A stretch of DNA of 63,889 bases, the filler included, from Bilabrum cf. latius (taxonomy: Eukaryota), in assembly GCA_965178125.1 (NCBI GenBank). It is 3 parts of 3 records of this genome, joined end to end, with 100 filler letters (N's around TTAATTAATTAA, not from the genome) between each part and the next. Parts side by side here need not be neighbours in the genome. Positions count along the whole stretch, not along the records: positions 24,429 to 48,578 come from CBCXTV010000042.1; 2 more parts are not named here. One strand, written 5' to 3'. Of the stretch, positions 1 to 63,889 are shown piece by piece. The translations under genes and the position numbers were made by a program. The notes beneath the pieces are model-generated. The model was not told the DNA's origin. It searched no databases and was given only the letters and a program-made list of their open reading frames with translations. Positions within the stretch are counted from its first letter, which is position 1. Each line of letters begins with the position of its first letter.

Positions 1-153
1 CCACGCCAGCACCCCCGCAGCGGCTTCCGCCCGCTCGCGCTCTCGGTCGCGGCGCCGGTAGGCGCGGCTCGCCGATACGGCTCGTGGGTTGTGAGTTGGT
101 AGAGCCCACGCGCGGAAATATAGCCGCTTGCTTAGCGAGGTGAACGCAATCCG

Positions 154-727
154 ACAAAGTGAACACAAAGTGAACACAAAGTGAACACGGAGTGCACACA
201 AACTGAACACACACTTCACCCAATTAGTGCAATAAGTGTACACGAAGGACACAAAAAAAACACAAGGAGTACAAGCGCACACAAAATGTTCGAAATGAAC
301 ATAAAGTGATCGCAAAGTGAACGCAAGTTGCACACAAACTGAACACGAAGGGTACATGAAGTGCAGTACGAAGTGCCCACAAATAGAGCACAAAGTGTGC
401 ACGAAGTGAACACGAAGTGTACACAAAGTGTACGCGAAGTTAACACAAAGTGAACGCAAAGGGAATATAAAATGAACATAAAATGAATGTGATGTGAACA
501 TGGAGTGAGGACAAAGTGCACATGAATTGTACACGACGTGCATGCGAAGTGCACACAAAGTGGCCACGAAGTGAGCACAAAGTGCACAAAAAGTGTACAC
601 AAAGTGAACACAAAGTGGACACGAAGTGAGCACAAAGTGGACACAAACATACACACAAAGAAAAGGAAATATGAATATAAAGTGAACGCACATGGAACGT
701 AGCGCGAACGCAAAGTGGCCACAAAGT
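154..727 (+). repeat. Degenerate 11-bp minisatellite (consensus ACACAAA[G/C]TGA)
   Basis: Repeated caaagtgaaca/caaactgaaca-like units; same family as 5133-5853. Confidence 0.85.
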
Positions 728-921
728 GCGAGCGAGACGTTCTTGCAGTCGTTCTTGCAGGTGCCCGCCCCAGGCGGTCCGAGCGGGGGAGGGTAGAGCC
801 CCCCTAGGGGAAATGGCCCCGAAGGGCGAGGCGGCGAAGACGACGGAGGCGAAGACGACCTTGCTTCTTCGACAGCAGCGACCGCCGCCGTCGAGCGAGG
901 CCCGTCGGGCATCCACTTCGG

Positions 922-1175
922 GTTCACTTTATGGCCACTTGATGCGCACTGTGTGACCAGTTCGCGTCCACCTTATCTTCACTTTGCGTTCACTTTGTGT
1001 CCATCTGTTCACCTTGCGTCCATCTCGTGTTTTCTGTGTGTTCACTTTTTGTTCAGTTTGTGCGCACTTGCTGTTCAGTTTGTGTGCGCTTTGCGTTCAG
1101 TTTGTGTGTTTGGCCTTGATTCAGTGTATGCTCAGTCTGTGTCCATTTGTTGTTTTTTGCGTTTCCTTTGTTGGG
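922..1175 (-). repeat. Degenerate 11-bp minisatellite, reverse orientation
   Basis: gttcactttgt/gttcagtttgt units, the reverse complement of the 154-727 block. Confidence 0.75.
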
Positions 1176-1365
1176 TATGTTGTAACCATAAGGCGATTGC
1201 GTCGGGCTTGGGAGAGCGGGCAGCGGAGAAGCACCCGGCGGCGAAGGTGCCGCGCCCCTGGTCGAAGGCGTTGGCGTTGCCCCGGGGAGAGAGCGCGGCG
1301 CCGTCGGCGAGTGCGCACGGAGGCTCGAGCGCCCAGTATTTCAGCGGAAGGCGTTGTCCGCAAAG

Positions 1366-1397
1366 AGAGGGGGGAGAGAGAGAGAGAGAGAGAGAGA
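1366..1397 (+). repeat. (GA)n microsatellite
   Basis: Direct dinucleotide run. Confidence 0.9.
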
Positions 1398-2696
1398 AGA
1401 AGCGAGAGTTGAGGGTCCGCCGGGCAGGTTAGGGCGTGCGACAACTAGCGTTCGCAGGGCTCACCGCTTTTAGCCGCGGATGGGATGTTTGTCTTGAGCG
1501 GCAAACCTCAGGGGACGCACTCGGGCCGTTCACTTCCGATGATGACCGCGTCAGGTGACATTATGGACTTCAAGGTTCTATCGCGACCTCTTGTGCTTAT
1601 GCGTTTCTTGCCCGGCGCATGCGCTCGTGATCCTTCCGACCCGATCGTTCGCAGGGCGGGCGGCTGCTGCCGCCGCGGAGGGCGTCGCCGAGTTCTCGGC
1701 GAGCTCCATGGGGCCGACGGAGCGGTCTTTGTTGGGGCCCAATGCATGGGTGCCAAAATCCTTCAATACTAGCGCCCCCTGTCTGCAAGTTTTTACCCTC
1801 AGGTTGGTTCCTAAGCTTATCCAGCCATGTCGGACGTATAGTCGGTCGTATGTGGGCGCACACACCTCGAAGTGGGCAGACATTTCATGAAGGCCCAGGC
1901 GATGACACCGATGCACACGCACCTTTGGACATCTTTGGAAGTCATGGCTTCTTGCCTTACTGATTTTACCGCTCCAAGGGTGCCAGAATAGTTCTCCAGT
2001 ACGACTGGCCCATGGCGTCAACGACATCGGATCTCACCCCTCGGCACCGATCTTGTTTAGAACGTTCAAGAGCGCGTTGCGTTGCAGTTTTCAGCAGGTC
2101 GAGCGCGGTCGGCTCCGCGATGTCGGCGGTCCCGCCCGCGGCGACGAGCTCGTCCGCTGAGTCGACGGAGGAGGCGTGTCGGTGTCTTTTGTTATCCCCT
2201 TTTCTTCGAGCGCGTTGACACAGAAGCGTGAACCCCCCAAGGTCGATTTGACAATCCTCATGTGCGAAACCGGAATCCGGACGCATTGCTTGCCATTGGC
2301 GAGCACTAAGCGCCCGCCGTCACCCCGTTGGCACTTGCTCCGCAGGCAATTGTTCAGCAGGCAAGACATCTTGACCACCCCCCCCCCCCCCCCCGTGGCA
2401 CTTGCTCCGCAGGCGCCGCCGTCACACATATCGACGACCTCGTCGGGCGAATCGACGTCGGAGGAGGCACTTCCTTGTCAAGTCGGGGCAGAAGGGAGGG
2501 CTATTCCGAACTTGCAAGATGAGCCCAGAGAAGATTCGCAATCCGTAGGTGCGAGACTTGGGGCCCAGCCCAACCGGCGACAATTAAGGCCCGGCGGCGA
2601 CTGGCCGGAGAGCTCGATGCATTCGGCACTGCGCAGGTTTGAATTTTGTTGCAAGGCACACCTTCAATCAGTTGACCGTGTCCAGGCACCTAGAGA

Positions 2697-3461
2697 TTGC
2701 TGGTCGATGTCTTGGGATTCGATTGCAATTGGCCTTTCGGGGAGTCTTGGCCAAGGACCACCCTCGGGAATTCGTGTCATCAGGTGCCGCAGCTGGAGAC
2801 GGACCCATATGTGACGGCGACACAGCCCGCGGCGGAGCCGGCGGAGTTGCTGCCGCCGTTGCCGCCGTTGTTACCGTTGGAAGTAGCCCGGATGGAAGCG
2901 GACTTGTCGGCGGCGGCCGCCTCCAGGGCGGCGAGGTCGCGACCGCCGCGACCGTGCGCATTGCAGCCACTGCCTGAGCCGCAAGACCCCGCGTTGCGGC
3001 TGTCGCCGCAGCCGGCGCCGCAAACGCTGGCGCGGCAGGAGCCGCCCGGTCCGTCCAGCGCGCCACTGCCGCCGCCAGCGCCGATGCGGCCGATGCGCCC
3101 GCCGATGCAGCCGCCTCAGCCGCCAGCGCCGCGGCCCGCGACGCCGCCAGTGCCGACGCCGCCATTGCCACCGGCGCGGCGGCCCTCGATCCCGCCGCTA
3201 AAGCCCCCGCCGCCGCCGCGCTTGGCGCCGCGATCGTCGGCGGCTCTTGGGTTGAGCGTGCCGCCGCCGCCGCCGCCGCGGGCCGTGGCGCCTCCGTTCC
3301 CCGAGCGGCCGCCAAAGCCGCCGGCGCCTTGCTCCAGCAACGATCGGCGGCGGCGAAAAAAACCCAGGAAAATCACGCGCCCCGACGGTCGCTCCAGGAC
3401 CGTCCACAAGTCCCATAAGCGCAAGTCCGACAAGCGCAAGTCCCACAAGAAGAAGGATTGA
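2697..3461 (+). CDS. Possible last exon of a Pro-rich protein with a Lys/Arg-rich C-terminus
   Basis: Open frame of Pro-rich low complexity ending RRRRKKPRK...HKSHKRKSDKRKSHKKKD-TGA; no recognisable domain and the start is unknown. Confidence 0.3.
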   Translation: MLVDVLGFDCNWPFGESWPRTTLGNSCHQVPQLETDPYVTATQPAAEPAELLPPLPPLLPLEVARMEADLSAAAASRAARSRPPRPCALQPLPEPQDPALRLSPQPAPQTLARQEPPGPSSAPLPPPAPMRPMRPPMQPPQPPAPRPATPPVPTPPLPPARRPSIPPLKPPPPPRLAPRSSAALGLSVPPPPPPRAVAPPFPERPPKPPAPCSSNDRRRRKKPRKITRPDGRSRTVHKSHKRKSDKRKSHKKKD

Positions 3462-4238
3462 GGCATGTTGGGTGCGCAGAGCGAGCCGCGCGGCAAAAGA
3501 AGGCTCGAGGCGCGCGGTCATTGTCCGGTGTGGTGGCGGTGATGGGGCGGGTCTTTCGGGATGGTTTGGCGCCAGAGACTCAAATGAGGGAGCGTCTTTG
3601 TTTAGACATTGACAACATACCCTAGACGCGTTAGGATCGTCGCGGTTCTATCCCGAGCGTCGATGCGGCAACGACTGGCCGAGCGCCCCGAGTGCAACGC
3701 CTTCACCCTAATGTCCGCGGTGGGACCACCCGTGGTGGAGTGCGGGACCGCGCCGTATGTCGTCGAGGGTATGGGGTCTCCGGGTCCTCGTCAGAATTGG
3801 AGTCGCTCAGTCGCTCGCGTCGGCGTTGGAATGCGCAAGGTCCATCCGAGCGCCAGTGTTGCGCGATAACATCGAATGGCCCGACTGCCAAGTCACAGCA
3901 GTGATCGCGTCGGACAAGTTGCAGATGCGCGCGGCCCGATGTAACCTTTCTTCCACAAGAAGCGGAAGAGTTCCGGAAGTAACCGGTGCATCCCTTGCGC
4001 TGCGACGTTTGGCATGCACGCCCGAGTTCGAGTGCGACTCTTGGCTCCGAAACAGCCGCGAGACCGACTTGGGCGCAAAACCAAACATGGAAACTCTTTC
4101 GCCCGGTAATTTCAAACATCTTGGTTCCTCATTCGCCCTTTGTTGAAACATTCGTTCCCGTCTTTTGCGGCCGGCTATGGATTGCTGTATCGGTGTTGCT
4201 CATGGTCGGACGGAGGGCGGCGCTTCCATAGGTTGCCA

Positions 4239-4313
4239 GGCTCTGCAGAAGAGCGGGTGGGGAGGCTCTGAAGAAGAGCTCAAAGCGCGACGAGGCTCTG
4301 AAGAAGAGCCCCA
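4239..4313 (+). repeat. Cluster of three GGCTCT-GAAGA-AGAGCC hairpin motifs
   Basis: The same motif recurs at 9852-10226, 15047-15082 and 20025-20207. Confidence 0.7.
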
Positions 4314-4668
4314 AGTTGACCGGGCGGGAGAAGTCTGAGCGAGATTCAAGCACAGGTGTCATGGATGGGCGTTTGCTTCCGGCGTCATGCAGCGGATCGC
4401 TCGCGCGCTTGGCGCGTGGGTGGTCATCCCTGCGGATGTCAACCATACATGCACACGCAGCGTGTTACTTCGGCGGTCGTGCGGGTGGGCCGCGGCTCGC
4501 TCGTGTCGCCGCCCTTTCGGAGTGGGGTGCTCATGCTTCGAATGCACTCATTTACGGACATCTCTGATGGATGGGCGCCGCGCGTGGATGGGCTTTTGCT
4601 CGTTCGCGCGAGGCTGTGGTTGTGCGTGTTTTGTTCGATTGCGCATGAGCGGGTGTGGGGGTGGGCCA

Positions 4669-4935
4669 TGCGGGTGGGCCGTGGCTCGCTCGCGTGGCCG
4701 CCCTCGGGCTAACCACCGCGGACTTGCCAAACGTAAATAGAGCAGGAAGCGAACTGGATGTGACGCAGCGAAGGCAATGCGACGAGCGAGCTTGTGGGGA
4801 TGGGCCGTGCGGGTGGGCCGTGGCTCGCTCGCGTGGCCGCCCTCGGGCTAACCACCGCGGATTTGCGAAACGTAAATAGAGCAGGAAGCGAAGTTGATGT
4901 GACGCGGCGAAGGCAATGCGACGAGCGAGCTTGTG
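4669..4935 (+). repeat. Tandem duplication, ~139-bp period
   Basis: gcgggtgggccgtggctcgctcgcgtggccgccctcgggctaaccaccgcgga...gacgagcgagcttgtg occurs twice. Confidence 0.85.
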
Positions 4936-5132
4936 AGTAACTTGTGAGTGGGTTTCCCATGTACATCGCTAACGATCGTCGGCGAAAGTTGAGCCACCAG
5001 GTAAGATTTGGGAGCTAATTGGACAGGGTCTCTAACAGGTCACAGGTTGAACGAAAACTTGACACTCCGGGCACGCAACCCAAGCAAAAATTGAACACCA
5101 AGTGTGACGCGCACTCAACACACATTAAATAC

Positions 5133-5853
5133 AGACTGAACACAAACTGGACACAAACTGAACACAAAGTGCGCACAAACTGCAGACAAACTGGACACAT
5201 AATGAACACAAACTGAACACAAACTGAACACAAACTGAACACAAACTGAACACAAACTGAACATAAACTGAACACAAACTGAACACAAACTGAACACAAA
5301 CTGAACACGAACTGAACACAAACTGAACACAAACTGAACACAAACTGAACACAAACTGAACACAAACTGAACACAAACTGAACACAAACTGAACACAAAC
5401 TGAACACAAACTGAACATAAACTGAACACAAACTGAACACAAACTGGACACAAACTGGACACAAACTGAACACAAACTGAACACAAACTGAACACAAACT
5501 GAACACAAACTGAACACAAACTGAACACAAAGTGCGCACAAACTGAACACAAACTGGACACATAATGAACACAAACTGAACACAAACTGAACACAAACTG
5601 AACACAAACTGAACACAAACTGAACACAAACTGAACACAAACTGAACAGAAACTGAACAGGAACTGAACACAAACTGAACACAAACTGAACACAAACTGA
5701 ACACAAACTGAACACAAACTGAACACAAACTGAACACAAACTGAACACAAACTGAACACAAACTGAACACAAACTGAACACAAACTGAACATAAAGTGTA
5801 CATAAATGGATATGAACTGGACACAGAGTGAACACAAAGTGAACGAAAGTGAA
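5133..5853 (+). repeat. (CACAAACTGAA)n 11-bp minisatellite
   Basis: Long near-perfect tandem array with degenerate edges. Confidence 0.97.
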
Positions 5854-5887
5854 CCCATTGTTTCTCAAAATCTGTGGGAGGGCCACC

Positions 5888-6117
5888 GAAAAAAAACTCA
5901 ATTTGTCTCATTTTTCTCAATTTTCACCAATATTCAGGGCCCTTGCCCCCCCAAAAAACTCAATTTGTCTCAATTTTTCTCAATTTTCACCAATATTCAG
6001 GGCCCTTGCCCCCCAAAAAACTCAATTTGCCTCAATTTGCTTCAATTTGCCTTAATTTTTTCTCAATTTGCCGCCCCCTCCCGGAAAAAAACTCAATTTC
6101 TCTCATTTTTTCTCAAA
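5888..6117 (+). repeat. AT-rich CTCAATTT-motif repeat block, including a ~61-bp direct duplication
   Basis: aaaaaactcaatttgtctca...ttttcaccaatattcagggcccttgccccc occurs twice, plus further ctcaattt copies. Confidence 0.75.
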
Positions 6118-6439
6118 ATGGGCTGGGTGACGCCGAATTTGTTGCACAAATTGAAGGGGGCCGTTTGTGCATGATGCGTTTTCCCCGTCGCTCCCGCCAA
6201 GACAAAAGGCAAAGGCTTAATTCGTCTTGAAGGTGTGTTTGCGCTTGCCCATTCGTCTCAATTCGTTTGAATTGGAACCGTTGCATCGCAGTTTGCACAT
6301 TGCTTGTTGACGTCGTGTGGCATCGCGAAGCTTGAGGATTGAGGTGATGATTGCCGTGAGCAGCTCTGACAATGGTGAACTTAGCGCGGTTTGGTGAGTC
6401 GGGTATGTCATGAGTGTTTGCTTTGCTGGGGTTCACTTT

Positions 6440-6710
6440 CTGTGTTGAAAAAGTTCAGTTTTCGTATTCAGTTTGCGTACGGTTCATGTGAAGCTTGTGT
6501 TAGTATTCGTTCACCTTGTCACCGGTGTTTTTTCACTTTGCGCTCAGTTTGCGGTCCCTTTGCGTTCACCTTGTTGTGTTCACTTCGTGCTCACGTCGTG
6601 TCTCTGTGTACACTTTGTGTTCAGTTTGTGTACACTTTATGTTCAGTTTGGTTTGTGGTGTGTTTGTGTTGATCACTTTGTGTGCGCGTTGTTCAGCAGT
6701 TTGTGTTCAG
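6440..6710 (-). repeat. Degenerate 11-bp minisatellite, reverse orientation
   Basis: gttcagtttg/cactttgtg units. Confidence 0.7.
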
Positions 6711-6844
6711 GCGTTTAGTGACTCGGTTGTCTCCGCAGACCGTGCCCCAGCTGGCTCGATCTGCATCTTGCGCGACTGCTCGCGCCGCGACTCGCGCCGC
6801 ACGCCGCAGACCGAACGCGTGCTTGTCGGTTCCCGTTCCCCGCG

Positions 6845-8725
6845 ATGATCCTCATGCCTTTTGGCTTCGGCGGTTGTGGCGGCGGCGGCTGCGGCTTTCC
6901 TGGAGGAGGAGGAGGAGGAGGAGGAGGAGGAGGAGGAGGAGGTTGGGATGGCCCGACGTCATCATGGGGCCCACCTTGGTGGTGGTTTTCTTCGAAACGC
7001 CGTCCACGCCGCGAGGAGGATGACTCGTCGGACGATTTCGAGCCGGTCGTAGTGTTGAAGAACAGCCGAGAGCGCCGACTGGCAAGGAGAAGGCTCGAGC
7101 AGATGACGATGCCGACGCCGATGTATGCGCCGCCGATGCAGGGCATGCCGATGCAGCACATGCCGATGCAGTGCATGCCGATGTATGCGCCGCAGATGCA
7201 GGGTTGGCCCATGCAGCAGAGCGGGCCGACGCCGTTCGATCAGCAAGGCTTGTGCATGCCGCGCATGCGGAACCCAGGCATGCCGATGCAGCAGGGATTG
7301 CCGATGCAGCAGAGCATGCCGATGCAACAGCAGCAGATGCCGATGCAACAGCAGAGCATGCCGATGCAACAGCAGAGCATGCCGACTCAGTACGACCCCT
7401 CTGGGACGAGACTCTTCCGATGCGTCAGGGCTTGCCCCAGCAAATGCCGATGCAGCAGAGCGTGCCGATGCAGCAGGGAATGCCGATGCAGCAGAGCATG
7501 CCGATGCAGCAGAGCATGCCGATGCAGCAGAGCATGCCGATGCAGCAGGGAATGCCGATGCAGCAGGGAATGCCGATGCAGCAGGGAATGCCGATGCAGC
7601 AGGGAATGCCGATGATGCAGCAGAGTATGCCGATGCAGCAGGGCGTGCCGACGCAGACGATGATGCAACAGCCCACGCCCATGCAGCCCAAGCCCACGCA
7701 GCAGGGCGATGGCACGCAGATGCAGGATTGCTCGCAGAGCGATCAGCAAGAAGGCGACCGCAAGCGCGGATACGACGACGTCGGCGGCGGTTGGGGAGGA
7801 GGCACCAGCAAGAGCGCTCGCAGGTTCGGCAGCGGCTGGAAAGTTGGCAAAAGTTGGGGCGGCTTGCGCGGTTGGGGCCAGAAGCGCGGCGAAGGACGGA
7901 TGGGACCAGAATCGCGGCGGCAACGGCGGCGGTCGTCGCGCTGACACCGGCGGTTGGGGCTGGAAGGGTGGCGGGGGCGGCGCCAAAAGCGATGACGATG
8001 AGGTCCGCTTGCGCATTTGCCGTTGGTGTGGAAAGGAGGCGTATGTCCGAAAGGGAGTGTGCTTGTCGTGTAATCCACCGAAGGGTTCCGGTCAGGAGAC
8101 GGAAGGCCAGGGCGGCGAGGGCGTGAAGGGGATTCTGAAGCCGCAGAGCCAGAGCCCCCGCGCGGCGTGCAGCCACGAGGGCGCGGCGTGCAGCCAGAGC
8201 CAGAGCCAGACAGCGCCGGTGTGGGATTCGTGGACGGCATGGTTCGCGGAAGGCCCACCGGCTGCGTCAGGTGCAGCCCAGCAGGAAGCCCCACCGGCTG
8301 CTTCAGGTGCAGCCCCGCAGGAAGCCCCAACGGGTGCTTCAGGTGCAGCCCCGCAAGCCCCACCGGCTGCTTCAGGTGCAACCCCCCCGCAGGCAGCCTC
8401 ACCGGCTGCTTCAGGTGCAGCCGCGCAGGAAGCCCCACAGGCTGCTTCAGGTGGTGCAACCCCGCAGGGAAGGTCGCCCATTGCAAGGCCGACGACAGCG
8501 CCGATCACGCCGCCTGCGGCAAGGCCACCGATGACGCCGACGACACACCAGACGATTGATGTGCCGCTCGATCAGCAGCCCCCGCCCGTCGATCCGATGT
8601 CGGGCGTGGCGCAGGATGCCGAAGGCGAGACCGCGCCGCCGACTGGAAGCCAGACTCCGCCGTTGCACGACCACGGTCGCGATGGCTTGAGTTGTAATTG
8701 CGTCACAAAGTGCGCACAAAGTTGA
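6845..8725 (+). CDS. Hypothetical low-complexity protein (poly-Gly, MPMQQ repeats, C4 zinc-finger-like motif, APPAASGA repeats), frameshifted
   Basis: Consecutive frames 6845-7615, 7171-7944 and 7709-8725 carry MPMQQ[SG] repeats, then CRWC-x9-CLSC and 33-bp coding repeats; two frame breaks are needed. Confidence 0.5.
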
Positions 8726-9250
8726 CACGAAGTGAACAGGAAGTGAACACAAAGCGAACACAAAGTGTGCGGAAAGTGAACACAGAAGGTACACGAACTG
8801 AACACGAACACAAAATGAACACACACACATTGTACACAAAGTGTACGAAAACTGAACACAAACTGAACACAAACTGAACACAAACTGAACACAAACTGAA
8901 CACAAACTGAACACAAACTGAACACAAACTGAACACAAACTGAACACAAACTGAACACAAACTGAACACAAACTGAACACAAACTGAACAGAAACTGAAC
9001 AGAAACTGAACATAAACTGAACACAAACTGAACACAAACTGAACACAAACTGAACACAAACTGAACACAAACTGAACACAAACTGAACACAAACTGAACA
9101 CAAACTGAACACAAACTGAACACAAACTGAACACAAACTGAACACACACTGAACACAAACTGAACAGAAACTGAACACAAACTGAACACAAACTGAACAC
9201 AAACTGAACACAAATTGAAAATAAGGCGCATGCAACACACAGTGAACACG
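8704..9250 (+). repeat. (CACAAACTGAA)n 11-bp minisatellite
   Basis: Near-perfect core at 8851-9212 with degenerate flanks. Confidence 0.97.
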
Positions 9251-9851
9251 AAGACAAGACATAACATAAACATAAACCAGGCGAGACGACGGAGTAGCTT
9301 GGCGCTCGGCCATTGACGGAGCTTCTCGTCATCGTGCCCGTCCGCCATGGCCGGACGGCGTAGTGGCTCGCCCAAGACCGAGGGCCGGCACAGTGGGCCA
9401 CAGCACAGATCTTCCGCTCTCCGGGAAAAACTCGAGTTGCGCGCTCATGGCGGAGTTTGGCTCGGGCAGGTGTCTTGAGGTGAAGATCGATGAGGGCAAC
9501 GCTTGCCTGACTTTCAATGCGCATGAACATTGCAAAAGCGTTGCCCTTTTATGCTGAATTTTTGGGACATATTCAGTTTCGGAAGGATGCCACAGGGATT
9601 ACCGGCTTGCGGGCTCCACGCGTTCCCTCGGTGGATGGGCTTTTGCTCGTTCGCTTGCGGACGTCGTGGTTCCTTACTTGTTGGCTCGTCTTCGGAATGC
9701 CTTGATGGGATTCGGATCGTGTTGTGCAGTGGCACGCTCGCTCCTGCGGGGTGTGGGCGGATGTGCATGCATTCATCGCCGTTGGTGCTACTCGGGAACA
9801 AGGCTCCGAAGACCCAGCGGTAATGTCGTCGTCCGACTTTGGGGATTTCTT

Positions 9852-10226
9852 GGGCTCTGAAGAAGAACCCCAGGTTGCGGGGGCTCTGAAGAAGAGCCCT
9901 GGAGGCCGGGCGGATTGCAAGGCTCTGAAGAAGAGCCCCAGGGCGGCGGTGGCGGGAGGCCGGGCGGATTGCAAGGCTCTGAAGAAGAGCCCTGGAGGCC
10001 GGGCGGATTGCAAGGCTCTGAAGAAGAGCCCCAGGGCGGAGGCCGGGCGGATTGCGAGGCTCTGAAGAAGAGTCCCAGGTTCGCGGTGGCGGGAGGGGAG
10101 GCGGGCGGAATGCGGGGGCTTTGAAGAAGAGCCCCAGTTGCGGACAACAAGGCTCTGAAGAAGAGCCCCAAGTTGATCGGCGGCTGGCGGAGGCGGGCGG
10201 ATGACGAGGCTCTGAAGAAGAGCCCG
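9852..10226 (+). repeat. Array of ~9 GGCTCTGAAGAAGAGCCC hairpin motifs with G-rich linkers
   Basis: Copies near 9852, 9881, 9921, 9975, 10014, 10058, 10116, 10151 and 10208. Confidence 0.85.
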
Positions 10227-10278
10227 AAGGTGGCCGGGGGCGGGCGGTGGCGGGCGGAGGGAGGGGGCGGAGGACGCC

Positions 10279-12717
10279 ATGCCTCGGGCGGAGGGAGGGG
10301 GCGGAAGGAGGGGGCGGAGGACCGCATGCGACTTTGATGTTCGCACCGCAGTTTTGGAGAAGATCCCAGCCCCAGCCTCTGAACCCGCAGCGTCGGCCAT
10401 GGCCAACAAGTGCCTTGCAGGCTTGTCACATGAGGATCTTGCGGCGTATGCAGATGCGCTTGGGCTCCCAGTCCCGCCGAAGCCGTCCAACAGTTGTCGG
10501 CCACCGTCCGATCCGTCCGCGGCCGCCTCCGCTCACACGGACGCTCCGCTTGCAACCCCGGACCCGAAGCCAGAATCGGCCGCGGCAACGTGCAGCTCTT
10601 CGCTTGTTGTTTCCGCAGCACAGGGCGCTCCGCATGCATCCCCGGTGGGCTCCGCCGCCGAGGGCGAATCCGAAGACCAGGAGGAGGATGATGGCGTCAG
10701 GGCCTTCCCATTACAGTCACTTCTTGGCCCGTCCAGGTCCCAGTGCCTTGAACCCTTGGGCTTGGGCCTCCGGGTTGGGTCTAGGGCAACAGGCGGCTTG
10801 GCCCCCGGCGCCCGCCGGCTTTCGGAGTCATATGAGGAGACAGACGCCGTGACGATTGACAGCGCGGTGGACGAACGCCCCGTTCGGAAACGCCCAGCGG
10901 CCAAAATGAGCGCCGTCGTCGTCCAGTCGCCACCAGGGCAGCAAGATGATGTTGCGGTCAGGACGCGTGACAGGGCGAAGATGCGGAAGTTCATGTCGAT
11001 GTGGGACCAGCTTCCCGAGTTTGTCCGTTCGGAGTACGAGCGGGTGACTGACTGTTCGTAGCGTCCAGCCCGCGTAAACACCTGGGAAAGCGAATGCGAA
11101 TGTGTGGTGGTAGTTGGGCAGGTCATGGGTGGATGAGTGCTTGAGTGGGTGGGCCGCCGGTCGGGTATGTTGTGGAGAGGGCTCAGGTCCGCCTTGGGGT
11201 CGCCGTCCAGACTAATTGGGTCGCCGTCAGGACTGCACAAGTTTAGGCGAACACGTTGAAGGACGGCAGCGCGCGAGCCAAGAAGACTGAGATCGTCAAC
11301 AACAGTTTCCAGCGCGACGGAAATAATCTTGTCCCTGCGTTCGACGGGCCCTTTTTCGCGGAGGTCAAGAAGCACAGCGAGAAGTCCTTTCACGAAGGGA
11401 GCGCCAAAGGCCTCATCCGGGTGGTGGCGATTGCGAAGTGCGGCGGGGAGAAGAATCTGGAGGCGGCTGTACGATCGGGGGATGTGACCACCGAAGTGGA
11501 CATGAGCGGGCGGCGCTATTATTTCTTTCCACAAGTTCGGACGGGCAAGCGGGAGGAGGTGGAGACCGTCACGAGCACCGGGCGTTCGAAGACGATCGAT
11601 CCTGAGGATTACAAGGCGCTTGGGGCCTATTAACGCACTACACATGCGATTGCTGCTTTGTGATTTGGCTCCCGGGCCGGGGCTCGGCGCGCCTTGGCCC
11701 GGCCCGGGCTTGGGCCCGAGCTTGGGCCCGGGCTTGGGCCCGAGCTTGGGCCCGAGTTTGGGCCCGAGCCTTAATCTCGAATGTTTTCATGTTGTGTGCA
11801 TCTCCCCAGGCGCTTGCGGAGCTCGCGGACTCGTTGCATTGGCAGGTGCACTCGGGGCCGATCTCCGACGGCAGCGCGGGGTCGAGTGTGCAGAAGGTCA
11901 TCGAGAACGGGATCACGCCTGAGACCGTGGAGGCCCTCAAGAAGCAGCAACGGGACGTCTTGAAGGCATTGAAGGTCGGTGCAAGCAGCCCTTGGCCTGA
12001 GCAAATCAGAGGGGGAATTTTCATCAAGCTGTTGCCTGGCCTTGACACCTCGCTCGGGGCCCGGGCGCTGGAGCGCTTGACCCCGGGACTACGCCCCATG
12101 CCCCGGGGCCGGAGATCCTTGGCCCTGGCTTTTGCCAGGGCTTGCTTTGGCCCCAGACCCGTGGCCCGAGATCCCTGGCCTTGCCCCCTGTCGGGTGCCG
12201 AGCCCTGGACCCCAGATCCAGACGAAACCGGGGGATCGACGGGGAGTCCCCCCCCCCTTTCTGGCGGCAAGAGGCTTGGGATGACATAAGTGAATTTGCG
12301 CTCACCCTAGTTGGCCCTGAGTTCACTTTGCAGGTGACGGAGAAGCTCCTTGAGGCGGCGAGTGCGGTCCATTCGCCTTCGGATACGTTCCGCGCCCAGA
12401 TGGATGAGCTCAAGAAAACAACATCGCAAGCCGATCTGCATCAGTCGGACCTCATGTTTTTGGTGAAGCATGAGCGGGTTCCGGACGGTCCCGAGCTCTC
12501 CTTGATGGTCGCGCAGGACTATACACTTCAGAGCGCGAAGTTGCTTTCCGCCATGGTCGAGGGAACTAAAATAATTCGGGCGTTGATGCCCAAGAGCGAG
12601 GGCAAGGTCCGCCCGAAGGGCAAGCGCGGGAGGAAGGGCGTCCAGCCCGTCCAGCAGGAGGGTAAGGATGAGGCGGACGAGGGGGGCAACGCAGGGAAGA
12701 AAGAGGTTGACGCATAG
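10279..12717 (+). CDS. Four-exon hypothetical protein
   Basis: Phase-0 introns 11044-11246 (GT-AG), 11616-11809 (GC-AG) and 11975-12333 (GT-AG) join four ORF-track frames into one protein (...SEYER|ANTLK...EDYK|ALAEL...KALK|VTEK...). The start codon and the last acceptor are uncertain. Confidence 0.65.
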
Positions 12718-12989
12718 GAGGCGAAGTCCCCCGGCGAGCCTCATTTGAGGAGTGATACGACGTCCAGATGTTTTCCATGCGAGCGCGGCGAACGCGCGGC
12801 GAAATATTACTCCTCCGCACTGTGGGAGGCTTGCGCTTGGCCCCGGCTCCCTGAGGTTCGGGCCCCAGGGCCTCCAGGTCGGGGCTCTCTCAAACGTTCC
12901 CATGGCGCCGTGGTCCGACTCCCCAGCGCCGAAGCTTTGGCTCGCACCTCTCCAACCGGCCCCGGGCAGGCAAAACAAATTGGTTGGCG

Positions 12990-13612
12990 AGTGTTTAGTT
13001 TGTGTACAGGTTGTATTCAGTTTGCGCTCATGTTATGTACACTTTATGTTCATTTAGTGTTCACTTTATGTTCACTTTGTGTGCACTTTGCGCTTTTGTG
13101 TGCATGTCGTGTGCATTTCGTGTTCACGTTGTGTTTGCTTTGTGTTCAGTTTGTGTTCAATTTATGCTCAGTTTGTGTTCACATTGTTTTCAGTTTATGT
13201 TCAGTTTGTGTTCAGTTTGTGTTCAGTTTATGTTCAGTTTGTGTTCAGTTTGTGTTCAGTTTGTGTTCAGTTTGTGTTCAGTTTGTGTTCAGTTTGTGTT
13301 CAGTTTGTGTTCAGTTTGTGTTCGGTTTGTGTTCAGTTTGTGTTCAGTTTGTGTTCAGTTTGTGTTCAGTTTGTGTTCAGTTTGTGTTCAGTTTGTGTTC
13401 AGTTTGTGTTCAGTTCGTGTTCAGTTTGTGTTCAGTTTATGTTCAGTTTATGTTCAGTTAATGTTCAGTTTATGTTCAGTTTGTGTTCAGTTTGTGTTCA
13501 CTTTGTGTACACTTCGTGTACACTTTGTGTGCAATTTGTGTGCACTTTGTATTCAGTTTGTGCGCACTTCGTGTACACTTTATGTTCAGTGTGCGTTCAG
13601 TTTGTGTTCAAT
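12990..13612 (-). repeat. (TTCAGTTTGTG)n 11-bp minisatellite, reverse orientation
   Basis: Near-perfect core at 13140-13500. Confidence 0.97.
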
Positions 13613-13857
13613 TTGCATCCAGAAAGTGGGTTTGTCTGGCGGGCATTGCCCCATATGCGAGATAACCCCAAGATGTTGCTTAAGGCGGGCGTCAAGGGCA
13701 TCAACCGAATATTGGGGGATAGGGTGGTGCGGTTCTTGGAACGCTCTACTTCTTGCCCTAGTCAACTTGGACAAAAAAGGCTCGAGGGAAGATCAATTGT
13801 TGTCTGCAGCGCGCTCAGCCGAGCCACGGCCCACTCGCGTCCCGTCGGTGCTAAGCC

Positions 13858-14829
13858 ATGGAGTTGCCGCCAGCGGCGCGCGAAGCCCGCTTGCAAGCCT
13901 TGTTGAACAACTACTTTTTCCCGCCCGGTACCGAGTGGGAGTTCTCAAGGCGCGTCCGCAGATGCCCAGGCGCAGTTGGACGCGGAGGATTGGTTGAAGC
14001 GGCAGCGGGCGGCAGAGGATGTTGTGCGACCGTACCCCGAATTTGGACGCGGAGGACGCGGAGGAGGCGGATATCGCCTGGATGTATTGTCGCAGGAGCT
14101 TTTCCAGGACGAGGAGTCGGAGTCGGCGTTGGCGGAGGAGGAGGAGGAAACATTGTTGGATGAGTCGCCGATTCTGGAAAGGGTGTCGACGGCGAGGGAG
14201 CGCCAGGAGTCATTGTCGGAGGAAGTTGTCCGAAAGAGGAGACTGTGTTGGCGGTGGAGGAGGCCGAGGATGAGACGACGAGTCTGGAAGAGGAGTCGGC
14301 GGCGAGGGAGTTGTTGCCGCAGAAGCTTTTCCAGGAAGTGGAGTCGGCGCTGCCGGAGGAGGAGAAGGAGGAGGAGAAAGCGGAAACAGTGTCGGATGAG
14401 ACACCGATTCTGGAAGAGGAGCCGGCAGGGGCATATCGCCAGGAGATACTGTCGCAGAAAATCTTCTCGGGCGACGAGTCGGCGGCGGACGACTCCGCCG
14501 AGACGGAGGAGCAGGCGGAGGCGCCGACGGAGTTGGACTCACCTATGACGCCCGAGTCTTCCGTCCCGTCGCAGAAGGGGGAAAGGGAGGTGGAGGGCGG
14601 ACGGAAGCCTTGGGAGTTCGCGCTCTCTCCGTACTCGGAGGCGCCGCCGCCGAAGCGGAGCCGATTCGCGAGCGCGACGTTCGAGGAGGAGCGCCGCGCG
14701 GCGCGCGAGGAGGAGCGCCGAGCGTTGAGGGAAGAGGCGAGCCGCTTGCGGCAGGAGGAAGATGAGAGGAGTCGTTGGTGGGAAGAGGCGGAGCATGACG
14801 ATGAGTGGTTGCGCGCCCTTTATCTTTGA
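13858..14829 (+). CDS. Glu-rich hypothetical protein, frameshifted
   Basis: Frames 13858, 13976 and 14245 give an acidic protein with internal repeats (LSQELFQ/LPQKLFQ/LSQKIFS; DESPILE/DETPILE). Confidence 0.45.
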
Positions 14830-15525
14830 CCGCGGTCGGCGTAGACGATGTTGGTCGGCGCAGCGGGCAGGGGGTTCATCATTCACATTTGCGGCGCTTG
14901 GGGATTGCAGCGGGCAGGTGGTTTCACCATCCGCGATGCGCAAATGTTGATGAAAATGTTGTCTTTGGTTTGCCATCACCTTGCCGCATGATCGCCCGTT
15001 GCATCGGTGTTGCTCTTGGTCGTGGCGGGCGGGGGCGGGGGCGCAATGCTTTGAAGAAGAGCCCCTCTGAAAAAAAGAGCCCGGTGGGCGCAGAGGGTGG
15101 AGTGATTCGGGTAAGAGGCGGGGTGATTCGGGTAGGGCGCTCTGCTGAAAGCCCGGCAGGCGCGGGCGGGCGGAAAGTCAGGGTGACGTTTGCGTTCAGT
15201 TTACCAGAATGGCGCGGGAGGCCCCGGGAATCCGTCGGGCGAGGCCCCGTCCCCATTAGCGCCGGGCCCCAAGTTGTGGCATTTGAACGCCTTGGTGACT
15301 TGTCCGCCCTGTGAGCGCTTTGGACCTCTCAACCGCATTCGGAGCAGACGCTTGAACAGCTTGAGCGGGGCGTTCCTCATGGTGGGCGTTCGACCTCCCG
15401 GGCGATGGAAAACAACCTATCAACAACAGAGGGGCCGATCTTGCTTTTTGCCGCAGTTTTCTTATGTTCAAAACCGACAGCTCAACGCTCTCCAGCAGAT
15501 CCGTGTCCGTTAGGAAGCGCGACGC

Positions 15526-18500
15526 ATGCCCACTTCAACATCTTGCCGCGATTGTGGCCGGCCGAGGGACACTCCGAATCCGTTGAAGTTGAAGAGTGCG
15601 AAGTCGAAGCAGTCGGAATTCTTGGCGTTCGTGTCGGCGAAGGACGCTCGAAACAGAGCAAAGGAATCGTCGCCTGAAAATAAGACCCTTCAAACGCACC
15701 AAACGAAGCGAGCTAACGAAAGGACCACCGGTGTTGCTCGTGCAGAAATTATATTGCTGCGATGGGCTTCACGAGGGATGAGGCGCAGAAGCACTTGCAG
15801 GAGGTCCGCAGCAGCCCCGAGAAGCAGGAAGCGCACCGGCGCGCGGTCGAAGAGTACGAGCAGGAGGTGAACGGGTCCCCGATGGGAAGGTTTCCAAAGC
15901 GCGGCGCCAAACGGGCGCGCGAGGTGGATCTGGACCAGGGCGTCGAGGTGCGGGCGGTCGAGATGTTGGGTGTGTTTTGGCCGGTGTGGTTGTTGGACAA
16001 CAGGAAGGTGCAGTACAAGCAGCGCGACCTCATCGAATACAGGGCGCAGAAGGGGACCATCCGCGAGGACACTTTCGGAAACCCCATCGGCAGTGTCAGG
16101 ATGGAGAAAATCGCCAGCGACCGGATTTCGAAGCGGCAGTGCCTAGCAGACGACAACTCGGCCCTTCGGGAGGCCCAGGTGGACGATGTGTACAAGCATG
16201 CCTACCAACGTCTTGACGCAGTGTCCGCCAAGCGCAAGAGGGAGGTCGACGAGGAGGGCCAGGAGATCGGTTGCCCAATTGCGGTTCCCAAGCCATTGTC
16301 CACCAACAGCGAGTCGGACACGGACGACTTCTTGGCCCCCTTGAGAGTGCCCGGGCAGTTGAAGATCGGGAAGCAGAAGGCACAGAAACAGAGCAAACCA
16401 TCGCTTGGCGACGAGGGGTCGATGGAGCCCCCGAAGGGCCACAAGATTTCCTGCAAGAAACGAGAGAAGCAATCCGCGGAGATCAATGAGATGAAGAAGC
16501 TGCAGGAGGACGCCGACCGCTTGTTGCACATGGCCCAAAGCGACGAGCAGTTCGTGAAGTTGAAGCCAAGCATGTTGCAAACCCTGGCGAAGCGATTCGA
16601 AAAGCGCTTGTCCGCCAATGTGGTCGAGTTATGTATCACCCCGTCCTTCGCCGAGCAGGACCCGAAGGAAACTGGAGCAGAATCGCAACTTGATCGCGGA
16701 GCTCAGGACCATGCACTCCAAAACATCAGCTTTGCGCTCATTGGTCCAAGCCCTCAACGACGCTAAGGACTCGTGGCATGCCGACGCGGCCGTGGCTCTC
16801 ACCGATGCCTACCAGTCCGCCGGAGACTTGCACCTCGCTTTGCCGAAGTACCCGGCGCAGAGGTTGCTGCATTGCCGTGCGATGGGCTATGCGGAGCGCA
16901 GCGCATGGAGGGAGTGTGTGACGTGCATGTCAGCCCTTGAAGGTGGTGACAACAAAGCAAGAGAAAGCACCGACGCAAGAAACACAAAGCAACATGAACA
17001 AGTGAACGCCACAAAGAAGGTGCGTCTGCATTGGCGTGCGTCCCCAAGGCGCAGAGGCCGGCGGCGCAAGCGGCCGCTTTTGCCGATACCGTCCGGGCCT
17101 TCATGTTGAAGGGCGAGACGAGGTGCCACGAGCAGTGTGCCAGTTTCATCTTGGAGTTCTCGCCGGAAGCTATCTTGGATGAGGGCTTGCGGAGCGAGCG
17201 CGATTCGTTGGCGGTCGTTGCGAAGGTCTTCGGCAACCATCTGAATCGGCCGCCGTACCTGAGGTTGATACGGCGATCGGGAAGATTGCCAGGTCGGAGA
17301 GGTTCGGCAGGGATTGGCAGATCTTGCCGGGCTTTAACGCTTGGTCCGTTTGCGCCAACTCCTTCAGCAAGAAGTTCGAGGCCGAGCGCACTTTGCGGAT
17401 CGGGTTGCAGAAACTCGTCGACAACCCGCCATCGGTGCTAACAGTCACCCCCGAGCAGCCGCGAAAGGAGGTCGTCGATGCTGTCAAGGCGTTCCAGCTC
17501 TATGGCGACACTTTCGCAGGGTTCCAGTGCCGGCTCAAACTCATCGAGGGCGTCCACCCAGAGATCGCCGCGATGTGCGAGCTGGTAGTGGTAAGCGGCA
17601 AGGTTTCGGCTTTCAAGCAGAGCGTCTTTGCCCACCTCGCCGGTGCGTTCTGGAAGGAGACGCTGGCGTTCTTGAAACGCATCGACGCTTGGTTGGCCAA
17701 GGAACCTTGTGCGCGAGGTGCTTGCGATCTTGACCCCTTCTCGACGGAAGTGCGTAAACTCCTTGGCCTTGCTGGCCGGGGTGCGGGAGCTCCCCAATCC
17801 CGAGGAGTGCGAGCCTTTCGCCACTTGGTCGGTCGACAGGACGAGCTTCCTGTGGCACTTGAAGAACATCTTGAGTTGGCTCGCGAAGGAGCACCTCGAG
17901 GCGAAGTTGAGCGAGAAGTGTTTCACCGCCTTCGCGCCCATGCTTGACGACTATGTGCAAGGCAAGGTGGGCACCCCATTCGAGGACAACTGTTTCGGGA
18001 ACGAGCAGAGGGCAGCTCTGGCGGCGATCCAAGACCAACTCGTTGCGAGGGCGCAGTCTTGGGCGACGGCCTCGTTGTCAAAGGAGTTGTACACGAAGGC
18101 GAACTCAGGCTACGCCTTCATCTACCCCAACAATCATCACTTCGATCGCGGATGGCAAAGTTCCCAAGGTCGCCGACTATTGCAAGTCTTGCTTCGCGGT
18201 GGAGTGTTGTTTGGACTCAATGGCGGAGGACGTCGAGGTCGGCAAGCAACTCTTGGCCGTTATGCCGTCGTTGTCCAAGCTCTCCCGCAACCTTGTCTTC
18301 GATCGGCACATGGCGGTCAGTTGCATTGTGCCCCAAGTGGCCTCGTGCTTTCGCCGGGCAGCGTTGGCGGAGGCGGGCTTGGCGACGGTCGACCAGCCCG
18401 AGGTGTGTGGCGAGAAGGTGACGGAGTTGGCGATCGTGTTGAGGCAGCTCCCGGCCATCGCAGCGTCGGTCAGAAAGGCGTTCGTGGTTGCCGGCATCCA

Positions 18501-19169
18501 GGAGCGCGAGGGCGCCTTGGACGAATGGGTGCGTCTCCAAGCCGGTGTCATCTCGACTGTCTTGGCCCGAGTGCATCTTAAAGCGGTCGCGATCGCGGAG
18601 GCTGCCGTCGCGACGTTCACGAAGACCTCGGACGATAAGCATGTGCAGGAGACTCAAATACACAGAAACAGAGGAGCGCTCAAAAGGATACGTACAGAAG
18701 CAGGGGTGGCATGCGTGTACCAGCCAAAAAGGAGACTCTCAATATGTTGGAGAATTACCCGGAGGTGGACGGACCGACGTTGTACAGCCGCAGCACCGAG
18801 AAGCCGAGCAAAGACGTCAAGAAGGCTTGTGACTTGTTCCAGAGAAGACGCCAAGGGGAGCTCAGCGTTCACTCCTCCATCACAGCGTTGGGTGCGAAGC
18901 CGATCATGGAGGACGTCCGCTTGGACTTGCAGGCGGTCCAGGCGGCGCATGCCGAGTTCGTGGGCTTATGCTCAAGCGAGGCGGTTGCGGTCGCAGCGGG
19001 TCGTGTCGGTGGGCTTGTTGCCATCCAAGCAGCCTTCAAGCCCTTGAACACCGGCATCGCCCGGGGCGTGATGATTCAGTTGGCGCGCGACAGGATCAGC
19101 GAGTTGGGCGAGGCCGGCGAAGCCAAGATCTCGACGAAGGCCCTCTTGTTGCTCGCCGAGGGATCGTGA
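15526..19169 (+). CDS. Large hypothetical protein (~1100 aa) with an N-terminal CxxC...CxxC motif, three short introns and several single-base frame breaks
   Basis: Introns 15643-15722 (GA-AG), 16943-17019 (GT-AG) and 18649-18731 (GA-AG) each restore frame between adjacent ORFs. Remaining breaks near 16680, 17250-17320, 17740 and 18110 are indels (read error or decay). Confidence 0.6.
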
Positions 19170-20024
19170 CTTGGCTGTTAGAGGCAGATGCGCCGCCTCG
19201 CTCGCCGGTGCCCGCATAGGCAAGGCCGCCTACAGGGCGACAAGAGGCGTGCGCAAGGCCGTGGTCTCTTCGATTGGCCCTTCGGCCCGATGCCCCTTGC
19301 GCCCTACTCGGAAGTTCGGTCCTCCTTCGGCCGTCAAGCCCTTTGGCCCACGACGCACGAGTGCTCCCGGCCCCTTGGCTGCGCCCGGGGCCAACATGGA
19401 CCCAAATTCGACAGGATGCTTGCAGCACCCGGTATGGCTAATTGTTGGTCCCACATGCGATGGTTGCGCCGACAAGTTGGCGCGGCCTCGGGGTCGCATG
19501 CGTGCCGAGCGCATTCCGCGAACAGCCATCGAGTGCGGCGTCGCTTGGGGTTGCGGCGCGACTTCAAAATCGCCTCTCGCTTCGCTTGCCTTCGTCTTTA
19601 ACGGCGGCCATTGCGGGATTGTCCATCAAAGTGCATCGTTATGACGGTTTTTTGCAGACCGGAGCATCACCCATGTCCCGCTAGGAATCGCATAAATAGC
19701 CCTCAGGGACTTGGTGGCACGAAATTTCGCCAGGAAATCCCCCGCGCTCCGAGCGCTCCCCGGGCACCCTCAGAATTCTGGGATCCTCGCCCGGAGAAGG
19801 GTGCGCTCTTGAGTCGGGGGGTGGTCGATGACGCGAAACCGGGGGGGGGTGGGGGGGGGGGGGCAAAACCAATTGAGGGGAATGAGTTGTTCGGGCGGCG
19901 TGCGTTGAATCTCTTGCGAGGTTGGCGAATGGGCGAGCATGGCCGGGCTTCAGCTCGGTCGCGCATCCATGTTGTGGCTTCAGTTGTTTTGCGTGGTCGT
20001 GGCGGGCGGGGGCGGGGAGCGCAA

Positions 20025-20207
20025 GGCTCTGAAGAAGAGCCCGGCGGGTGCAGAGGGCGGGTGATTCCGGTAAGAGGCTCTGAAGAAGAGCCCGGCGGGC
20101 GCAGAGGGCGGGGTGATTCGGATAAGGGGCTCTGAAGAAGAGCCCGGCGGGCGCAGAGGGCGGGATGATTCGAGAGCCCGGCAGGTTTGTGTTCAGAGAA
20201 GAGCCCT
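20025..20207 (+). repeat. ~51-bp tandem repeat containing the GGCTCTGAAGAAGAGCCC hairpin
   Basis: ggctctgaagaagagcccggcgggcgcagagggcggg..gattc occurs three times; related to 15047-15135. Confidence 0.8.
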
Positions 20208-20411
20208 GAGGATGCATTTTCGTGGTCAAGGACGTGCCGCCGTTGCTCCCGGTGGTGGTTCAGGGTGGTTGAGGAGGATGTGCCCAAGGGCTCCAAGATT
20301 CGAGAGCCCGGCAGGTTTGTGCTCAGTTCTCGGCGCTTGGGTGCCCACCATGGCGTCGGAGATGGATGCAAGCAGGCGCCGGCGCGTCGGCGTCGACGTG
20401 TCGTCGTTCGC

Positions 20412-20850
20412 TATGGCATGGTCATCATGCCCGGCGAGGCGCTCGTTGACACAGGGGCGCAGGAAGCAATCATCGGAGAGCGCTACTTGGCCGCGTTGGA
20501 GCGCATGTTGTGGGAGCGCTACCGCTTGTCCGTCGCCCATGACCCCGGCGACCCCCGGTGACGCCGACGCTGAGGCCCCGACCGGCATCGGCAGCGAGGC
20601 GACGCTCGTCGGGCCCGGGCGTGTGCAGGTTCCGGCAGCCCTTGGGCGCGCGATCGGGGTCATCCACTTCAGGGTGGTTGAGGAGGATGTGCCGCCGCTG
20701 CTCCCGGTGTCGCTGTCCCGTGCGCTTCGCACGCAAGGGGGCTTGGACAAACATGGCGATGCGATCTGCGTCTTCCATGCGACCGGCCAGTCCATGAGGG
20801 CGCGCGCCGCCCCTTCGGGCCACTTGGCGATCAGCATGACTGAGTACGCC
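20412..20850 (+). pseudogene. Retropepsin-like aspartic protease fragment (LTR-retrotransposon relic)
   Basis: ALVDTGAQEAIIG catalytic motif (Asp codon 20448), then after a frameshift near 20555 GIG...VVEEDVPPLLPVSL...SGHLAI. No RT or integrase follows. Confidence 0.75.
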
Positions 20851-21115
20851 GACGCCGGTTCAATCCCGCCTGTGAGTGACATGCCGGACATGAAGAACGC
20901 GATTCTCCGTGAGGGCGCGCGCGTTTACCCAACGAAGGTGGCAGGAGATGGCGGATGTCCTTGGACTTGGGCAGTCCTGACGGTGCGGGCTACAAATGCG
21001 CGCGCGATGCTTGTCCATTCCGGTCAGGTCGGTCGTGGGGTTGTGGTTCATAGCCGGGCATGCGGACAGGCTCGCTACAAGTGTGCATGCGGACAGGCTC
21101 GCGATAAAAGGGGGA

Positions 21116-21640
21116 CGGATACATGTAGAAAGGGAGGCGGAATATACGTAGAAAGGGGGGGCGGATATATGTAGAAAGGGGGGCGGATATATGTAGAAAG
21201 GGGGGCGGATAACTGTAGAAAGGGGGGCGGATAGTTGTAGAAAGGGGGGCGGATAACTGTAGAAAGGGGGGCGGATAACTGTAGAAAGGGGGGCGGATAA
21301 CTGTAGAAAGGGGGGCGGATAACTGTAGAAAGGGGGGCGGATAACTGTAGAAAGGGGGGCGGATAACTGTAGAAGGGGGGGGGGGGGGGGCGGATAACTG
21401 TAGAAAGGGGGGGCGGATAACTGTAGAAAGGGGGGCGGATAACTGTAGAAAGGGGGGCGGATAACTGTAGAAAGGGGGGCGGATAACTGTAGAGAGGTGG
21501 GCGGATACATGTAGAAATTGGTTGGGGGGCCGTGTGGAAATCCGTTTTGCGGCCGCGGGGCTAACTGTAGAAACCCGTTTTGGCGGCCGGGGGATAACTG
21601 TAGAAACCCGTTTTGGGGACCGGGGGATAACTGTAGAAAC
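21116..21640 (+). repeat. ~21-bp minisatellite GGATAACTGTAGAAAGGGGGGC
   Basis: About 20 tandem copies that degenerate into longer units at 21520-21640. Confidence 0.95.
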
Positions 21641-21689
21641 TCATTTTTGGGCCTTTTTTCAGCCCAAAAGAGCTTGTATAGAGGTTCCC

Positions 21690-22055
21690 CCCAAACCCCC
21701 AACCCGCAACCCAGGCACGCCCACGACACCCACACCCACACCCAGCGTAGCCGAAACCCACCCCAACCCCTATCCCTGCCCACCCCGCGGCCGCGCCCAC
21801 CTCCTCCTCTCCCCCTCGTTTGCCCACCCCTAGCACCCCAACCCACCACCACCACCACAACCACCACCTCCGAGCATCGACGCCCACCTCTACCATCCCA
21901 CCCGGCCCCGCTCGCCACTTGAACCCCCCCCCCCCCCCCCCCCCCCTCCCCACACCACCCCCACCACCCACCCACCGACCCGTTCACCCACCCAACCACC
22001 CACCCACTACACCCCCCGCCCAGCCGCCCACCCCCCCCCCCCCCCCCCCCCCCCA
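21690..22055 (+). repeat. C-rich low-complexity tract (poly-C, CCA repeats)
   Basis: Direct composition; G-quadruplex-prone on the minus strand. Confidence 0.85.
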
Positions 22056-22573
22056 CGCACACACATGCGCAAGGGTAGCTCTGCTATCGGCCAAGATCTG
22101 CAATCGCGAGCCGCCCCGTTTGGCCACTCGGGTGTGTCGGGCCTAGCCGTCAGGACTTCGGCCTGTAGTGTTCCCGCTCAGGGTCTGGCGCCGCCTCTGC
22201 GCCGGTCGGACCCGCCGGTCGGCACCCCAAATGAAATTCGCCGCCCTCGGACTCACCCCGTCCGACATTTTTACACATGGCGCAGCAAGGTGGGCGCCGG
22301 CTCAACGGCGGACCCCGGGAAACGGCCGGCATGATGGTTCAAACGGAAAAAATGGGCAGACTTCGCCCTTTGGCCAGAGGCGGCAGTACGCCTCATTTTT
22401 GCACATGTTCGGCGGGCCTCGTGCCCGGGCACGCCCGGCATGGTGGTTCAAGCGGGGAAAATTGGGCAATCTTGTTGCCTGCCCGCCCGCCCCGCCCGTC
22501 CGCCCGCCCGCCCGCCCGCCCACCCACCCACCTAGTTCGGTCAATGCGAGATCATGCACTGTAGGAGACAGTC

Positions 22574-24328
22574 CTACTTAAAAACGCCATCGCCCCGCGG
22601 CTGCGCCAAGCAGACATACGCCATCCTGCAAATCAGGGTGGCTTCGAAGTTCGCCTGAGATGCGTTCCGGCACGCCCTTTTACAAGATTTGTTCAAGGAC
22701 TCGTCTAGCCAGTTGCTGTACAAAGAAGCGGAGCCCATGACGGGCAAGCGATGCAAAAGGTGTGCGAGGAGGTGGAGCTTGGGAGTCCTCCCGATGCCGG
22801 CTGCCGTCGTCAGTAGAAGGTACCGTTTGTACGCATCGGCGGCGTCCTTGCGGGCAGATGTTCGCTCCCCCATCGGGGGGTTGGGTGGGCAACCAAGGCG
22901 ACAATCACAGGGCACAGCGGCCAGTGGGCTTCCGGGCTTGGATTTCCCGGCAGCGCCGGCCCAGCTCGGCGCTGCATGCCTCTCCTGGCGCGGAAATTAA
23001 CGAGAAACGCTCCCAGCGCGGATTTGTACGAGAACTGGCCAGCTCTTGGCGCGGATCGCTTGGGCGTTGTCGCCTTGGCCCCGCCCCGGATACCAATGGA
23101 TTTTTTGGGCGCTTGTCCTGAACTTCGGCCGGCGTCGGAATCGACCGCTTCGGCCTCATCGTATCATGGATACGGATCAGCAATTCACCGGCCTCCCGGA
23201 GGTTGGCGGCCCGAGGCGGTAGAGCGTGCTTCGAAAGGGCATCCACGAGGTACAAGAGGAATGACCATGTCTCAGCGCCGGAGAGTTTGAGCGAGGGGTG
23301 TTCGCGGGAGCCGAACATCTTCGTGGTCAAATCGTGCACCCTCGTCAAGGACTCCTCGGGACGCGCCGCTTTCCTTGACCTGTACCACGCCTGGAGGTCT
23401 TGCCGCATGCATGCTACGCTCAACTGCATCGCTTCGTCCGCCGTCGCCGCACTCGCCGCCCACACTCTGTTCTCCAAGAGGAACCACACAACGGCCTTGA
23501 CCCATGCGGCATACACCCCCAGATTCAGCGTGTGCAGTTCGTCGACCGTGACGGTGTCGGGTAGTGTGATTCCGATCGCGGCATCGAACAGCGGACAGCG
23601 GTGGCGGCACACCGATTCTTCAGACGGCCTCCAAAAAGTGACATGCGCTGGAAACTTGCTCACCGACTCAAGCAAAGCGATGTCCGGAAGCGACTCCGAC
23701 GGCTCAACACGATCCCCGAAAACCAGACCCAACTCGGGGAAATCCGCCGAGAGGGCCAGCCCATGGGAACCTTGTTGACGCTTATCGTAGCGGAGTAAAG
23801 CCCAAAGTTGTCCGAGTTGCCTCGCGCTTCGGATGGTGACTTTTCCGCTCACAACGGTCGCAGGCTCGGAGGTAGTCGTCGTGGGTATTGACCGTGTGGG
23901 GAAAAGACACCGGGCTCATGCCGCGAAGGTCGTAGAGCCGATCACGAGAGCAAGAGCAGAAGAGGCAGGGCCGATCAGTCGAGTTCCACGCTGTGAAGCC
24001 AAAACGTCCCTGTGTACTCTGCCCAGTCCCCCTTTGATGTAAAGGAGACAGCAACGGGCAGACAGGGGCGTGGCGCTGCGACCTGCCCTCATCTCCTCGC
24101 CCTCGGCCCAAGGCTGTCCGTCGTGGCGTCGTGTTGGGTTGCTTGCCCTGGGGCCATTGCGGCGAAACTCCACTTGAGCATACGGAAGACGGGATCGAGC
24201 GAACACCAACCCCGACAACCGCATCTGCACAAAGTGCGTTTACGAAGCGCCGCAAGGAAAAGTCTCGTGCCGGTCACCAGGTTGGTGATCCAGACCCCCA
24301 ACACCGAATCGGTGTGGGAGTAAGGAAC
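22574..24328 (-). mobile_element. CACTA/Plavaka-like (CMC-type) DDE transposase, 5'-incomplete, frameshifted, one intron
   Basis: Reassembled motifs in order: LCRCGCRGWCS; YIKGDWAE followed by RPCLFC; TVDELHTLNLGV; PKLHLLAHL..G....NWLDESLNK. GA-AG intron 23117-22847 joins EVQ|DAADAY. Family assigned from remembered motifs, not a search. Confidence 0.65.
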
Positions 24329-24428
24329 NNNNNNNNNNNNNNNNNNNNNNNNNNNNNNNNNNNNNNNNNNNNTTAATTAATTAANNNNNNNNNNNNNNNN
24401 NNNNNNNNNNNNNNNNNNNNNNNNNNNN
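24329..24428. other. Artificial contig spacer
   Basis: N44 + TTAATTAATTAA (stops in six frames) + N44. Confidence 0.99.
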
Positions 24429-24515
24429 CCCTAACCCTAACCCTAACCCTAACCCTAACCCTAACCCTAACCCTAACCCTAACCCTAACCCTAACCCTAA
24501 CCCTAACCCTAACCT

Positions 24516-24558
24516 AAATATTTTTTCCCCGACCCTGTCCCTGACTTTATATTAGATA
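24516..24558 (+). mobile_element. Minimal telomeric insert: conserved terminus only (43 bp)
   Basis: aaatattttttccccgaccctgtccctgactttatattagata between two CCCTAA tracts. Confidence 0.75.
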
Positions 24559-24834
24559 CCCTAACCCTAACCCTAACCCTAACCCTAACCCTAACCCTAA
24601 CCCTAACCCTAACCCTAACCCTAACCCTAACCCTAACCCTAACCCTAACCCTAACCCTAACCCTAACCCTAACCCTAACCCTAACCCTAACCCTAACCCT
24701 AACCCTAACCCTAACCCTAACCCTAACCCTAACCCTAACCCTAACCCTAACCCTAACCCTAACCCTAACCCTAACCCTAACCCTAACCCTAACCCTAACC
24801 CTAACCCTAACCCTAACCCTAACCCCTAACCCTA

Positions 24835-26589
24835 TTCTCCAAACTTCGCACACATGACACATGATGATGACTCAAAGTGCGAATGAACGGCTGAAATCAA
24901 GAAATCTCATTTACAGCTAATGAACGCCCCTAAGGAAAACCTCTTACCTAACCCGAACCCATGTACGTATGCAAACCCAACCATGTAGGTGTGCAAACCC
25001 CATACTTGCAATGCTTGATGTAATAGAATCACGGGGAACATTTGCCCCCAGTTGTGGTCCCAGGCCGTCCCGATGCAGTTTGAACGGTCTTCATATCTCA
25101 TCTGGTTGCCGAGATCGCCGCGCGCATTTTTTCTGCATGACAATCTTCGTCCCACCATACTGTCGCCGCGCGGTATAAACGGAACCTGGGGAACATTTGC
25201 CCCCTGTTGTGGTCCCAGGCCGTCCCGATGCAGTTTGAACGGTCTTCATATCTCCTGTGGTTGCCGAGATCGCCGCGCGCATTTTTTCTGCCTGAAAATC
25301 TTCGTCCCCCCATACTGTCGCCGCGCGGTCAAAACGGAATCTGGGGAACATTTGCCCCACATTGTACCCCCAGGCCGTCCCGATGCAGTATGAACGGTCT
25401 TCATATCTCATCTGGTTGCCGAGATCGTCGCGCGCATTTTTTCTGCATGACAATCTTCGTCCAGCCATATTGTCGCCGCGCGGAATAAACGGAACCTGGG
25501 GAACATTTGCCCCCAGTTGTGGTCCCAGGCCGTCCCGATGCAGTTTGAACGGTCTTCATATCTCATCTGGTTGCCGAGATCGCCGCGCGCATTTTTTCTG
25601 CATGACAATCTTCGTCCAGCCATATTGTCGCCGCGCGGTATAAACGGAACCTGGGGAACATTTGCCCCCAGTTGTGGTCCCAGGCCGTCCCGATGCAGTT
25701 TGAACGGTCTTCATATCTCCTGTGGTTGCCGAGATCGCCGCGCGCATTTTTTCTGCCTGAAAATCTTCGTCCCCCCATACTGTCGCCGCGCGGTCAAAAC
25801 GGAATCTGGGGAACATTTGCCCCACATTGTACCCCCAGGCCGTCCCGATGCAGTATGAACGGTCTTCATATCTCATCTGGTTGCCGAGATCGCCGCGCGC
25901 ATTTTTTCTGCATGACAATCTTCGTCCAGCCATATTGTCGCCGCGCGGTATAAACGGAACCTGGGGAACATTTGCCCCCAGTTGTGGTCCCAGGCCGTCC
26001 CGATGCAGTTTGAACGGTCTTCATATCTCATCTGGTTGCCGAGATCGCCGCGCGCATTTTTTCTGCATGACAATCTTCGTCCAGCCATATTGTCGCCGCG
26101 CGGTATAAACGGAACCTGGGGAACATTTGCCCCCAGTTGTGGTCCCAGGCCGTCCCGATGCAGTTTGAACGGTCTTCATATCTCATCTGGTTGCCGAGAT
26201 CGTCGCGCGCATTTTTTCTGCATGACAATCTTCGTCCAGCCATATTGTCGCCGCGCGGTATAAACGGAACCTGGGGAACATTTGCCTAACATTGTACCCC
26301 CAGGCCGTCCCGATGCAGTTTGAACAGTCTTCATATCTCATCTGGTTGCCGAGATCGTTGCGCGCATTTTTTCTGCATGACAATCTTCGTCCAGCCATAT
26401 TGTCGCCGCGCGGTCAAAACGGAACCTGGGGAACATTTGCCCCACATTGTACCCCCAGGCCGTCCCGATGCAGTTTGAACGGTCCTCATATCTCATCTGG
26501 TTGCCGAGATCGTCGCGCGCATTTTTTCGACAAAAAGTGAAGATGAAAATTTTTTTTCCCCGACCCTGTCCCTGACTTTATATTAGATA
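24835..26589 (+). mobile_element. Telomeric cassette A, copy 1 (198-bp leader, ~9.6 x 155-bp satellite A, conserved terminus)
   Basis: Leader 24835-25032, satellite 25033-26527, terminus 26528-26589. The structure is seen directly; mobility is inferred. Confidence 0.7.
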
Positions 26590-26841
26590 CCCTAACCCTA
26601 ACCCTAACCCTAACCCTAACCCTAACCCTAACCCTAACCCTAACCCTAACCCTAACCCTAACCCTAACCCTAACCCTAACCCTAACCCTAACCCTAACCC
26701 TAACCCTAACCCTAACCCTAACCCTAACCCTAACCCTAACCCTAACCCTAACCCTAACCCTAACCCTAACCCTAACCCTAACCCTAACCCTAACCCTAAC
26801 CCTAACCCTAACCCTAACCCTAACCCTAACCTTAACCCTAA

Positions 26842-27615
26842 TACCTTAGATCAAAGCAATCCACACAGCAAATACAACTGTCATGTACACCATCCCCATT
26901 CTACAATTGACAGATAAACCATGCATATTGAATAGACATGCAAATCTTCATACACCCATATCAGCGCCGCGCGGCCAGAACGGAACCTGGGGAATATTTG
27001 GCCCATGTTGTGCCCCCAGGCCGTCCCGATGCAGTTTGAACGGTCTTCATATCACCTGTAGTTGCCGAGATCGTAGCACGTCGTTTTTCGGTGTGAAATT
27101 CTTCATACACCCATATCGGCGCCGCGCGGCCAGAACGGAACCTGGGGAACATTTGGCCCATGTTGTGCCCCCAGGCCGTCCCGATGCAGTTTGAACGGTC
27201 TTCATATCACCTGTAGTTGCCGAGATCGTAGCACGTCGTTTTTCGGTGTGAAATTCTTCATACACCCATATCGGCGCCGCGCGGCCAGAACGGAACCTGG
27301 GGAACATTTGGCCCATGTTGTGCCCCCAGGCCGTCCCGATGCAGTTTGAACGGTCTTCATATCACCTGTAGTTGCCGAGATCGTAGCACGTCGTTTTTCG
27401 GTGTGAAATTCTTCATACACCCATATCGGCGCCGCGCGGCCAGAACGGAACCTGGGGAACATTTGGCCCATGTTGTGCCCCCAGGCCGTCCCGATGCAGT
27501 TTGAACGGTCTTCATATCACCTGTAGTTGCCGAGATCGTAGCACGTCGTTTTTCGACAAATATTGAAGATGAAAATATTTTTTCCCCGACCCTGTCCCTG
27601 ACTTTATATTAGATA
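26842..27615 (+). mobile_element. Telomeric cassette B, copy 1 (100-bp leader, ~4 x 155-bp satellite B, terminus)
   Basis: Leader 26842-26941 matches 36688-36787; terminus 27554-27615. Confidence 0.7.
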
Positions 27616-27998
27616 CCCTAACCCTAACCCTAACCCTAACCCTAACCCTAACCCTAACCCTAACCCTAACCCTAACCCTAACCCTAACCCTAACCCTAAC
27701 CCTAACCCTAACCCTAACCCTAACCCTAACCCTAACCCTAACCCTAACCCTAACCCTAACCCTAACCCTAACCCTAACCCTAACCCTAACCCTAACCCTA
27801 ACCCTAACCCTAACCCTAACCCTAACCCTAACCCTAACCCTAACCCTAACCCTAACCCTAACCCTAACCCTAACCCTAACCCTAACCCTAACCCTAACCC
27901 TAACCCTAACCCTAACCCTAACCCTAACCCTAACCCTAACCCTAACCCTAACCCTAACCCTAACCCTAACCCTAACCCTAACCCTAACCCTAACCCTA

Positions 27999-29753
27999 TT
28001 CTCCAAACTTCGCACACATGACACATGATGATGACTCAAAGTGCGAATGAACGGCTGAAATCAAGAAATCTCATTTACAGCTAATGAACGCCCCTAAGGA
28101 AAACCTCTTACCTAACCCGAACCCATGTACGTATGCAAACCCAACCATGTAGGTGTGCAAACCCCATACTTGCAATGCTTGATGTAATAGAATCACGGGG
28201 AACATTTGCCCCCAGTTGTGGTCCCAGGCCGTCCCGATGCAGTTTGAACGGTCTTCATATCTCATCTGGTTGCCGAGATCGCCGCGCGCATTTTTTCTGC
28301 ATGACAATCTTCGTCCCACCATACTGTCGCCGCGCGGTATAAACGGAACCTGGGGAACATTTGCCCCCTGTTGTGGTCCCAGGCCGTCCCGATGCAGTTT
28401 GAACGGTCTTCATATCTCCTGTGGTTGCCGAGATCGCCGCGCGCATTTTTTCTGCCTGAAAATCTTCGTCCCCCCATACTGTCGCCGCGCGGTCAAAACG
28501 GAATCTGGGGAACATTTGCCCCACATTGTACCCCCAGGCCGTCCCGATGCAGTATGAACGGTCTTCATATCTCATCTGGTTGCCGAGATCGTCGCGCGCA
28601 TTTTTTCTGCATGACAATCTTCGTCCAGCCATATTGTCGCCGCGCGGAATAAACGGAACCTGGGGAACATTTGCCCCCAGTTGTGGTCCCAGGCCGTCCC
28701 GATGCAGTTTGAACGGTCTTCATATCTCATCTGGTTGCCGAGATCGCCGCGCGCATTTTTTCTGCATGACAATCTTCGTCCAGCCATATTGTCGCCGCGC
28801 GGTATAAACGGAACCTGGGGAACATTTGCCCCCAGTTGTGGTCCCAGGCCGTCCCGATGCAGTTTGAACGGTCTTCATATCTCCTGTGGTTGCCGAGATC
28901 GCCGCGCGCATTTTTTCTGCCTGAAAATCTTCGTCCCCCCATACTGTCGCCGCGCGGTCAAAACGGAATCTGGGGAACATTTGCCCCACATTGTACCCCC
29001 AGGCCGTCCCGATGCAGTATGAACGGTCTTCATATCTCATCTGGTTGCCGAGATCGTCGCGCGCATTTTTTCTGCATGACAATCTTCGTCCAGCCATATT
29101 GTCGCCGCGCGGTATAAACGGAACCTGGGGAACATTTGCCCCCAGTTGTGGTCCCAGGCCGTCCCGATGCAGTTTGAACGGTCTTCATATCTCATCTGGT
29201 TGCCGAGATCGCCGCGCGCATTTTTTCTGCATGACAATCTTCGTCCAGCCATATTGTCGCCGCGCGGTATAAACGGAACCTGGGGAACATTTGCCCCCAG
29301 TTGTGGTCCCAGGCCGTCCCGATGCAGTTTGAACGGTCTTCATATCTCATCTGGTTGCCGAGATCGTCGCGCGCATTTTTTCTGCATGACAATCTTCGTC
29401 CAGCCATATTGTCGCCGCGCGGTATAAACGGAACCTGGGGAACATTTGCCTAACATTGTACCCCCAGGCCGTCCCGATGCAGTTTGAACAGTCTTCATAT
29501 CTCATCTGGTTGCCGAGATCGTTGCGCGCATTTTTTCTGCATGACAATCTTCGTCCAGCCATATTGTCGCCGCGCGGTCAAAACGGAACCTGGGGAACAT
29601 TTGCCCCACATTGTACCCCCAGGCCGTCCCGATGCAGTTTGAACGGTCCTCATATCTCATCTGGTTGCCGAGATCGTCGCGCGCATTTTTTCGACAAAAA
29701 GTGAAGATGAAAATTTTTTTTCCCCGACCCTGTCCCTGACTTTATATTAGATA
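27999..29753 (+). mobile_element. Telomeric cassette A, copy 2
   Basis: Copy of 24835-26589 at offset 3164, with a C/T difference at 25893/29057. Confidence 0.7.
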
Positions 29754-30005
29754 CCCTAACCCTAACCCTAACCCTAACCCTAACCCTAACCCTAACCCTA
29801 ACCCTAACCCTAACCCTAACCCTAACCCTAACCCTAACCCTAACCCTAACCCTAACCCTAACCCTAACCCTAACCCTAACCCTAACCCTAACCCTAACCC
29901 TAACCCTAACCCTAACCCTAACCCTAACCCTAACCCTAACCCTAACCCTAACCCTAACCCTAACCCTAACCCTAACCCTAACCCTAACCCTAACCTTAAC
30001 CCTAA

Positions 30006-30779
30006 TACCTTAGATCAAAGCAATCCACACAGCAAATACAACTGTCATGTACACCATCCCCATTCTACAATTGACAGATAAACCATGCATATTGAATAGA
30101 CATGCAAATCTTCATACACCCATATCAGCGCCGCGCGGCCAGAACGGAACCTGGGGAATATTTGGCCCATGTTGTGCCCCCAGGCCGTCCCGATGCAGTT
30201 TGAACGGTCTTCATATCACCTGTAGTTGCCGAGATCGTAGCACGTCGTTTTTCGGTGTGAAATTCTTCATACACCCATATCGGCGCCGCGCGGCCAGAAC
30301 GGAACCTGGGGAACATTTGGCCCATGTTGTGCCCCCAGGCCGTCCCGATGCAGTTTGAACGGTCTTCATATCACCTGTAGTTGCCGAGATCGTAGCACGT
30401 CGTTTTTCGGTGTGAAATTCTTCATACACCCATATCGGCGCCGCGCGGCCAGAACGGAACCTGGGGAACATTTGGCCCATGTTGTGCCCCCAGGCCGTCC
30501 CGATGCAGTTTGAACGGTCTTCATATCACCTGTAGTTGCCGAGATCGTAGCACGTCGTTTTTCGGTGTGAAATTCTTCATACACCCATATCGGCGCCGCG
30601 CGGCCAGAACGGAACCTGGGGAACATTTGGCCCATGTTGTGCCCCCAGGCCGTCCCGATGCAGTTTGAACGGTCTTCATATCACCTGTAGTTGCCGAGAT
30701 CGTAGCACGTCGTTTTTCGACAAATATTGAAGATGAAAATATTTTTTCCCCGACCCTGTCCCTGACTTTATATTAGATA
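30006..30779 (+). mobile_element. Telomeric cassette B, copy 2
   Basis: Copy of 26842-27615 at offset 3164. Confidence 0.7.
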
Positions 30780-30988
30780 CCCTAACCCTAACCCTAACCC
30801 TAACCCTAACCCTAACCCTAACCCTAACCCTAACCCTAACCCTAACCCTAACCCTAACCCTAACCCTAACCCTAACCCTAACCCTAACCCTAACCCTAAC
30901 CCTAACCCTAACCCTAACCCTAACCCTAACCCTAACCCTAACCCTAACCCTAACCCTAACCCTAACCCTAACCCTTAACCCCCCCCCC

Positions 30989-31983
30989 TTGCAGCATGTA
31001 AATCTTCATCGATCCATATCGGCGCCGCGCGACAAAAACGGAACCTGGGGAACATTTGCCCCATGTTGTGCCCCTAGGCGGTCCTAATGCCGTTTCAACG
31101 GTCTTCATATCTCCTGTGGTTGCCGAGATCCTATGTTGTATTTTTGCAGCATGTAAATCTTCATCGATCCATATCGGCGCCGCGCGACAAAAACGGAACC
31201 TGGGGAACATTTGCCCCATGTTGTGCCCCCAGGCGGTCCTAATGCCGTTTCAACGGTCTTCATATCTCCTGTGGTTGCCGAGATCCTATGTTGTATTTTT
31301 GCAGCATGTAAATCTTCATCGATCCATATCGGCACCGCGCGACAAAAACGGAACCTGGGGAACATTTGCCCCATGTTGTGCCCCTAGGCGGTCCTAATGC
31401 CGTTTCAACGGTCTTCATATCTCCTGTGGTTGCCGAAATCCTATGTTGTATTTTTGCAGCATGTAAATCTTCATCGATCCATATCGGCACCGCGCGACAA
31501 AAACGGAACCTGGGGAACATTTGCCCCATGTTGTGCCCCTAGGCGGTCCTAATGCCGTTTCAACGGTCTTCATATCTCCTGTGGTTGCCGAGATCCTATG
31601 TTGTATTTTTGCAGCATGTAAATCTTCATCGATCCATATCGGCGCCGCGCGACAAAAACGGAACCTGGGGAACATTTGCCCCATGTTGTGCCCCTAGGCG
31701 GTCCTAATGCCGTTTCAACGGTCTTCATATCTCCTGTGGTTGCCGAGATCCTATGTTGTATTTTTGCAGCATGTAAATCTTCATCGATCCATATCGGCGC
31801 CGCGCGACAAAAACGGAACCTGGGGAGCATTTGCCCCATGTTGTGCCCCTAGGCGGTCCTAATGCCGTTTCAACGGTCTTCATATCTCCTGTGGTTGCCG
31901 AGATCCTATGTTGTATTTTTTCGACAAAAAGTGAAGATGAAAATATTTTTTCCCCGACCCTGTCCCTGACTTTATATTAGATA
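30989..31983 (+). mobile_element. Telomeric cassette C, copy 1 (6 x 155-bp satellite C, terminus)
   Basis: Preceded by CCCTTAA + C10; terminus 31922-31983. Confidence 0.7.
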
Positions 31984-32294
31984 CCCTAACCCTAACCCTA
32001 ACCCTAACCCTAACCCTAACCCTAACCCTAACCCTAACCCTAACCCTAACCCTAACCCTAACCCTAACCCTAACCCTAACCCTAACCCTAACCCTAACCC
32101 TAACCCTAACCCTAACCCTAACCCTAACCCTAACCCTAACCCTAACCCTAACCCTAACCCTAACCCTAACCCTAACCCTAACCCTAACCCTAACCCTAAC
32201 CCTAACCCTAACCCTAACCCTAACCCTAACCCTAACCCTAACCCTAACCCTAACCCTAACCCTAACCCTAACCCTAACCCTTAACCCCCCCCCC

Positions 32295-33289
32295 TTGCAG
32301 CATGTAAATCTTCATCGATCCATATCGGCGCCGCGCGACAAAAACGGAACCTGGGGAACATTTGCCCCATGTTGTGCCCCTAGGCGGTCCTAATGCCGTT
32401 TCAACGGTCTTCATATCTCCTGTGGTTGCCGAGATCCTATGTTGTATTTTTGCAGCATGTAAATCTTCATCGATCCATATCGGCGCCGCGCGACAAAAAC
32501 GGAACCTGGGGAACATTTGCCCCATGTTGTGCCCCCAGGCGGTCCTAATGCCGTTTCAACGGTCTTCATATCTCCTGTGGTTGCCGAGATCCTATGTTGT
32601 ATTTTTGCAGCATGTAAATCTTCATCGATCCATATCGGCACCGCGCGACAAAAACGGAACCTGGGGAACATTTGCCCCATGTTGTGCCCCTAGGCGGTCC
32701 TAATGCCGTTTCAACGGTCTTCATATCTCCTGTGGTTGCCGAAATCCTATGTTGTATTTTTGCAGCATGTAAATCTTCATCGATCCATATCGGCACCGCG
32801 CGACAAAAACGGAACCTGGGGAACATTTGCCCCATGTTGTGCCCCTAGGCGGTCCTAATGCCGTTTCAACGGTCTTCATATCTCCTGTGGTTGCCGAGAT
32901 CCTATGTTGTATTTTTGCAGCATGTAAATCTTCATCGATCCATATCGGCGCCGCGCGACAAAAACGGAACCTGGGGAACATTTGCCCCATGTTGTGCCCC
33001 TAGGCGGTCCTAATGCCGTTTCAACGGTCTTCATATCTCCTGTGGTTGCCGAGATCCTATGTTGTATTTTTGCAGCATGTAAATCTTCATCGATCCATAT
33101 CGGCGCCGCGCGACAAAAACGGAACCTGGGGAGCATTTGCCCCATGTTGTGCCCCTAGGCGGTCCTAATGCCGTTTCAACGGTCTTCATATCTCCTGTGG
33201 TTGCCGAGATCCTATGTTGTATTTTTTCGACAAAAAGTGAAGATGAAAATATTTTTTCCCCGACCCTGTCCCTGACTTTATATTAGATA
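32295..33289 (+). mobile_element. Telomeric cassette C, copy 2
   Basis: Offset 1306 from copy 1, with the same diagnostic variants. Confidence 0.7.
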
Positions 33290-33600
33290 CCCTAACCCTA
33301 ACCCTAACCCTAACCCTAACCCTAACCCTAACCCTAACCCTAACCCTAACCCTAACCCTAACCCTAACCCTAACCCTAACCCTAACCCTAACCCTAACCC
33401 TAACCCTAACCCTAACCCTAACCCTAACCCTAACCCTAACCCTAACCCTAACCCTAACCCTAACCCTAACCCTAACCCTAACCCTAACCCTAACCCTAAC
33501 CCTAACCCTAACCCTAACCCTAACCCTAACCCTAACCCTAACCCTAACCCTAACCCTAACCCTAACCCTAACCCTAACCCTAACCCTTAACCCCCCCCCC

Positions 33601-34595
33601 TTGCAGCATGTAAATCTTCATCGATCCATATCGGCGCCGCGCGACAAAAACGGAACCTGGGGAACATTTGCCCCATGTTGTGCCCCTAGGCGGTCCTAAT
33701 GCCGTTTCAACGGTCTTCATATCTCCTGTGGTTGCCGAGATCCTATGTTGTATTTTTGCAGCATGTAAATCTTCATCGATCCATATCGGCGCCGCGCGAC
33801 AAAAACGGAACCTGGGGAACATTTGCCCCATGTTGTGCCCCCAGGCGGTCCTAATGCCGTTTCAACGGTCTTCATATCTCCTGTGGTTGCCGAGATCCTA
33901 TGTTGTATTTTTGCAGCATGTAAATCTTCATCGATCCATATCGGCACCGCGCGACAAAAACGGAACCTGGGGAACATTTGCCCCATGTTGTGCCCCTAGG
34001 CGGTCCTAATGCCGTTTCAACGGTCTTCATATCTCCTGTGGTTGCCGAAATCCTATGTTGTATTTTTGCAGCATGTAAATCTTCATCGATCCATATCGGC
34101 ACCGCGCGACAAAAACGGAACCTGGGGAACATTTGCCCCATGTTGTGCCCCTAGGCGGTCCTAATGCCGTTTCAACGGTCTTCATATCTCCTGTGGTTGC
34201 CGAGATCCTATGTTGTATTTTTGCAGCATGTAAATCTTCATCGATCCATATCGGCGCCGCGCGACAAAAACGGAACCTGGGGAACATTTGCCCCATGTTG
34301 TGCCCCTAGGCGGTCCTAATGCCGTTTCAACGGTCTTCATATCTCCTGTGGTTGCCGAGATCCTATGTTGTATTTTTGCAGCATGTAAATCTTCATCGAT
34401 CCATATCGGCGCCGCGCGACAAAAACGGAACCTGGGGAGCATTTGCCCCATGTTGTGCCCCTAGGCGGTCCTAATGCCGTTTCAACGGTCTTCATATCTC
34501 CTGTGGTTGCCGAGATCCTATGTTGTATTTTTTCGACAAAAAGTGAAGATGAAAATATTTTTTCCCCGACCCTGTCCCTGACTTTATATTAGATA
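33601..34595 (+). mobile_element. Telomeric cassette C, copy 3
   Basis: Offset 1306 from copy 2. Confidence 0.7.
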
Positions 34596-34698
34596 CCCTA
34601 ACCCTAACCCTAACCCTAACCCTAACCCTAACCCTAACCCTAACCCTAACCCTAACCCTAACCCTAACCCTAACCCTAACCCTAACCCTAACCCTACC

Positions 34699-36014
34699 CA
34701 TTTTTTCTGCATGACAATCTTCGTCCAGCCATATTGTCGCCGCGCGGTCAAAACGGAACCTGGGGAACATTTGCCCCACATTGTACCCCCAGGCCGTCCC
34801 GATGCAGTTTGAACGGTCTTCATATCTCATCTGGTTGCCGAGATCGTCGCGCGCATTTTTTCTGCATGACAATCTTCGTCCAGCCATATTGTCGCCGCGC
34901 GGTCAAAACGGAACCTGGGGAACATTTGCCCCACATTGTACCCCCAGGCCGTCCCGATGCAGTTTGAACGGTCTTCATATCTCATCTGGTTGCCGAGATC
35001 GTCGCGCGCATTTTTTCTGCATGACAATCTTCGTCCAGCCATATTGTCGCCGCGCGGTCAAAACGGAACCTGGGGAACATTTGCCCCACATTGTACCCCC
35101 AGGCCGTCCCGATGCAGTTTGAACGGTCTTCATATCTCATCTGGTTGCCGAGATCGTCGCGCGCATTTTTTCTGCATGACAATCTTCGTCCAGCCATATT
35201 GTCGCCGCGCGGTCAAAACGGAACCTGGGGAACATTTGCCCCACATTGTACCCCCAGGCCGTCCCGATGCAGTTTGAACGGTCTTCATATCTCATCTGGT
35301 TGCCGAGATCGTCGCGCGCATTTTTTCTGCATGACAATCTTCGTCCAGCCATATTGTCGCCGCGCGGTCAAAACGGAACCTGGGGAACATTTGCCCCACA
35401 TTGTACCCCCAGGCCGTCCCGATGCAGTTTGAACGGTCTTCATATCTCATCTGGTTGCCGAGATCGTCGCGCGCATTTTTTCTGCATGACAATCTTCGTC
35501 CAGCCATATTGTCGCCGCGCGGTCAAAACGGAACCTGGGGAACATTTGCCCCCTGTTGTGGTCCCAGGCCGTCCCGATGCAGTTTGAACGGTCTTCATAT
35601 CTCATCTGGTTGCCGAGATCGTCGCGCGCATTTTTTCTGCATGACAATCTTTGTCCAGCCATATTGTCGCCGCGCGGTCAAAACGGAACCTGGGGAACAT
35701 TTGCCCCACATTGTACCCCCAGGCCGTCCCGATGCAGTTTGAACGGTCTTCATATCTCATCTGGTTGCCGAGATCGTCGCGCGCATTTTTTCTGCATGAC
35801 AATCTTCGTCCAGCCATATTGTCGCCGCGCGGGCGCGGTATAAACGGAACCTGGGGAACATTTGCCCAACATTGTACCCCCAGGCCGTCCCGATGCAGTT
35901 TGAACGGTCCTCATATCTCATCTGGTTGCCGAGATCGTCGCGCGCATTTTTTCGACAAAAAGTGAAGATGAAAATTTTTTTTCCCCGACCCTGTCCCTGA
36001 CTTTATATTAGATA
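34699..36014 (+). mobile_element. Telomeric cassette A' (~8 x 155-bp satellite A variant, terminus)
   Basis: Starts mid-unit directly after telomeric repeats; terminus 35953-36014. Confidence 0.7.
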
Positions 36015-36391
36015 CCCTAACCCTAACCCTAACCCTAACCCTAACCCTAACCCTAACCCTAACCCTAACCCTAACCCTAACCCTAACCCTAACCCTAACC
36101 CTAACCCTAACCCTAACCCTAACCCTAACCCTAACCCTAACCCTAACCCTAACCCTAACCCTAACCCTAACCCTAACCCTAACCCTAACCCTAACCCTAA
36201 CCCTAACCCTAACCCTAACCCTAACCCTAACCCTAACCCTAACCCTAACCCTAACCCTAACCCTAACCCTAACCCTAACCCTAACCCTAACCCTAACCCT
36301 AACCCTAACCCTAACCCTAACCCTAACCCTAACCCTAACCCTAACCCTAACCCTAACCCTAACCCTAACCCTAACCCTAACCCTAACCTAA

Positions 36392-36538
36392 ACCGAGGCA
36401 ACAATTGAAGAGAGGGACCGCGAGTTGGAAATGTTCGCAAACCTGATGACGGCCCTCGAGAAGACGGCGAAAGGAGATCTCAATGCGGCAGACGTCGACG
36501 CTGTGGAAGCGCTCCTAGCAGCTTTCGGTGACGAGTGA
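36392..36538 (+). pseudogene. 5'-truncated ORF tail (48 aa, acidic, probably helical)
   Basis: TEATIEERDRELEMFANLMTALEKTAKGDLNAADVDAVEALLAAFGDE-TGA, open from the telomere junction. Confidence 0.55.
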
Positions 36539-37926
36539 GAGGCAGGCAGGGGGACGGCAATTGAGGTCAGTGGCAGCTGGGCCAGCTTGTGAGAGGAGTT
36601 TGCCAAAGTGTCTGCCATTGACCCATTCGGACGCAGCATTAGGAGCCGGGAGGCATTCTGTTGAGTCTTGACGTGTCAACCAGTTAATACCTTAGATCAA
36701 AGCAATCCACACAGCAAATACAACTGTCATGTACACCATACCCATTCTACAATTGACAGATAAACCATGCATATTGAATAAACATGCAAATCTTCATACA
36801 CCCATATCGGCGCCGCGCGGCCAGAACGGAACCTGGGGAACATTTGGCCCATGTTGTGCTCCCAGGCCGTCCCGATGCAGTTTGAACGGTCTTCATATCA
36901 CCTGTAGTTGCCGAGATCGTAGCACGTCGTTTTTCGGTGTGAAATTCTTCATACACCCATATCGGCGCCGCGCGGCCAGAACGGAACCTGGGGAACATTT
37001 GGCCCATGTTGTGCCCCCAGGCCGTCCCGATGCAGTTTGAACGGTCTTCATATCACCTGTAGTTGCCGAGATCGTAGCACGTCGTTTTTCGGTGTGAAAT
37101 TCTTCATACACCCATATCGGCGCCGCGCGGCCAGAACGGAACCTGGGGAACATTTGGCCCATGTTGTGCCCCCAGGCCGTCCCGATGCAGTTTGAACGGT
37201 CTTCATATCACCTGTAGTTGCCGAGATCGTAGCACGTCGTTTTTCGGTGTGAAATTCTTCATACACCCATATCGGCGCCGCGCGGCCAGAACGGAACCTG
37301 GGGAACATTTGGCCCATGTTGTGCCCCCAGGCCGTCCCGATGCAGTTTGAACGGTCTTCATATCACCTGTAGTTGCCGAGATCGTAGCACGTCGTTTTTC
37401 GGTGTGAAATTCTTCATACACCCATATCGGCGCCGCGCGGCCAGAACGGAACCTGGGGAACATTTGGCCCATGTTGTGCCCCCAGGCCGTCCCGATGCAG
37501 TTTGAACGGTCTTCATATCACCTGTAGTTGCCGAGATCGTAGCACGTCGTTTTTCGGTGTGAAATTCTTCATACACCCATATCGGCGCCGCGCGGCCAGA
37601 ACGGAACCTGGGGAACATTTGGCCCATGTTGTGCCCCCAGGCCGTCCCGATGCAGTTTGAACGGTCTTCATATCACCTGTAGTTGCCGAGATCGTAGCAC
37701 GTCGTTTTTCGGTGTGAAATTCTTCATACACCCATATCGGCGCCACGCGGCCAGAACGGAACCTGGGGAACATTTGGCCCATGTTGTGCCCCCAGGCCGT
37801 CCCGATGCAGTTTGAACGGTCTTCATATCACCTGTAGTTACCGAGATCGTAGCACGTCGTTTTTCGACAAATATTGAAGATGAAAATATTTTTTCCCCGA
37901 CCCTGTCCCTGACTTTATATTAGATA
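36392..37926 (+). mobile_element. Telomeric cassette B-long (ORF tail, unique sequence, ~7 x 155-bp satellite B, terminus)
   Basis: Extends 296 bp further tip-ward than B copies 1 and 2; terminus 37865-37926. Confidence 0.72.
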
Positions 37927-38531
37927 CCCTAACCCTAACCCTAACCCTAACCCTAACCCTAACCCTAACCCTAACCCTAACCCTAACCCTAACCCTAACC
38001 CTAACCCTAACCCTAACCCTAACCCTAACCCTAACCCTAACCCTAACCCTAACCCTAACCCTAACCCTAACCCTAACCCTAACCCTAACCCTAACCCTAA
38101 CCCTAACCCTAACCCTAACCCTAACCCTAACCCTAACCCTAACCCTAACCCTAACCCTAACCCTAACCCTAACCCTAACCCTAACCCTAACCCTAACCCT
38201 AACCCTAACCCTAACCCTAACCCTAACCCTAACCCTAACCCTAACCCTAACCCTAACCCTAACCCTAACCCTAACCCTAACCCTAACCCTAACCCTAACC
38301 CTAACCCTAACCCTAACCCTAACCCTAACCCTAACCCTAACCCTAACCCTAACCCTAACCCTAACCCTAACCCTAACCCTAACCCTAACCCTAACCCTAA
38401 CCCTAACCCTAACCCTAACCCTAACCCTAACCCTAACCCTAACCCTAACCCTAACCCTAACCCTAACCCTAACCCTAACCCTAACCCTAACCCTAACCCT
38501 AACCCTAACCCTAACCCTAACCCTAACCCTA

Positions 38532-39146
38532 CCCATGATATGGCCCTAGGCCGTCCCAAAACAGTTTGAATCATCTTCATACCTATTCTAGTTGCTGAGA
38601 TCGCAGAGGGCACATTTTCGGCATGTAAATCTTCATCAGCCAGTATCGTCGCCGCGCGGTCAAAACGGAACCTGGGGAACACTTGCCCCATGATATGGCC
38701 CTAGGCCGTCCCAAAACAGTTTGAATCATCTTCATACCTATTCTAGTTGCTGAGATCGCAGAGGGCACATTTTCGGCATGTAAATCTTCATCAGCCAGTA
38801 TCGTCGCCGCACGGTCAAAACGGAACCTGGGGAACATTTGCCCCATGATATGGCCCTAGGCCATCCCAAAACAGTTTGAATCATCTTCATACCTATTCTA
38901 GTTGCTGAGATCGCAGAGGGCACATTTTCGGCATGTAAATCTTCATCAGCCAGTATCGTCGCCGCGCGGTCAAAACGGAACCTGGGGAACATTTGCCCCA
39001 TGATATGGCCCTAGGCCATCCCAAAACAGTTTGAATCATCTTCATACCTATTCTAGTTGCTGAGATCGCAGAGGGCACATTTTCGACAAAAAAATGAAGA
39101 TGAAAATATTTTTTCCCCGACCCTGTCCCTGACTTTATATTAGATA
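38532..39146 (+). mobile_element. Telomeric cassette D (~3.6 x 155-bp satellite D, terminus)
   Basis: Most diverged satellite variant; starts mid-unit; terminus 39084-39146. Confidence 0.7.
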
Positions 39147-39350
39147 CCCTAACCCTAACCCTAACCCTAACCCTAACCCTAACCCTAACCCTAACCCTAA
39201 CCCTAACCCTAACCCTAACCCTAACCCTAACCCTAACCCTAACCCTAACCCTAACCCTAACCCTAACCCTAACCCTAACCCTAACCCTAACCCTAACCCT
39301 AACCCTAACCCTAACCCTAAACCTAACCCCTAACCCTTAACCTAACCTAA

Positions 39351-39425
39351 ATATATATAATGTGCGGCGGTTTATTTTTTGGTCAAAAAAAGGGCGTGCC
39401 CCGATCCTAACATGACCCCCAGATA
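39351..39425 (+). mobile_element. Short telomeric insert with a diverged (type 2) terminus
   Basis: ccccgatcctaacatgacccccagata|ccctaa resembles ccccgaccctgtccctgactttatattagata|ccctaa. Confidence 0.5.
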
Positions 39426-39478
39426 CCCTAACCCTAACCCTAACCCTAACCCTAACCCTAACCCTAACCCTAACCTAA

Positions 39479-42220
39479 GAGTGGGCATGGCACTGTGCGG
39501 GGGACCTGTTGGGCGAGCGGCGGATGGTGGGGAGAGTGGGCATGGCACTGTGCGGGGGACCTGTTGGGCGAGCGGCGGATGGTGGGGAGAGTGGGCATGG
39601 CACTGTGCGGGGGACCTGTTGGGCGAGCGGCGGATGGTAGGGAGAGTGGGCATGGCACTGTGCGGGGGACCTGTTGGGCGAGCGGCGGATGGTAGGGAGA
39701 GTGGGCATGGCACTGTGCGGGGGACCTGTTGGGCGAGCGACGGAGGGTGTGGAGAGTGGGCATGGCACTGTGCGGGGGACCTGTTGGGCGAGCGGCGGAT
39801 GGTGGGGAGAGTGGGCATGGCACTGTGCGGGGGACCTGTTGGGCGAGCGGCGGATGGTGTGGAGAGTGGGCATGGCACTGTGCGGGGGACCTGTTGGGCG
39901 AGCGGCGGATGGTGGGGAGAGTGGGCATGGCACTGTGCGGGGGACCTGTTGGGCGAGCGGCGGATGGTAGGGAGAGTGGGCATGGCACTGTGCGGGGGAC
40001 CTGTTGGGCGAGCGGCGGATGGTGTGGAGAGTGGGCATGGTACTGTGCGGGGGACCTGTTGGGCGAGCGGCGGATGGTAGGGAGAGTGGGCATGGCACTG
40101 TGCGGGGGACCTGTTGGGCGAGCGGCGGATGGTGGGGAGAGTGGGCATGGCACTGTGCGGGGGACCTGTTGGGCGAGCGGCGGATGGTAGGGAGAGTGGG
40201 CATGGCACTGTGCGGGGGACCTGTTGGGCGAGCGGCGGAGGGTGTGGAGAGTGGGCATGGCACTGTGCGGGGGACCTGTTGGGCGAGCGGCGGATGGTAG
40301 GGAGAGTGGGCATGGCACTGTGCGGGGGACCTGTTGGGCGAGCGGCGGATGGTGGGGAGAGTGGGCATGGCACTGTGCGGGGGACCTGTTGGGCGAGCGG
40401 CGGAGGGTGTGGAGAGTGGGCATGGCACTGTGCGGGGGACCTGTTGGGCGAGCGGCGGATGGTAGGGAGAGTGGGCATGGCACTGTGCGGGGGACCTGTT
40501 GGGCGAGCGGCGGATGGTGGGGAGAGTGGGCATGGCACTGTGCGGGGGACCTGTTGGGCGAGCGGCGGATGGTGGGGAGAGTGGGCATGGCACTGTGCGG
40601 GGGACCTGTTGGGCGAGCGGCGGATGGTAGGGAGAGTGGGCATGGCACTGTGCGGGGGACCTGTTGGGCGAGCGGCGGATGGTGGGGAGAGTGGGCATGG
40701 CACTGTGCGGGGGACCTGTTGGGCGAGCGGCGGATGGTAGGGAGAGTGGGCATGGCACTGTGCGGGGGACCTGTTGGGCGAGCGACGGAGGGTGTGGAGA
40801 GTGGGCATGGCACTGTGCGGGGGACCTGTTGGGCGAGCGGCGGATGGTGTGGAGAGTGGGCATGGCACTGTGCGGGGGACCTGTTGGGCGAGCGGCGGAT
40901 GGTGGGGAGAGTGGGCATGGCACTGTGCGGGGGACCTGTTGGGCGAGCGGCGGATGGTGGGGAGAGTGGGCATGGCACTGTGCGGGGGACCTGTTGGGCG
41001 AGCGGCGGATGGTAGGGAGAGTGGGCATGGCACTGTGCGGGGGACCTGTTGGGCGAGCGGCGGATGGTGGGGAGAGTGGGCATGGCACTGTGCGGGGGAC
41101 CTGTTGGGCGAGCGGCGGATGGTAGGGAGAGTGGGCATGGCACTGTGCGGGGGACCTGTTGGGCGAGCGACGGAGGGTGTGGAGAGTGGGCATGGCACTG
41201 TGCGGGGGACCTGTTGGGCGAGCGGCGGATGGTGGGGAGAGTGGGCATGGCACTGTGCGGGGGACCTGTTGGGCGAGCGGCGGATGGTGGGGAGAGTGGG
41301 CATGGCACTGTGCGGGGGACCTGTTGGGCGAGCGGCGGATGGTGGGGAGAGTGGGCATGGCACTGTGCGGGGGACCTGTTGGGCGAGCGGCGGATGGTAG
41401 GGAGAGTGGGCATGGCACTGTGCGGGGGACCTGTTGGGCGAGCGGCGGATGGTGTGGAGAGTGGGCATGGCACTGTGCGGGGGACCTGTTGGGCGAGCGG
41501 CGGATGGTAGGGAGAGTGGGCATGGCACTGTGCGGGGGACCTGTTGGGCGAGCGGCGGATGGTGGGGAGAGTGGGCATGGCACTGTGCGGGGGACCTGTT
41601 GGGCGAGCGGCGGATGGTAGGGAGAGTGGGCATAGCACTGTGCGGGGGACCTGTTGGGCGAGCGGCGGAGGGTGTGGAGAGTGGGCATAGCACTGTGCGG
41701 GGGACCTGTTGGGCGAGCGGCGGATGGTAGGGAGAGTGGGCATGGCACTGTGCGGGGGACCTGTTGGGCGAGCGGCGGATGGTGGGGAGAGTGGGCATGG
41801 CACTGTGCGGGGGACCTGTTGGGCGAGCGGCGGAGGGTGTGGAGAGTGGGCATGGCACTGTGCGGGGGACCTGTTGGGCGAGCGGCGGATGGTGGGGAGA
41901 GTGGGCATGGCACTGTGCGGGGGACCTGTTGGGCGAGCGGCGGATGGTAGGGAGAGTGGGCATGGCACTGTGCGGGGGACCTGTTGGGCGAGCGGCGGAT
42001 GGTGGGGAGAGTGGGCATGGCACTGTGCGGGGGACCTGTTGGGCGAGCGGCGGATGGTAGGGAGAGTGGGCATGGCACTGTGCGGGGGACCTGTTGGGCG
42101 AGCGGCGGATGGTGGGGAGAGTGGGCATGGCACTGTGCGGGGGACCTGTTGGGCGAGCGGCGGATGGTAGGGAGAGTGGGCATGGCACTGTGCGGGGGAC
42201 CTGTTGGGCGAGCTGCGGAT
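39479..42220 (+). repeat. Subtelomeric 55-bp G-rich satellite, ~50 copies
   Basis: Unit gagtgggcatggcactgtgcgggggacctgttgggcgagcggcggatggt[gg/ag/gt]gga. Confidence 0.98.
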
Positions 42221-42387
42221 CCGGATGAGTTGGGCAGCACTGGGAAGAAGCCTCACCTGGATGGTCCGAAGCCAAGGGGATCATGTCATTCAATCCGTAA
42301 CAGAAGTGGGACACATGGATCACTTCGGTTCATGGAGCTGTTCAAATTTTTTGCTTTGCTTCAGTCAAGGCAGCAGAATTTTCTGGC

Positions 42388-44302
42388 TCAGAAGTGGATC
42401 GGGCTCGAGTATGCCGCCATGGCTGCCTCCTTGAAGGCCTCGCTCAATGTCGGATGCGCATGGCACGTCCGCGCAATGTCCTCGGCCGATGCACCGTACT
42501 CCATCCCCAGCACACCCTCGGCCACCATCTCGCCTGCATTGGGACCCACGATGTGCACACCCAGGATCCTATCCGTAGCCTTGTCGGTGAGGATCTTCAC
42601 AAGCCCGTCGGTCTCAAGCACGGCGCGTGCCCTGCTGTTGGCCTGGAAGGGGAAGGTCCCGCTCCTGAACTCGATGCCCTCCTCCTTGAGCTCCTCCTCG
42701 GTCTTGCCCACGCAAGCCACCTCGGGGTACGTGTAGATCACGTTAGGGATGGCGTCGTAATTCACGTGTCCGGCCAGCCCTGCGATGTTCTCCACTGCGG
42801 CGATGCCCTCCTCCTCCGCCTTGTGGGCCAGCATGGGCCCCTCCACTACGTCTCCGATGGCCCACACCCCCGGCACGTTGGTGCGGAACTCGTGGTCGAT
42901 CTCCACGCGGCCCATCTTATCCGTCTTAACGCCCACGTCCTCTAGCCCCAGGCCCTGGGTGAAGGGGCGGCGCCCCGTGGACACGAGTACGTGCGAGCAC
43001 TCGAGTGTCTTGGCCTCCCCGCCCGCGCTGGGCTCCACCGTGAGGGTGACTCCGTTCTCGCCCACCTCCGAGGCAGTCACCTTGGTCTTGAGGTTGAACT
43101 TCATTCCCTGCTTCTTAAGGATCTGCTGGAACTTCTTGCCCAGTTCCCCGTCCAGAGAGGGGACGATCCGGTCCAGAAACTCAACCACGGTCACCTTGGC
43201 TCCCAATCGGCGCCACACGGAGCCCATCTCGAGCCCGATCACGCCGCCGCCCACCACCACCAGATGCTCGGGCACCTCTGACAGCTCAAGGGCACCCGTG
43301 CTGTCCACGATGCGGCCTGCCTCGTTGTCCACGGGCACTGGGGGAAGCGGGGTCACCTCGGATCCAGTGGCCAGCAGCACGTTCTTGGTCGAGAGGGTCT
43401 GCGAGCCCCCGTCGGTCAGGGCCACTTCCACGGAGTTGGCGCCTGCTAGCTTGCCGAATCCCTTCACATAGTCCACCTTGTTCTTCTTGCAGAGGAACTC
43501 GATACCAGAGGTGAGCCCCTCCACGGTCTTGAGCTTGGAGGCCATCATAGCGTCCAGGTCCACGCTCACGTCGTTCACGATCACGCCGTGGTCTTTGAAA
43601 CCATGCGTGGCGTGCTCGTACAAGTGGCTCGAGTGCAGCAGGGCCTTAGAAGGAATGCACCCGACATTCAAGCAAGTTCCACCGAGTCTGCCGCGCGACT
43701 CGACCACTGCAGTCTTGAGCCCAAGCTGTCCTGCCTTGATAGCGGCCACGTACCCGCCTGGGCCCCCACCTACCACCACAACGTCGTACTGACCTGCAAC
43801 ACAATGATATGAGAAATAGCTGATCTGGCATGTGGGTTCGAAACAGCAAGTACGTAGCTCTCGATCCCAGTGTATACGCCGCATCTTCCCCGGTGGTTGC
43901 ATTGATGCTGTGAGCTTGGAGCACGCAATGCAGCGCAAATAACACGCAATTCTCAACAAGCGCAATGATGAAGAAGCCACTTACCGTCAGAAGCAGCTGC
44001 GGCAGCAGACATGGCTCTCGTCGAACTAGAGATGCGCATGCCGCGGGCGATCGCCGATACCTGCATCGTGCAGACACACCAGGGTGAAAGGCAAGCAAGT
44101 ATACTTAATCACACATAAAACACGATATAAGCCTGCAGCATCACTTCTGACCACGTTCCGAAGGAGGTGACCAAGGGCGTGATCAAGGTTCTTCCATTCG
44201 CAAATTCGCTCAAGTTCAACAGAGAACGGGTGGTTGCTGGGCACTACGCACGCAATATCTCACAGCAGACAAGCGACTAGCACGAGTGGCTACTGCAAAC
44301 AT
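42388..44302 (-). CDS. DLD: Dihydrolipoamide dehydrogenase (E3), mitochondrial precursor
   Basis: YDVVVVGGGPGGYVAA FAD motif, GGTCLNVGCIPSK redox disulfide, GGGVIGLE NAD motif and HAHPTLSE. Exons 44302-44264, 44060-43985 and 43793-42388 with GT-AG introns give an Arg/Ser/Ala-rich presequence (MFAVATRASRLSAVSAIARGMR...). Stop TGA. Confidence 0.97.
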
Positions 44303-44473
44303 GTTTGCAGGCAAGGGAGCTCAGTATATACGCCACGCCACTCCTCTGCATAAACCAGAGTTTCTGCAAGTTGCAGCTCGTTACAATATAGGCAACGGAT
44401 CGACCTTTTCAACACAAGCACATATTGGTTTCGTTGAGACTTTTCATCTACATCGCTGTGAGTTGCACTAAGA

Positions 44474-45099
44474 ATGGCTGCATCATCTGGTGTAGCAGCG
44501 GGTGGGGCTATTGATGATGCCTTCGAGGATGATTTCGACGTGGACGGTGCTGGTGTGAAAGTTGAACCAACGTACAAAACCAAGCCGGACGAGGACAAGC
44601 AGTGAGACAATACTCATTTTTGCTTCAGCTTATGCAATTCAGTCCCGACAATCTTGTCCTCCTCGGCTTGTTTCTCGGCCATCTGCAGGTTCATGCCATC
44701 GGTAGCTCGAGAGATTTGTAAGGAGGTAGTATCCAAGGTTCTGGACGGAAAGACTTGGCAAGGGGACGAAGAAACAGTATGGACTAGAGAAATTACCCAA
44801 GAAATTAGGAGGAGAGTGAAGGGAGAGATGGACTTACCGCGTTACAAGGTGGTCGTCCAGGTAGCATTGGGGGAGGTCAGATCTCAGTCCGTAAGGGTTG
44901 CAAGCAGGTGCTTGTGGGATGCTGAGGTAGACAACTATTCATCATATTCTTGGCATAACGTGAGTGCTCCAAGTTTTCGCGGTTTGGCATAAGGTGAGGA
45001 TTCAAAAGCACATCGCAACTCGTATCCCTGCCTTCCGGTCTAGTATCGCAGGATAGCTTGTGGTGTAGTGCGATGGTGTTTGCTTTGTACACTGAGTGA
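44474..45099 (+). CDS. Tctex1-domain dynein light chain (TCTEX1D-like)
   Basis: Exons 44474-44601, 44689-44959 and 45052-45099 with GTGAG...GCAG introns; motifs EPTY, LPRYKVVVQV, VRVASRCLWD..DNYSS, SLWCSAMVFALYTE. Stop TGA. Confidence 0.92.
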
Positions 45100-45370
45100 T
45101 TAATTTATAATTAGTTTCATTTGGTAGCTAGCGAAATCTGTGCGTTACGCGACACGCGTACTCGTGTGTAAGGGTATCCCATCTCGGATGGCTGACAGTG
45201 TCTGATCGCCGCATGCTTGGGTCGCTACGGCATCTAAGATCCAATACTACGGGCGCATACAGCTAGCTACACAAACGTGTGTTCGCTTGCAACTGCCACA
45301 AGATGTACCCCAATCCGGATTCGACTCTCGCTGAATTTCAAGACGCAGCAGCGCCCCCACCAGAAGCCCC

Positions 45371-47269
45371 TCACGTGCAAGCAGTGGCCCCCGCGCCGCG
45401 CAACACTGCCCACCCTGTCCCCATCGGAGGCACAGCGATCGACACGCTTCCATCTGGCCCCGGGGCCACGCTGGAAGGCACCCACGGGGGCAGCTCGTCG
45501 TTGGGGCCCAGCTGCAGTGGCTTGCCGTTCAGCTCTACCACGGGGCTGTACAGGTCCCCTCCCGACGGAGAGAGGGCGTACAGGTCCGCACTCGTCACAT
45601 CAGCACCAGCCCTCACGGTCAGGCGGATCGTGTCCAGAGTGGAGGCAGAGGCCCAGAACACCACCACATCGCCCGGGCCCGCACTCATGACACCATCTCC
45701 GCCAGCAGCGGCGCAGTGCGCGTAGGCCCTGAAGGTGCCGTTCAGGGGACCTCCTTGGAGCTGCGCCCCTCCGTCAGTGGTGGTGGCATGCAGCACGTTT
45801 GGCCCCACTAGTCGGTTGTAACCGAATCCGACCCAGTAGTCGGGAAACGGCTCGAAATTGCTCGTGTTGAGGAGCTCGTAGTGTCCCCCCACCAGCGTCT
45901 GTCGGTTGAAACCCACGACTCCCACTTTGGCCAACACCCCCAGAGCATCCAGGTAGTAGATGGAGGATGCGTAAGTGTTCGTCACACCGTCGATGCCGCC
46001 CCCGTTGTGGGGCCCGCCCTCGCCCAGCACGACTGGCCGAGGGGAAGGCAGGCCGACGGCGGTGTCGATCTCTTGGACCCACCCGACCAAGTCCACGGCC
46101 TGTTGTAGCGTGTTGTTTAGGAGCATGGGCCAGGTGGGTGGGTCGTTGTAGGAGTGAAACACTACGACGTCGATGGTTCCATCTCTGGCGGTGCGGTTCA
46201 GCGCAGGGAACCAGAAGTACGGCGCGTGGTCGAACGAGGGCTGCCCCGGGCACGGTCCGTAAGAGCCGGGCACGCCGGTCCGATCAGATTTAAACGCCTG
46301 ATCACGCACCTGCTTGAAGACGTCAAATGACTCCATGTAGCTCTCAAAGTCGCTGTCGTAGCTGCGTGGGTCAATCTCTTCACCAAGCTCGATCCCGTTC
46401 AAGACGCTAGCCTGCGTAGCGTTCTTGCCCACGTGCTCAAGAAAAGCCTGCGGGTTCGTCTTGTTCCACACCAGCTTTGTGCCGGATACCACAGGGTACG
46501 AGAGGCCCCACGTCAGGCTGGAGCCGGTGTATCGCATGAAATCGACAAACTCGGCCCAGCGCGTCATGTTGAGACAGAGACCGTTCCCTCCCTGCTCTCC
46601 GCATTGAGCAGGTGTCATATCCCCTACCAAGTACTTCACAGACTTGTCCAGCCCGCCACCGACACGAATGGTGCCGGGGCGAAGCGCCCTTGTCAGCTTG
46701 CGCAGGCGGGCATCTTGGAGGTCGATGTTCAGCAGGCCAGCGTTGCCCCAGCCGCCAGACGCCCCTCCACCCGGCGGCCACCAGTCCAATGTAACTCCCA
46801 TATACGTCGGTGGCAGCGTTCGGACTGGATCCGCGTCAGTTTTGATGTTCATCGCGACAGGAACGCTAGTTGGCAGAGGCGAAGGAGACGGACTGGGGGG
46901 CGGGGAATGGCCGCATCCCCCGCTCACTCGATTGGGTTCGCAATGATCAGGGTCATGCTACTAGTTGTCCTTGAGCCAGCAATTGTATGGGTCATCTGTC
47001 TCGATAGAAGCTGGAGGCGCCCATGTCCATGCGACGCAGCCTTGCGCACCTTTGCAATGGGTGCAGCAGTTCTCTGGAGTGTCCACGTTTGCGAGCTTTC
47101 CAAACTGATGTCCAGTGCCAATACACGTTGCTTTTTTCATGGCAGTGCAGGAGCAATCGCGGGTGGTGGGCGGGAACGATTGGGATCCAAGCGCTGACGT
47201 CGCCTGTTGCACGCAATTCATGGCTGCAAGCGACACAAAGCAAGAAAACGTGGCCGAAGCTACTTTCAT
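45371..47269 (-). CDS. Secreted PAN/apple + glycoside hydrolase family 79 (heparanase/beta-glucuronidase-like) protein with two in-frame TAG codons
   Basis: N-terminal hydrophobic leader; PAN motif CCTHC...CVAWTW...CWLK...NRVSG; Pro/Ser linker; GH79 motifs IRVGGG, ELGEE, LGEGG, YLDALG, RQTLVGGHYELL, PDYW. The two ORF-track segments share one frame across TAG TAG at 46963-46958. Stop TGA. Confidence 0.85.
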
Positions 47270-47689
47270 TGCGATTTTTCTTGTCCGGTAGAGGTTCTCC
47301 TACTAAGAAATGAAAGTACGCACTTGTCGGAATGAAAGGCGGATCGGATCGATCCGTCATCAGGGCGAGGTGCCTCATGATGGCCGGACTCGACCGGAGC
47401 AAATCGCCGCCGACCGGATCAGATGGATCGCTGAAGTGTGACGGCAGCGCACCATCCGGGCTGAAGCACGAGCACGTATCACCTGGGGGGCCATCTGTGC
47501 GAGATGATTGCCTGCGATCTTCGTCTACTTCTCTCGCAGCGGTGCCAACCGCGCGCACAGTCTCCATCCTGTCGGTCTTCACCATTATTCTGATACACCT
47601 TTCGTCCTCAAATTTTCCTCCTCCTCACCGACTTTAAGGCAGTCTAGCTCTGCCATGATGGCCTGCTAGCAGTGCATCATCACGTTGGA

Positions 47690-48577
47690 TCACAGGAGCA
47701 CTGCCTCCCGGTTGGCAAGCACGACATCCTTGGTCAGCATAGTTAGGTCGTTCCGGGTCAGGCTGCGGCTGCGTTGCAGCTCATCTAACCACTTGCACGG
47801 GTATTCCTTACTCAGCGTCACAGTACCGTCGGCCACCACGTACGTCGACAAATCCTCCGGCCTATCAGCCGGGGTAGCCGGCGAGCCAGGGGCTGCAGCA
47901 TGGGATCCAGAGGAAGCAGCTCCTGCTCCTGCTCCAGGTCTCGAGCCCTAAGACGTGCCCCCCGCCCCGGCCCGCCGCGCCGCAGCTCTGTCCCTGGTCC
48001 TCTGCACGGCCCTGGCCACCTCTCCCTCCAAGTGGTCCGCCCTCGACTCGAGCATCACTCGGGCCACTTGAGGGGCAGGCCGGCGGGTCGAGCACACGGG
48101 GCACCTGATCTTGCTCCACAGATTCATCGCGGTGCACTCGCACACGTAGTGCGTGGGAGCACCCTTCTTGCGAAGGGCCTTGCGGATCTTCTGAGCCTGC
48201 GCATGCTGTGGCTTCCACCGGGATGGGACCTCGGTGTCTTTGAACGACTTGGCCTTGCGACGGGCTGCGCGCCCCCCGCTGGCTGGGCCCGCCAAGGCCG
48301 CAGCCACGGCTGCCTCCTCCGCCGCCAGTGCCTCCTCTGCCCTGAGTCGGGCTTTCACATCGCACTAGGCGCCTCTTTCCAGCTCTTGCTGCAGCGTCTG
48401 GCGATGGACACCGGCCGATTTAGCTGACAATCCGGCATTTCTGGGCAGCGGGCCTCCTCGGGGAAGCACCAACTGGAAGGGGGCGGCCACCGGCGTCAGG
48501 CTGCGGCCCACAAAGTCGTACAGCGCCGCAAGGGTCAGGCGAGGGGAGGATCGGACCGTGACGAGGTCAGGCTGAGA
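47690..48577 (-). CDS. Partial UBX-like + RanBP2-type zinc-finger protein with two in-frame TAG codons
   Basis: One frame from the contig end: LTLAALYDFV...PFQLVLP...LSAKSAGVHRQTLQQE (UBX-like), TAG 48367-48365, YVCECTAMNLWSKIRCPVCSTRRP, TAG 47950-47948, then 85 more codons to TGA. The true 3' end may involve another exon. Confidence 0.6.
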
Positions 48578-48578
48578 C

Positions 48579-48678
48579 NNNNNNNNNNNNNNNNNNNNNN
48601 NNNNNNNNNNNNNNNNNNNNNNTTAATTAATTAANNNNNNNNNNNNNNNNNNNNNNNNNNNNNNNNNNNNNNNNNNNN
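48579..48678. other. Artificial contig spacer
   Basis: N44 + TTAATTAATTAA + N44. Confidence 0.99.
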
Positions 48679-48992
48679 GGGGTCCGTCGGCTGCGGTGGT
48701 GTCGGATACCAGGAGAGAGCGGTCCACGGATTGATGCACGTGGACGTTGCCGCCTCGCGCGTCGCCGGAGTGGCTGAGCTGTCTGGTCGACGAAACGGTG
48801 GCGCCCACGCCGTGCAGGCCGCCACCTGCGCGGGCACATCGGGCAAGAATGCGCCTGCAGGTTCACGTGGCCGAGGTCGGGGAAGCTTCGTCGGGGTCAG
48901 GGATCCCATCGAGGAAGCCGCGTTCGCCGCTGGGATGGTCGTGCTCGAGGTTGACGAAGTCGCGTTCGCCCCTGACATGGTCGTGGTCGAGG

Positions 48993-50594
48993 TCACGGCA
49001 TGGCCGCCGAGGGGTGAGCGCGATCGCGGGGGGTCCATCCGTTTAGTCTGCGGCCACGAGGCACGCGGCGAGCGTTACCACCGTGGACGCCTCCGTCGAC
49101 CGCGTGTCCGGACGCGACTGGGGCCCTGTTGATGAGCGCATCGTGCGGGAGAGGCTGCTGCGGACTGCTGATGAAGCGGAGCTGGTCGACAGACGGAGCA
49201 TCGCTGGAGATGTCCTCCATGTCACACTCAAACAAGCGCCGTAGGGTCGAATGCAAGCGGCGCCTGCCGCTGGTAATGCCTGTCATATCGAAAGCGCCTT
49301 GCCACGAGCCAGACGAGAGCACTCTCTTCGTGCACTCAGCGACAACCCTGAGATGGCAAGAGACATCGACATGACCCGCTTCATGACGCGAGCGCTCCTG
49401 CATCCACGTCTCCCGAAGGTCGCGCTTAAGAAGCTGAAAGACGAGAACGTCCAACGGCTGAAGCAGGAAGGTGAGTCGACCAGGAATAAACACGAGATCC
49501 ATGCCAAGGCCGTGTGCGAAGTTCACAATCTCAGTGGAAATGTGTTGGGGCGCGCAGTCAAGTATCACTATTGGATAGATCTCATGCTGAATGTCCATCC
49601 AAGAAGCGAAAAGCCGACGCAGAATGTCGAACATGAGGGACTGCGTCACCCACGAGCTCTCTCGGGCCCAGACTTCCATTCCGTCCACCATTTGGTTCGG
49701 CGCCCCACGCATCAAGCGCTTGCTCAGCCGCGTGTGCTTCCCGATGAGTATACGCGGGAGTCGTCGCTGGATTTCCGGGCAGTCGCTAATAAAACCCAGA
49801 AAGGTGTACGATCCTCGATTGCTATTCGAGGCGAGGCGCTCCGTGCGCGAACCAAGCGAAGCGGGCTCCGTTCCTGACCTCGGTGCGATGTACCCGCGCA
49901 TTCCCGGAAAGGCAAAGGGCACGCTGGACTCATCGAAATTCACAAAGACGAGGCGGCGGTTGGGGGGCACTCGCGCTTCTGCGAATTCAATCCACTGATA
50001 GAAGACACGACACGCGAGTCTGACGTAATCGAGTGTTACCGGGGGCTGCTTCTTCAATCGGCCATGCCGAAGCCGCCAACGACGACGGAAGCGCAGGAGC
50101 CACTGCCGTCGAGCCGAGTCCTTCCCCGCGCGAACGCCCATCCTCGCAAGCATGGCGAAAACCATGTTCCCAGTTGGAGCACACCCACGCTGCTCGTTCA
50201 CATGGTCGATCCAAGCAACGACAGAAGCCTCGGCGAGAAAGGTCTCTGCGCGTGCCACGGACTCTCGATGACATGAGCGAAGAGGATTTCGCTGCCACGC
50301 CTCAGCTGGGCGCCTCATGGTGAGCGCGACCTCCTCATCGACCTGCCTTTGAAACTCCTCCTGCGAAGCCGTCCGCGTGGAAACCTGTCGACTCTGCAAC
50401 TGACGAGAGACATAGGTTCGAAGAGCTGCCTCGCCACCGCCGGGGTGATGACGAATAACCTCAGCGACCTGTGCCTCCATGGCGCGCAACCACGGATGGC
50501 GCAGCCCATTGCGCGCCCGTTGTCTCGCGTCTCTGAGACACTTCAGCTCCTTACTGATCCGTGCGAGCTGATCCGGCACCGAAGCAGAGGACAT
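48993..50594 (-). mobile_element. pogo/Tigger-like (CENP-B HTH + DDE_1) transposase ORF
   Basis: Intact ORF with WLLRFRRRW, VNFDES, SSWVT, ILDCAPQH and FIPGRLTFLLQPLDV..F..LK motifs (DDD triad). First ATG at 50594. TIRs not identified. Confidence 0.88.
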
Positions 50595-51168
50595 TATGAC
50601 GCGTGAGGAACCGGGCAGAAGATCGCTCACAGCCGAAACGACGCGGACGGACCCGCTGCCAAGCTTCGCACTGCCTGTGGCCTCTGAAGATACCCGGGAG
50701 GGATAGGACGCAGGCGGGGAGCGAGAGCAAGCGAATGCCTTCCTGTCGCTGGAGGAGTGCTCAAAGCTGAAGACGCACGGGAAGCACCCGCTCTGCTGCG
50801 GTCACACTGGCGCAAGCGAGACAAAACCAGGGAGCGGGATAGACACGTGCACAGCATTGAATACACCTCGCAGCATTGCGAGCGCGGTTTCTCGCCTGCG
50901 CTGAGCTGCCACTCTGCTCTCGTGCGGACGACATTGGCAACGGCAGCGCGTAGCTGCCAACTGGCCATGCACGGGTACTGTATCGGCCACGGCAGCGCTG
51001 AGCTGCCAATTTCGGGTCGAGGAGCTCTCCTGAGGAAGACGAGGCCGGGAACTTTCGGCGAACACGCACACCCACCACCGCCCGGCACATGCGACGGCAA
51101 GCAATGTAAGGAACGACGTTGCGCGATCGAATCTCGACAGGAGGCTCCGATGCAGGAGCTGCCGAGGA

Positions 51169-51714
51169 CTAGGCACCGCCGGCGCCCGCCGCGCCGCTGG
51201 GGAGGACGACGGTCGGCGGCGGCGAGTCCTCGGAACCCATGTCGTCTGATCCTGAGGAATCCAGCACAGTTGAGGCAGTCTCGGTCATCTCCCAGTCCGT
51301 ACGCACCTCAACGATGAGACGACGCGGAGGAGCAGCGACTGCTGTGTCAGGTCCGTGGATGACGCCTCCGTCCACAAGACGGAAAGACCTACCCGCAACG
51401 GAGCCGCTTGCGCCAGACATCGCACGCCGAATCACGGGATCAAAGTCTGCATAGAACCGAGGAGCCTCATCGCGCAACAGGCCTGAGAGCAGCCTGATCA
51501 CACTTTGGGCGTACTCCAGCTGAGCGCTCAAGCTTTCCGCACGCTGCTGCATGTTCTCGAAGCGCTGCTGCAGGTTCGACACCGCTGTCGAGTGAGGACT
51601 AGGCGGGGCGGGGTTTGGGCGCTGCGGGGTCGCCACCGCGCGACGCGGCGACCTATCGCGGACAAAGGACGTCACCTCGTTCCGCGTCATGCTGCCGCAC
51701 CTCTCCTTCCTCAC
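51169..51714 (-). CDS. Hypothetical protein with a short coiled-coil segment
   Basis: SNLQQRFENMQQRAESLSAQLEYAQSVIRLL heptad pattern; no known domain. Confidence 0.35.
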   Translation of the reverse strand: MRKERCGSMTRNEVTSFVRDRSPRRAVATPQRPNPAPPSPHSTAVSNLQQRFENMQQRAESLSAQLEYAQSVIRLLSGLLRDEAPRFYADFDPVIRRAMSGASGSVAGRSFRLVDGGVIHGPDTAVAAPPRRLIVEVRTDWEMTETASTVLDSSGSDDMGSEDSPPPTVVLPSGAAGAGGA

Positions 51715-52600
51715 ATTGACTCGAGCCGAATCGAAACTTGCAGGGACAGACGATCCTTTACCCTAGCGCTCCCCACATCGGGCATGAGTGGAATCCGAAC
51801 CAGCGCACGGCATCCCACAGGAGTTCGCACCGGGCTTGCCTCATGAGGAATCTTCCTGCGCGAAGAGGTAAAGCCACGGACAGAAGTCAGAGGTCGCGGG
51901 ATGACACTCCAGCATACATGAGCTGCCCGCTGAATCCGCCGCCCCGAGCCCCAAGCTGACAATCGAGGTAACAAAGTAGGAATGAGCAGGCGGGGGCGAT
52001 GCCACTACGTCTCGCCGAACAGCCTGCCTCGCATGCGCTGTGCTGAAGACCTTATGGGAACCAGGAAGTGTGAACGTCTGTCACGTGAGGCGGAAGGGCT
52101 CCCACTGCATCACACCCCCTCTCCGGAATGGGATTGGGGCGCTGTGGGGTCGCCACCGCGCGACGCGGCGACCTATCGCGGACAAAGGACTTCACCTCGG
52201 TCCGCGTCATGCTGCCGCACCTCGCCGAATCGAAACTTGCAGGGACAGACGATCCTTTACCCAGCGCTCCCCACCCCGGGGATGAGTGGAAGCCGCACCA
52301 GCGCACGGCATCCCACGCGAGTTCGGACCGGGCTTGCCTCATGAGGAATCTTCCTGCGCGAAGAGGTAAAGCCACGAACAGAAGTCAGAGGGTCGCGGGA
52401 TGACACTCTAGGCACACATGAGCTGCCCGCAGAATCCTCCGCCCCAAGCTCCGAGCTCACAATCGAGGTAACAAAGTAGGAATCAGCAGGCGGATGCTTT
52501 GCCACTCCGTCTCGCCAAACAGCCTGCCGGGGAACCAGGAAGTGTGGACGACTGCCACGTGAGGCGGAAGCGCTCCCACCACATCACACCCTTCCCAGGC
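51618..52600 (+). repeat. Diverged tandem duplication (~475-520-bp period)
   Basis: 51618/52138, 51960/52460 and 52057/52530 are homologous anchors. Confidence 0.85.
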
Positions 52601-52791
52601 AAGATATCTAGAGAGCTGCCCAATCCTGCACGAGAAACTCGGATTTTCACACTCTGCCGACCATATCGTTCCCAATCAAACGACCGTGCTCGTCCGACGT
52701 CGCGCTCACCTCGGCGCAAGGATGACTCACTCGCGCTCTTCCTTCCGGAGCGCCCTCACAGTACGACGGACCCATTCGGGAAGCTCCCGCG

Positions 52792-53800
52792 TCACGCTGG
52801 CATCGTGAGGAGGAACCTTTCCGCATTCTGGAGAAGCTCCATGGCCCGCTTGATGTCATCCAAGGCCTCGTCACGCGAAGAAACTCTGACGCACGGCGTT
52901 GCTGCAGGAGGCGGCGCCTCCTGCAGGAAGCTCGTCGCGTGCGGGAGCACGAGCGTCGTTGTCGCCGTCACCGGTATTCGCGCCAGCTTTTGGCACCCAA
53001 CGCTTCGCTTCACCCGCAGAGGAACGGACATCATGGAGACTCCAGCCACGCGCAACCAGGCACTTCGCGCACCAGTCCTCAGGGAAGAAATAGCGCAAGT
53101 TCTCCTTCTTCCGGCGGATCTGGGGAAATCGGTACGCCGGATACTCGTTTTTGCAGCTCTTGCACCACACCCACCACGGCGTCGCGTTGTCGAACTTGTC
53201 GCAACACACCCGGCAAACTGGTTGGATCCAGTCCTTCCACTTCTTAAAGTACGCCGACCGGGGCTTGCAGCACTGGCACGCGTTGCAAGTCCATGTCGCC
53301 TCCTCCGCCGGCTCCGACGCGACCTGCCGCAGCACGTACGTCTCCCCCCATGACGACTTCGCAGGGGTCCCCCATTGATCCCAGCTATCAGCGCCAGAGA
53401 CCGCCCCGGCTGCCACGCCGCCACCCGCCTTCCAAGCTGCTGCGTTGGTCCATACGTCGTCATTACCTCCGGGCACCACAGCACGTCCACCGCCGCGAGC
53501 ATCCTCCTCCTCCGTCTTCTTGCCGCCGTCGTCTTCGGCGTCCTCCTTCGGCGCTGCCTTGCCGCTCTCCTCTCCGAGCATCCCCGTGGACGCCGCCTCC
53601 GCGCCGCCGCTCTCGATGTGGGGGCCGAGCGAATCATCGACGCTTGCCGCCGCGCCGGCGTGCTCCGCCGGCGCGTCGACCTCGCGCGCCAACATGCCGC
53701 CCTCGTTTCCCATATCACCGGCGCCTCGACGCGCACGAAGATTGCGGCCGTCTCCCAAGGAAACAGCAATGCTCTCGGACGGTTTCTCCTCAGACATCAT
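52792..53800 (-). pseudogene. Cys-rich zinc-finger-like protein, copy 1 (frameshifted, truncated)
   Basis: WTCNACQCCK...CRVCCD...WCKSCK...WCAKC; 52815-53960 is duplicated at 57113-58260 (offset 4299). Confidence 0.55.
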
Positions 53801-54034
53801 CGGCAAAGAGACTCGGAGAATGCCGTTCCCGCAGAGTGCGCTGCTGACTGCCGAAGCCGAAAGAGGACCCGCGGAGAAGGAATCTCGCACATGCTCCCAG
53901 GAAAAGCAACTCCCCGCCCATTCCGAATGCAAGAACGGACTCCCGCCCTTTCCGAGATCGAGAGCGCATCGCGGGCGCATTTCCCGACTCGCGATCGGCC
54001 TCGGAAACCGACCACGAATCGGTAGGAGACGTGC

Positions 54035-54370
54035 GCCCGCGTTTGAAGAATACGCGGAGAAATACGAAGCCAAGGACACGAGCATCTCCCGGGCACCTTT
54101 CCCGACTCGCAGCCGGTCTCAGAGACGACCACGAATCGGCACGACAAGTGCGCCCGATTTCGTCCCCCGAAAAAGGACACAACTAGGACCCCGCGGAGAT
54201 CCGCATCTGCTCCTCACGCGCGGAACGTGTTTCGGTACGCAAAAAGCGGTCACATGGGAGGCCCGGAAAGCGTCCGGAAAACGGTTCAGAAATAGTACCG
54301 TCGTTTTCCGGGTCACCTTTTTCGGTCTCGAAATGGGAATCGGATTTGGGACAGGAATTGAAGCGGAGAA
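54035..54370 (+). repeat. ~335-bp segment duplicated at 55615-55948
   Basis: gcccgcgtttgaagaata...gggacaggaattgaagcggagaa is present twice. Confidence 0.9.
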
Positions 54371-54388
54371 GGGCCACTCTAGGGCCTC

Positions 54389-55292
54389 CCGGGAGCCCTC
54401 TTGGGGCCCCCAAACAGCAAAACAAACCCCGGGGCCCGAACTGTGTCGCCGCAACTTAAATTCCTTGTGTGGATCGGCCATTTTGGGCCAAATCCTGGGG
54501 GGGTCCCCTTCCGGGCCCCCCAAAACGCTCAAAAAAAACACCACAACGTGGCGTTTGGCGTCTTTTTAGGGCGGTTTAGGGGCTCTAAAATCCACTACAA
54601 CGTGGCGTTTTGCGTCTCTTTGGGGCGATTTAGGGCTCTAAAATCCACGACAACGTGGCGTTTTGCGTCTTTTTTGGGCGATTTAGGGCTCTAAAATCCA
54701 CCACAACGTGGCGTTTTGCGTCGTTTGGGGCTGCCTGGGGCCCATTTTTCCACCACAACCTCGCGTTTTGCCCTTTTTGGGGCCGGGAGCCCTCTCGGGG
54801 CCCCCAAACCGCAAAAACAAACCGGGGCCCGAACTGTGTCGCCGCAACTTAAAGTCCTTGTGTGGATCGGCCATTTTTGGCCAAATCCTGGGGGGGTCCC
54901 CTTCCGAGCCCCCCGAAAACGCTCAAAAAAAACACCACAACGTGGCGTTTTGCGTCTTTTTTGGGCGATTTAGGGGCTCTAAAATCCACTACAACGTGGC
55001 GTTTTGCGTCTTTTTTGGCGATTTAGGGGCTCTAAAATCCACCACCACGTGGCGTTTTGCGTCTTTTTTGGGCGATTTAGGGGCTCTAAAATCCACCACA
55101 ACGTGGCGTTTTGCGTCGTTTGGAGACTCCTTGGGGCCCATTTTTTCCACCACAACCTCGCGTTTTGCCCTTTTTGGGGCCGGGAGCCCTCTTGGGGCCC
55201 CGAAACAGCCAAAAAAAAGCCAGGGTCCGAGCTGTGTCGCCGCAACTTAAATTCCTTGTGCGGATCGGCCATTTTTGGCGAAATCCTGGGGG
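54389..55292 (+). repeat. Nested repeat block: ~2.5 units of ~390-415 bp, each holding ~53-bp CCACAACGTGGCGTTTTGCGTC subrepeats
   Basis: Anchor ctgtgtcgccgcaacttaaa at 54441, 54834 and 55232; several ctctaaaatccacNacaacgtggcgttttgcgtc copies. Confidence 0.9.
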
Positions 55293-55372
55293 CCGGCGCA
55301 AGTGAAATCCTCCTGAGGTACCACTTCAAGCCCATGCCGACGTGGAGGGGGACCACAAATGCGTTGTCTGCT

Positions 55373-55569
55373 CAGTGCGCTGGGTAGGTCCGCAGGTCAA
55401 GGAGGCGTTCGCAGTTATAGACGCAGGTGGGGTTTGCGAGCTGCCGGCCGACATGCTCATGTGGTGACCTCCGGTCACCACATGAGCATGTCGGCCGGCA
55501 GCTCGCAAACTCCACCTACGTCTATAACTGCGAGCGCCTCCTTGACCTGCGGACCTACCCAGCGCACTG
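55373..55569. repeat. Long inverted repeat (97-bp arms, 3-nt loop)
   Basis: 55373-55469 is the reverse complement of 55473-55569, with three mismatches. Confidence 0.95.
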
Positions 55570-56549
55570 CACGACGGACCCACTCGGGAAGCTCCCGCGC
55601 AGGAGCCACTGCCGCCCGCGTTTGAAGAATATGCGGAGAAATACGAAGCCAAGGACACAAGCATCTCGGGCACCTTTCCCGACTCGCAGCCGGTTTCAGA
55701 GACGACCACAAATCGGCACGAGAAGTGCGCCCGATTTCGTCCCCGAAAAAAGACACAAATAGGACCCCGCGGAGATCCGCATCTGCTCCTCACGCGCGGA
55801 ACGTGTTTCGGTACGCAAAAAGCGGTCACATGGGAGACCCGGAAAGCGTCCGGAAAACGGTTCAGAAATAAGTACCGTCGTTTTCCGGGTCACCTTTTTC
55901 GGTCTCGAAATGGGAATCGGATTTGGGACAGGAATTGAAGCGGAGAACGGACCCCAAGGTGTTACCTCTTGCCTCCATACGATGCTAGGATCTCCAGGTT
56001 TCTCAGTTTTAGGCATCACTCGAAGGGGAAGCTTCCGACGGCGCGCCTATGACATGCTGCCACCCATCACCGTGGTCATCTGGAGGACTCCGCACCATTC
56101 GGAAAACGGCTCGCCCGCCGTGAGTGAACCAGCGATCGCCGTGTGCATCAGTAGGACCCCCGCACCATTCGGAAAACGGCTCGCCCGCCGTAAGTGAAAT
56201 GGCGTCCCGAAGGACCCGTGCTCCTTTTGAAAAACGGCTCGCCCGCCGTGTGTTCCCGAGATCCTCCAGCCACGCCACCAGTCAATGTTCTCGCTCGCCG
56301 TTACGTCATGGAGCCCCACGAAGTCGTGCAGATGATCAGGGCGATACCGTGAGCATCCTCCTTCTCCGTCTTCTTGCCGCCGTCGTACAGCCTGGCCGCG
56401 ACACGATCTTGATGCCAAAACTCGAGGTTTCGCCGGCGTGCTCGTGAACACCGCACAAGTCTTCGTAGGAGATGGGCACGCGCTCTGTTTTTTCCCAGAC
56501 GAGACAACCCCCCAACTCAGGGCCGCGCACACGGACATCACGACGGACA

Positions 56550-58100
56550 TTACATACCGGCCCTTGGAACGTGTCGAAGATGCGGCGCCAGACGCAGCGT
56601 TCGAAGCTTCGGTTCGGGATCCGCATCTTCAGGAGCGCCTTCCTCCCCTCCGGGCTGATGAGATACCACTTTAGGCCCATGCCCACGTGGAAGGGGACCA
56701 CAAATGTGTTGTCTACCCAGTGCGCCGGATAGGTCCGCACGTCCAAGAGGCGCTCGCAGTTGTGCATGAGGTGAGTTTCCGCGCTGGAGGCTGACCATTC
56801 TCGGTGCTTCTGACCCCGCTAACATGGCCATCTGCGTCACCTTGGGGTTTCGCGATGGCGTGAAGAACTACGAGTAGCCGATCCACGCATGCTTCGCGAG
56901 GTTCGATATCATCCTCGACAACCATGAGCCATTCCGTCGGCCCACAGCCATGCGTTTCGATAGGATTGGATCGCCCCAAGAGTGGCCGGATGGTATTTGA
57001 TCCAGTCCGTTATCTTGCCGGAGAAGATATCCAAGAGGGCCTGGTCTTTGACGATGCCCTGCATCAACTGGTCCTGCACCGCACACTGCATGCACGATGG
57101 CATCGCGGAGATGAATTTCTCCGCATTCCGGAGAAGCTCCATGGCCCGGTTGATGTCATCCAAGGCCTCGTCACGCGAAGAACTCTGATGCACGGCGTTG
57201 CTGCAGGAGGCGGCGCCTCCTGCAGGAAGCTCGTCGCGTGCGGGAGCACGAGCGTCGTTGTCGCCGTCACCGGTATTCGCGCCAGCTTTTGGCACCCAAC
57301 GCTTCGCTTCACCCGCAGAGGAACGGACATCATGGAGACTCCAGCCACGCGCAACCAGGCACTTCGCGCACCAGTCCTCAGGGAAGAAATAGCGCAAGTT
57401 CTCCTTCTTCCGGCGGATCTGGGGAAATCGGTACGCCGGATACTCGTTTTTGCAGTTCTTGCACCACACCCACCACGGCGTCGCGTTGTCGAACTTGTCG
57501 CAACACACCCGGCAAACTGGTTGGATCCAGTCCTTCCACTTCTTGAAGTACGCCGACCGGGGCTTGCAGCACTGGCACGCGTTGCAAGTCCATGTCGCCT
57601 CCTCCGCCGGCTCCGACGCGACCTGCCGCGGCACGTACGTCTCCCCCCATGACGACTTCGCAGGGGTCCCCCATAGAGCCCAGCTATCAGCGCCAGAGAC
57701 CGCCCCGGCTGCCACGCCGCCACCCGCCTTCCAAGCTGCTGCGTCGGTCCATACGTCGTCATTACCTCCGGGCACCACAGCACGTCCACCGCCGCGAGCA
57801 TCCTCCTCCTCCGTCTTCTTGCCGCCGTCGTCTTCGGCGTCCTCCTTCGGCGCTGCCTTGCCGCTCTCCTCTCCGAGCATCCCCGTGGACGCCGCCTCCG
57901 CGCCGCCGCTCTCGATGTGGGGGCCGCCCGAATCATCGACGCTTGCCGCCGCGCCGGCGTGCTCCGCCGGCGCGTCGACCTCGCGCGCCAACATGCCGCC
58001 CTCGTTTCCCATATCACCGGCGCCTCGACGCCCACGAAGATTGCGGCCGTCTCCCAAGGAAACAGCAATGCTTTCAGACGGTTTCTCCTCAGACATCATC
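56550..58100 (-). pseudogene. Cys-rich zinc-finger region followed by a frameshifted glycosyltransferase family 25-like region
   Basis: Zinc-finger copy 2 continues into PATLGAIQSYRNAW; after frameshifts come WLMVVEDDIEP and GMGLKWYLISPEGRKALL, matching the order of GT25 motifs GC..SH...W / LEDD / YlIS..GA.KLL. Confidence 0.5.
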
Positions 58101-58916
58101 GGCAAAGAGACTCGGAGAATGCCGTTCCCGCAGAGTGCGCTGCTGACTGCCGAAGCCGAAAGAGGACCCGCGGAGAAGGAATCTCGCACATGCTCCCAGG
58201 AAAAGCAACTCCCCGCCCATTCCGAATGCAAGAACGGACTCCCGCCCTTTCCGAGATCGAGGCCCGTCCCTCTTCCGGCGGATCTGGGGAAATCGGTACG
58301 CCGGAAACTCGTTTTTGCAGTTCTTGCACCTCACCCACCACGGCGTCGCGCTGTCGAACTTGTCGTAACACACCCGGCAAACTGGTTGGATCCAGTCCTT
58401 CCACTTCTTGAAGTACTCTGACCGGGGCTTAGGCCCTGGCACGCGTTGCAAGTCCATGTCGCCTCCTCCGCCGGCTCCGGCGCGACCTGTCACGGCACGT
58501 ACGGCCCCCCCCCTCCGCCGGGGCGTCGACCTCGCGCGCCAACATGCCGCCCTCGTTTCCCATATTACCGGCGCCTTGACGCCCACGAAGATTGCGGCCG
58601 TCTCCCAAGGAAACAGCAATGCTCTCGGACGGTTTCTCCTCAGACATCATCGGCAAAGAGACTCGGAGAATGCCCTGGCCCGACTTCCGGGGCAGGCCTG
58701 GCACTTGAGGTTGGTGATCACGGCCGACTGCTCCCCACCCAAATACCAGATCGTACGCGAGCGCAGCCTATGAGGAATCCACTGGCCCGACTTCCGGGGC
58801 ATTACCATCGCCAAGACCTTCGACTGCGGCGCGTCGATCTGCACCCTCGACCCGCAATCGCTGAGCGTAATGGCGTCGTCGAAGATCCACGTGCCGCCCC
58901 AAGCATGCCGCCTGCG

Positions 58917-59960
58917 CTGCTGCCGGGAGCTCCGGTTCGGTACCTTAAAGCCGTACACGACATTCGGCCTGCTGCCGGCCCAAATGAAATCCTCCGCCAC
59001 GCGACAACGATGCGACCTCTCGGAGTCCGTCATGCACACGTGGAAGTGCACCAGGTTTCCGGCGTGCTTGCGGTGCAGGGAGAGCTCCATTTTCGTCCCG
59101 CTGCCGCGCAAGGTCTGGGAAGAGCGTCCGCATGGCCGACATCATCCGGAGCCGGGCGTCCGCATGCTCGACATCATCCGGGGGATGTGCTCGAAGACCT
59201 TTTGGAATTCGCGGCTCACGAACGGATTGACGATGCTCTGCGTGCTTTCCGGGGGGATGTGCTCGAAGACCTTCTGGAATTCGCGGCTCACGAACGGATT
59301 GACGATGCTCTGCGTGCTTTCCGGGGGGATGTGCTCGAAGACCTTCTGGAACTCGCGGCTCACGAACGGATTGACGATGCTCTGCGTGCTTTCCGGGCGG
59401 ATGTCTCCGCCTGCGCTGCTGCCGGGAGCTCCGGTTCGGTACCTTAAAGCCGTACACGACATTCGGCCTGCTGCCGGCCCAAATGAAATCCTCCGCCACG
59501 CGACAACGATGCGACCTCTCGGAGTCCGTCATGCACACGTGGAAGTGCACCAGGTTTCCGGCGTGCTTGCGGTGCAGGGAGAGCTCCATTTTCGTCCCGC
59601 TGCCGCGCAAGGTCTGGGAAGAGCGTCCGCATGGCCGACATCATCCGGAGCAGGGCGTCCGCATGCTCGACATCATCCGGGGGATGTGCTCGAAGACCTT
59701 TTGGAATTCGCGGCTCACGAACGGATTGACGATGCTCTGCGTGCTTTCCGGGGGGATGTGCTCGAAGACCTTCTGGAATTCGCGGCTCACGAACGGATTG
59801 ACGATGCTCTGCGTGCTTTCCGGGGGGATGTGCTCGAAGACCTTCTGGAACTCGCGGCTCACGAACGGATTGACGATGCTCTGCGTGCTTTCCGGGCGGA
59901 TGTCTCGAAGACCTTTTGGAACTCGCGGCTCACGAACGGATTGACGACGCTCTGCGTGCT
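58917..59960 (+). repeat. 499-bp tandem duplication containing 3-4 x 57-bp subrepeats
   Basis: ORF-track duplicates at offset 499; subunit gggggatgtgctcgaagaccttctggaattcgcggctcacgaacggattgacgatgctctgcgtgctttcc. Confidence 0.9.
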
Positions 59961-62730
59961 TTCCGTGTACTTGATCATGTACCTCATGGCTGGGCCGCCC
60001 GCAACATCGACGCTTGCCGCCGCGCCGGCGTGTTCCGCCGGGGCGTCGACCCCGGAAAGTGTTTCGGTACGCAAAAAGCGGTCACATGGGAGGCCCGGAA
60101 AGCATGGCATCACCCTTGCCGTCCACATCACTGCGTCGTGGGATGCTGCTCAAGATAACTCGGCGTCTGTTTAGTCGAGGGCTGTCTTGACTAGGAATGT
60201 GGCGGTGAAATCCAGGAGTTCCGTCTGCATCGTCAGGCTCTTGCCTTTGTGTACCATATCAAGAGGAGAGGGAAGACATGCAAAACCGACCCGCCACTAA
60301 TTCTATCCTACGGCCAAGCCACCTGCGGCGTCCGCGCGACTGGGCGTGCACGAAAACCGGCGCACTGCATTGCTTAAAGTGCCTCGCTCCCAAGCGAAGT
60401 AGTATTGGTGCGCTTGCAGCGGCACTTATCGGTGCGCCGGAGGTCACCACACGAGCATGTCGGCCGGCAGCTCGCAAACTCCACCTACGTGCTGGGAGTG
60501 GCACATTCTACTGCTTGAAGTGCCACACTGCCGAGCGAAGGAAGCACCTCTTGGTACGCCCCTCTTGGTACGCTTGCAGCGGCGCTTATCGGTGCGCCGT
60601 GGGGAACGGCTCGCGTGGGATTCGGAGGCGTACCCGGCCCACGACGGGAAGAGTTCCCCAGTTACGTCTGGAGTGATTGGGGGACAAGGTGGGCATCAAG
60701 TCGGCGCCTCCTAAGCGTATCACAGAGGATGACGAACCGCCCGCCCCGCTTCGATCCCGACCTCGAGGTGCACTCGATATCAAGGCGGAACGCTGGAAAT
60801 CCGCCCCGAAACCCTCCATGTTTGTTGACAAGGACCCAGGCTGCGCTCCGACAAGCTGACAAACTTCGCCAGCTTCCGAAGGGTCTTCATTAAATATTCA
60901 ACGCTTCGGGGTCAATGAGGTAATGCACTACCAAAGAGCAGCTGGGACGTGTGTCGTCCGAGATGACAAAGATCGTGGGCATCATCGATCCAGAGGCGTC
61001 AAAGGCACGGACGGCGCGGGCGACATTGACCCCGACGAGCTGGAGGTCCTGGACCGCGTCTGGACGCCCCATCCGGAAGTATTCCTAAGCGCTCCCAACG
61101 GACGAGACCTTCTCTGTCTGAAATCAGGCACCCAACCCTTCCGCACAAGGTGAAGAGAGAACGCCGACGGACAGTATCCTCTCTTTAGCACATCGGGCAT
61201 CCAACCCCTCCGCACAGGTGAGCAAGCAACGAGTTCCCTTCTCGCGACGTCCGGATCATTTTGAAGCGTTGGAATTTTCGCGCGCTGAGCAGACCCCAAA
61301 TTTACGATGAAGAAGCCCAAATCCTGCGTCCATGAAGGCCTTGCGAGGCCGCCTGCTATTGGCAGTCGACGCTCGGGGATCCACTGCGCAATGCAGTTTT
61401 GCAGAGCGATGCAGTATGCGCGGGAAGACGGCAAAATGGATCCGTATCTTTGGGACGAGGTCTGTGCATCGCACAGCTGCCGCACGGAGAGCTGCTTCCG
61501 TTCCACGGCTGGTGAGGGCCCGATGCTGCTCCACTCATGCCCCACGGCCACACACTAAGAGGAGCGGATTGTGTCAGGATCCCGCCGCAGCATGGGTACG
61601 CGGATCTGCCTCCATAGGGACGGACGGGAGGAGCTGCCGGCGGAGGGCGGGCGGGGGTCCGGCCAAGCCAAGCGGCCAGGTACTTCACGCTCTGCCCTAT
61701 GGCGCTGGGTTCTGTGAGGCGGGGCCTATCTGTGATCCTCGGCTCTGTGAAGGTGCGAAGCGCTATTCACGATTCGACTTCGCCTTACTCCTGGATGAGG
61801 CGGCGGAGCTGCGAGCTGGGATCTCTTCCTGTGGCGTCCGAGCGCGATGGCGAGTGCACGCTTGGCCGTCATAGAGAAAGGCACGGCGAAGTACCACATC
61901 TTCGCCACCCACCACATTTCGCCAAGCGCCACGTCGTTGGCAGGCTTTGAACGCGAAATGACGAATTCTGTGCGCGTTGTGTGTGCCTGACAGTGAGCGT
62001 CCTTGGCGCCCTCAGCTCCCGCTCTGTGCGTTGATTTGGACGCGTACCCGGCTCGCGTGGGCATGGACCTCCCCAATCCGGCAGGACCGTGAGCTCCTGG
62101 CATCCCACCTCTGTCTTAGAAGTTTTCCGGTTTTTGGCGCAAACCTTCTGGAGCAGACGACAGCAGCGAAAGACCCACCCAAGCTCCGCGGGAAGTGTGA
62201 TACCTCTACGGTTCCGGCATCTACTTGGCCGTGCACATATGCAAGGCGATGCACTACACCTGCGCGTCCGGCTGCACCCGCTTGAACGACAGGTTCCTCT
62301 CCGTGCAAGTGGTTCCGCGACAACAAGGTCGTGGAAGTGACAGACTAGGAGAGTACGCCGGGTTCAGATTCACGCCCATCAGGGACAGGTCCGGGTCCCG
62401 CGCTCGCGCTACCGCGTGAGGAGGCTATGCGCACGTATGAGGAGGGGAGAACTTCGTATAATAGTCTCTCGCAGACTCGAACTTTTGGCTCTCACCGAAG
62501 GACGGAATGTTAGCCCTCCGCTACTTACGGTGTCTTTAGCTTCCGCCCTACACGTTCCCCGCCCGTGGTCAAGAGGGAGTTTGTCGAGACACGCACCCGC
62601 CCGAAAGCTCCGGTCCTCTAAGCGCTCACGATCTCCCGCCCAGCGCGGTGCGAGCCCGCTTCACCGGGACTTGTCGCGTGCCTACGGAGGTGTCTTTTCC
62701 GAACCTGCCACTGAAGACGTTAGGGAGCGA

Positions 62731-62985
62731 CGGGGAACGGATGCACAACGGTATGCCACCCATGTCCTCGAGGAATCCACCAAGACGTTGTGGCCCGAGG
62801 TAGTGCGATTTTCGGGAGAAGGATTCTTAGTACCTTATAGGGTACCCCCCAGGATCGCACTACGTGGGTTTGGGGGGTTGGTCTCCTTTCCTCTTGTTTT
62901 CGTGTGCACTCTTCTGCGACCGCCCCCCCCGGGGAACGGATGCACAACGGTATGCCACCCATGTCCTCGAGAGATCCACCAAGAT
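62731..62985 (+). repeat. ~55-bp direct repeat at ~200-bp spacing
   Basis: cggggaacggatgcacaacggtatgccacccatgtcctcgag..atccaccaaga near 62731 and 62930. Confidence 0.8.
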
Positions 62986-63616
62986 CCGCACATACCTCTG
63001 CGGTGAACAGCACGTTACATGAGACCCTGACCGACCCGAGAGTCTCTGCCCTCAGTCTCCACGACTTCCCGCAGGATCCGCCCCGCTCCCACCGACGGCT
63101 CCTGCCGTACGTACGACACACCATTTTCAAAAGAGCATTGGCACCCGCTCCTCACCTAAGCGACGCTACTGTCGCTGCGGTCCCTCACGGCACGCTCTCC
63201 GGTCCGCCCGGTGCGAACTCAGAGTCGTCGTCTGTCGAAACGTGGTCGCTGTGGAAGATGTTGCTCTGGCCGTCTGAGGACACGGCATCCTGCCAGTATC
63301 GGCGCAACTGCTCCGCCACGTCCATGGCCGCACGGGAGCTCAGCGGGATCTGCTCGAAGAGAGCGTTACTGTCGTGCACTGCAAACAGCTTGGCCGCGAC
63401 GCGATCTTGATGGCAAATTTCGAGTGTGGCGCGGATCCGGAAACAGTAGCCGTCCGGAAAGTTGCCCTGCATCAACTGGTCCTCCACCGCACACTGCGTG
63501 CACCAAATAGACCGCTCGGTACGTCGTATGTAGCCGGGCCACAGGGAATGCAGCAACGAGTACTGAGCCCGACGCAAGCTCTTCGGGTTGAAGCTGTCCG
63601 CGTGCTTGACCCGACT

Positions 63617-63870
63617 GCAGGCCTGGCACTTGAGGTTGGTGATCACGGCCGACTGCTCCCCAGCCAAATACCAGATCGTACGCGAGCGCAGCCTACGAGG
63701 AATCCACTGGCCCGACTTCCGGGGCAGGACCATCGCCAAGAGCTTCGACTGCGGCGCGTCGATCTGCACCCTCGACCCGCAATCGCTGAGCGTAATGGCG
63801 TCGTCGAACACCCACGTGCCGCCCCAAGCATGACGCCTGCGCTGCTGCCGGGAGCTCCGGTTCGGTACCT
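63617..63870 (+). repeat. Diverged copy of 58692-58945 (gene-fragment module)
   Basis: Minus-strand translation FDDAITLSDCGSRVQIDAPQSK...SAVITNLKCQAC at both loci. Confidence 0.88.
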
Positions 63871-63889
63871 CGCGAGGCCTGTCGGAAGG

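What the first reader, a model, noticed from the sequence alone, without database searches (positions are those of the whole stretch)
24429..39478. Chromosome end built from co-oriented satellite cassettes interleaved with telomeric repeats: candidate new telomere-targeted element or elongation system
Seen: 12 inserts between 13 (CCCTAA)n tracts, all in one orientation. Every insert ends on the centromere side in ...AGATA|CCCTAA, whereas the tip-side ends fall at variable positions. Established: fixed 3' ends joined to C-strand telomeric repeats, with 5'-truncated ends facing the tip and capped by telomerase, describe endonuclease-less Penelope-like Athena/Terminon elements; Magnaporthe MoTeR elements have a similar polarity. 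Inference: an RNA ending in (CCCUAA)n anneals to the G-overhang, is reverse transcribed for a variable distance and is then capped, so the end grows in alternating rounds. Unusually, the delivered cargo is mostly a nucleosome-sized satellite. No RT is encoded in this window. DNA-templated copying (Y'/TALT-like) is the main alternative.
Basis: partly seen in the sequence, partly recalled or inferred. Interest (0 to 1): 0.9.

Follow-up and report, generated by a model that had tools for sequence, protein, structure and literature searches.

The report
Telomere built from capped satellite cassettes
One chromosome end of a stramenopile protist carries twelve same-direction satellite blocks, each ending in the same short tail joined to telomere repeats, which suggests an extra way of lengthening chromosome ends beside telomerase.

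Summary
The window is three contigs joined by N linkers. The middle contig starts at 24429 with (CCCTAA)n and carries 13 telomeric tracts and 12 co-oriented inserts. All 12 inserts end in AGATA|CCCTAA. Eleven carry the same tail, with the last 32 nt identical in 11 of 11. Only 8 inserts are independent. Five are exact DNA-level duplicates, tract lengths included.

New evidence:
- The 62-nt tail differs by 1-4 nt between satellite families that differ by about 20% just upstream.
- Every irregular telomeric unit lies at the tip-side end of a cassette.
- Cassette 10 opens with a coding-like ORF tail on the predicted RNA strand.
- Contigs of public runs continue upstream of its truncation point, so longer copies exist.

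Evidence that was looked for and not found:
- No hammerhead ribozyme.
- No RT in the 28 ORFs scanned.
- No listed RNA run.

Best reading (0.45): 5'-truncated copies of longer elements are added to the G-overhang from an RNA template, capped by telomerase, then amplified by recombination. DNA-only copying (0.35) is not excluded. It works like MoTeR or Athena arrays, but membership in either is not shown.

The parts
24329..24428 (.). Artificial linker (N44-TTAATTAATTAA-N44) between contig 1 and the middle contig. It marks 24429 as a contig start.
24429..24512 (+). Telomeric tract T1, 14 perfect CCCTAA units, at the contig start (tip)
24513..24558 (+). Cassette 1: only the last 46 nt of the tail, including 5 nt of irregular telomeric unit
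24559..24822 (+). Tract T2, 44 units
24823..26589 (+). Cassette 2 (family A): 198-nt non-satellite head, 9.7 monomers, 62-nt tail
26590..26829 (+). Tract T3, 40 units
26830..27615 (+). Cassette 3 (family B): 106-nt head equal to the last part of the cassette 10 head, 3.9 monomers, tail
27616..27993 (+). Tract T4, 63 units. It is the junction tract between the two copies of the duplicated block.
27994..29753 (+). Cassette 4, a duplicate of cassette 2
29754..29993 (+). Tract T5, 40 units (same length as T3)
29994..30779 (+). Cassette 5, a duplicate of cassette 3
30780..30971 (+). Tract T6, 32 units
30972..31983 (+). Cassette 6 (family C): 6 monomers plus tail. The tip-side junction carries a run of 10 C.
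31984..32277 (+). Tract T7, 49 units
32278..33289 (+). Cassette 7, identical to cassette 6
33290..33583 (+). Tract T8, 49 units (same length as T7)
33584..34595 (+). Cassette 8, identical to cassette 6
34596..34691 (+). Tract T9, 16 units
34692..36014 (+). Cassette 9 (family A variant): 8 monomers plus tail, 96% identical to cassette 2
36015..36386 (+). Tract T10, 62 units
36387..37926 (+). Cassette 10 (family B), the longest reach upstream: about 400-nt head, 6.9 monomers, tail (37865-37926)
36392..36538 (+). Open frame of 48 codons plus stop at the tip-side end of cassette 10. It lies on the same strand as the predicted RNA and has coding-like GC periodicity.
   Evidence: The frame stays open in the 30 upstream letters of a run X5 contig.
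37927..38526 (+). Tract T11, 100 units
38527..39146 (+). Cassette 11 (family D, most divergent satellite): 3.6 monomers plus tail
39147..39320 (+). Tract T12, 29 units
39321..39425 (+). Cassette 12: about 30 nt of irregular telomeric units, then 76 nt of a divergent tail-like sequence that also ends in AGATA
39426..39473 (+). Tract T13, 8 units, the innermost tract. It joins the 55-bp array through CCTAAG.
39478..42220 (+). 55-bp repeat, 50 copies, G-rich on +. This is the native subtelomere on which the first telomere was seeded.

Best explanation
The array is a record of stepwise growth of one chromosome end.

The source elements are longer, multi-copy units. Each is built as head (with a possible ORF), then 3' untranslated stretch, then a 155-bp satellite array, then a conserved 62-nt tail, then (CCCTAA)n. 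At least four satellite families share the tail (A to D, about 20% apart). A fifth, older tail type is seen in cassette 12.

The proposed cycle is as follows:
1. A source copy is transcribed towards the centromere, through the tail and into the flanking telomeric tract. This is inferred.
2. The (CCCUAA)n end of that RNA pairs with the G-overhang of a telomere. This is inferred.
3. The overhang primes reverse transcription from the tail backwards. This is inferred.
4. Synthesis stops after 46 to about 1750 nt. The variable tip-side ends are shown.
5. Telomerase then starts on the non-telomeric 3' end, at first with irregular units. The position of the irregular units is shown; the enzyme is inferred.
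6. A new telomere of 8-100 units is built before the next round.

The reverse transcriptase is not encoded in the window. It would act in trans, either from a full-length master or as telomerase itself. After delivery, blocks were copied at the DNA level by unequal sister exchange, break-induced replication or rolling circle. This gave 5 of the 12 cassettes, and that step is shown.
For: 1. Geometry. All 12 of 12 inserts are co-oriented and end in AGATA|CCCTAA, and there are 8 different tip-side ends.
2. All 13 tracts are perfect from the tail junction onwards. Every irregular unit sits within the last 30 nt or less, next to the tip-side end of the more proximal cassette. Growth was therefore outward, and each cassette end was capped de novo.
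3. The 62-nt tail differs by 1-4 positions between families, against 59-80 differences in the ~310 nt upstream (Fisher p 0.005 to 5e-6). The last 38 nt are identical in all, and the boundary is sharp at the tail/satellite border. This looks like the shared 3' tail of retroelement families that use one enzyme, not a gene-conversion gradient.
4. Two of the 8 independent cassettes are tiny, at 46 and about 76 nt. That is what abortive reverse transcription would give.
5. Cassette 10 starts inside an open frame with gene-like GC1/2/3 of 0.69/0.38/0.65, against 0.64/0.42/0.80 for DLD. The frame lies on the strand the RNA model predicts and is followed by a flat, lower-GC stretch.
6. Longer copies exist. 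A run X5 contig identical to the window over 36395-36585 carries 94 more non-telomeric letters upstream. A run X1 contig carries 54 more letters upstream that did not align to the window. Run X1 also holds a telomere/satellite junction at a position not present in the window.
7. Cassette 3 is a shorter version of cassette 10. They share the head/satellite junction and differ at 2 positions in the last ~620 nt.
8. This architecture is the one described for telomere-attaching retroelements: Terminons in PMC6431247 and MoTeR arrays in PMC7367193.
Against: - No reverse transcriptase was found. The 28 window ORFs scanned gave only DLD, GH79 and DDE_1. That scan is not exhaustive, and the rest of the genome was not available.
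- No hammerhead ribozyme or any other Rfam family was found on either strand at E<=10.
- The tail has no RNA fold better than shuffles (z from -0.16 to +1.21).
- Five of the 12 cassettes are exact DNA-level duplicates, down to tract length. Recombination alone can therefore extend this array.
- The ORF tail has no homologue. Its coding status rests on 48 codons.
- Every feature listed in favour, except perhaps the sharp tail conservation and the tiny cassettes, is also produced by DNA copying plus erosion and healing.
- MoTeR arrays themselves are known to grow by BIR.
Confidence: 0.45

Rival explanations
1. DNA-only growth, of the Y'/TALT type. Many chromosome ends carry satellite arrays that end proximally in tail plus an interstitial telomeric tract. 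A shortened telomere invades such a tract on a sister chromatid, another chromosome end or an extrachromosomal circle, and copies outward by break-induced or rolling-circle replication. Tip-side ends vary because terminal cassettes are later eroded or broken and then healed by telomerase. No RNA or RT is involved.
For: - The block c2-T40-c3 equals c4-T40-c5 at 2785 of 2786 positions. c6+T49 equals c7+T49 at 1306 of 1306 positions, and c8 is identical too. This is exactly what sister-chromatid BIR or a 1306-bp circle would give.
- No RT, ribozyme or RNA structure was found.
- The satellite gives summed word depths about 1000 times those of the cassette 10 head in run X1. The tool warns that this is no copy number. 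It hints that the satellite is a bulk genome component and not just element cargo.
- mTALT units are flanked by telomeric repeats in uniform direction (PMC7889907).
- BIR extends MoTeR arrays, and truncation plus healing occurs there (PMC7367193).
Against: - It needs at least 8 separate de novo healing events inside cassettes, although a perfect telomeric seed lies at most 1.8 kb further in. Two of them would be only 46 and about 76 nt from that seed. Healing inside MoTeRs is called relatively rare.
- It gives no reason why the 62-nt tail stays nearly invariant, with a sharp border, across families about 20% apart.
- It leaves the sense orientation of the ORF tail to chance (1 in 2).
Confidence: 0.35
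2. Endonuclease-driven, site-specific retrotransposition into telomeric repeats (the TRAS/SART, MoTeR or FoTeR mode). An element-encoded nuclease nicks the repeat at a fixed phase inside an existing tract. The tracts between cassettes are then pieces of older telomere and not new caps.
For: - The phase of the junction is the same in 12 of 12 inserts (AGATA|CCCTAA).
- MoTeR and FoTeR arrays show the same asymmetry, with canonical repeats at the 3' side.
Against: - Irregular units are confined to the tip-side junction of every cassette (13 of 13 tracts). This fits fresh synthesis on a non-telomeric end better than insertion into a pre-existing perfect tract.
- No nuclease or RT ORF was seen.
- The constant phase also follows if the RNA simply carries repeats read from its source locus.
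Confidence: 0.08
3. Assembly artefact. The array, or the number and order of its cassettes, was produced by an assembler looping through telomeric and satellite repeats on a short 24-kb contig.
For: - The contig is short (24,150 bp).
- Exact multi-kb duplicates are the kind of thing graph traversal can inflate.
- No read-level check across the array was possible (one search used short contigs only).
Against: - Eight different junctions, each with its own irregular units, are hard to invent.
- The head/satellite junction (36685-36838) is bridged by a contig in run X1, and another telomere/satellite junction occurs there.
- The same family B monomer contig, with 1 differing letter, occurs in the runs X5, X6 and X8.
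Confidence: 0.04

Closest known systems
MoTeR1/MoTeR2 arrays in Magnaporthe oryzae telomeres (and FoTeRs in Fusarium oxysporum)
   Same: - Arrays are head to tail with the 5' ends nearest the chromosome tip.
- Elements are separated by telomeric tracts.
- A non-autonomous partner shares terminal sequence with the autonomous one.
- 5'-truncated copies are capped by new telomere.
- Arrays are further expanded by BIR.
- Junctions are asymmetric, with canonical repeats at the 3' side.

Sources: PMC7367193, passages; PMC12857005, section 19.
   Different: - No RT or restriction-like nuclease ORF is seen here.
- The body is mostly a 155-bp satellite.
- The tracts between cassettes are long (8-100 units, against half a unit to more than 20).
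- The variant-repeat 5' cap of intact MoTeRs could not be looked for, because no intact copy is in the window.
- The host is a stramenopile, not a fungus.
Athena/Terminon and Coprina endonuclease-deficient Penelope-like elements
   Same: - The 3' end is joined to reverse-complement telomeric repeats that can pair with the G-overhang.
- Most copies are 5'-truncated by telomeric repeats.
- Chains are head to tail at chromosome ends.

Sources: PMC6431247; PMC8557442.
   Different: - The hammerhead ribozyme that sits immediately before the telomeric stretch in those elements is absent.
- No PLE RT was found.
- The telomeric stretch here is a full-length tract and not a short one.
- The two primary papers (PMC1890498, PMC5850863) are not held, so details come from later papers by the same group.
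TALT templates for ALT (mouse mTALT; C. elegans TALT, recalled) and yeast Y' elements (recalled)
   Same: - A non-telomeric unit is flanked by telomeric repeats in uniform direction.
- It is copied to chromosome ends by recombination (PMC7889907).
- The exact duplicates in this array behave this way.
   Different: - Those units have both ends fixed and come from one locus. Here there are 8 different tip-side ends and at least 4 diverged families sharing only the tail.
- Telomerase is evidently active here, since it capped every cassette.
Drosophila HeT-A (recalled, with review PMC5537684 seen only as a search listing)
   Same: A telomere-specific element without its own RT. It has a long non-coding 3' region, is delivered 3' end first, and forms 5'-truncated head-to-tail arrays.
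   Different: Drosophila lacks telomerase and its elements end in oligo(A). Here cassettes alternate with telomerase-made tracts and end in a specific tail.

Membership tests
Athena/Terminon (EN-deficient Penelope-like elements) | Hammerhead ribozyme motif immediately upstream of the 3' reverse-complement telomeric repeats | tested here: not met
   cmscan of 24429-42400 on both strands against all Rfam families at E<=10 gave 0 matches. The gathering-threshold scan of the whole window also gave 0. The feature is as stated in PMC6431247 and PMC8557442.
Athena/Terminon (EN-deficient Penelope-like elements) | PLE-type reverse transcriptase ORF in full-length copies | tested here: inconclusive
   No RT domain was found in the 28 window ORFs scanned with Pfam. 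All copies here are 5'-truncated, longer copies exist outside the window, and the genome is not held.
Athena/Terminon (EN-deficient Penelope-like elements) | 3' end abuts C-strand telomeric repeats, and copies are 5'-truncated by telomeric repeats in head-to-tail chains | tested here: met
MoTeR/FoTeR telomeric non-LTR retrotransposons | RT with restriction-enzyme-like endonuclease ORF | tested here: inconclusive
   None was found in the 28 ORFs scanned. No full-length copy is available.
MoTeR/FoTeR telomeric non-LTR retrotransposons | Head-to-tail arrays with 5' ends towards the tip and telomeric tracts between elements | tested here: met
   The feature is as in PMC7367193.
MoTeR/FoTeR telomeric non-LTR retrotransposons | Variant telomere-like repeats at the 5' end of intact elements | not testable with these tools
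   No intact 5' end lies in the window. The upstream continuation was seen only as 30 printed letters.
TALT / Y'-type recombination templates | Unit with both ends fixed, flanked by telomeric repeats and amplified as a whole | tested here: not met
   There are 8 different tip-side ends among the 12 cassettes. The feature is met only for the duplicated blocks.
TALT / Y'-type recombination templates | Copying at the DNA level, so that spacer tracts are copied along with the unit | tested here: met
   T3 = T5 (40 units) and T7 = T8 (49 units) lie inside blocks identical at 2785 of 2786 and 1306 of 1306 positions. This applies to 5 of the 12 cassettes.
Retrozyme-like ribozyme satellites | Self-cleaving ribozyme in each monomer | tested here: not met
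   0 Rfam matches at E<=10

The most novel reading that the evidence does not exclude
A set of RT-less RNAs, made of a satellite array plus a conserved 62-nt tail and a (CCCUAA)n end, is copied onto G-overhangs. The enzyme would be telomerase itself, switching from its own template RNA to these RNAs and back, or a dedicated trans-acting telomeric RT. The telomeres of this stramenopile would then be natural composites in which telomerase tracts alternate with reverse-transcribed satellite. It would be a living intermediate between telomerase-only and retrotransposon-only (Drosophila-type) telomeres, and a route by which satellite DNA is spread by reverse transcription.
Probability: 0.25. Interest if true: 0.9.

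Novelty: new variant of a known kind. Interest (0 to 1): 0.62.

Why it matters
If the cassettes are delivered through RNA, this would be a telomere-attaching retroelement system in a stramenopile whose cargo is almost entirely a nucleosome-sized satellite and which carries no ribozyme and no RT of its own. That bears on three questions:
- How telomerase and telomeric retroelements are related.
- How satellites spread between chromosome ends.
- How cells extend ends when telomerase alone does not suffice.

If the cassettes are delivered through DNA only, the array is still a natural, telomerase-proficient example of TALT-like end building, with a conserved cis element next to each interstitial tract.

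Either way, the sharply conserved 62-nt tail is a concrete, testable candidate for a cis-acting telomere element.

Tried and rejected
- **Whole genome and earlier notes.** Neither is available. Other chromosome ends could not be surveyed.
- **Collection scans.** The 38-nt tail junction and a 21-nt satellite core gave 0 matches in metagenome contigs. The 32-nt tail gave 0 in genome contigs.
- **Rfam.** There were 0 matches at gathering thresholds for the whole window and 0 at E<=10 for 24429-42400. A ribozyme-bearing satellite or Athena-type 3' end is rejected.
- **RNA folding of the last 134 nt.** This was done for three families and for the opposite strand. The z-scores were 0.31, 0.93, -0.16 and 1.21, so there is no structure signal. 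A possible pairing between the last monomer and the tail shows no covariation.
- **ORF tail of cassette 10.** Searches in longer proteins and in proteins of similar length gave no hit. The exhaustive HMMER search gave 2 hits, both repetitive low-complexity proteins with patchy Pfam matches, and these were rejected. The Atlas best score of 0.82 is in the chance range.
- **Sequencing runs.** No RNA holder is listed.
- **Window's own junction at 36387-36394.** No listed contig covered it. Telomeric contigs may be filtered, so this means nothing.
- **Telomerase RNA template-boundary read-through as the origin of the cassettes.** Considered and rejected. Four diverged satellite families, different heads and an ORF tail do not fit one telomerase RNA.
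- **Gene-conversion gradient as the cause of tail conservation.** Considered and thought unlikely, because the identity border is sharp and sits at the same place in all pairs.
- **Papers.** PMC1890498 and PMC5850863, the primary Athena and Terminon papers, are not held. Supplementary files were not consulted.
- **Literature searches for the same architecture.** Searches listed no paper describing satellite cassettes with a fixed tail alternating with telomeric tracts in a stramenopile. These were keyword listings only, so this is weak evidence that it is not in print.

Full report
**What the window is.** Two blocks of N44-TTAATTAATTAA-N44 at 24329-24428 and 48579-48678 show that the window is three contigs placed end to end. 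The finding begins at the first base of the middle contig (24429-48578, 24,150 bp). A contig that starts with (CCCTAA)n is what a left chromosome end looks like, so 'chromosome end' is reasonable. The 24 kb to its left belong to another contig. Behind the array lie a 55-bp repeat of 50 copies (39478-42220) and ordinary genes. These are a dihydrolipoamide dehydrogenase (42388-43902, minus strand) and a GH79 glycosidase (45371-46852, minus strand). The dehydrogenase's named relatives are all stramenopiles at 66-73% identity (diatoms, Chrysophaeum, Chrysoparadoxa, Tribonema, Pythium, Pinguiococcus). The closest unnamed proteins reach 76-79% over the full length, and one shorter protein reaches 90% over 73% of the query. 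The host is therefore a stramenopile without a close named relative in that collection.

**The observation.**
- There are 13 tracts of perfect CCCTAA (14, 44, 40, 63, 40, 32, 49, 49, 16, 62, 100, 29 and 8 units). No TTAGGG dimer occurs on the plus strand. One search found 520 matches to (CCCTAA)3 against none in shuffles.
- The 12 inserts measure 46 to 1767 bp, and all 12 end in AGATA followed directly by CCCTAA.
- Eleven inserts carry the same tail. Its last 32 nt occur 11 times, always on the plus strand, without a mismatch.
- The body is a 155-bp satellite. All 62 matches to its conserved core are on the plus strand and inside the array.

**Refinement 1: five cassettes are DNA copies.** The block cassette 2 - 40 units - cassette 3 recurs as cassette 4 - 40 units - cassette 5, with 2785 of 2786 positions identical. 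Cassette 6 with its 49-unit tract equals cassette 7 with its tract at 1306 of 1306 positions, and cassette 8 is identical again. Spacer tracts of the same length inside identical blocks mean copying at the DNA level, by sister-chromatid break-induced replication, unequal exchange or a 1306-bp circle. An assembler looping through the repeat could also produce them. Only 8 tip-side junctions are independent.

**Refinement 2: there are several families.**
- The satellite falls into four types, found in cassettes 2/4/9, 3/5/10, 6-8 and 11.
- The types differ by about 18-25% from each other. Monomers within one cassette of the second and third types are about 99% alike.
- Cassettes 2/4 and cassette 10 have non-satellite heads that are unrelated to each other.
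- Cassette 3 carries the last 106 nt of the cassette 10 head (98% identical). It has the same head/satellite junction and differs at 2 positions in the last ~620 nt, but it has three fewer monomers.
- Cassette 1 is just the last 46 nt of the tail.
- Cassette 12 is about 76 nt of a divergent sequence. It aligns to the tail with two deletions and also ends in AGATA.

**Refinement 3: the tail is a separate, conserved module.** Between families the 62-nt tail differs at 1-4 positions, whereas the 310 nt just upstream differ at 59-80 positions, gaps counted (Fisher p 0.005 to 5e-6). The last 38 nt are identical in every copy. The border of high identity lies at the tail/satellite boundary in all pairs. 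On the G-strand the tail holds three telomere-like hexamers. This is read directly from the sequence.

**Refinement 4: the tracts have a polarity.** Each of the 13 tracts is perfect from the tail junction onward. All irregular units (CCTAA, CCTTAA, CCCCTAA, CCCTTAA, CCTAAA, and a run of ten C) lie within the last 30 nt or less of the tract, next to the tip-side end of the more proximal cassette. For the innermost tract they lie next to the 55-bp repeat. On the G-strand these are the first units laid down on a non-telomeric 3' end. The array therefore grew outward, and each cassette end was capped de novo, most simply by telomerase.

**Longer copies exist.**
- The tip-side 400 nt of cassette 10 start inside an open frame of 48 codons ending at 36538, on the plus strand. 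This is the strand an RNA template would have.
- Its GC at codon positions 1/2/3 is 0.69/0.38/0.65, against 0.64/0.42/0.80 for the dehydrogenase. After the stop the pattern is flat and GC falls to 0.48. With 48 codons this is suggestive only.
- No homologue was found.
- I laid contigs of four public runs on 36381-36960.
- A 285-nt contig of run X5 is identical to the window over 36395-36585 and carries 94 more letters upstream. The last 30 are printed. They are not telomeric and, by my reading, keep the frame open.
- A 129-nt contig of run X1 carries 54 more letters upstream that did not align to the window. Its word depth of 920 is similar to that of the contigs covering the rest of the head (914-1085).
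- A run X1 contig bridges head and satellite (36685-36838).
- Run X1 also has a contig in which four CCCTAA units join the satellite at 36862, a junction not present in the window.
- Run X5 further holds diverged paralogues of the head that leave for other sequence after 36672.
- Summed word depth over the monomer is about 1000 times that over the head. The tool warns that this is no copy number, so I use it only as a hint that the satellite is abundant.
- Cassette 10 is therefore a 5'-truncated copy of a longer, multi-copy unit.

**What was not found.**
- There is no Rfam family at all on either strand at E<=10. In particular there is no hammerhead ribozyme.
- The tail has no RNA fold better than shuffles.
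- There is no RT domain in the 28 window ORFs scanned. The only families were the two genes above and a DDE_1 transposase on the third contig.
- No RNA run is listed as a holder.
- The tail and satellite core gave no match in the metagenome or prokaryote genome collections.
- The genome itself and earlier notes were not available.

**Mechanism.** Two models fit the geometry.

*RNA model.* A transcript running through the satellite and tail into the flanking tract ends in (CCCUAA)n and pairs with a G-overhang. It is reverse transcribed for a variable distance, and telomerase caps the cDNA end. This model predicts all of the following, as observed:
- a fixed centromere-side junction to perfect repeats;
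- variable and sometimes tiny copies (46 and about 76 nt);
- irregular first units at each cap;
- several diverged families sharing one sharply bounded 3' tail, as non-autonomous elements share the tail of the enzyme's own template;
- an ORF in sense orientation.

*DNA model.* A short telomere invades an interstitial tract elsewhere and copies outward. Variable ends arise later by erosion and healing. The exact duplicates prove that such copying happens here. The MoTeR literature shows both processes coexisting in one array (PMC7367193, passages). Against a DNA-only history:
- it needs at least 8 healing events inside cassettes, although a perfect telomeric seed lies just behind each one;
- it gives no reason for the tail's conservation.

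I put the RNA-primed model at 0.45, DNA-only at 0.35, nuclease-driven insertion into existing tracts at 0.08 and artefact at 0.04.

**Comparison with known systems.**
- The array works like MoTeR/FoTeR arrays and like Athena/Terminon chains.
- It is not shown to be a member of either. The hammerhead motif that defines the Terminon 3' end was tested and is absent, and no RT of any kind was seen.
- It differs from TALT and Y' templates (Y' and the worm TALT are recalled) in its variable tip-side ends and multiple families.
- What is unusual is the cargo, which is almost entirely a nucleosome-sized satellite. Also unusual are the long telomerase tracts between cassettes, the ribozyme-free conserved tail, and the host lineage.
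- Four keyword searches listed no description of such an array. That is weak evidence of absence from print.

**Verdict.** The feature is real, it is well beyond chance, and it is correctly described. The retroelement reading is plausible and somewhat strengthened, but it is unproven. Recombination demonstrably contributes. I class it as a new variant of a known kind, with interest 0.62.

Noticed in passing
window 24329-24428 and 48579-48678: The window is three separate contigs glued with N44-TTAATTAATTAA-N44 linkers. Anything that seems to span these points is not real linkage.
   Followed up: yes
window 39478-42220: A 55-bp repeat of 50 copies at 97% identity lies directly behind the innermost telomeric tract. 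It is strongly G-rich on the plus strand (GC skew +0.53), which is the strand opposite to the telomeric G-strand.
   Followed up: partly
window 30972-30990, 32278-32296 and 33584-33602: A run of ten C lies between the irregular telomeric units and the satellite at the tip-side junction of cassettes 6-8. The letters are either non-templated or come from telomerase stuttering.
   Followed up: no
window 154-647, 978-1107, 5113-5844, 8725-9219 and 13043-13615 (contig 1): Five arrays of an 11-bp unit (ACTGAACACAA and variants) occur in both orientations, with 12 to 67 copies each, scattered between ORF-like stretches.
   Followed up: no
window 21107-21517: A 22-bp repeat (about 18 copies) with a G-run in each unit, followed by a 33-bp repeat at 21533-21647 and C-rich low-complexity sequence at 21923-22054.
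   Followed up: no
window 48993-50594 (minus strand, contig 3): A 533-aa ORF with a DDE_1 (pogo/Tc5-type) transposase domain (E 2e-11). It is a DNA transposon unrelated to the telomeric cassettes.
   Followed up: partly
window 58908-59965 and 54539-55180 (contig 3): A 499-bp tandem duplication (99% identical) contains 72-bp sub-repeats. Two arrays of a 53/54-bp repeat lie upstream.
   Followed up: no
runs X5, X6 and X8 laid on window 36791-36945: The same 174-nt contig of the family B monomer (1 differing letter) occurs in runs labelled with three different coded organisms. Either the satellite is conserved across labels, or the same protist is present in those samples.
   Followed up: no

What the first reader, a model, noticed from the sequence alone, without database searches (positions are those of the whole stretch)
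46927..47269. Tandem in-frame TAG TAG inside a PAN domain: candidate UAG stop-to-sense reassignment
Seen: CWLKDN-TAG-TAG-HDPDHCEPNRVSGGC keeps frame and completes the PAN motif before an intact 518-codon GH79 region. The clear gene ends in this contig (DLD, Tctex, GH79, telomeric ORF tail) are all TGA. Established: nuclear UAG reassignment, alone or with UAA, is known in a few protist lineages (ciliates, Iotanema, a rhizarian). Inference: a variant nuclear code, with Gln plausible from context. Caveats: DLD and Tctex contain no TAG, and the status of TAA cannot be judged here.
Basis: partly seen in the sequence, partly recalled or inferred. Interest (0 to 1): 0.85.

Follow-up and report, generated by a model that had tools for sequence, protein, structure and literature searches.

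The report
In-frame UAG codons in two genes
Two neighbouring, transcribed and otherwise intact genes of a stramenopile-like protist each carry two in-frame TAG codons, which most likely means that this organism reads UAG as an amino acid, although decaying genes near the chromosome end are not excluded.

Summary
TAG TAG lies at 46958-46963 (minus strand), in frame, as codons 103-104 of a 632-codon secreted PAN + GH79 gene (47269..45374, stop TGA).

- **Not an error, intron or editing.** One DNA assembly and three RNA-like assemblies carry exactly these letters in unbroken contigs. The same RNA-like runs splice the four introns of the two neighbouring genes.
- **One gene, not two.** Uninterrupted homologs keep the same architecture. 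A conserved strand and cysteine of the PAN module lie after the TAGs. The GH79 part shows no relaxed constraint.
- **New evidence.** The next gene upstream (UFD1-like, 47693-48577, minus) has two more in-frame TAGs, and homolog alignments run straight across both. One TAG seems shared with a 95%-identical relative; the other faces Leu there.
- **Tally.** In-frame TAG 4, TAA 0, TGA 0 in 1581 codons of four genes. All four genes end in TGA.

I favour UAG as a sense codon (about 0.6). The main rival is two transcribed subtelomeric pseudogenes (about 0.28).

The amino acid is undetermined, and Gln is not specifically supported. No genome, tRNA(CUA), eRF1 or peptide data could be examined. A distant ortholog (51% identity) ends in TAG.

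The parts
46958..46963 (-). Tandem in-frame TAG TAG, codons 103-104 of the PAN + GH79 gene
   Evidence: Sequence; translation. The same letters stand in DNA contig X1 record 4 and in RNA-like contigs X5 record 11, X6 record 17 and X7 record 25. There is no other-letter row and no joint at this place.
45371..47269 (-). PAN + GH79 coding region: ATG at 47267-47269, 632 codons, stop TGA at 45371-45373
   Evidence: ORFs; translation; Pfam. Uninterrupted full-length homologs are P0001 (610 aa, 52-53% identity) and the ORF on L001 (51%).
46970..47092 (-). PAN_4 match (residues 60-100); it ends at CWLK, before the TAGs
   Evidence: E 1.7e-8, profile positions 13-51 of 51.
46913..46927 (-). Conserved V-S-G-G-C (residues 115-119), predicted last strand of the PAN module with its cysteine, lying after the TAGs
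   Evidence: S-G-x-C is kept in P0001, P0006, P0008 and L001, and with an insertion in P0007. The AlphaFold2 model has a strand at 115-119, mean pLDDT 71 for residues 111-120.
45938..46825 (-). GH79 N-terminal (catalytic) domain match, residues 149-444
   Evidence: E 2.3e-25. The window differs from the consensus at 2 of 79 columns that are at least 90% conserved.
45122..47287 (-). Extent of the unspliced transcript contig covering the whole gene
   Evidence: X5 record 11, 2189 nt, depth 61.5, 0 other letters, 0 gaps, adapter sequence beyond 47287.
47693..48577 (-). C-terminal 295 codons of the neighbouring UFD1-like / zinc-finger gene. It runs off the contig end at 48578 and stops with TGA at 47690-47692
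   Evidence: Translation. 12 homologs with E up to 1e-3; alignment A3. Homologs carry UFD1_N1/N2 and UQ_con matches. RNA-like contig X5 record 12 (2914 nt) covers 47309-47700 and continues beyond the laid stretch.
48365..48367 (-). In-frame TAG, codon 71 of the visible part of the UFD1-like gene
   Evidence: DNA reads GGC GCC TAG TGC GAT GTG. BLASTP to P0189 runs continuously over it with K opposite (E 5e-19). Of the 8 homologs with a residue in that column, 4 have E, and one each has K, A, T and R. P0184 starts at the GTG three codons later.
47948..47950 (-). In-frame TAG, codon 210 of the visible part of the UFD1-like gene
   Evidence: DNA reads ACG TCT TAG GGC TCG. P0184 aligns without a gap over it (190 of 199 identical) and has Leu opposite.
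42388..44330 (-). Dihydrolipoamide dehydrogenase gene: 506 codons, no in-frame TAG, stop TGA at 42388-42390, introns 43792-43982 and 44059-44261
   Evidence: Pfam; joints in X5, X6 and X7; translation; tally.
44474..45099 (+). Tctex-type dynein light chain gene: 148 codons, no in-frame TAG, stop TGA at 45097-45099, introns 44602-44688 and 44960-45051
Evidence: Joints; translation.

Best explanation
In this organism UAG is translated as an amino acid rather than ending translation.

Under this reading, the PAN + GH79 mRNA is read from the ATG at 47269 through the two UAGs to the UGA at 45373-45371. The product is a 632-residue secreted protein made of a signal-like N-terminus, a PAN/Apple module, a Pro/Ser linker and a heparanase-like GH79 glycosidase. 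The neighbouring UFD1-like gene is read through its two UAGs in the same way.

Inferred, not shown:
- A tRNA with anticodon CUA, or strong near-cognate decoding, inserts the residue.
- The release factor eRF1 no longer ends translation at UAG.
- UGA is the working terminator. The status of UAA is unknown.
- The inserted amino acid cannot be named from four variable positions. Leu, Glu and Gln are all compatible with single positions.

Shown: the codons, their presence in mature mRNA, the continuity of homology across them, and the intactness of what follows.
For: 1. The TAG TAG is real and stays in the mRNA.
- DNA run X1 has an identical 4606-nt contig across the site.
- Runs X5, X6 and X7 come from two other studies. 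They hold spliced forms of all four introns of DLD and Tctex (joints with GT..AG ends in 3 of 3 of these runs and 0 of 1 in X1), so they contain RNA.
- These three runs cover the site with contigs of 2189, 1202 and 643 nt, with no joint and no other letter at 46958-46963.
- In X5 the depth is 61.5, against 2 for a DLD intron remnant.
- The contigs are unbroken, so no second allele of notable depth shows.

2. It is one gene.
- P0001 and the L001 ORF are uninterrupted PAN + GH79 proteins of the same length in this segment: 19 residues from K of CWLK to the conserved cysteine.
- S-G-x-C after the TAGs is conserved and is modelled as a strand of the PAN module.

3. No decay is visible. The window departs at 2 of 79 highly conserved columns; the other 20 sequences depart at 0 to 12. 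All 39 invariant columns of A2 are kept.

4. An independent second case exists.
- The next gene has in-frame TAGs at codons 71 and 210.
- Both are spanned by gap-free homolog alignments, so they are not introns.
- P0184, a 95%-identical relative on a 28-kb contig, begins at the first start-capable codon after TAG71. This suggests the same stop-like codon there (inference). It has Leu at TAG210.

5. Tally: in-frame TAG 4, TAA 0, TGA 0 in 1581 codons of four genes. There are no frameshifts, and 4 of 4 genes end in TGA.
Against: - Only four codons in two adjacent genes, about 23 kb from a telomere. Such regions are rich in decaying genes, and a diverged partial copy of the DLD 3' part exists elsewhere (X1 record 2).
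- DLD (506 codons), Tctex (148) and a transposase ORF (602) have no TAG.
- The two TAGs in GH79 are adjacent, which also fits a single mutational event.
- If the lesions were random nonsense mutations, 4 of 4 being TAG has probability about 0.10 from these genes' codon usage. That count alone is therefore weak.
- The residues opposite the TAGs do not agree on one amino acid.
- The ortholog on L001 (51% identity, 70% GC) ends with TAG, so TAG is a stop in that relative.
- No tRNA gene lies in the window, and no genome is held.
- Retention of the two TAGs of the neighbouring gene in RNA was not seen, because the laid stretch ended at 47700.
- My three searches found no nuclear stop-codon reassignment reported for stramenopiles, so the prior is low.
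Confidence: 0.6

Rival explanations
1. The code is standard. Both genes are recently disabled, still-transcribed pseudogenes or null alleles in a subtelomeric region. The PAN + GH79 mRNA would yield only a 102-residue PAN fragment, and the UFD1-like mRNA a truncated protein.
For: - The genes lie 23 to 24 kb from a (CCCTAA)n chromosome end, behind about 15 kb of satellite.
- A diverged partial DLD copy shows that pieces of this region are duplicated elsewhere (X1 record 2, 22 differences in 229 nt).
- TAG is the commonest single-step nonsense outcome for this codon usage (0.55 to 0.57).
- The adjacent TAG TAG fits one event, such as a 6-base insertion. P0006 and P0008 are two residues shorter here in alignment A1.
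- The 10 amino-acid differences between the window and P0184 are nearly all single-base changes. That is also compatible with drift (my reading).
- The L001 ortholog uses TAG as its stop.
- Nuclear code changes are rare.
Against: - Two neighbouring genes would each need two lesions, all of them TAG, with no frameshift and no TGA or TAA in 927 codons.
- The GH79 part is as conserved as its functional homologs (2 of 79).
- The near-invariant C-terminal motif of the UFD1-like family is intact.
- TAG71 appears to be shared with a 95% relative whose following 222 codons are still open.
- Both mRNAs are present at depths of the same order as the neighbours' (61.5 and 42.1 against 109.9 for Tctex in X5). 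Contig depth is a poor measure of expression.
- No intact paralog of at least 90% identity was laid in DNA run X1 over 42804-47700.
Confidence: 0.28
2. UAG is still mainly a stop, but it is read through at particular sites. This would be programmed or context-dependent readthrough, or an ambiguous code in which position on the mRNA decides. Both short and long products would then be made.
For: The mRNA keeps the UAGs. Both the 102-residue PAN product and the full-length protein are conceivable products. Position-dependent stop/sense codes are known in some ciliates and trypanosomatids (recalled; only the abstract listing of PMC12152300 was seen).
Against: - Two stops in tandem would multiply two low readthrough efficiencies.
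- The bases after the four TAGs are T, C, T and G, with no common context.
- The last PAN strand and its cysteine lie after the TAGs, so the short product would be an incomplete domain.
- The known readthrough motifs, recalled as UAG-CAR-YYA and UGA-CUAG, are absent.
Confidence: 0.07
3. There are two cistrons. A small PAN protein ends at a deliberate tandem stop, and a separate GH79 protein starts at the internal ATG (MNIKTD..., codon 140).
For: Pfam PAN_4 is complete before the TAGs. An ATG lies 36 codons after them. The database's automatic gene calls for some homologs (P0002, P0004) start near that point.
Against: - The DNA behind one of those truncated calls (P0003, on L001) shows an uninterrupted PAN + GH79 ORF, so the short forms are gene-calling artefacts.
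- A single transcript covers both parts.
- A GH79 starting at MNIKTD would lack a signal peptide.
- The Pro/Ser linker and S-G-x-C between the two parts are conserved as coding sequence.
Confidence: 0.03
4. Sequencing or assembly error, an intron, or RNA editing removes the TAGs.
For: None found.
Against: Four runs from three studies carry identical letters. There is no joint and no other-letter row at the site in RNA-like contigs that do show the four neighbouring introns.
Confidence: 0.02

Closest known systems
UAG-only nuclear reassignments: rhizarian exLh (UAG = Leu) and Iotanema spirale (UAG = Gln), Panek et al. 2017, PMC5304391 (abstract and outline read)
   Same: UAG lies in frame inside conserved nuclear genes while UGA still ends genes. 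The change concerns UAG alone as far as can be seen. One of the four positions here faces Leu in a 95% relative.
   Different: - Those cases rest on transcriptome-wide codon tables; this one rests on 4 codons in 2 genes.
- The amino acid is not determined here.
- The status of UAA is unknown here.
- The organism is stramenopile-like: 8 of 8 named proteins among the 120 listed best DLD matches are stramenopiles, at 70-73% identity.
UAG = Leu or Gln in phyllopharyngean ciliates, McGowan et al. 2024, PMC11687900 (abstract and outline read)
   Same: Repeated, independent capture of UAG as a sense codon in protists, found by mining public assemblies.
   Different: There, suppressor tRNA genes were identified and UAA is the preferred stop. 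Here no tRNA is available and all four gene ends seen are UGA.
Transcribed unitary pseudogene or nonsense allele in a subtelomere
   Same: Premature stop codons in an expressed gene near a chromosome end.
   Different: No frameshift, no other kind of stop, no excess of changes at conserved columns, and a second gene with the same kind of codon.
PAN/Apple + GH79 (heparanase-like) secreted glycosidases of protists: P0001, P0006, P0008 and the L001 ORF
   Same: Same domain order, same C-x-C ... CWLK ... S-G-x-C pattern, same GH79 invariant residues.
   Different: Only the window's gene has stop-like codons inside. The nearest homolog is only 52-53% identical.

Membership tests
Nuclear UAG stop-to-sense reassignment | In-frame UAG at positions spanned by homology in several independent conserved genes | tested here: met
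   4 codons in 2 of the 4 homology-supported genes of this contig. Alignments are continuous over all four. The sample is small and the two genes are adjacent.
Nuclear UAG stop-to-sense reassignment | UAG retained in mature mRNA (not spliced out, not edited) | tested here: met
   Met for the GH79 pair: RNA-like contigs of 3 runs, with no joint and no other letter. Not examined for the two TAGs of the neighbouring gene, because the laid stretch ended at 47700.
Nuclear UAG stop-to-sense reassignment | UAG not used as a terminator at conserved C-termini | tested here: inconclusive
   0 of 4 gene ends are TAG; all are TGA. Four genes are too few, and TGA is 2.8 to 4.3 times as common as TAG by composition.
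Nuclear UAG stop-to-sense reassignment | One consistent amino acid opposite UAG in alignments | tested here: inconclusive
   The residues opposite are A/V/M, D/R/Q, E(4 of 8)/K/A/T/R, and L/S/G. All four sites are in variable linkers.
Nuclear UAG stop-to-sense reassignment | Cognate tRNA with anticodon CUA | not testable with these tools
   0 tRNA genes in the window; no genome is held.
Nuclear UAG stop-to-sense reassignment | eRF1 changes that abolish UAG recognition | not testable with these tools
   eRF1 is not in the window and no genome is held.
Transcribed pseudogene | Mixed lesions (frameshifts, several kinds of stop) and relaxed constraint after the first lesion | tested here: not met
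   No frameshift, no TAA or TGA in 927 codons. The window departs at 2 of 79 conserved columns, within the range of 0-12 for the homologs.
Transcribed pseudogene | Intact functional copy elsewhere, or loss of function tolerated | not testable with these tools
   No paralog of at least 90% identity was laid in DNA run X1 over 42804-47700. More diverged copies cannot be excluded without the genome.
Spliceosomal intron | GT..AG segment absent from mRNA | tested here: not met
   No joint at 46958-46963 in X5, X6 or X7, which do show the four neighbouring introns.
Programmed stop-codon readthrough | A single leaky stop in a stimulating 3' context | tested here: not met
   Tandem stops; the following bases differ among the four sites. 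The known motifs are recalled, not taken from a call.
PAN/Apple + GH79 glycoside hydrolase | Pfam PAN_4 and Glyco_hydro_79n matches above the curated cut-offs in one reading frame | tested here: met
   PAN_4 34.8 bits (cut-off 27) and GH79n 89.7 bits (cut-off 23.1). The AlphaFold2 model has mean pLDDT 81.7 and pTM 0.81.

The most novel reading that the evidence does not exclude
A stramenopile-like protist has captured UAG as a nuclear sense codon while UGA ends its genes. As far as my three literature searches show, this would be the first nuclear stop-codon reassignment in that supergroup. It would also be recent, because an ortholog in a distant relative (51% identity) still ends in TAG. At this stage the new codon sits only in variable linkers and is avoided in highly expressed genes.
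Probability: 0.55. Interest if true: 0.85.

Novelty: new member of a known kind. Interest (0 to 1): 0.72.

Why it matters
Nuclear genetic-code changes are few, and each new lineage tests ideas about how a stop codon is captured: by codon disappearance, through an ambiguous intermediate, or by tRNA and eRF1 co-evolution.

If this holds, it would be a case outside ciliates, metamonads and rhizarians. It would sit in a GC-rich genome where TAG is rare, with a distant relative (51% identity) still using TAG as a stop. That would give an apparently young reassignment in which intermediates may still be visible.

There is also a practical side. Gene calls for this organism made with the standard code would be split or truncated. 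The two genes here are absent from, or fragmentary in, the protein collections I searched.

If instead both genes are pseudogenes, the finding is ordinary.

Tried and rejected
- **Whole genome.** None is held, so no Codetta-like tabulation, tRNA(CUA) search or eRF1 search was possible.
- **tRNA scan of the window.** 0 genes.
- **Earlier findings of the scan.** Nothing by place (near or relatives) or by words.
- **RNA holders.** The look-up of sequencing runs listed no holder on record as RNA. I infer the RNA nature of X5-X7 only from their spliced contigs.
- **Small-share runs X8-X14.** They could hold relatives, but the single read-laying run was already spent.
- **Uncovered parts and contig depths.** Parts without cover are not used as evidence, and contig depths are not used as evidence about expression level.
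- **Other ORFs of the window.**
  - Pfam on 10 + 9 long ORFs of the three contigs gave only DLD families, DDE_1 (transposase ORF 48996-50801) and sub-threshold hits.
  - Reading all three + frames of 10000-19500 with every stop as X gave 0 families.
  - No further conserved genes were therefore available to enlarge the codon sample.
  - A codon-usage scan marked coding-like stretches in contig 1 (for example 15753-16712, an ORF ending in TAA). Without homologs they say nothing on the code.
- **ESM Atlas on P0184.** No usable hit.
- **Last word-index search on the UFD1-like ORF.** It returned only P0184.
- **In-frame intron from the GT at 47049 to the AG of the second TAG.** It would be 92 nt, not a multiple of three; it would delete the PAN core; and it is not seen in RNA.
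- **Transposon-footprint and 3-base-duplication origins of TAGTAG.** Every 3-base deletion that restores a single copy still leaves an in-frame TAG. A 6-base insertion remains possible (my reading).
- **Ribosome hopping.** Considered and dropped: there is no matching take-off and landing codon next to the stops.
- **Supplementary files of the two code papers.** These could give typical UAG codon frequencies for comparison.
Full report
**1. What the window is**

The 63,889-base window is three contigs joined by N44-TTAATTAATTAA-N44 linkers at 24329-24428 and 48579-48678.

The finding lies on the middle contig (24429-48578), which runs as follows:
- It begins with a (CCCTAA)n telomere.
- About 15 kb of a 155-bp satellite follows, alternating with internal telomere-repeat blocks.
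- Then comes a 55-bp repeat at 39478-42220.
- Then come four genes: DLD (minus strand), a Tctex-type dynein light chain (plus), the PAN + GH79 gene (minus), and the 3' part of a UFD1-like gene (minus) that runs off the contig end.

No whole genome is held for this window, and the window has no tRNA gene.

**2.

The minus strand reads AAG GAC AAC TAG TAG CAT GAC. The TAGs are codons 103 and 104 from the ATG at 47269.

Pfam gives PAN_4 at residues 60-100 and Glyco_hydro_79n at residues 149-444. TAGTAG occurs three times in the window on both strands.

**3. It is one gene, and the part after the TAGs belongs to it**

Of 63 homologs found with E up to 1e-3, P0001, P0006 and P0008 carry both Pfam domains. 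P0007 has the same N-terminal pattern in the alignment.

The contig behind the truncated database entry P0003 was fetched as L001. Its DNA shows an uninterrupted ORF running signal-PAN-linker-GH79, with CWLKTN-AD-PNPGPC at the place of the TAGs. The short database forms are therefore gene-calling artefacts.

- With the two TAG codons counted, the window has the same 19 residues between the K of CWLK and the conserved S-G-x-C cysteine as P0001 and L001.
- In alignment A1, P0006 and P0008 are two residues shorter there.

An AlphaFold2 model was built on a 21-sequence alignment with TAG read by table 15 (mean pLDDT 81.7, pTM 0.81).
- It places residues 115-119 (V-S-G-G-C) as a strand after the PAN strands at 57-60, 78-83 and 95-101.
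- The two TAG-coded residues sit in a low-confidence loop; the mean pLDDT of residues 101-110 is 54.

So the Pfam PAN_4 profile ends before the TAGs, but the conserved module does not.

**4. Not an error, an allele mixture, an intron or editing**

One search for sequencing runs listed 15 runs, 7 of which hold at least half of the sampled words. I laid X1, X5, X6 and X7, from three studies, on 42300-47700.

- X1 gives an identical 4606-nt contig over 42804-47409.
- X5, X6 and X7 each hold contigs that skip 43792-43982 and 44059-44261 (the DLD introns, CT..AC on the plus strand) and 44602-44688 and 44960-45051 (the Tctex introns, GT..AG). X1 has none of these joints. Whatever their label, X5-X7 therefore contain spliced RNA.
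- In these three runs the PAN + GH79 gene is covered by unspliced contigs:
  - X5, 45122-47287, 2189 nt, 0 other letters, depth 61.5, with adapter sequence beyond the end;
  - X6, 46093-47294;
  - X7, 46483-47125, with 1 other letter that is not listed as lying away from the contig's end.
- No other-letter row, indel or joint is reported at 46958-46963.
- An intron remnant of DLD in X5 has depth 2, so the depth of 61.5 is not DNA background.
- The contigs do not break at the site, so no second allele of notable depth is visible.

Contigs drop rare variants, so rare forms are not excluded.

**5. No sign of decay**

In a 21-sequence alignment the window keeps all 39 invariant columns. It departs from the consensus at 2 of 79 columns that are at least 90% conserved among the others. 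The other 20 sequences depart at 0 to 12.

**6. A second, independent case next door**

Reading the frame 47693-48577 (minus) gives 295 codons ending in TGA, with TAG at codons 71 and 210.

An exhaustive HMMER search found 12 proteins with E up to 1e-3. They share three features:
- a conserved stretch around Q-x-E-L ... C-D;
- a C-x-C ... N ... C-x-x-C zinc-finger-like motif;
- a C-terminal G-G-T-V-x-L-C ... H-x-C-x-W-L-x-E-L domain.

The long members carry UFD1_N1/N2 and UQ_con matches.

- BLASTP of the window ORF against P0189 is continuous across codon 71, with K opposite (44% identity, E 5e-19).
- Of the 8 homologs with a residue in that column, 4 have E, and one each has K, A, T and R.
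- P0184 (222 aa, from a 28-kb contig, the only close relative found) is 190 of 199 identical. It aligns without a gap across codon 210 and has Leu there.
- P0184 starts with M at the window's GTG, the first start-capable codon after TAG71 (GCC TAG TGC GAT GTG). The simplest reading is that its ORF is bounded by a stop-like codon at the same place. That is an inference, because its DNA could not be fetched.

An RNA-like contig of 2914 nt (X5, depth 42.1) covers 47309-47700 and runs on beyond the laid stretch. The gene is therefore probably transcribed, but retention of these two TAGs in RNA was not seen.

**7. Tally and its limits**

| Gene | Codons | In-frame TAG |
|---|---|---|
| Tctex | 148 | 0 |
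| DLD | 506 | 0 |
| PAN + GH79 | 632 | 2 |
| UFD1-like (visible part) | 295 | 2 |
| Total | 1581 | 4 |

There is no in-frame TAA or TGA and no frameshift, and all four genes end in TGA.

Three points limit what this shows:
- From these genes' codon usage, a random single-base nonsense change gives TAG with probability 0.55-0.57. 'Four of four are TAG' therefore has probability about 0.10 under a pseudogene model, and less if frameshifts are counted as equally likely lesions (my estimate).
- TGA is 2.8 to 4.3 times as frequent as TAG as a trinucleotide in the non-telomeric contigs.
- No further conserved genes could be found in the other two contigs to enlarge the sample.

**8. Who is it**

Eight of the 120 listed best DLD matches carry an organism name, and all eight are stramenopiles at 70-73% identity: Helicotheca, Chrysophaeum, Chaetoceros, Chrysoparadoxa, Tribonema, Pythium, Thalassiosira and Nitzschia. 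Unnamed matches reach 76-79%, and one reaches 90%.

The best named GH79 matches are diatoms, at 32-34% identity. The organism has GT..AG introns of 87-203 nt and TTAGGG-type telomeres.

I call it stramenopile-like. No tree was built.

**9. Weighing**

For sense reading:
- real codons kept in mRNA;
- homology running across all four;
- intact and conserved downstream parts;
- two genes hit by the same kind of codon and by nothing else;
- one TAG probably shared with a 95% relative;
- only TGA at gene ends.

Against:
- a tiny sample from one subtelomeric neighbourhood, where a diverged DLD fragment shows duplication;
- two adjacent TAGs, which could be one mutational event;
- no agreement on the amino acid;
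- TAG ends the ortholog on L001;
- no tRNA or eRF1 data;
- no published nuclear reassignment in stramenopiles in my three searches.

I put UAG-as-sense at about 0.6, transcribed pseudogenes at about 0.28, site-specific readthrough at about 0.07, and the remaining ideas at about 0.05 together.

**10. Comparison with what is known**

UAG-only reassignments are documented in:
- a rhizarian (UAG = Leu) and Iotanema (UAG = Gln), with UAA and UGA kept as stops (PMC5304391, abstract);
- phyllopharyngean ciliates (Leu or Gln, with suppressor tRNAs; PMC11687900, abstract).

The present case would work like these. As a member of that class it meets two defining features: in-frame UAG across homology, and retention in mRNA. 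It is inconclusive on two (terminator usage, a consistent residue) and untestable on two (tRNA, eRF1).

If true, it is a new lineage for a known kind of change, apparently young.

**11. Verdict**

Gln is not specifically supported. The decisive test is a genome- or transcriptome-wide codon tabulation with the runs that hold this organism.

Noticed in passing
24329-24428 and 48579-48678: The window is three contigs joined by artificial linkers (44 N, TTAATTAATTAA, 44 N). Neighbours across these points need not be adjacent in the genome.
   Followed up: yes
24429-39347: A chromosome end: (CCCTAA)n from the contig's first base, then about 14.5 kb of a 155-bp satellite alternating many times with internal blocks of perfect telomere repeat (up to 101 units at 37926-38531).
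   Followed up: partly
39478-42220: A 55-bp tandem repeat of about 50 copies at about 70% GC, with strong GC skew. It is open in all three minus-strand frames, which gives spurious ORFs of 925-985 codons. The longest ends in TAA, not TGA.
   Followed up: partly
42455-42837: DNA run X1 holds a second contig that is about 90% identical to part of the DLD coding 3' region (22 differences in 229 nt) and then runs on unlike the window. This is a diverged partial copy of this region elsewhere in the genome.
   Followed up: no
45122-45130: The transcript contigs of the convergent Tctex (+) and PAN + GH79 (-) genes end within 9 bases of each other and overlap slightly.
   Followed up: no
47300-47305 (minus strand): A second TAG TAG in the same frame, 10 codons upstream of the ATG. 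It lies at or just beyond the 5' ends of the transcript contigs (47287-47301).
   Followed up: partly
154-647, 5113-5844, 8725-9219, 13043-13615: Long arrays of an 11-bp repeat (ACAAAGTGAAC-like, on both strands) scattered over the first contig.
   Followed up: no
48996-50801 (minus); 52871-54118 and 56909-58330 (minus): The third contig carries a pogo-like DDE_1 transposase ORF (602 codons, no TAG, ends in TGA). It also carries two near-identical copies of a Cys-rich ORF of unknown family. A similar ORF at the window's end (63188-63889) has a weak sub-threshold Stc1 hit (E 0.033).
   Followed up: partly
L001:3562-5343: A 70% GC metagenome contig holds the uninterrupted ortholog (51% identity) and ends it with TAG. 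The database protein P0003 from this contig is truncated to the GH79 part by gene calling.
   Followed up: yes
15717-16766 (plus): A 349-codon ORF with codon-position GC like the real genes (0.62/0.43/0.74) and no family match. It ends in TAA. If it is a real gene, TAA would be a stop in this organism.
   Followed up: partly
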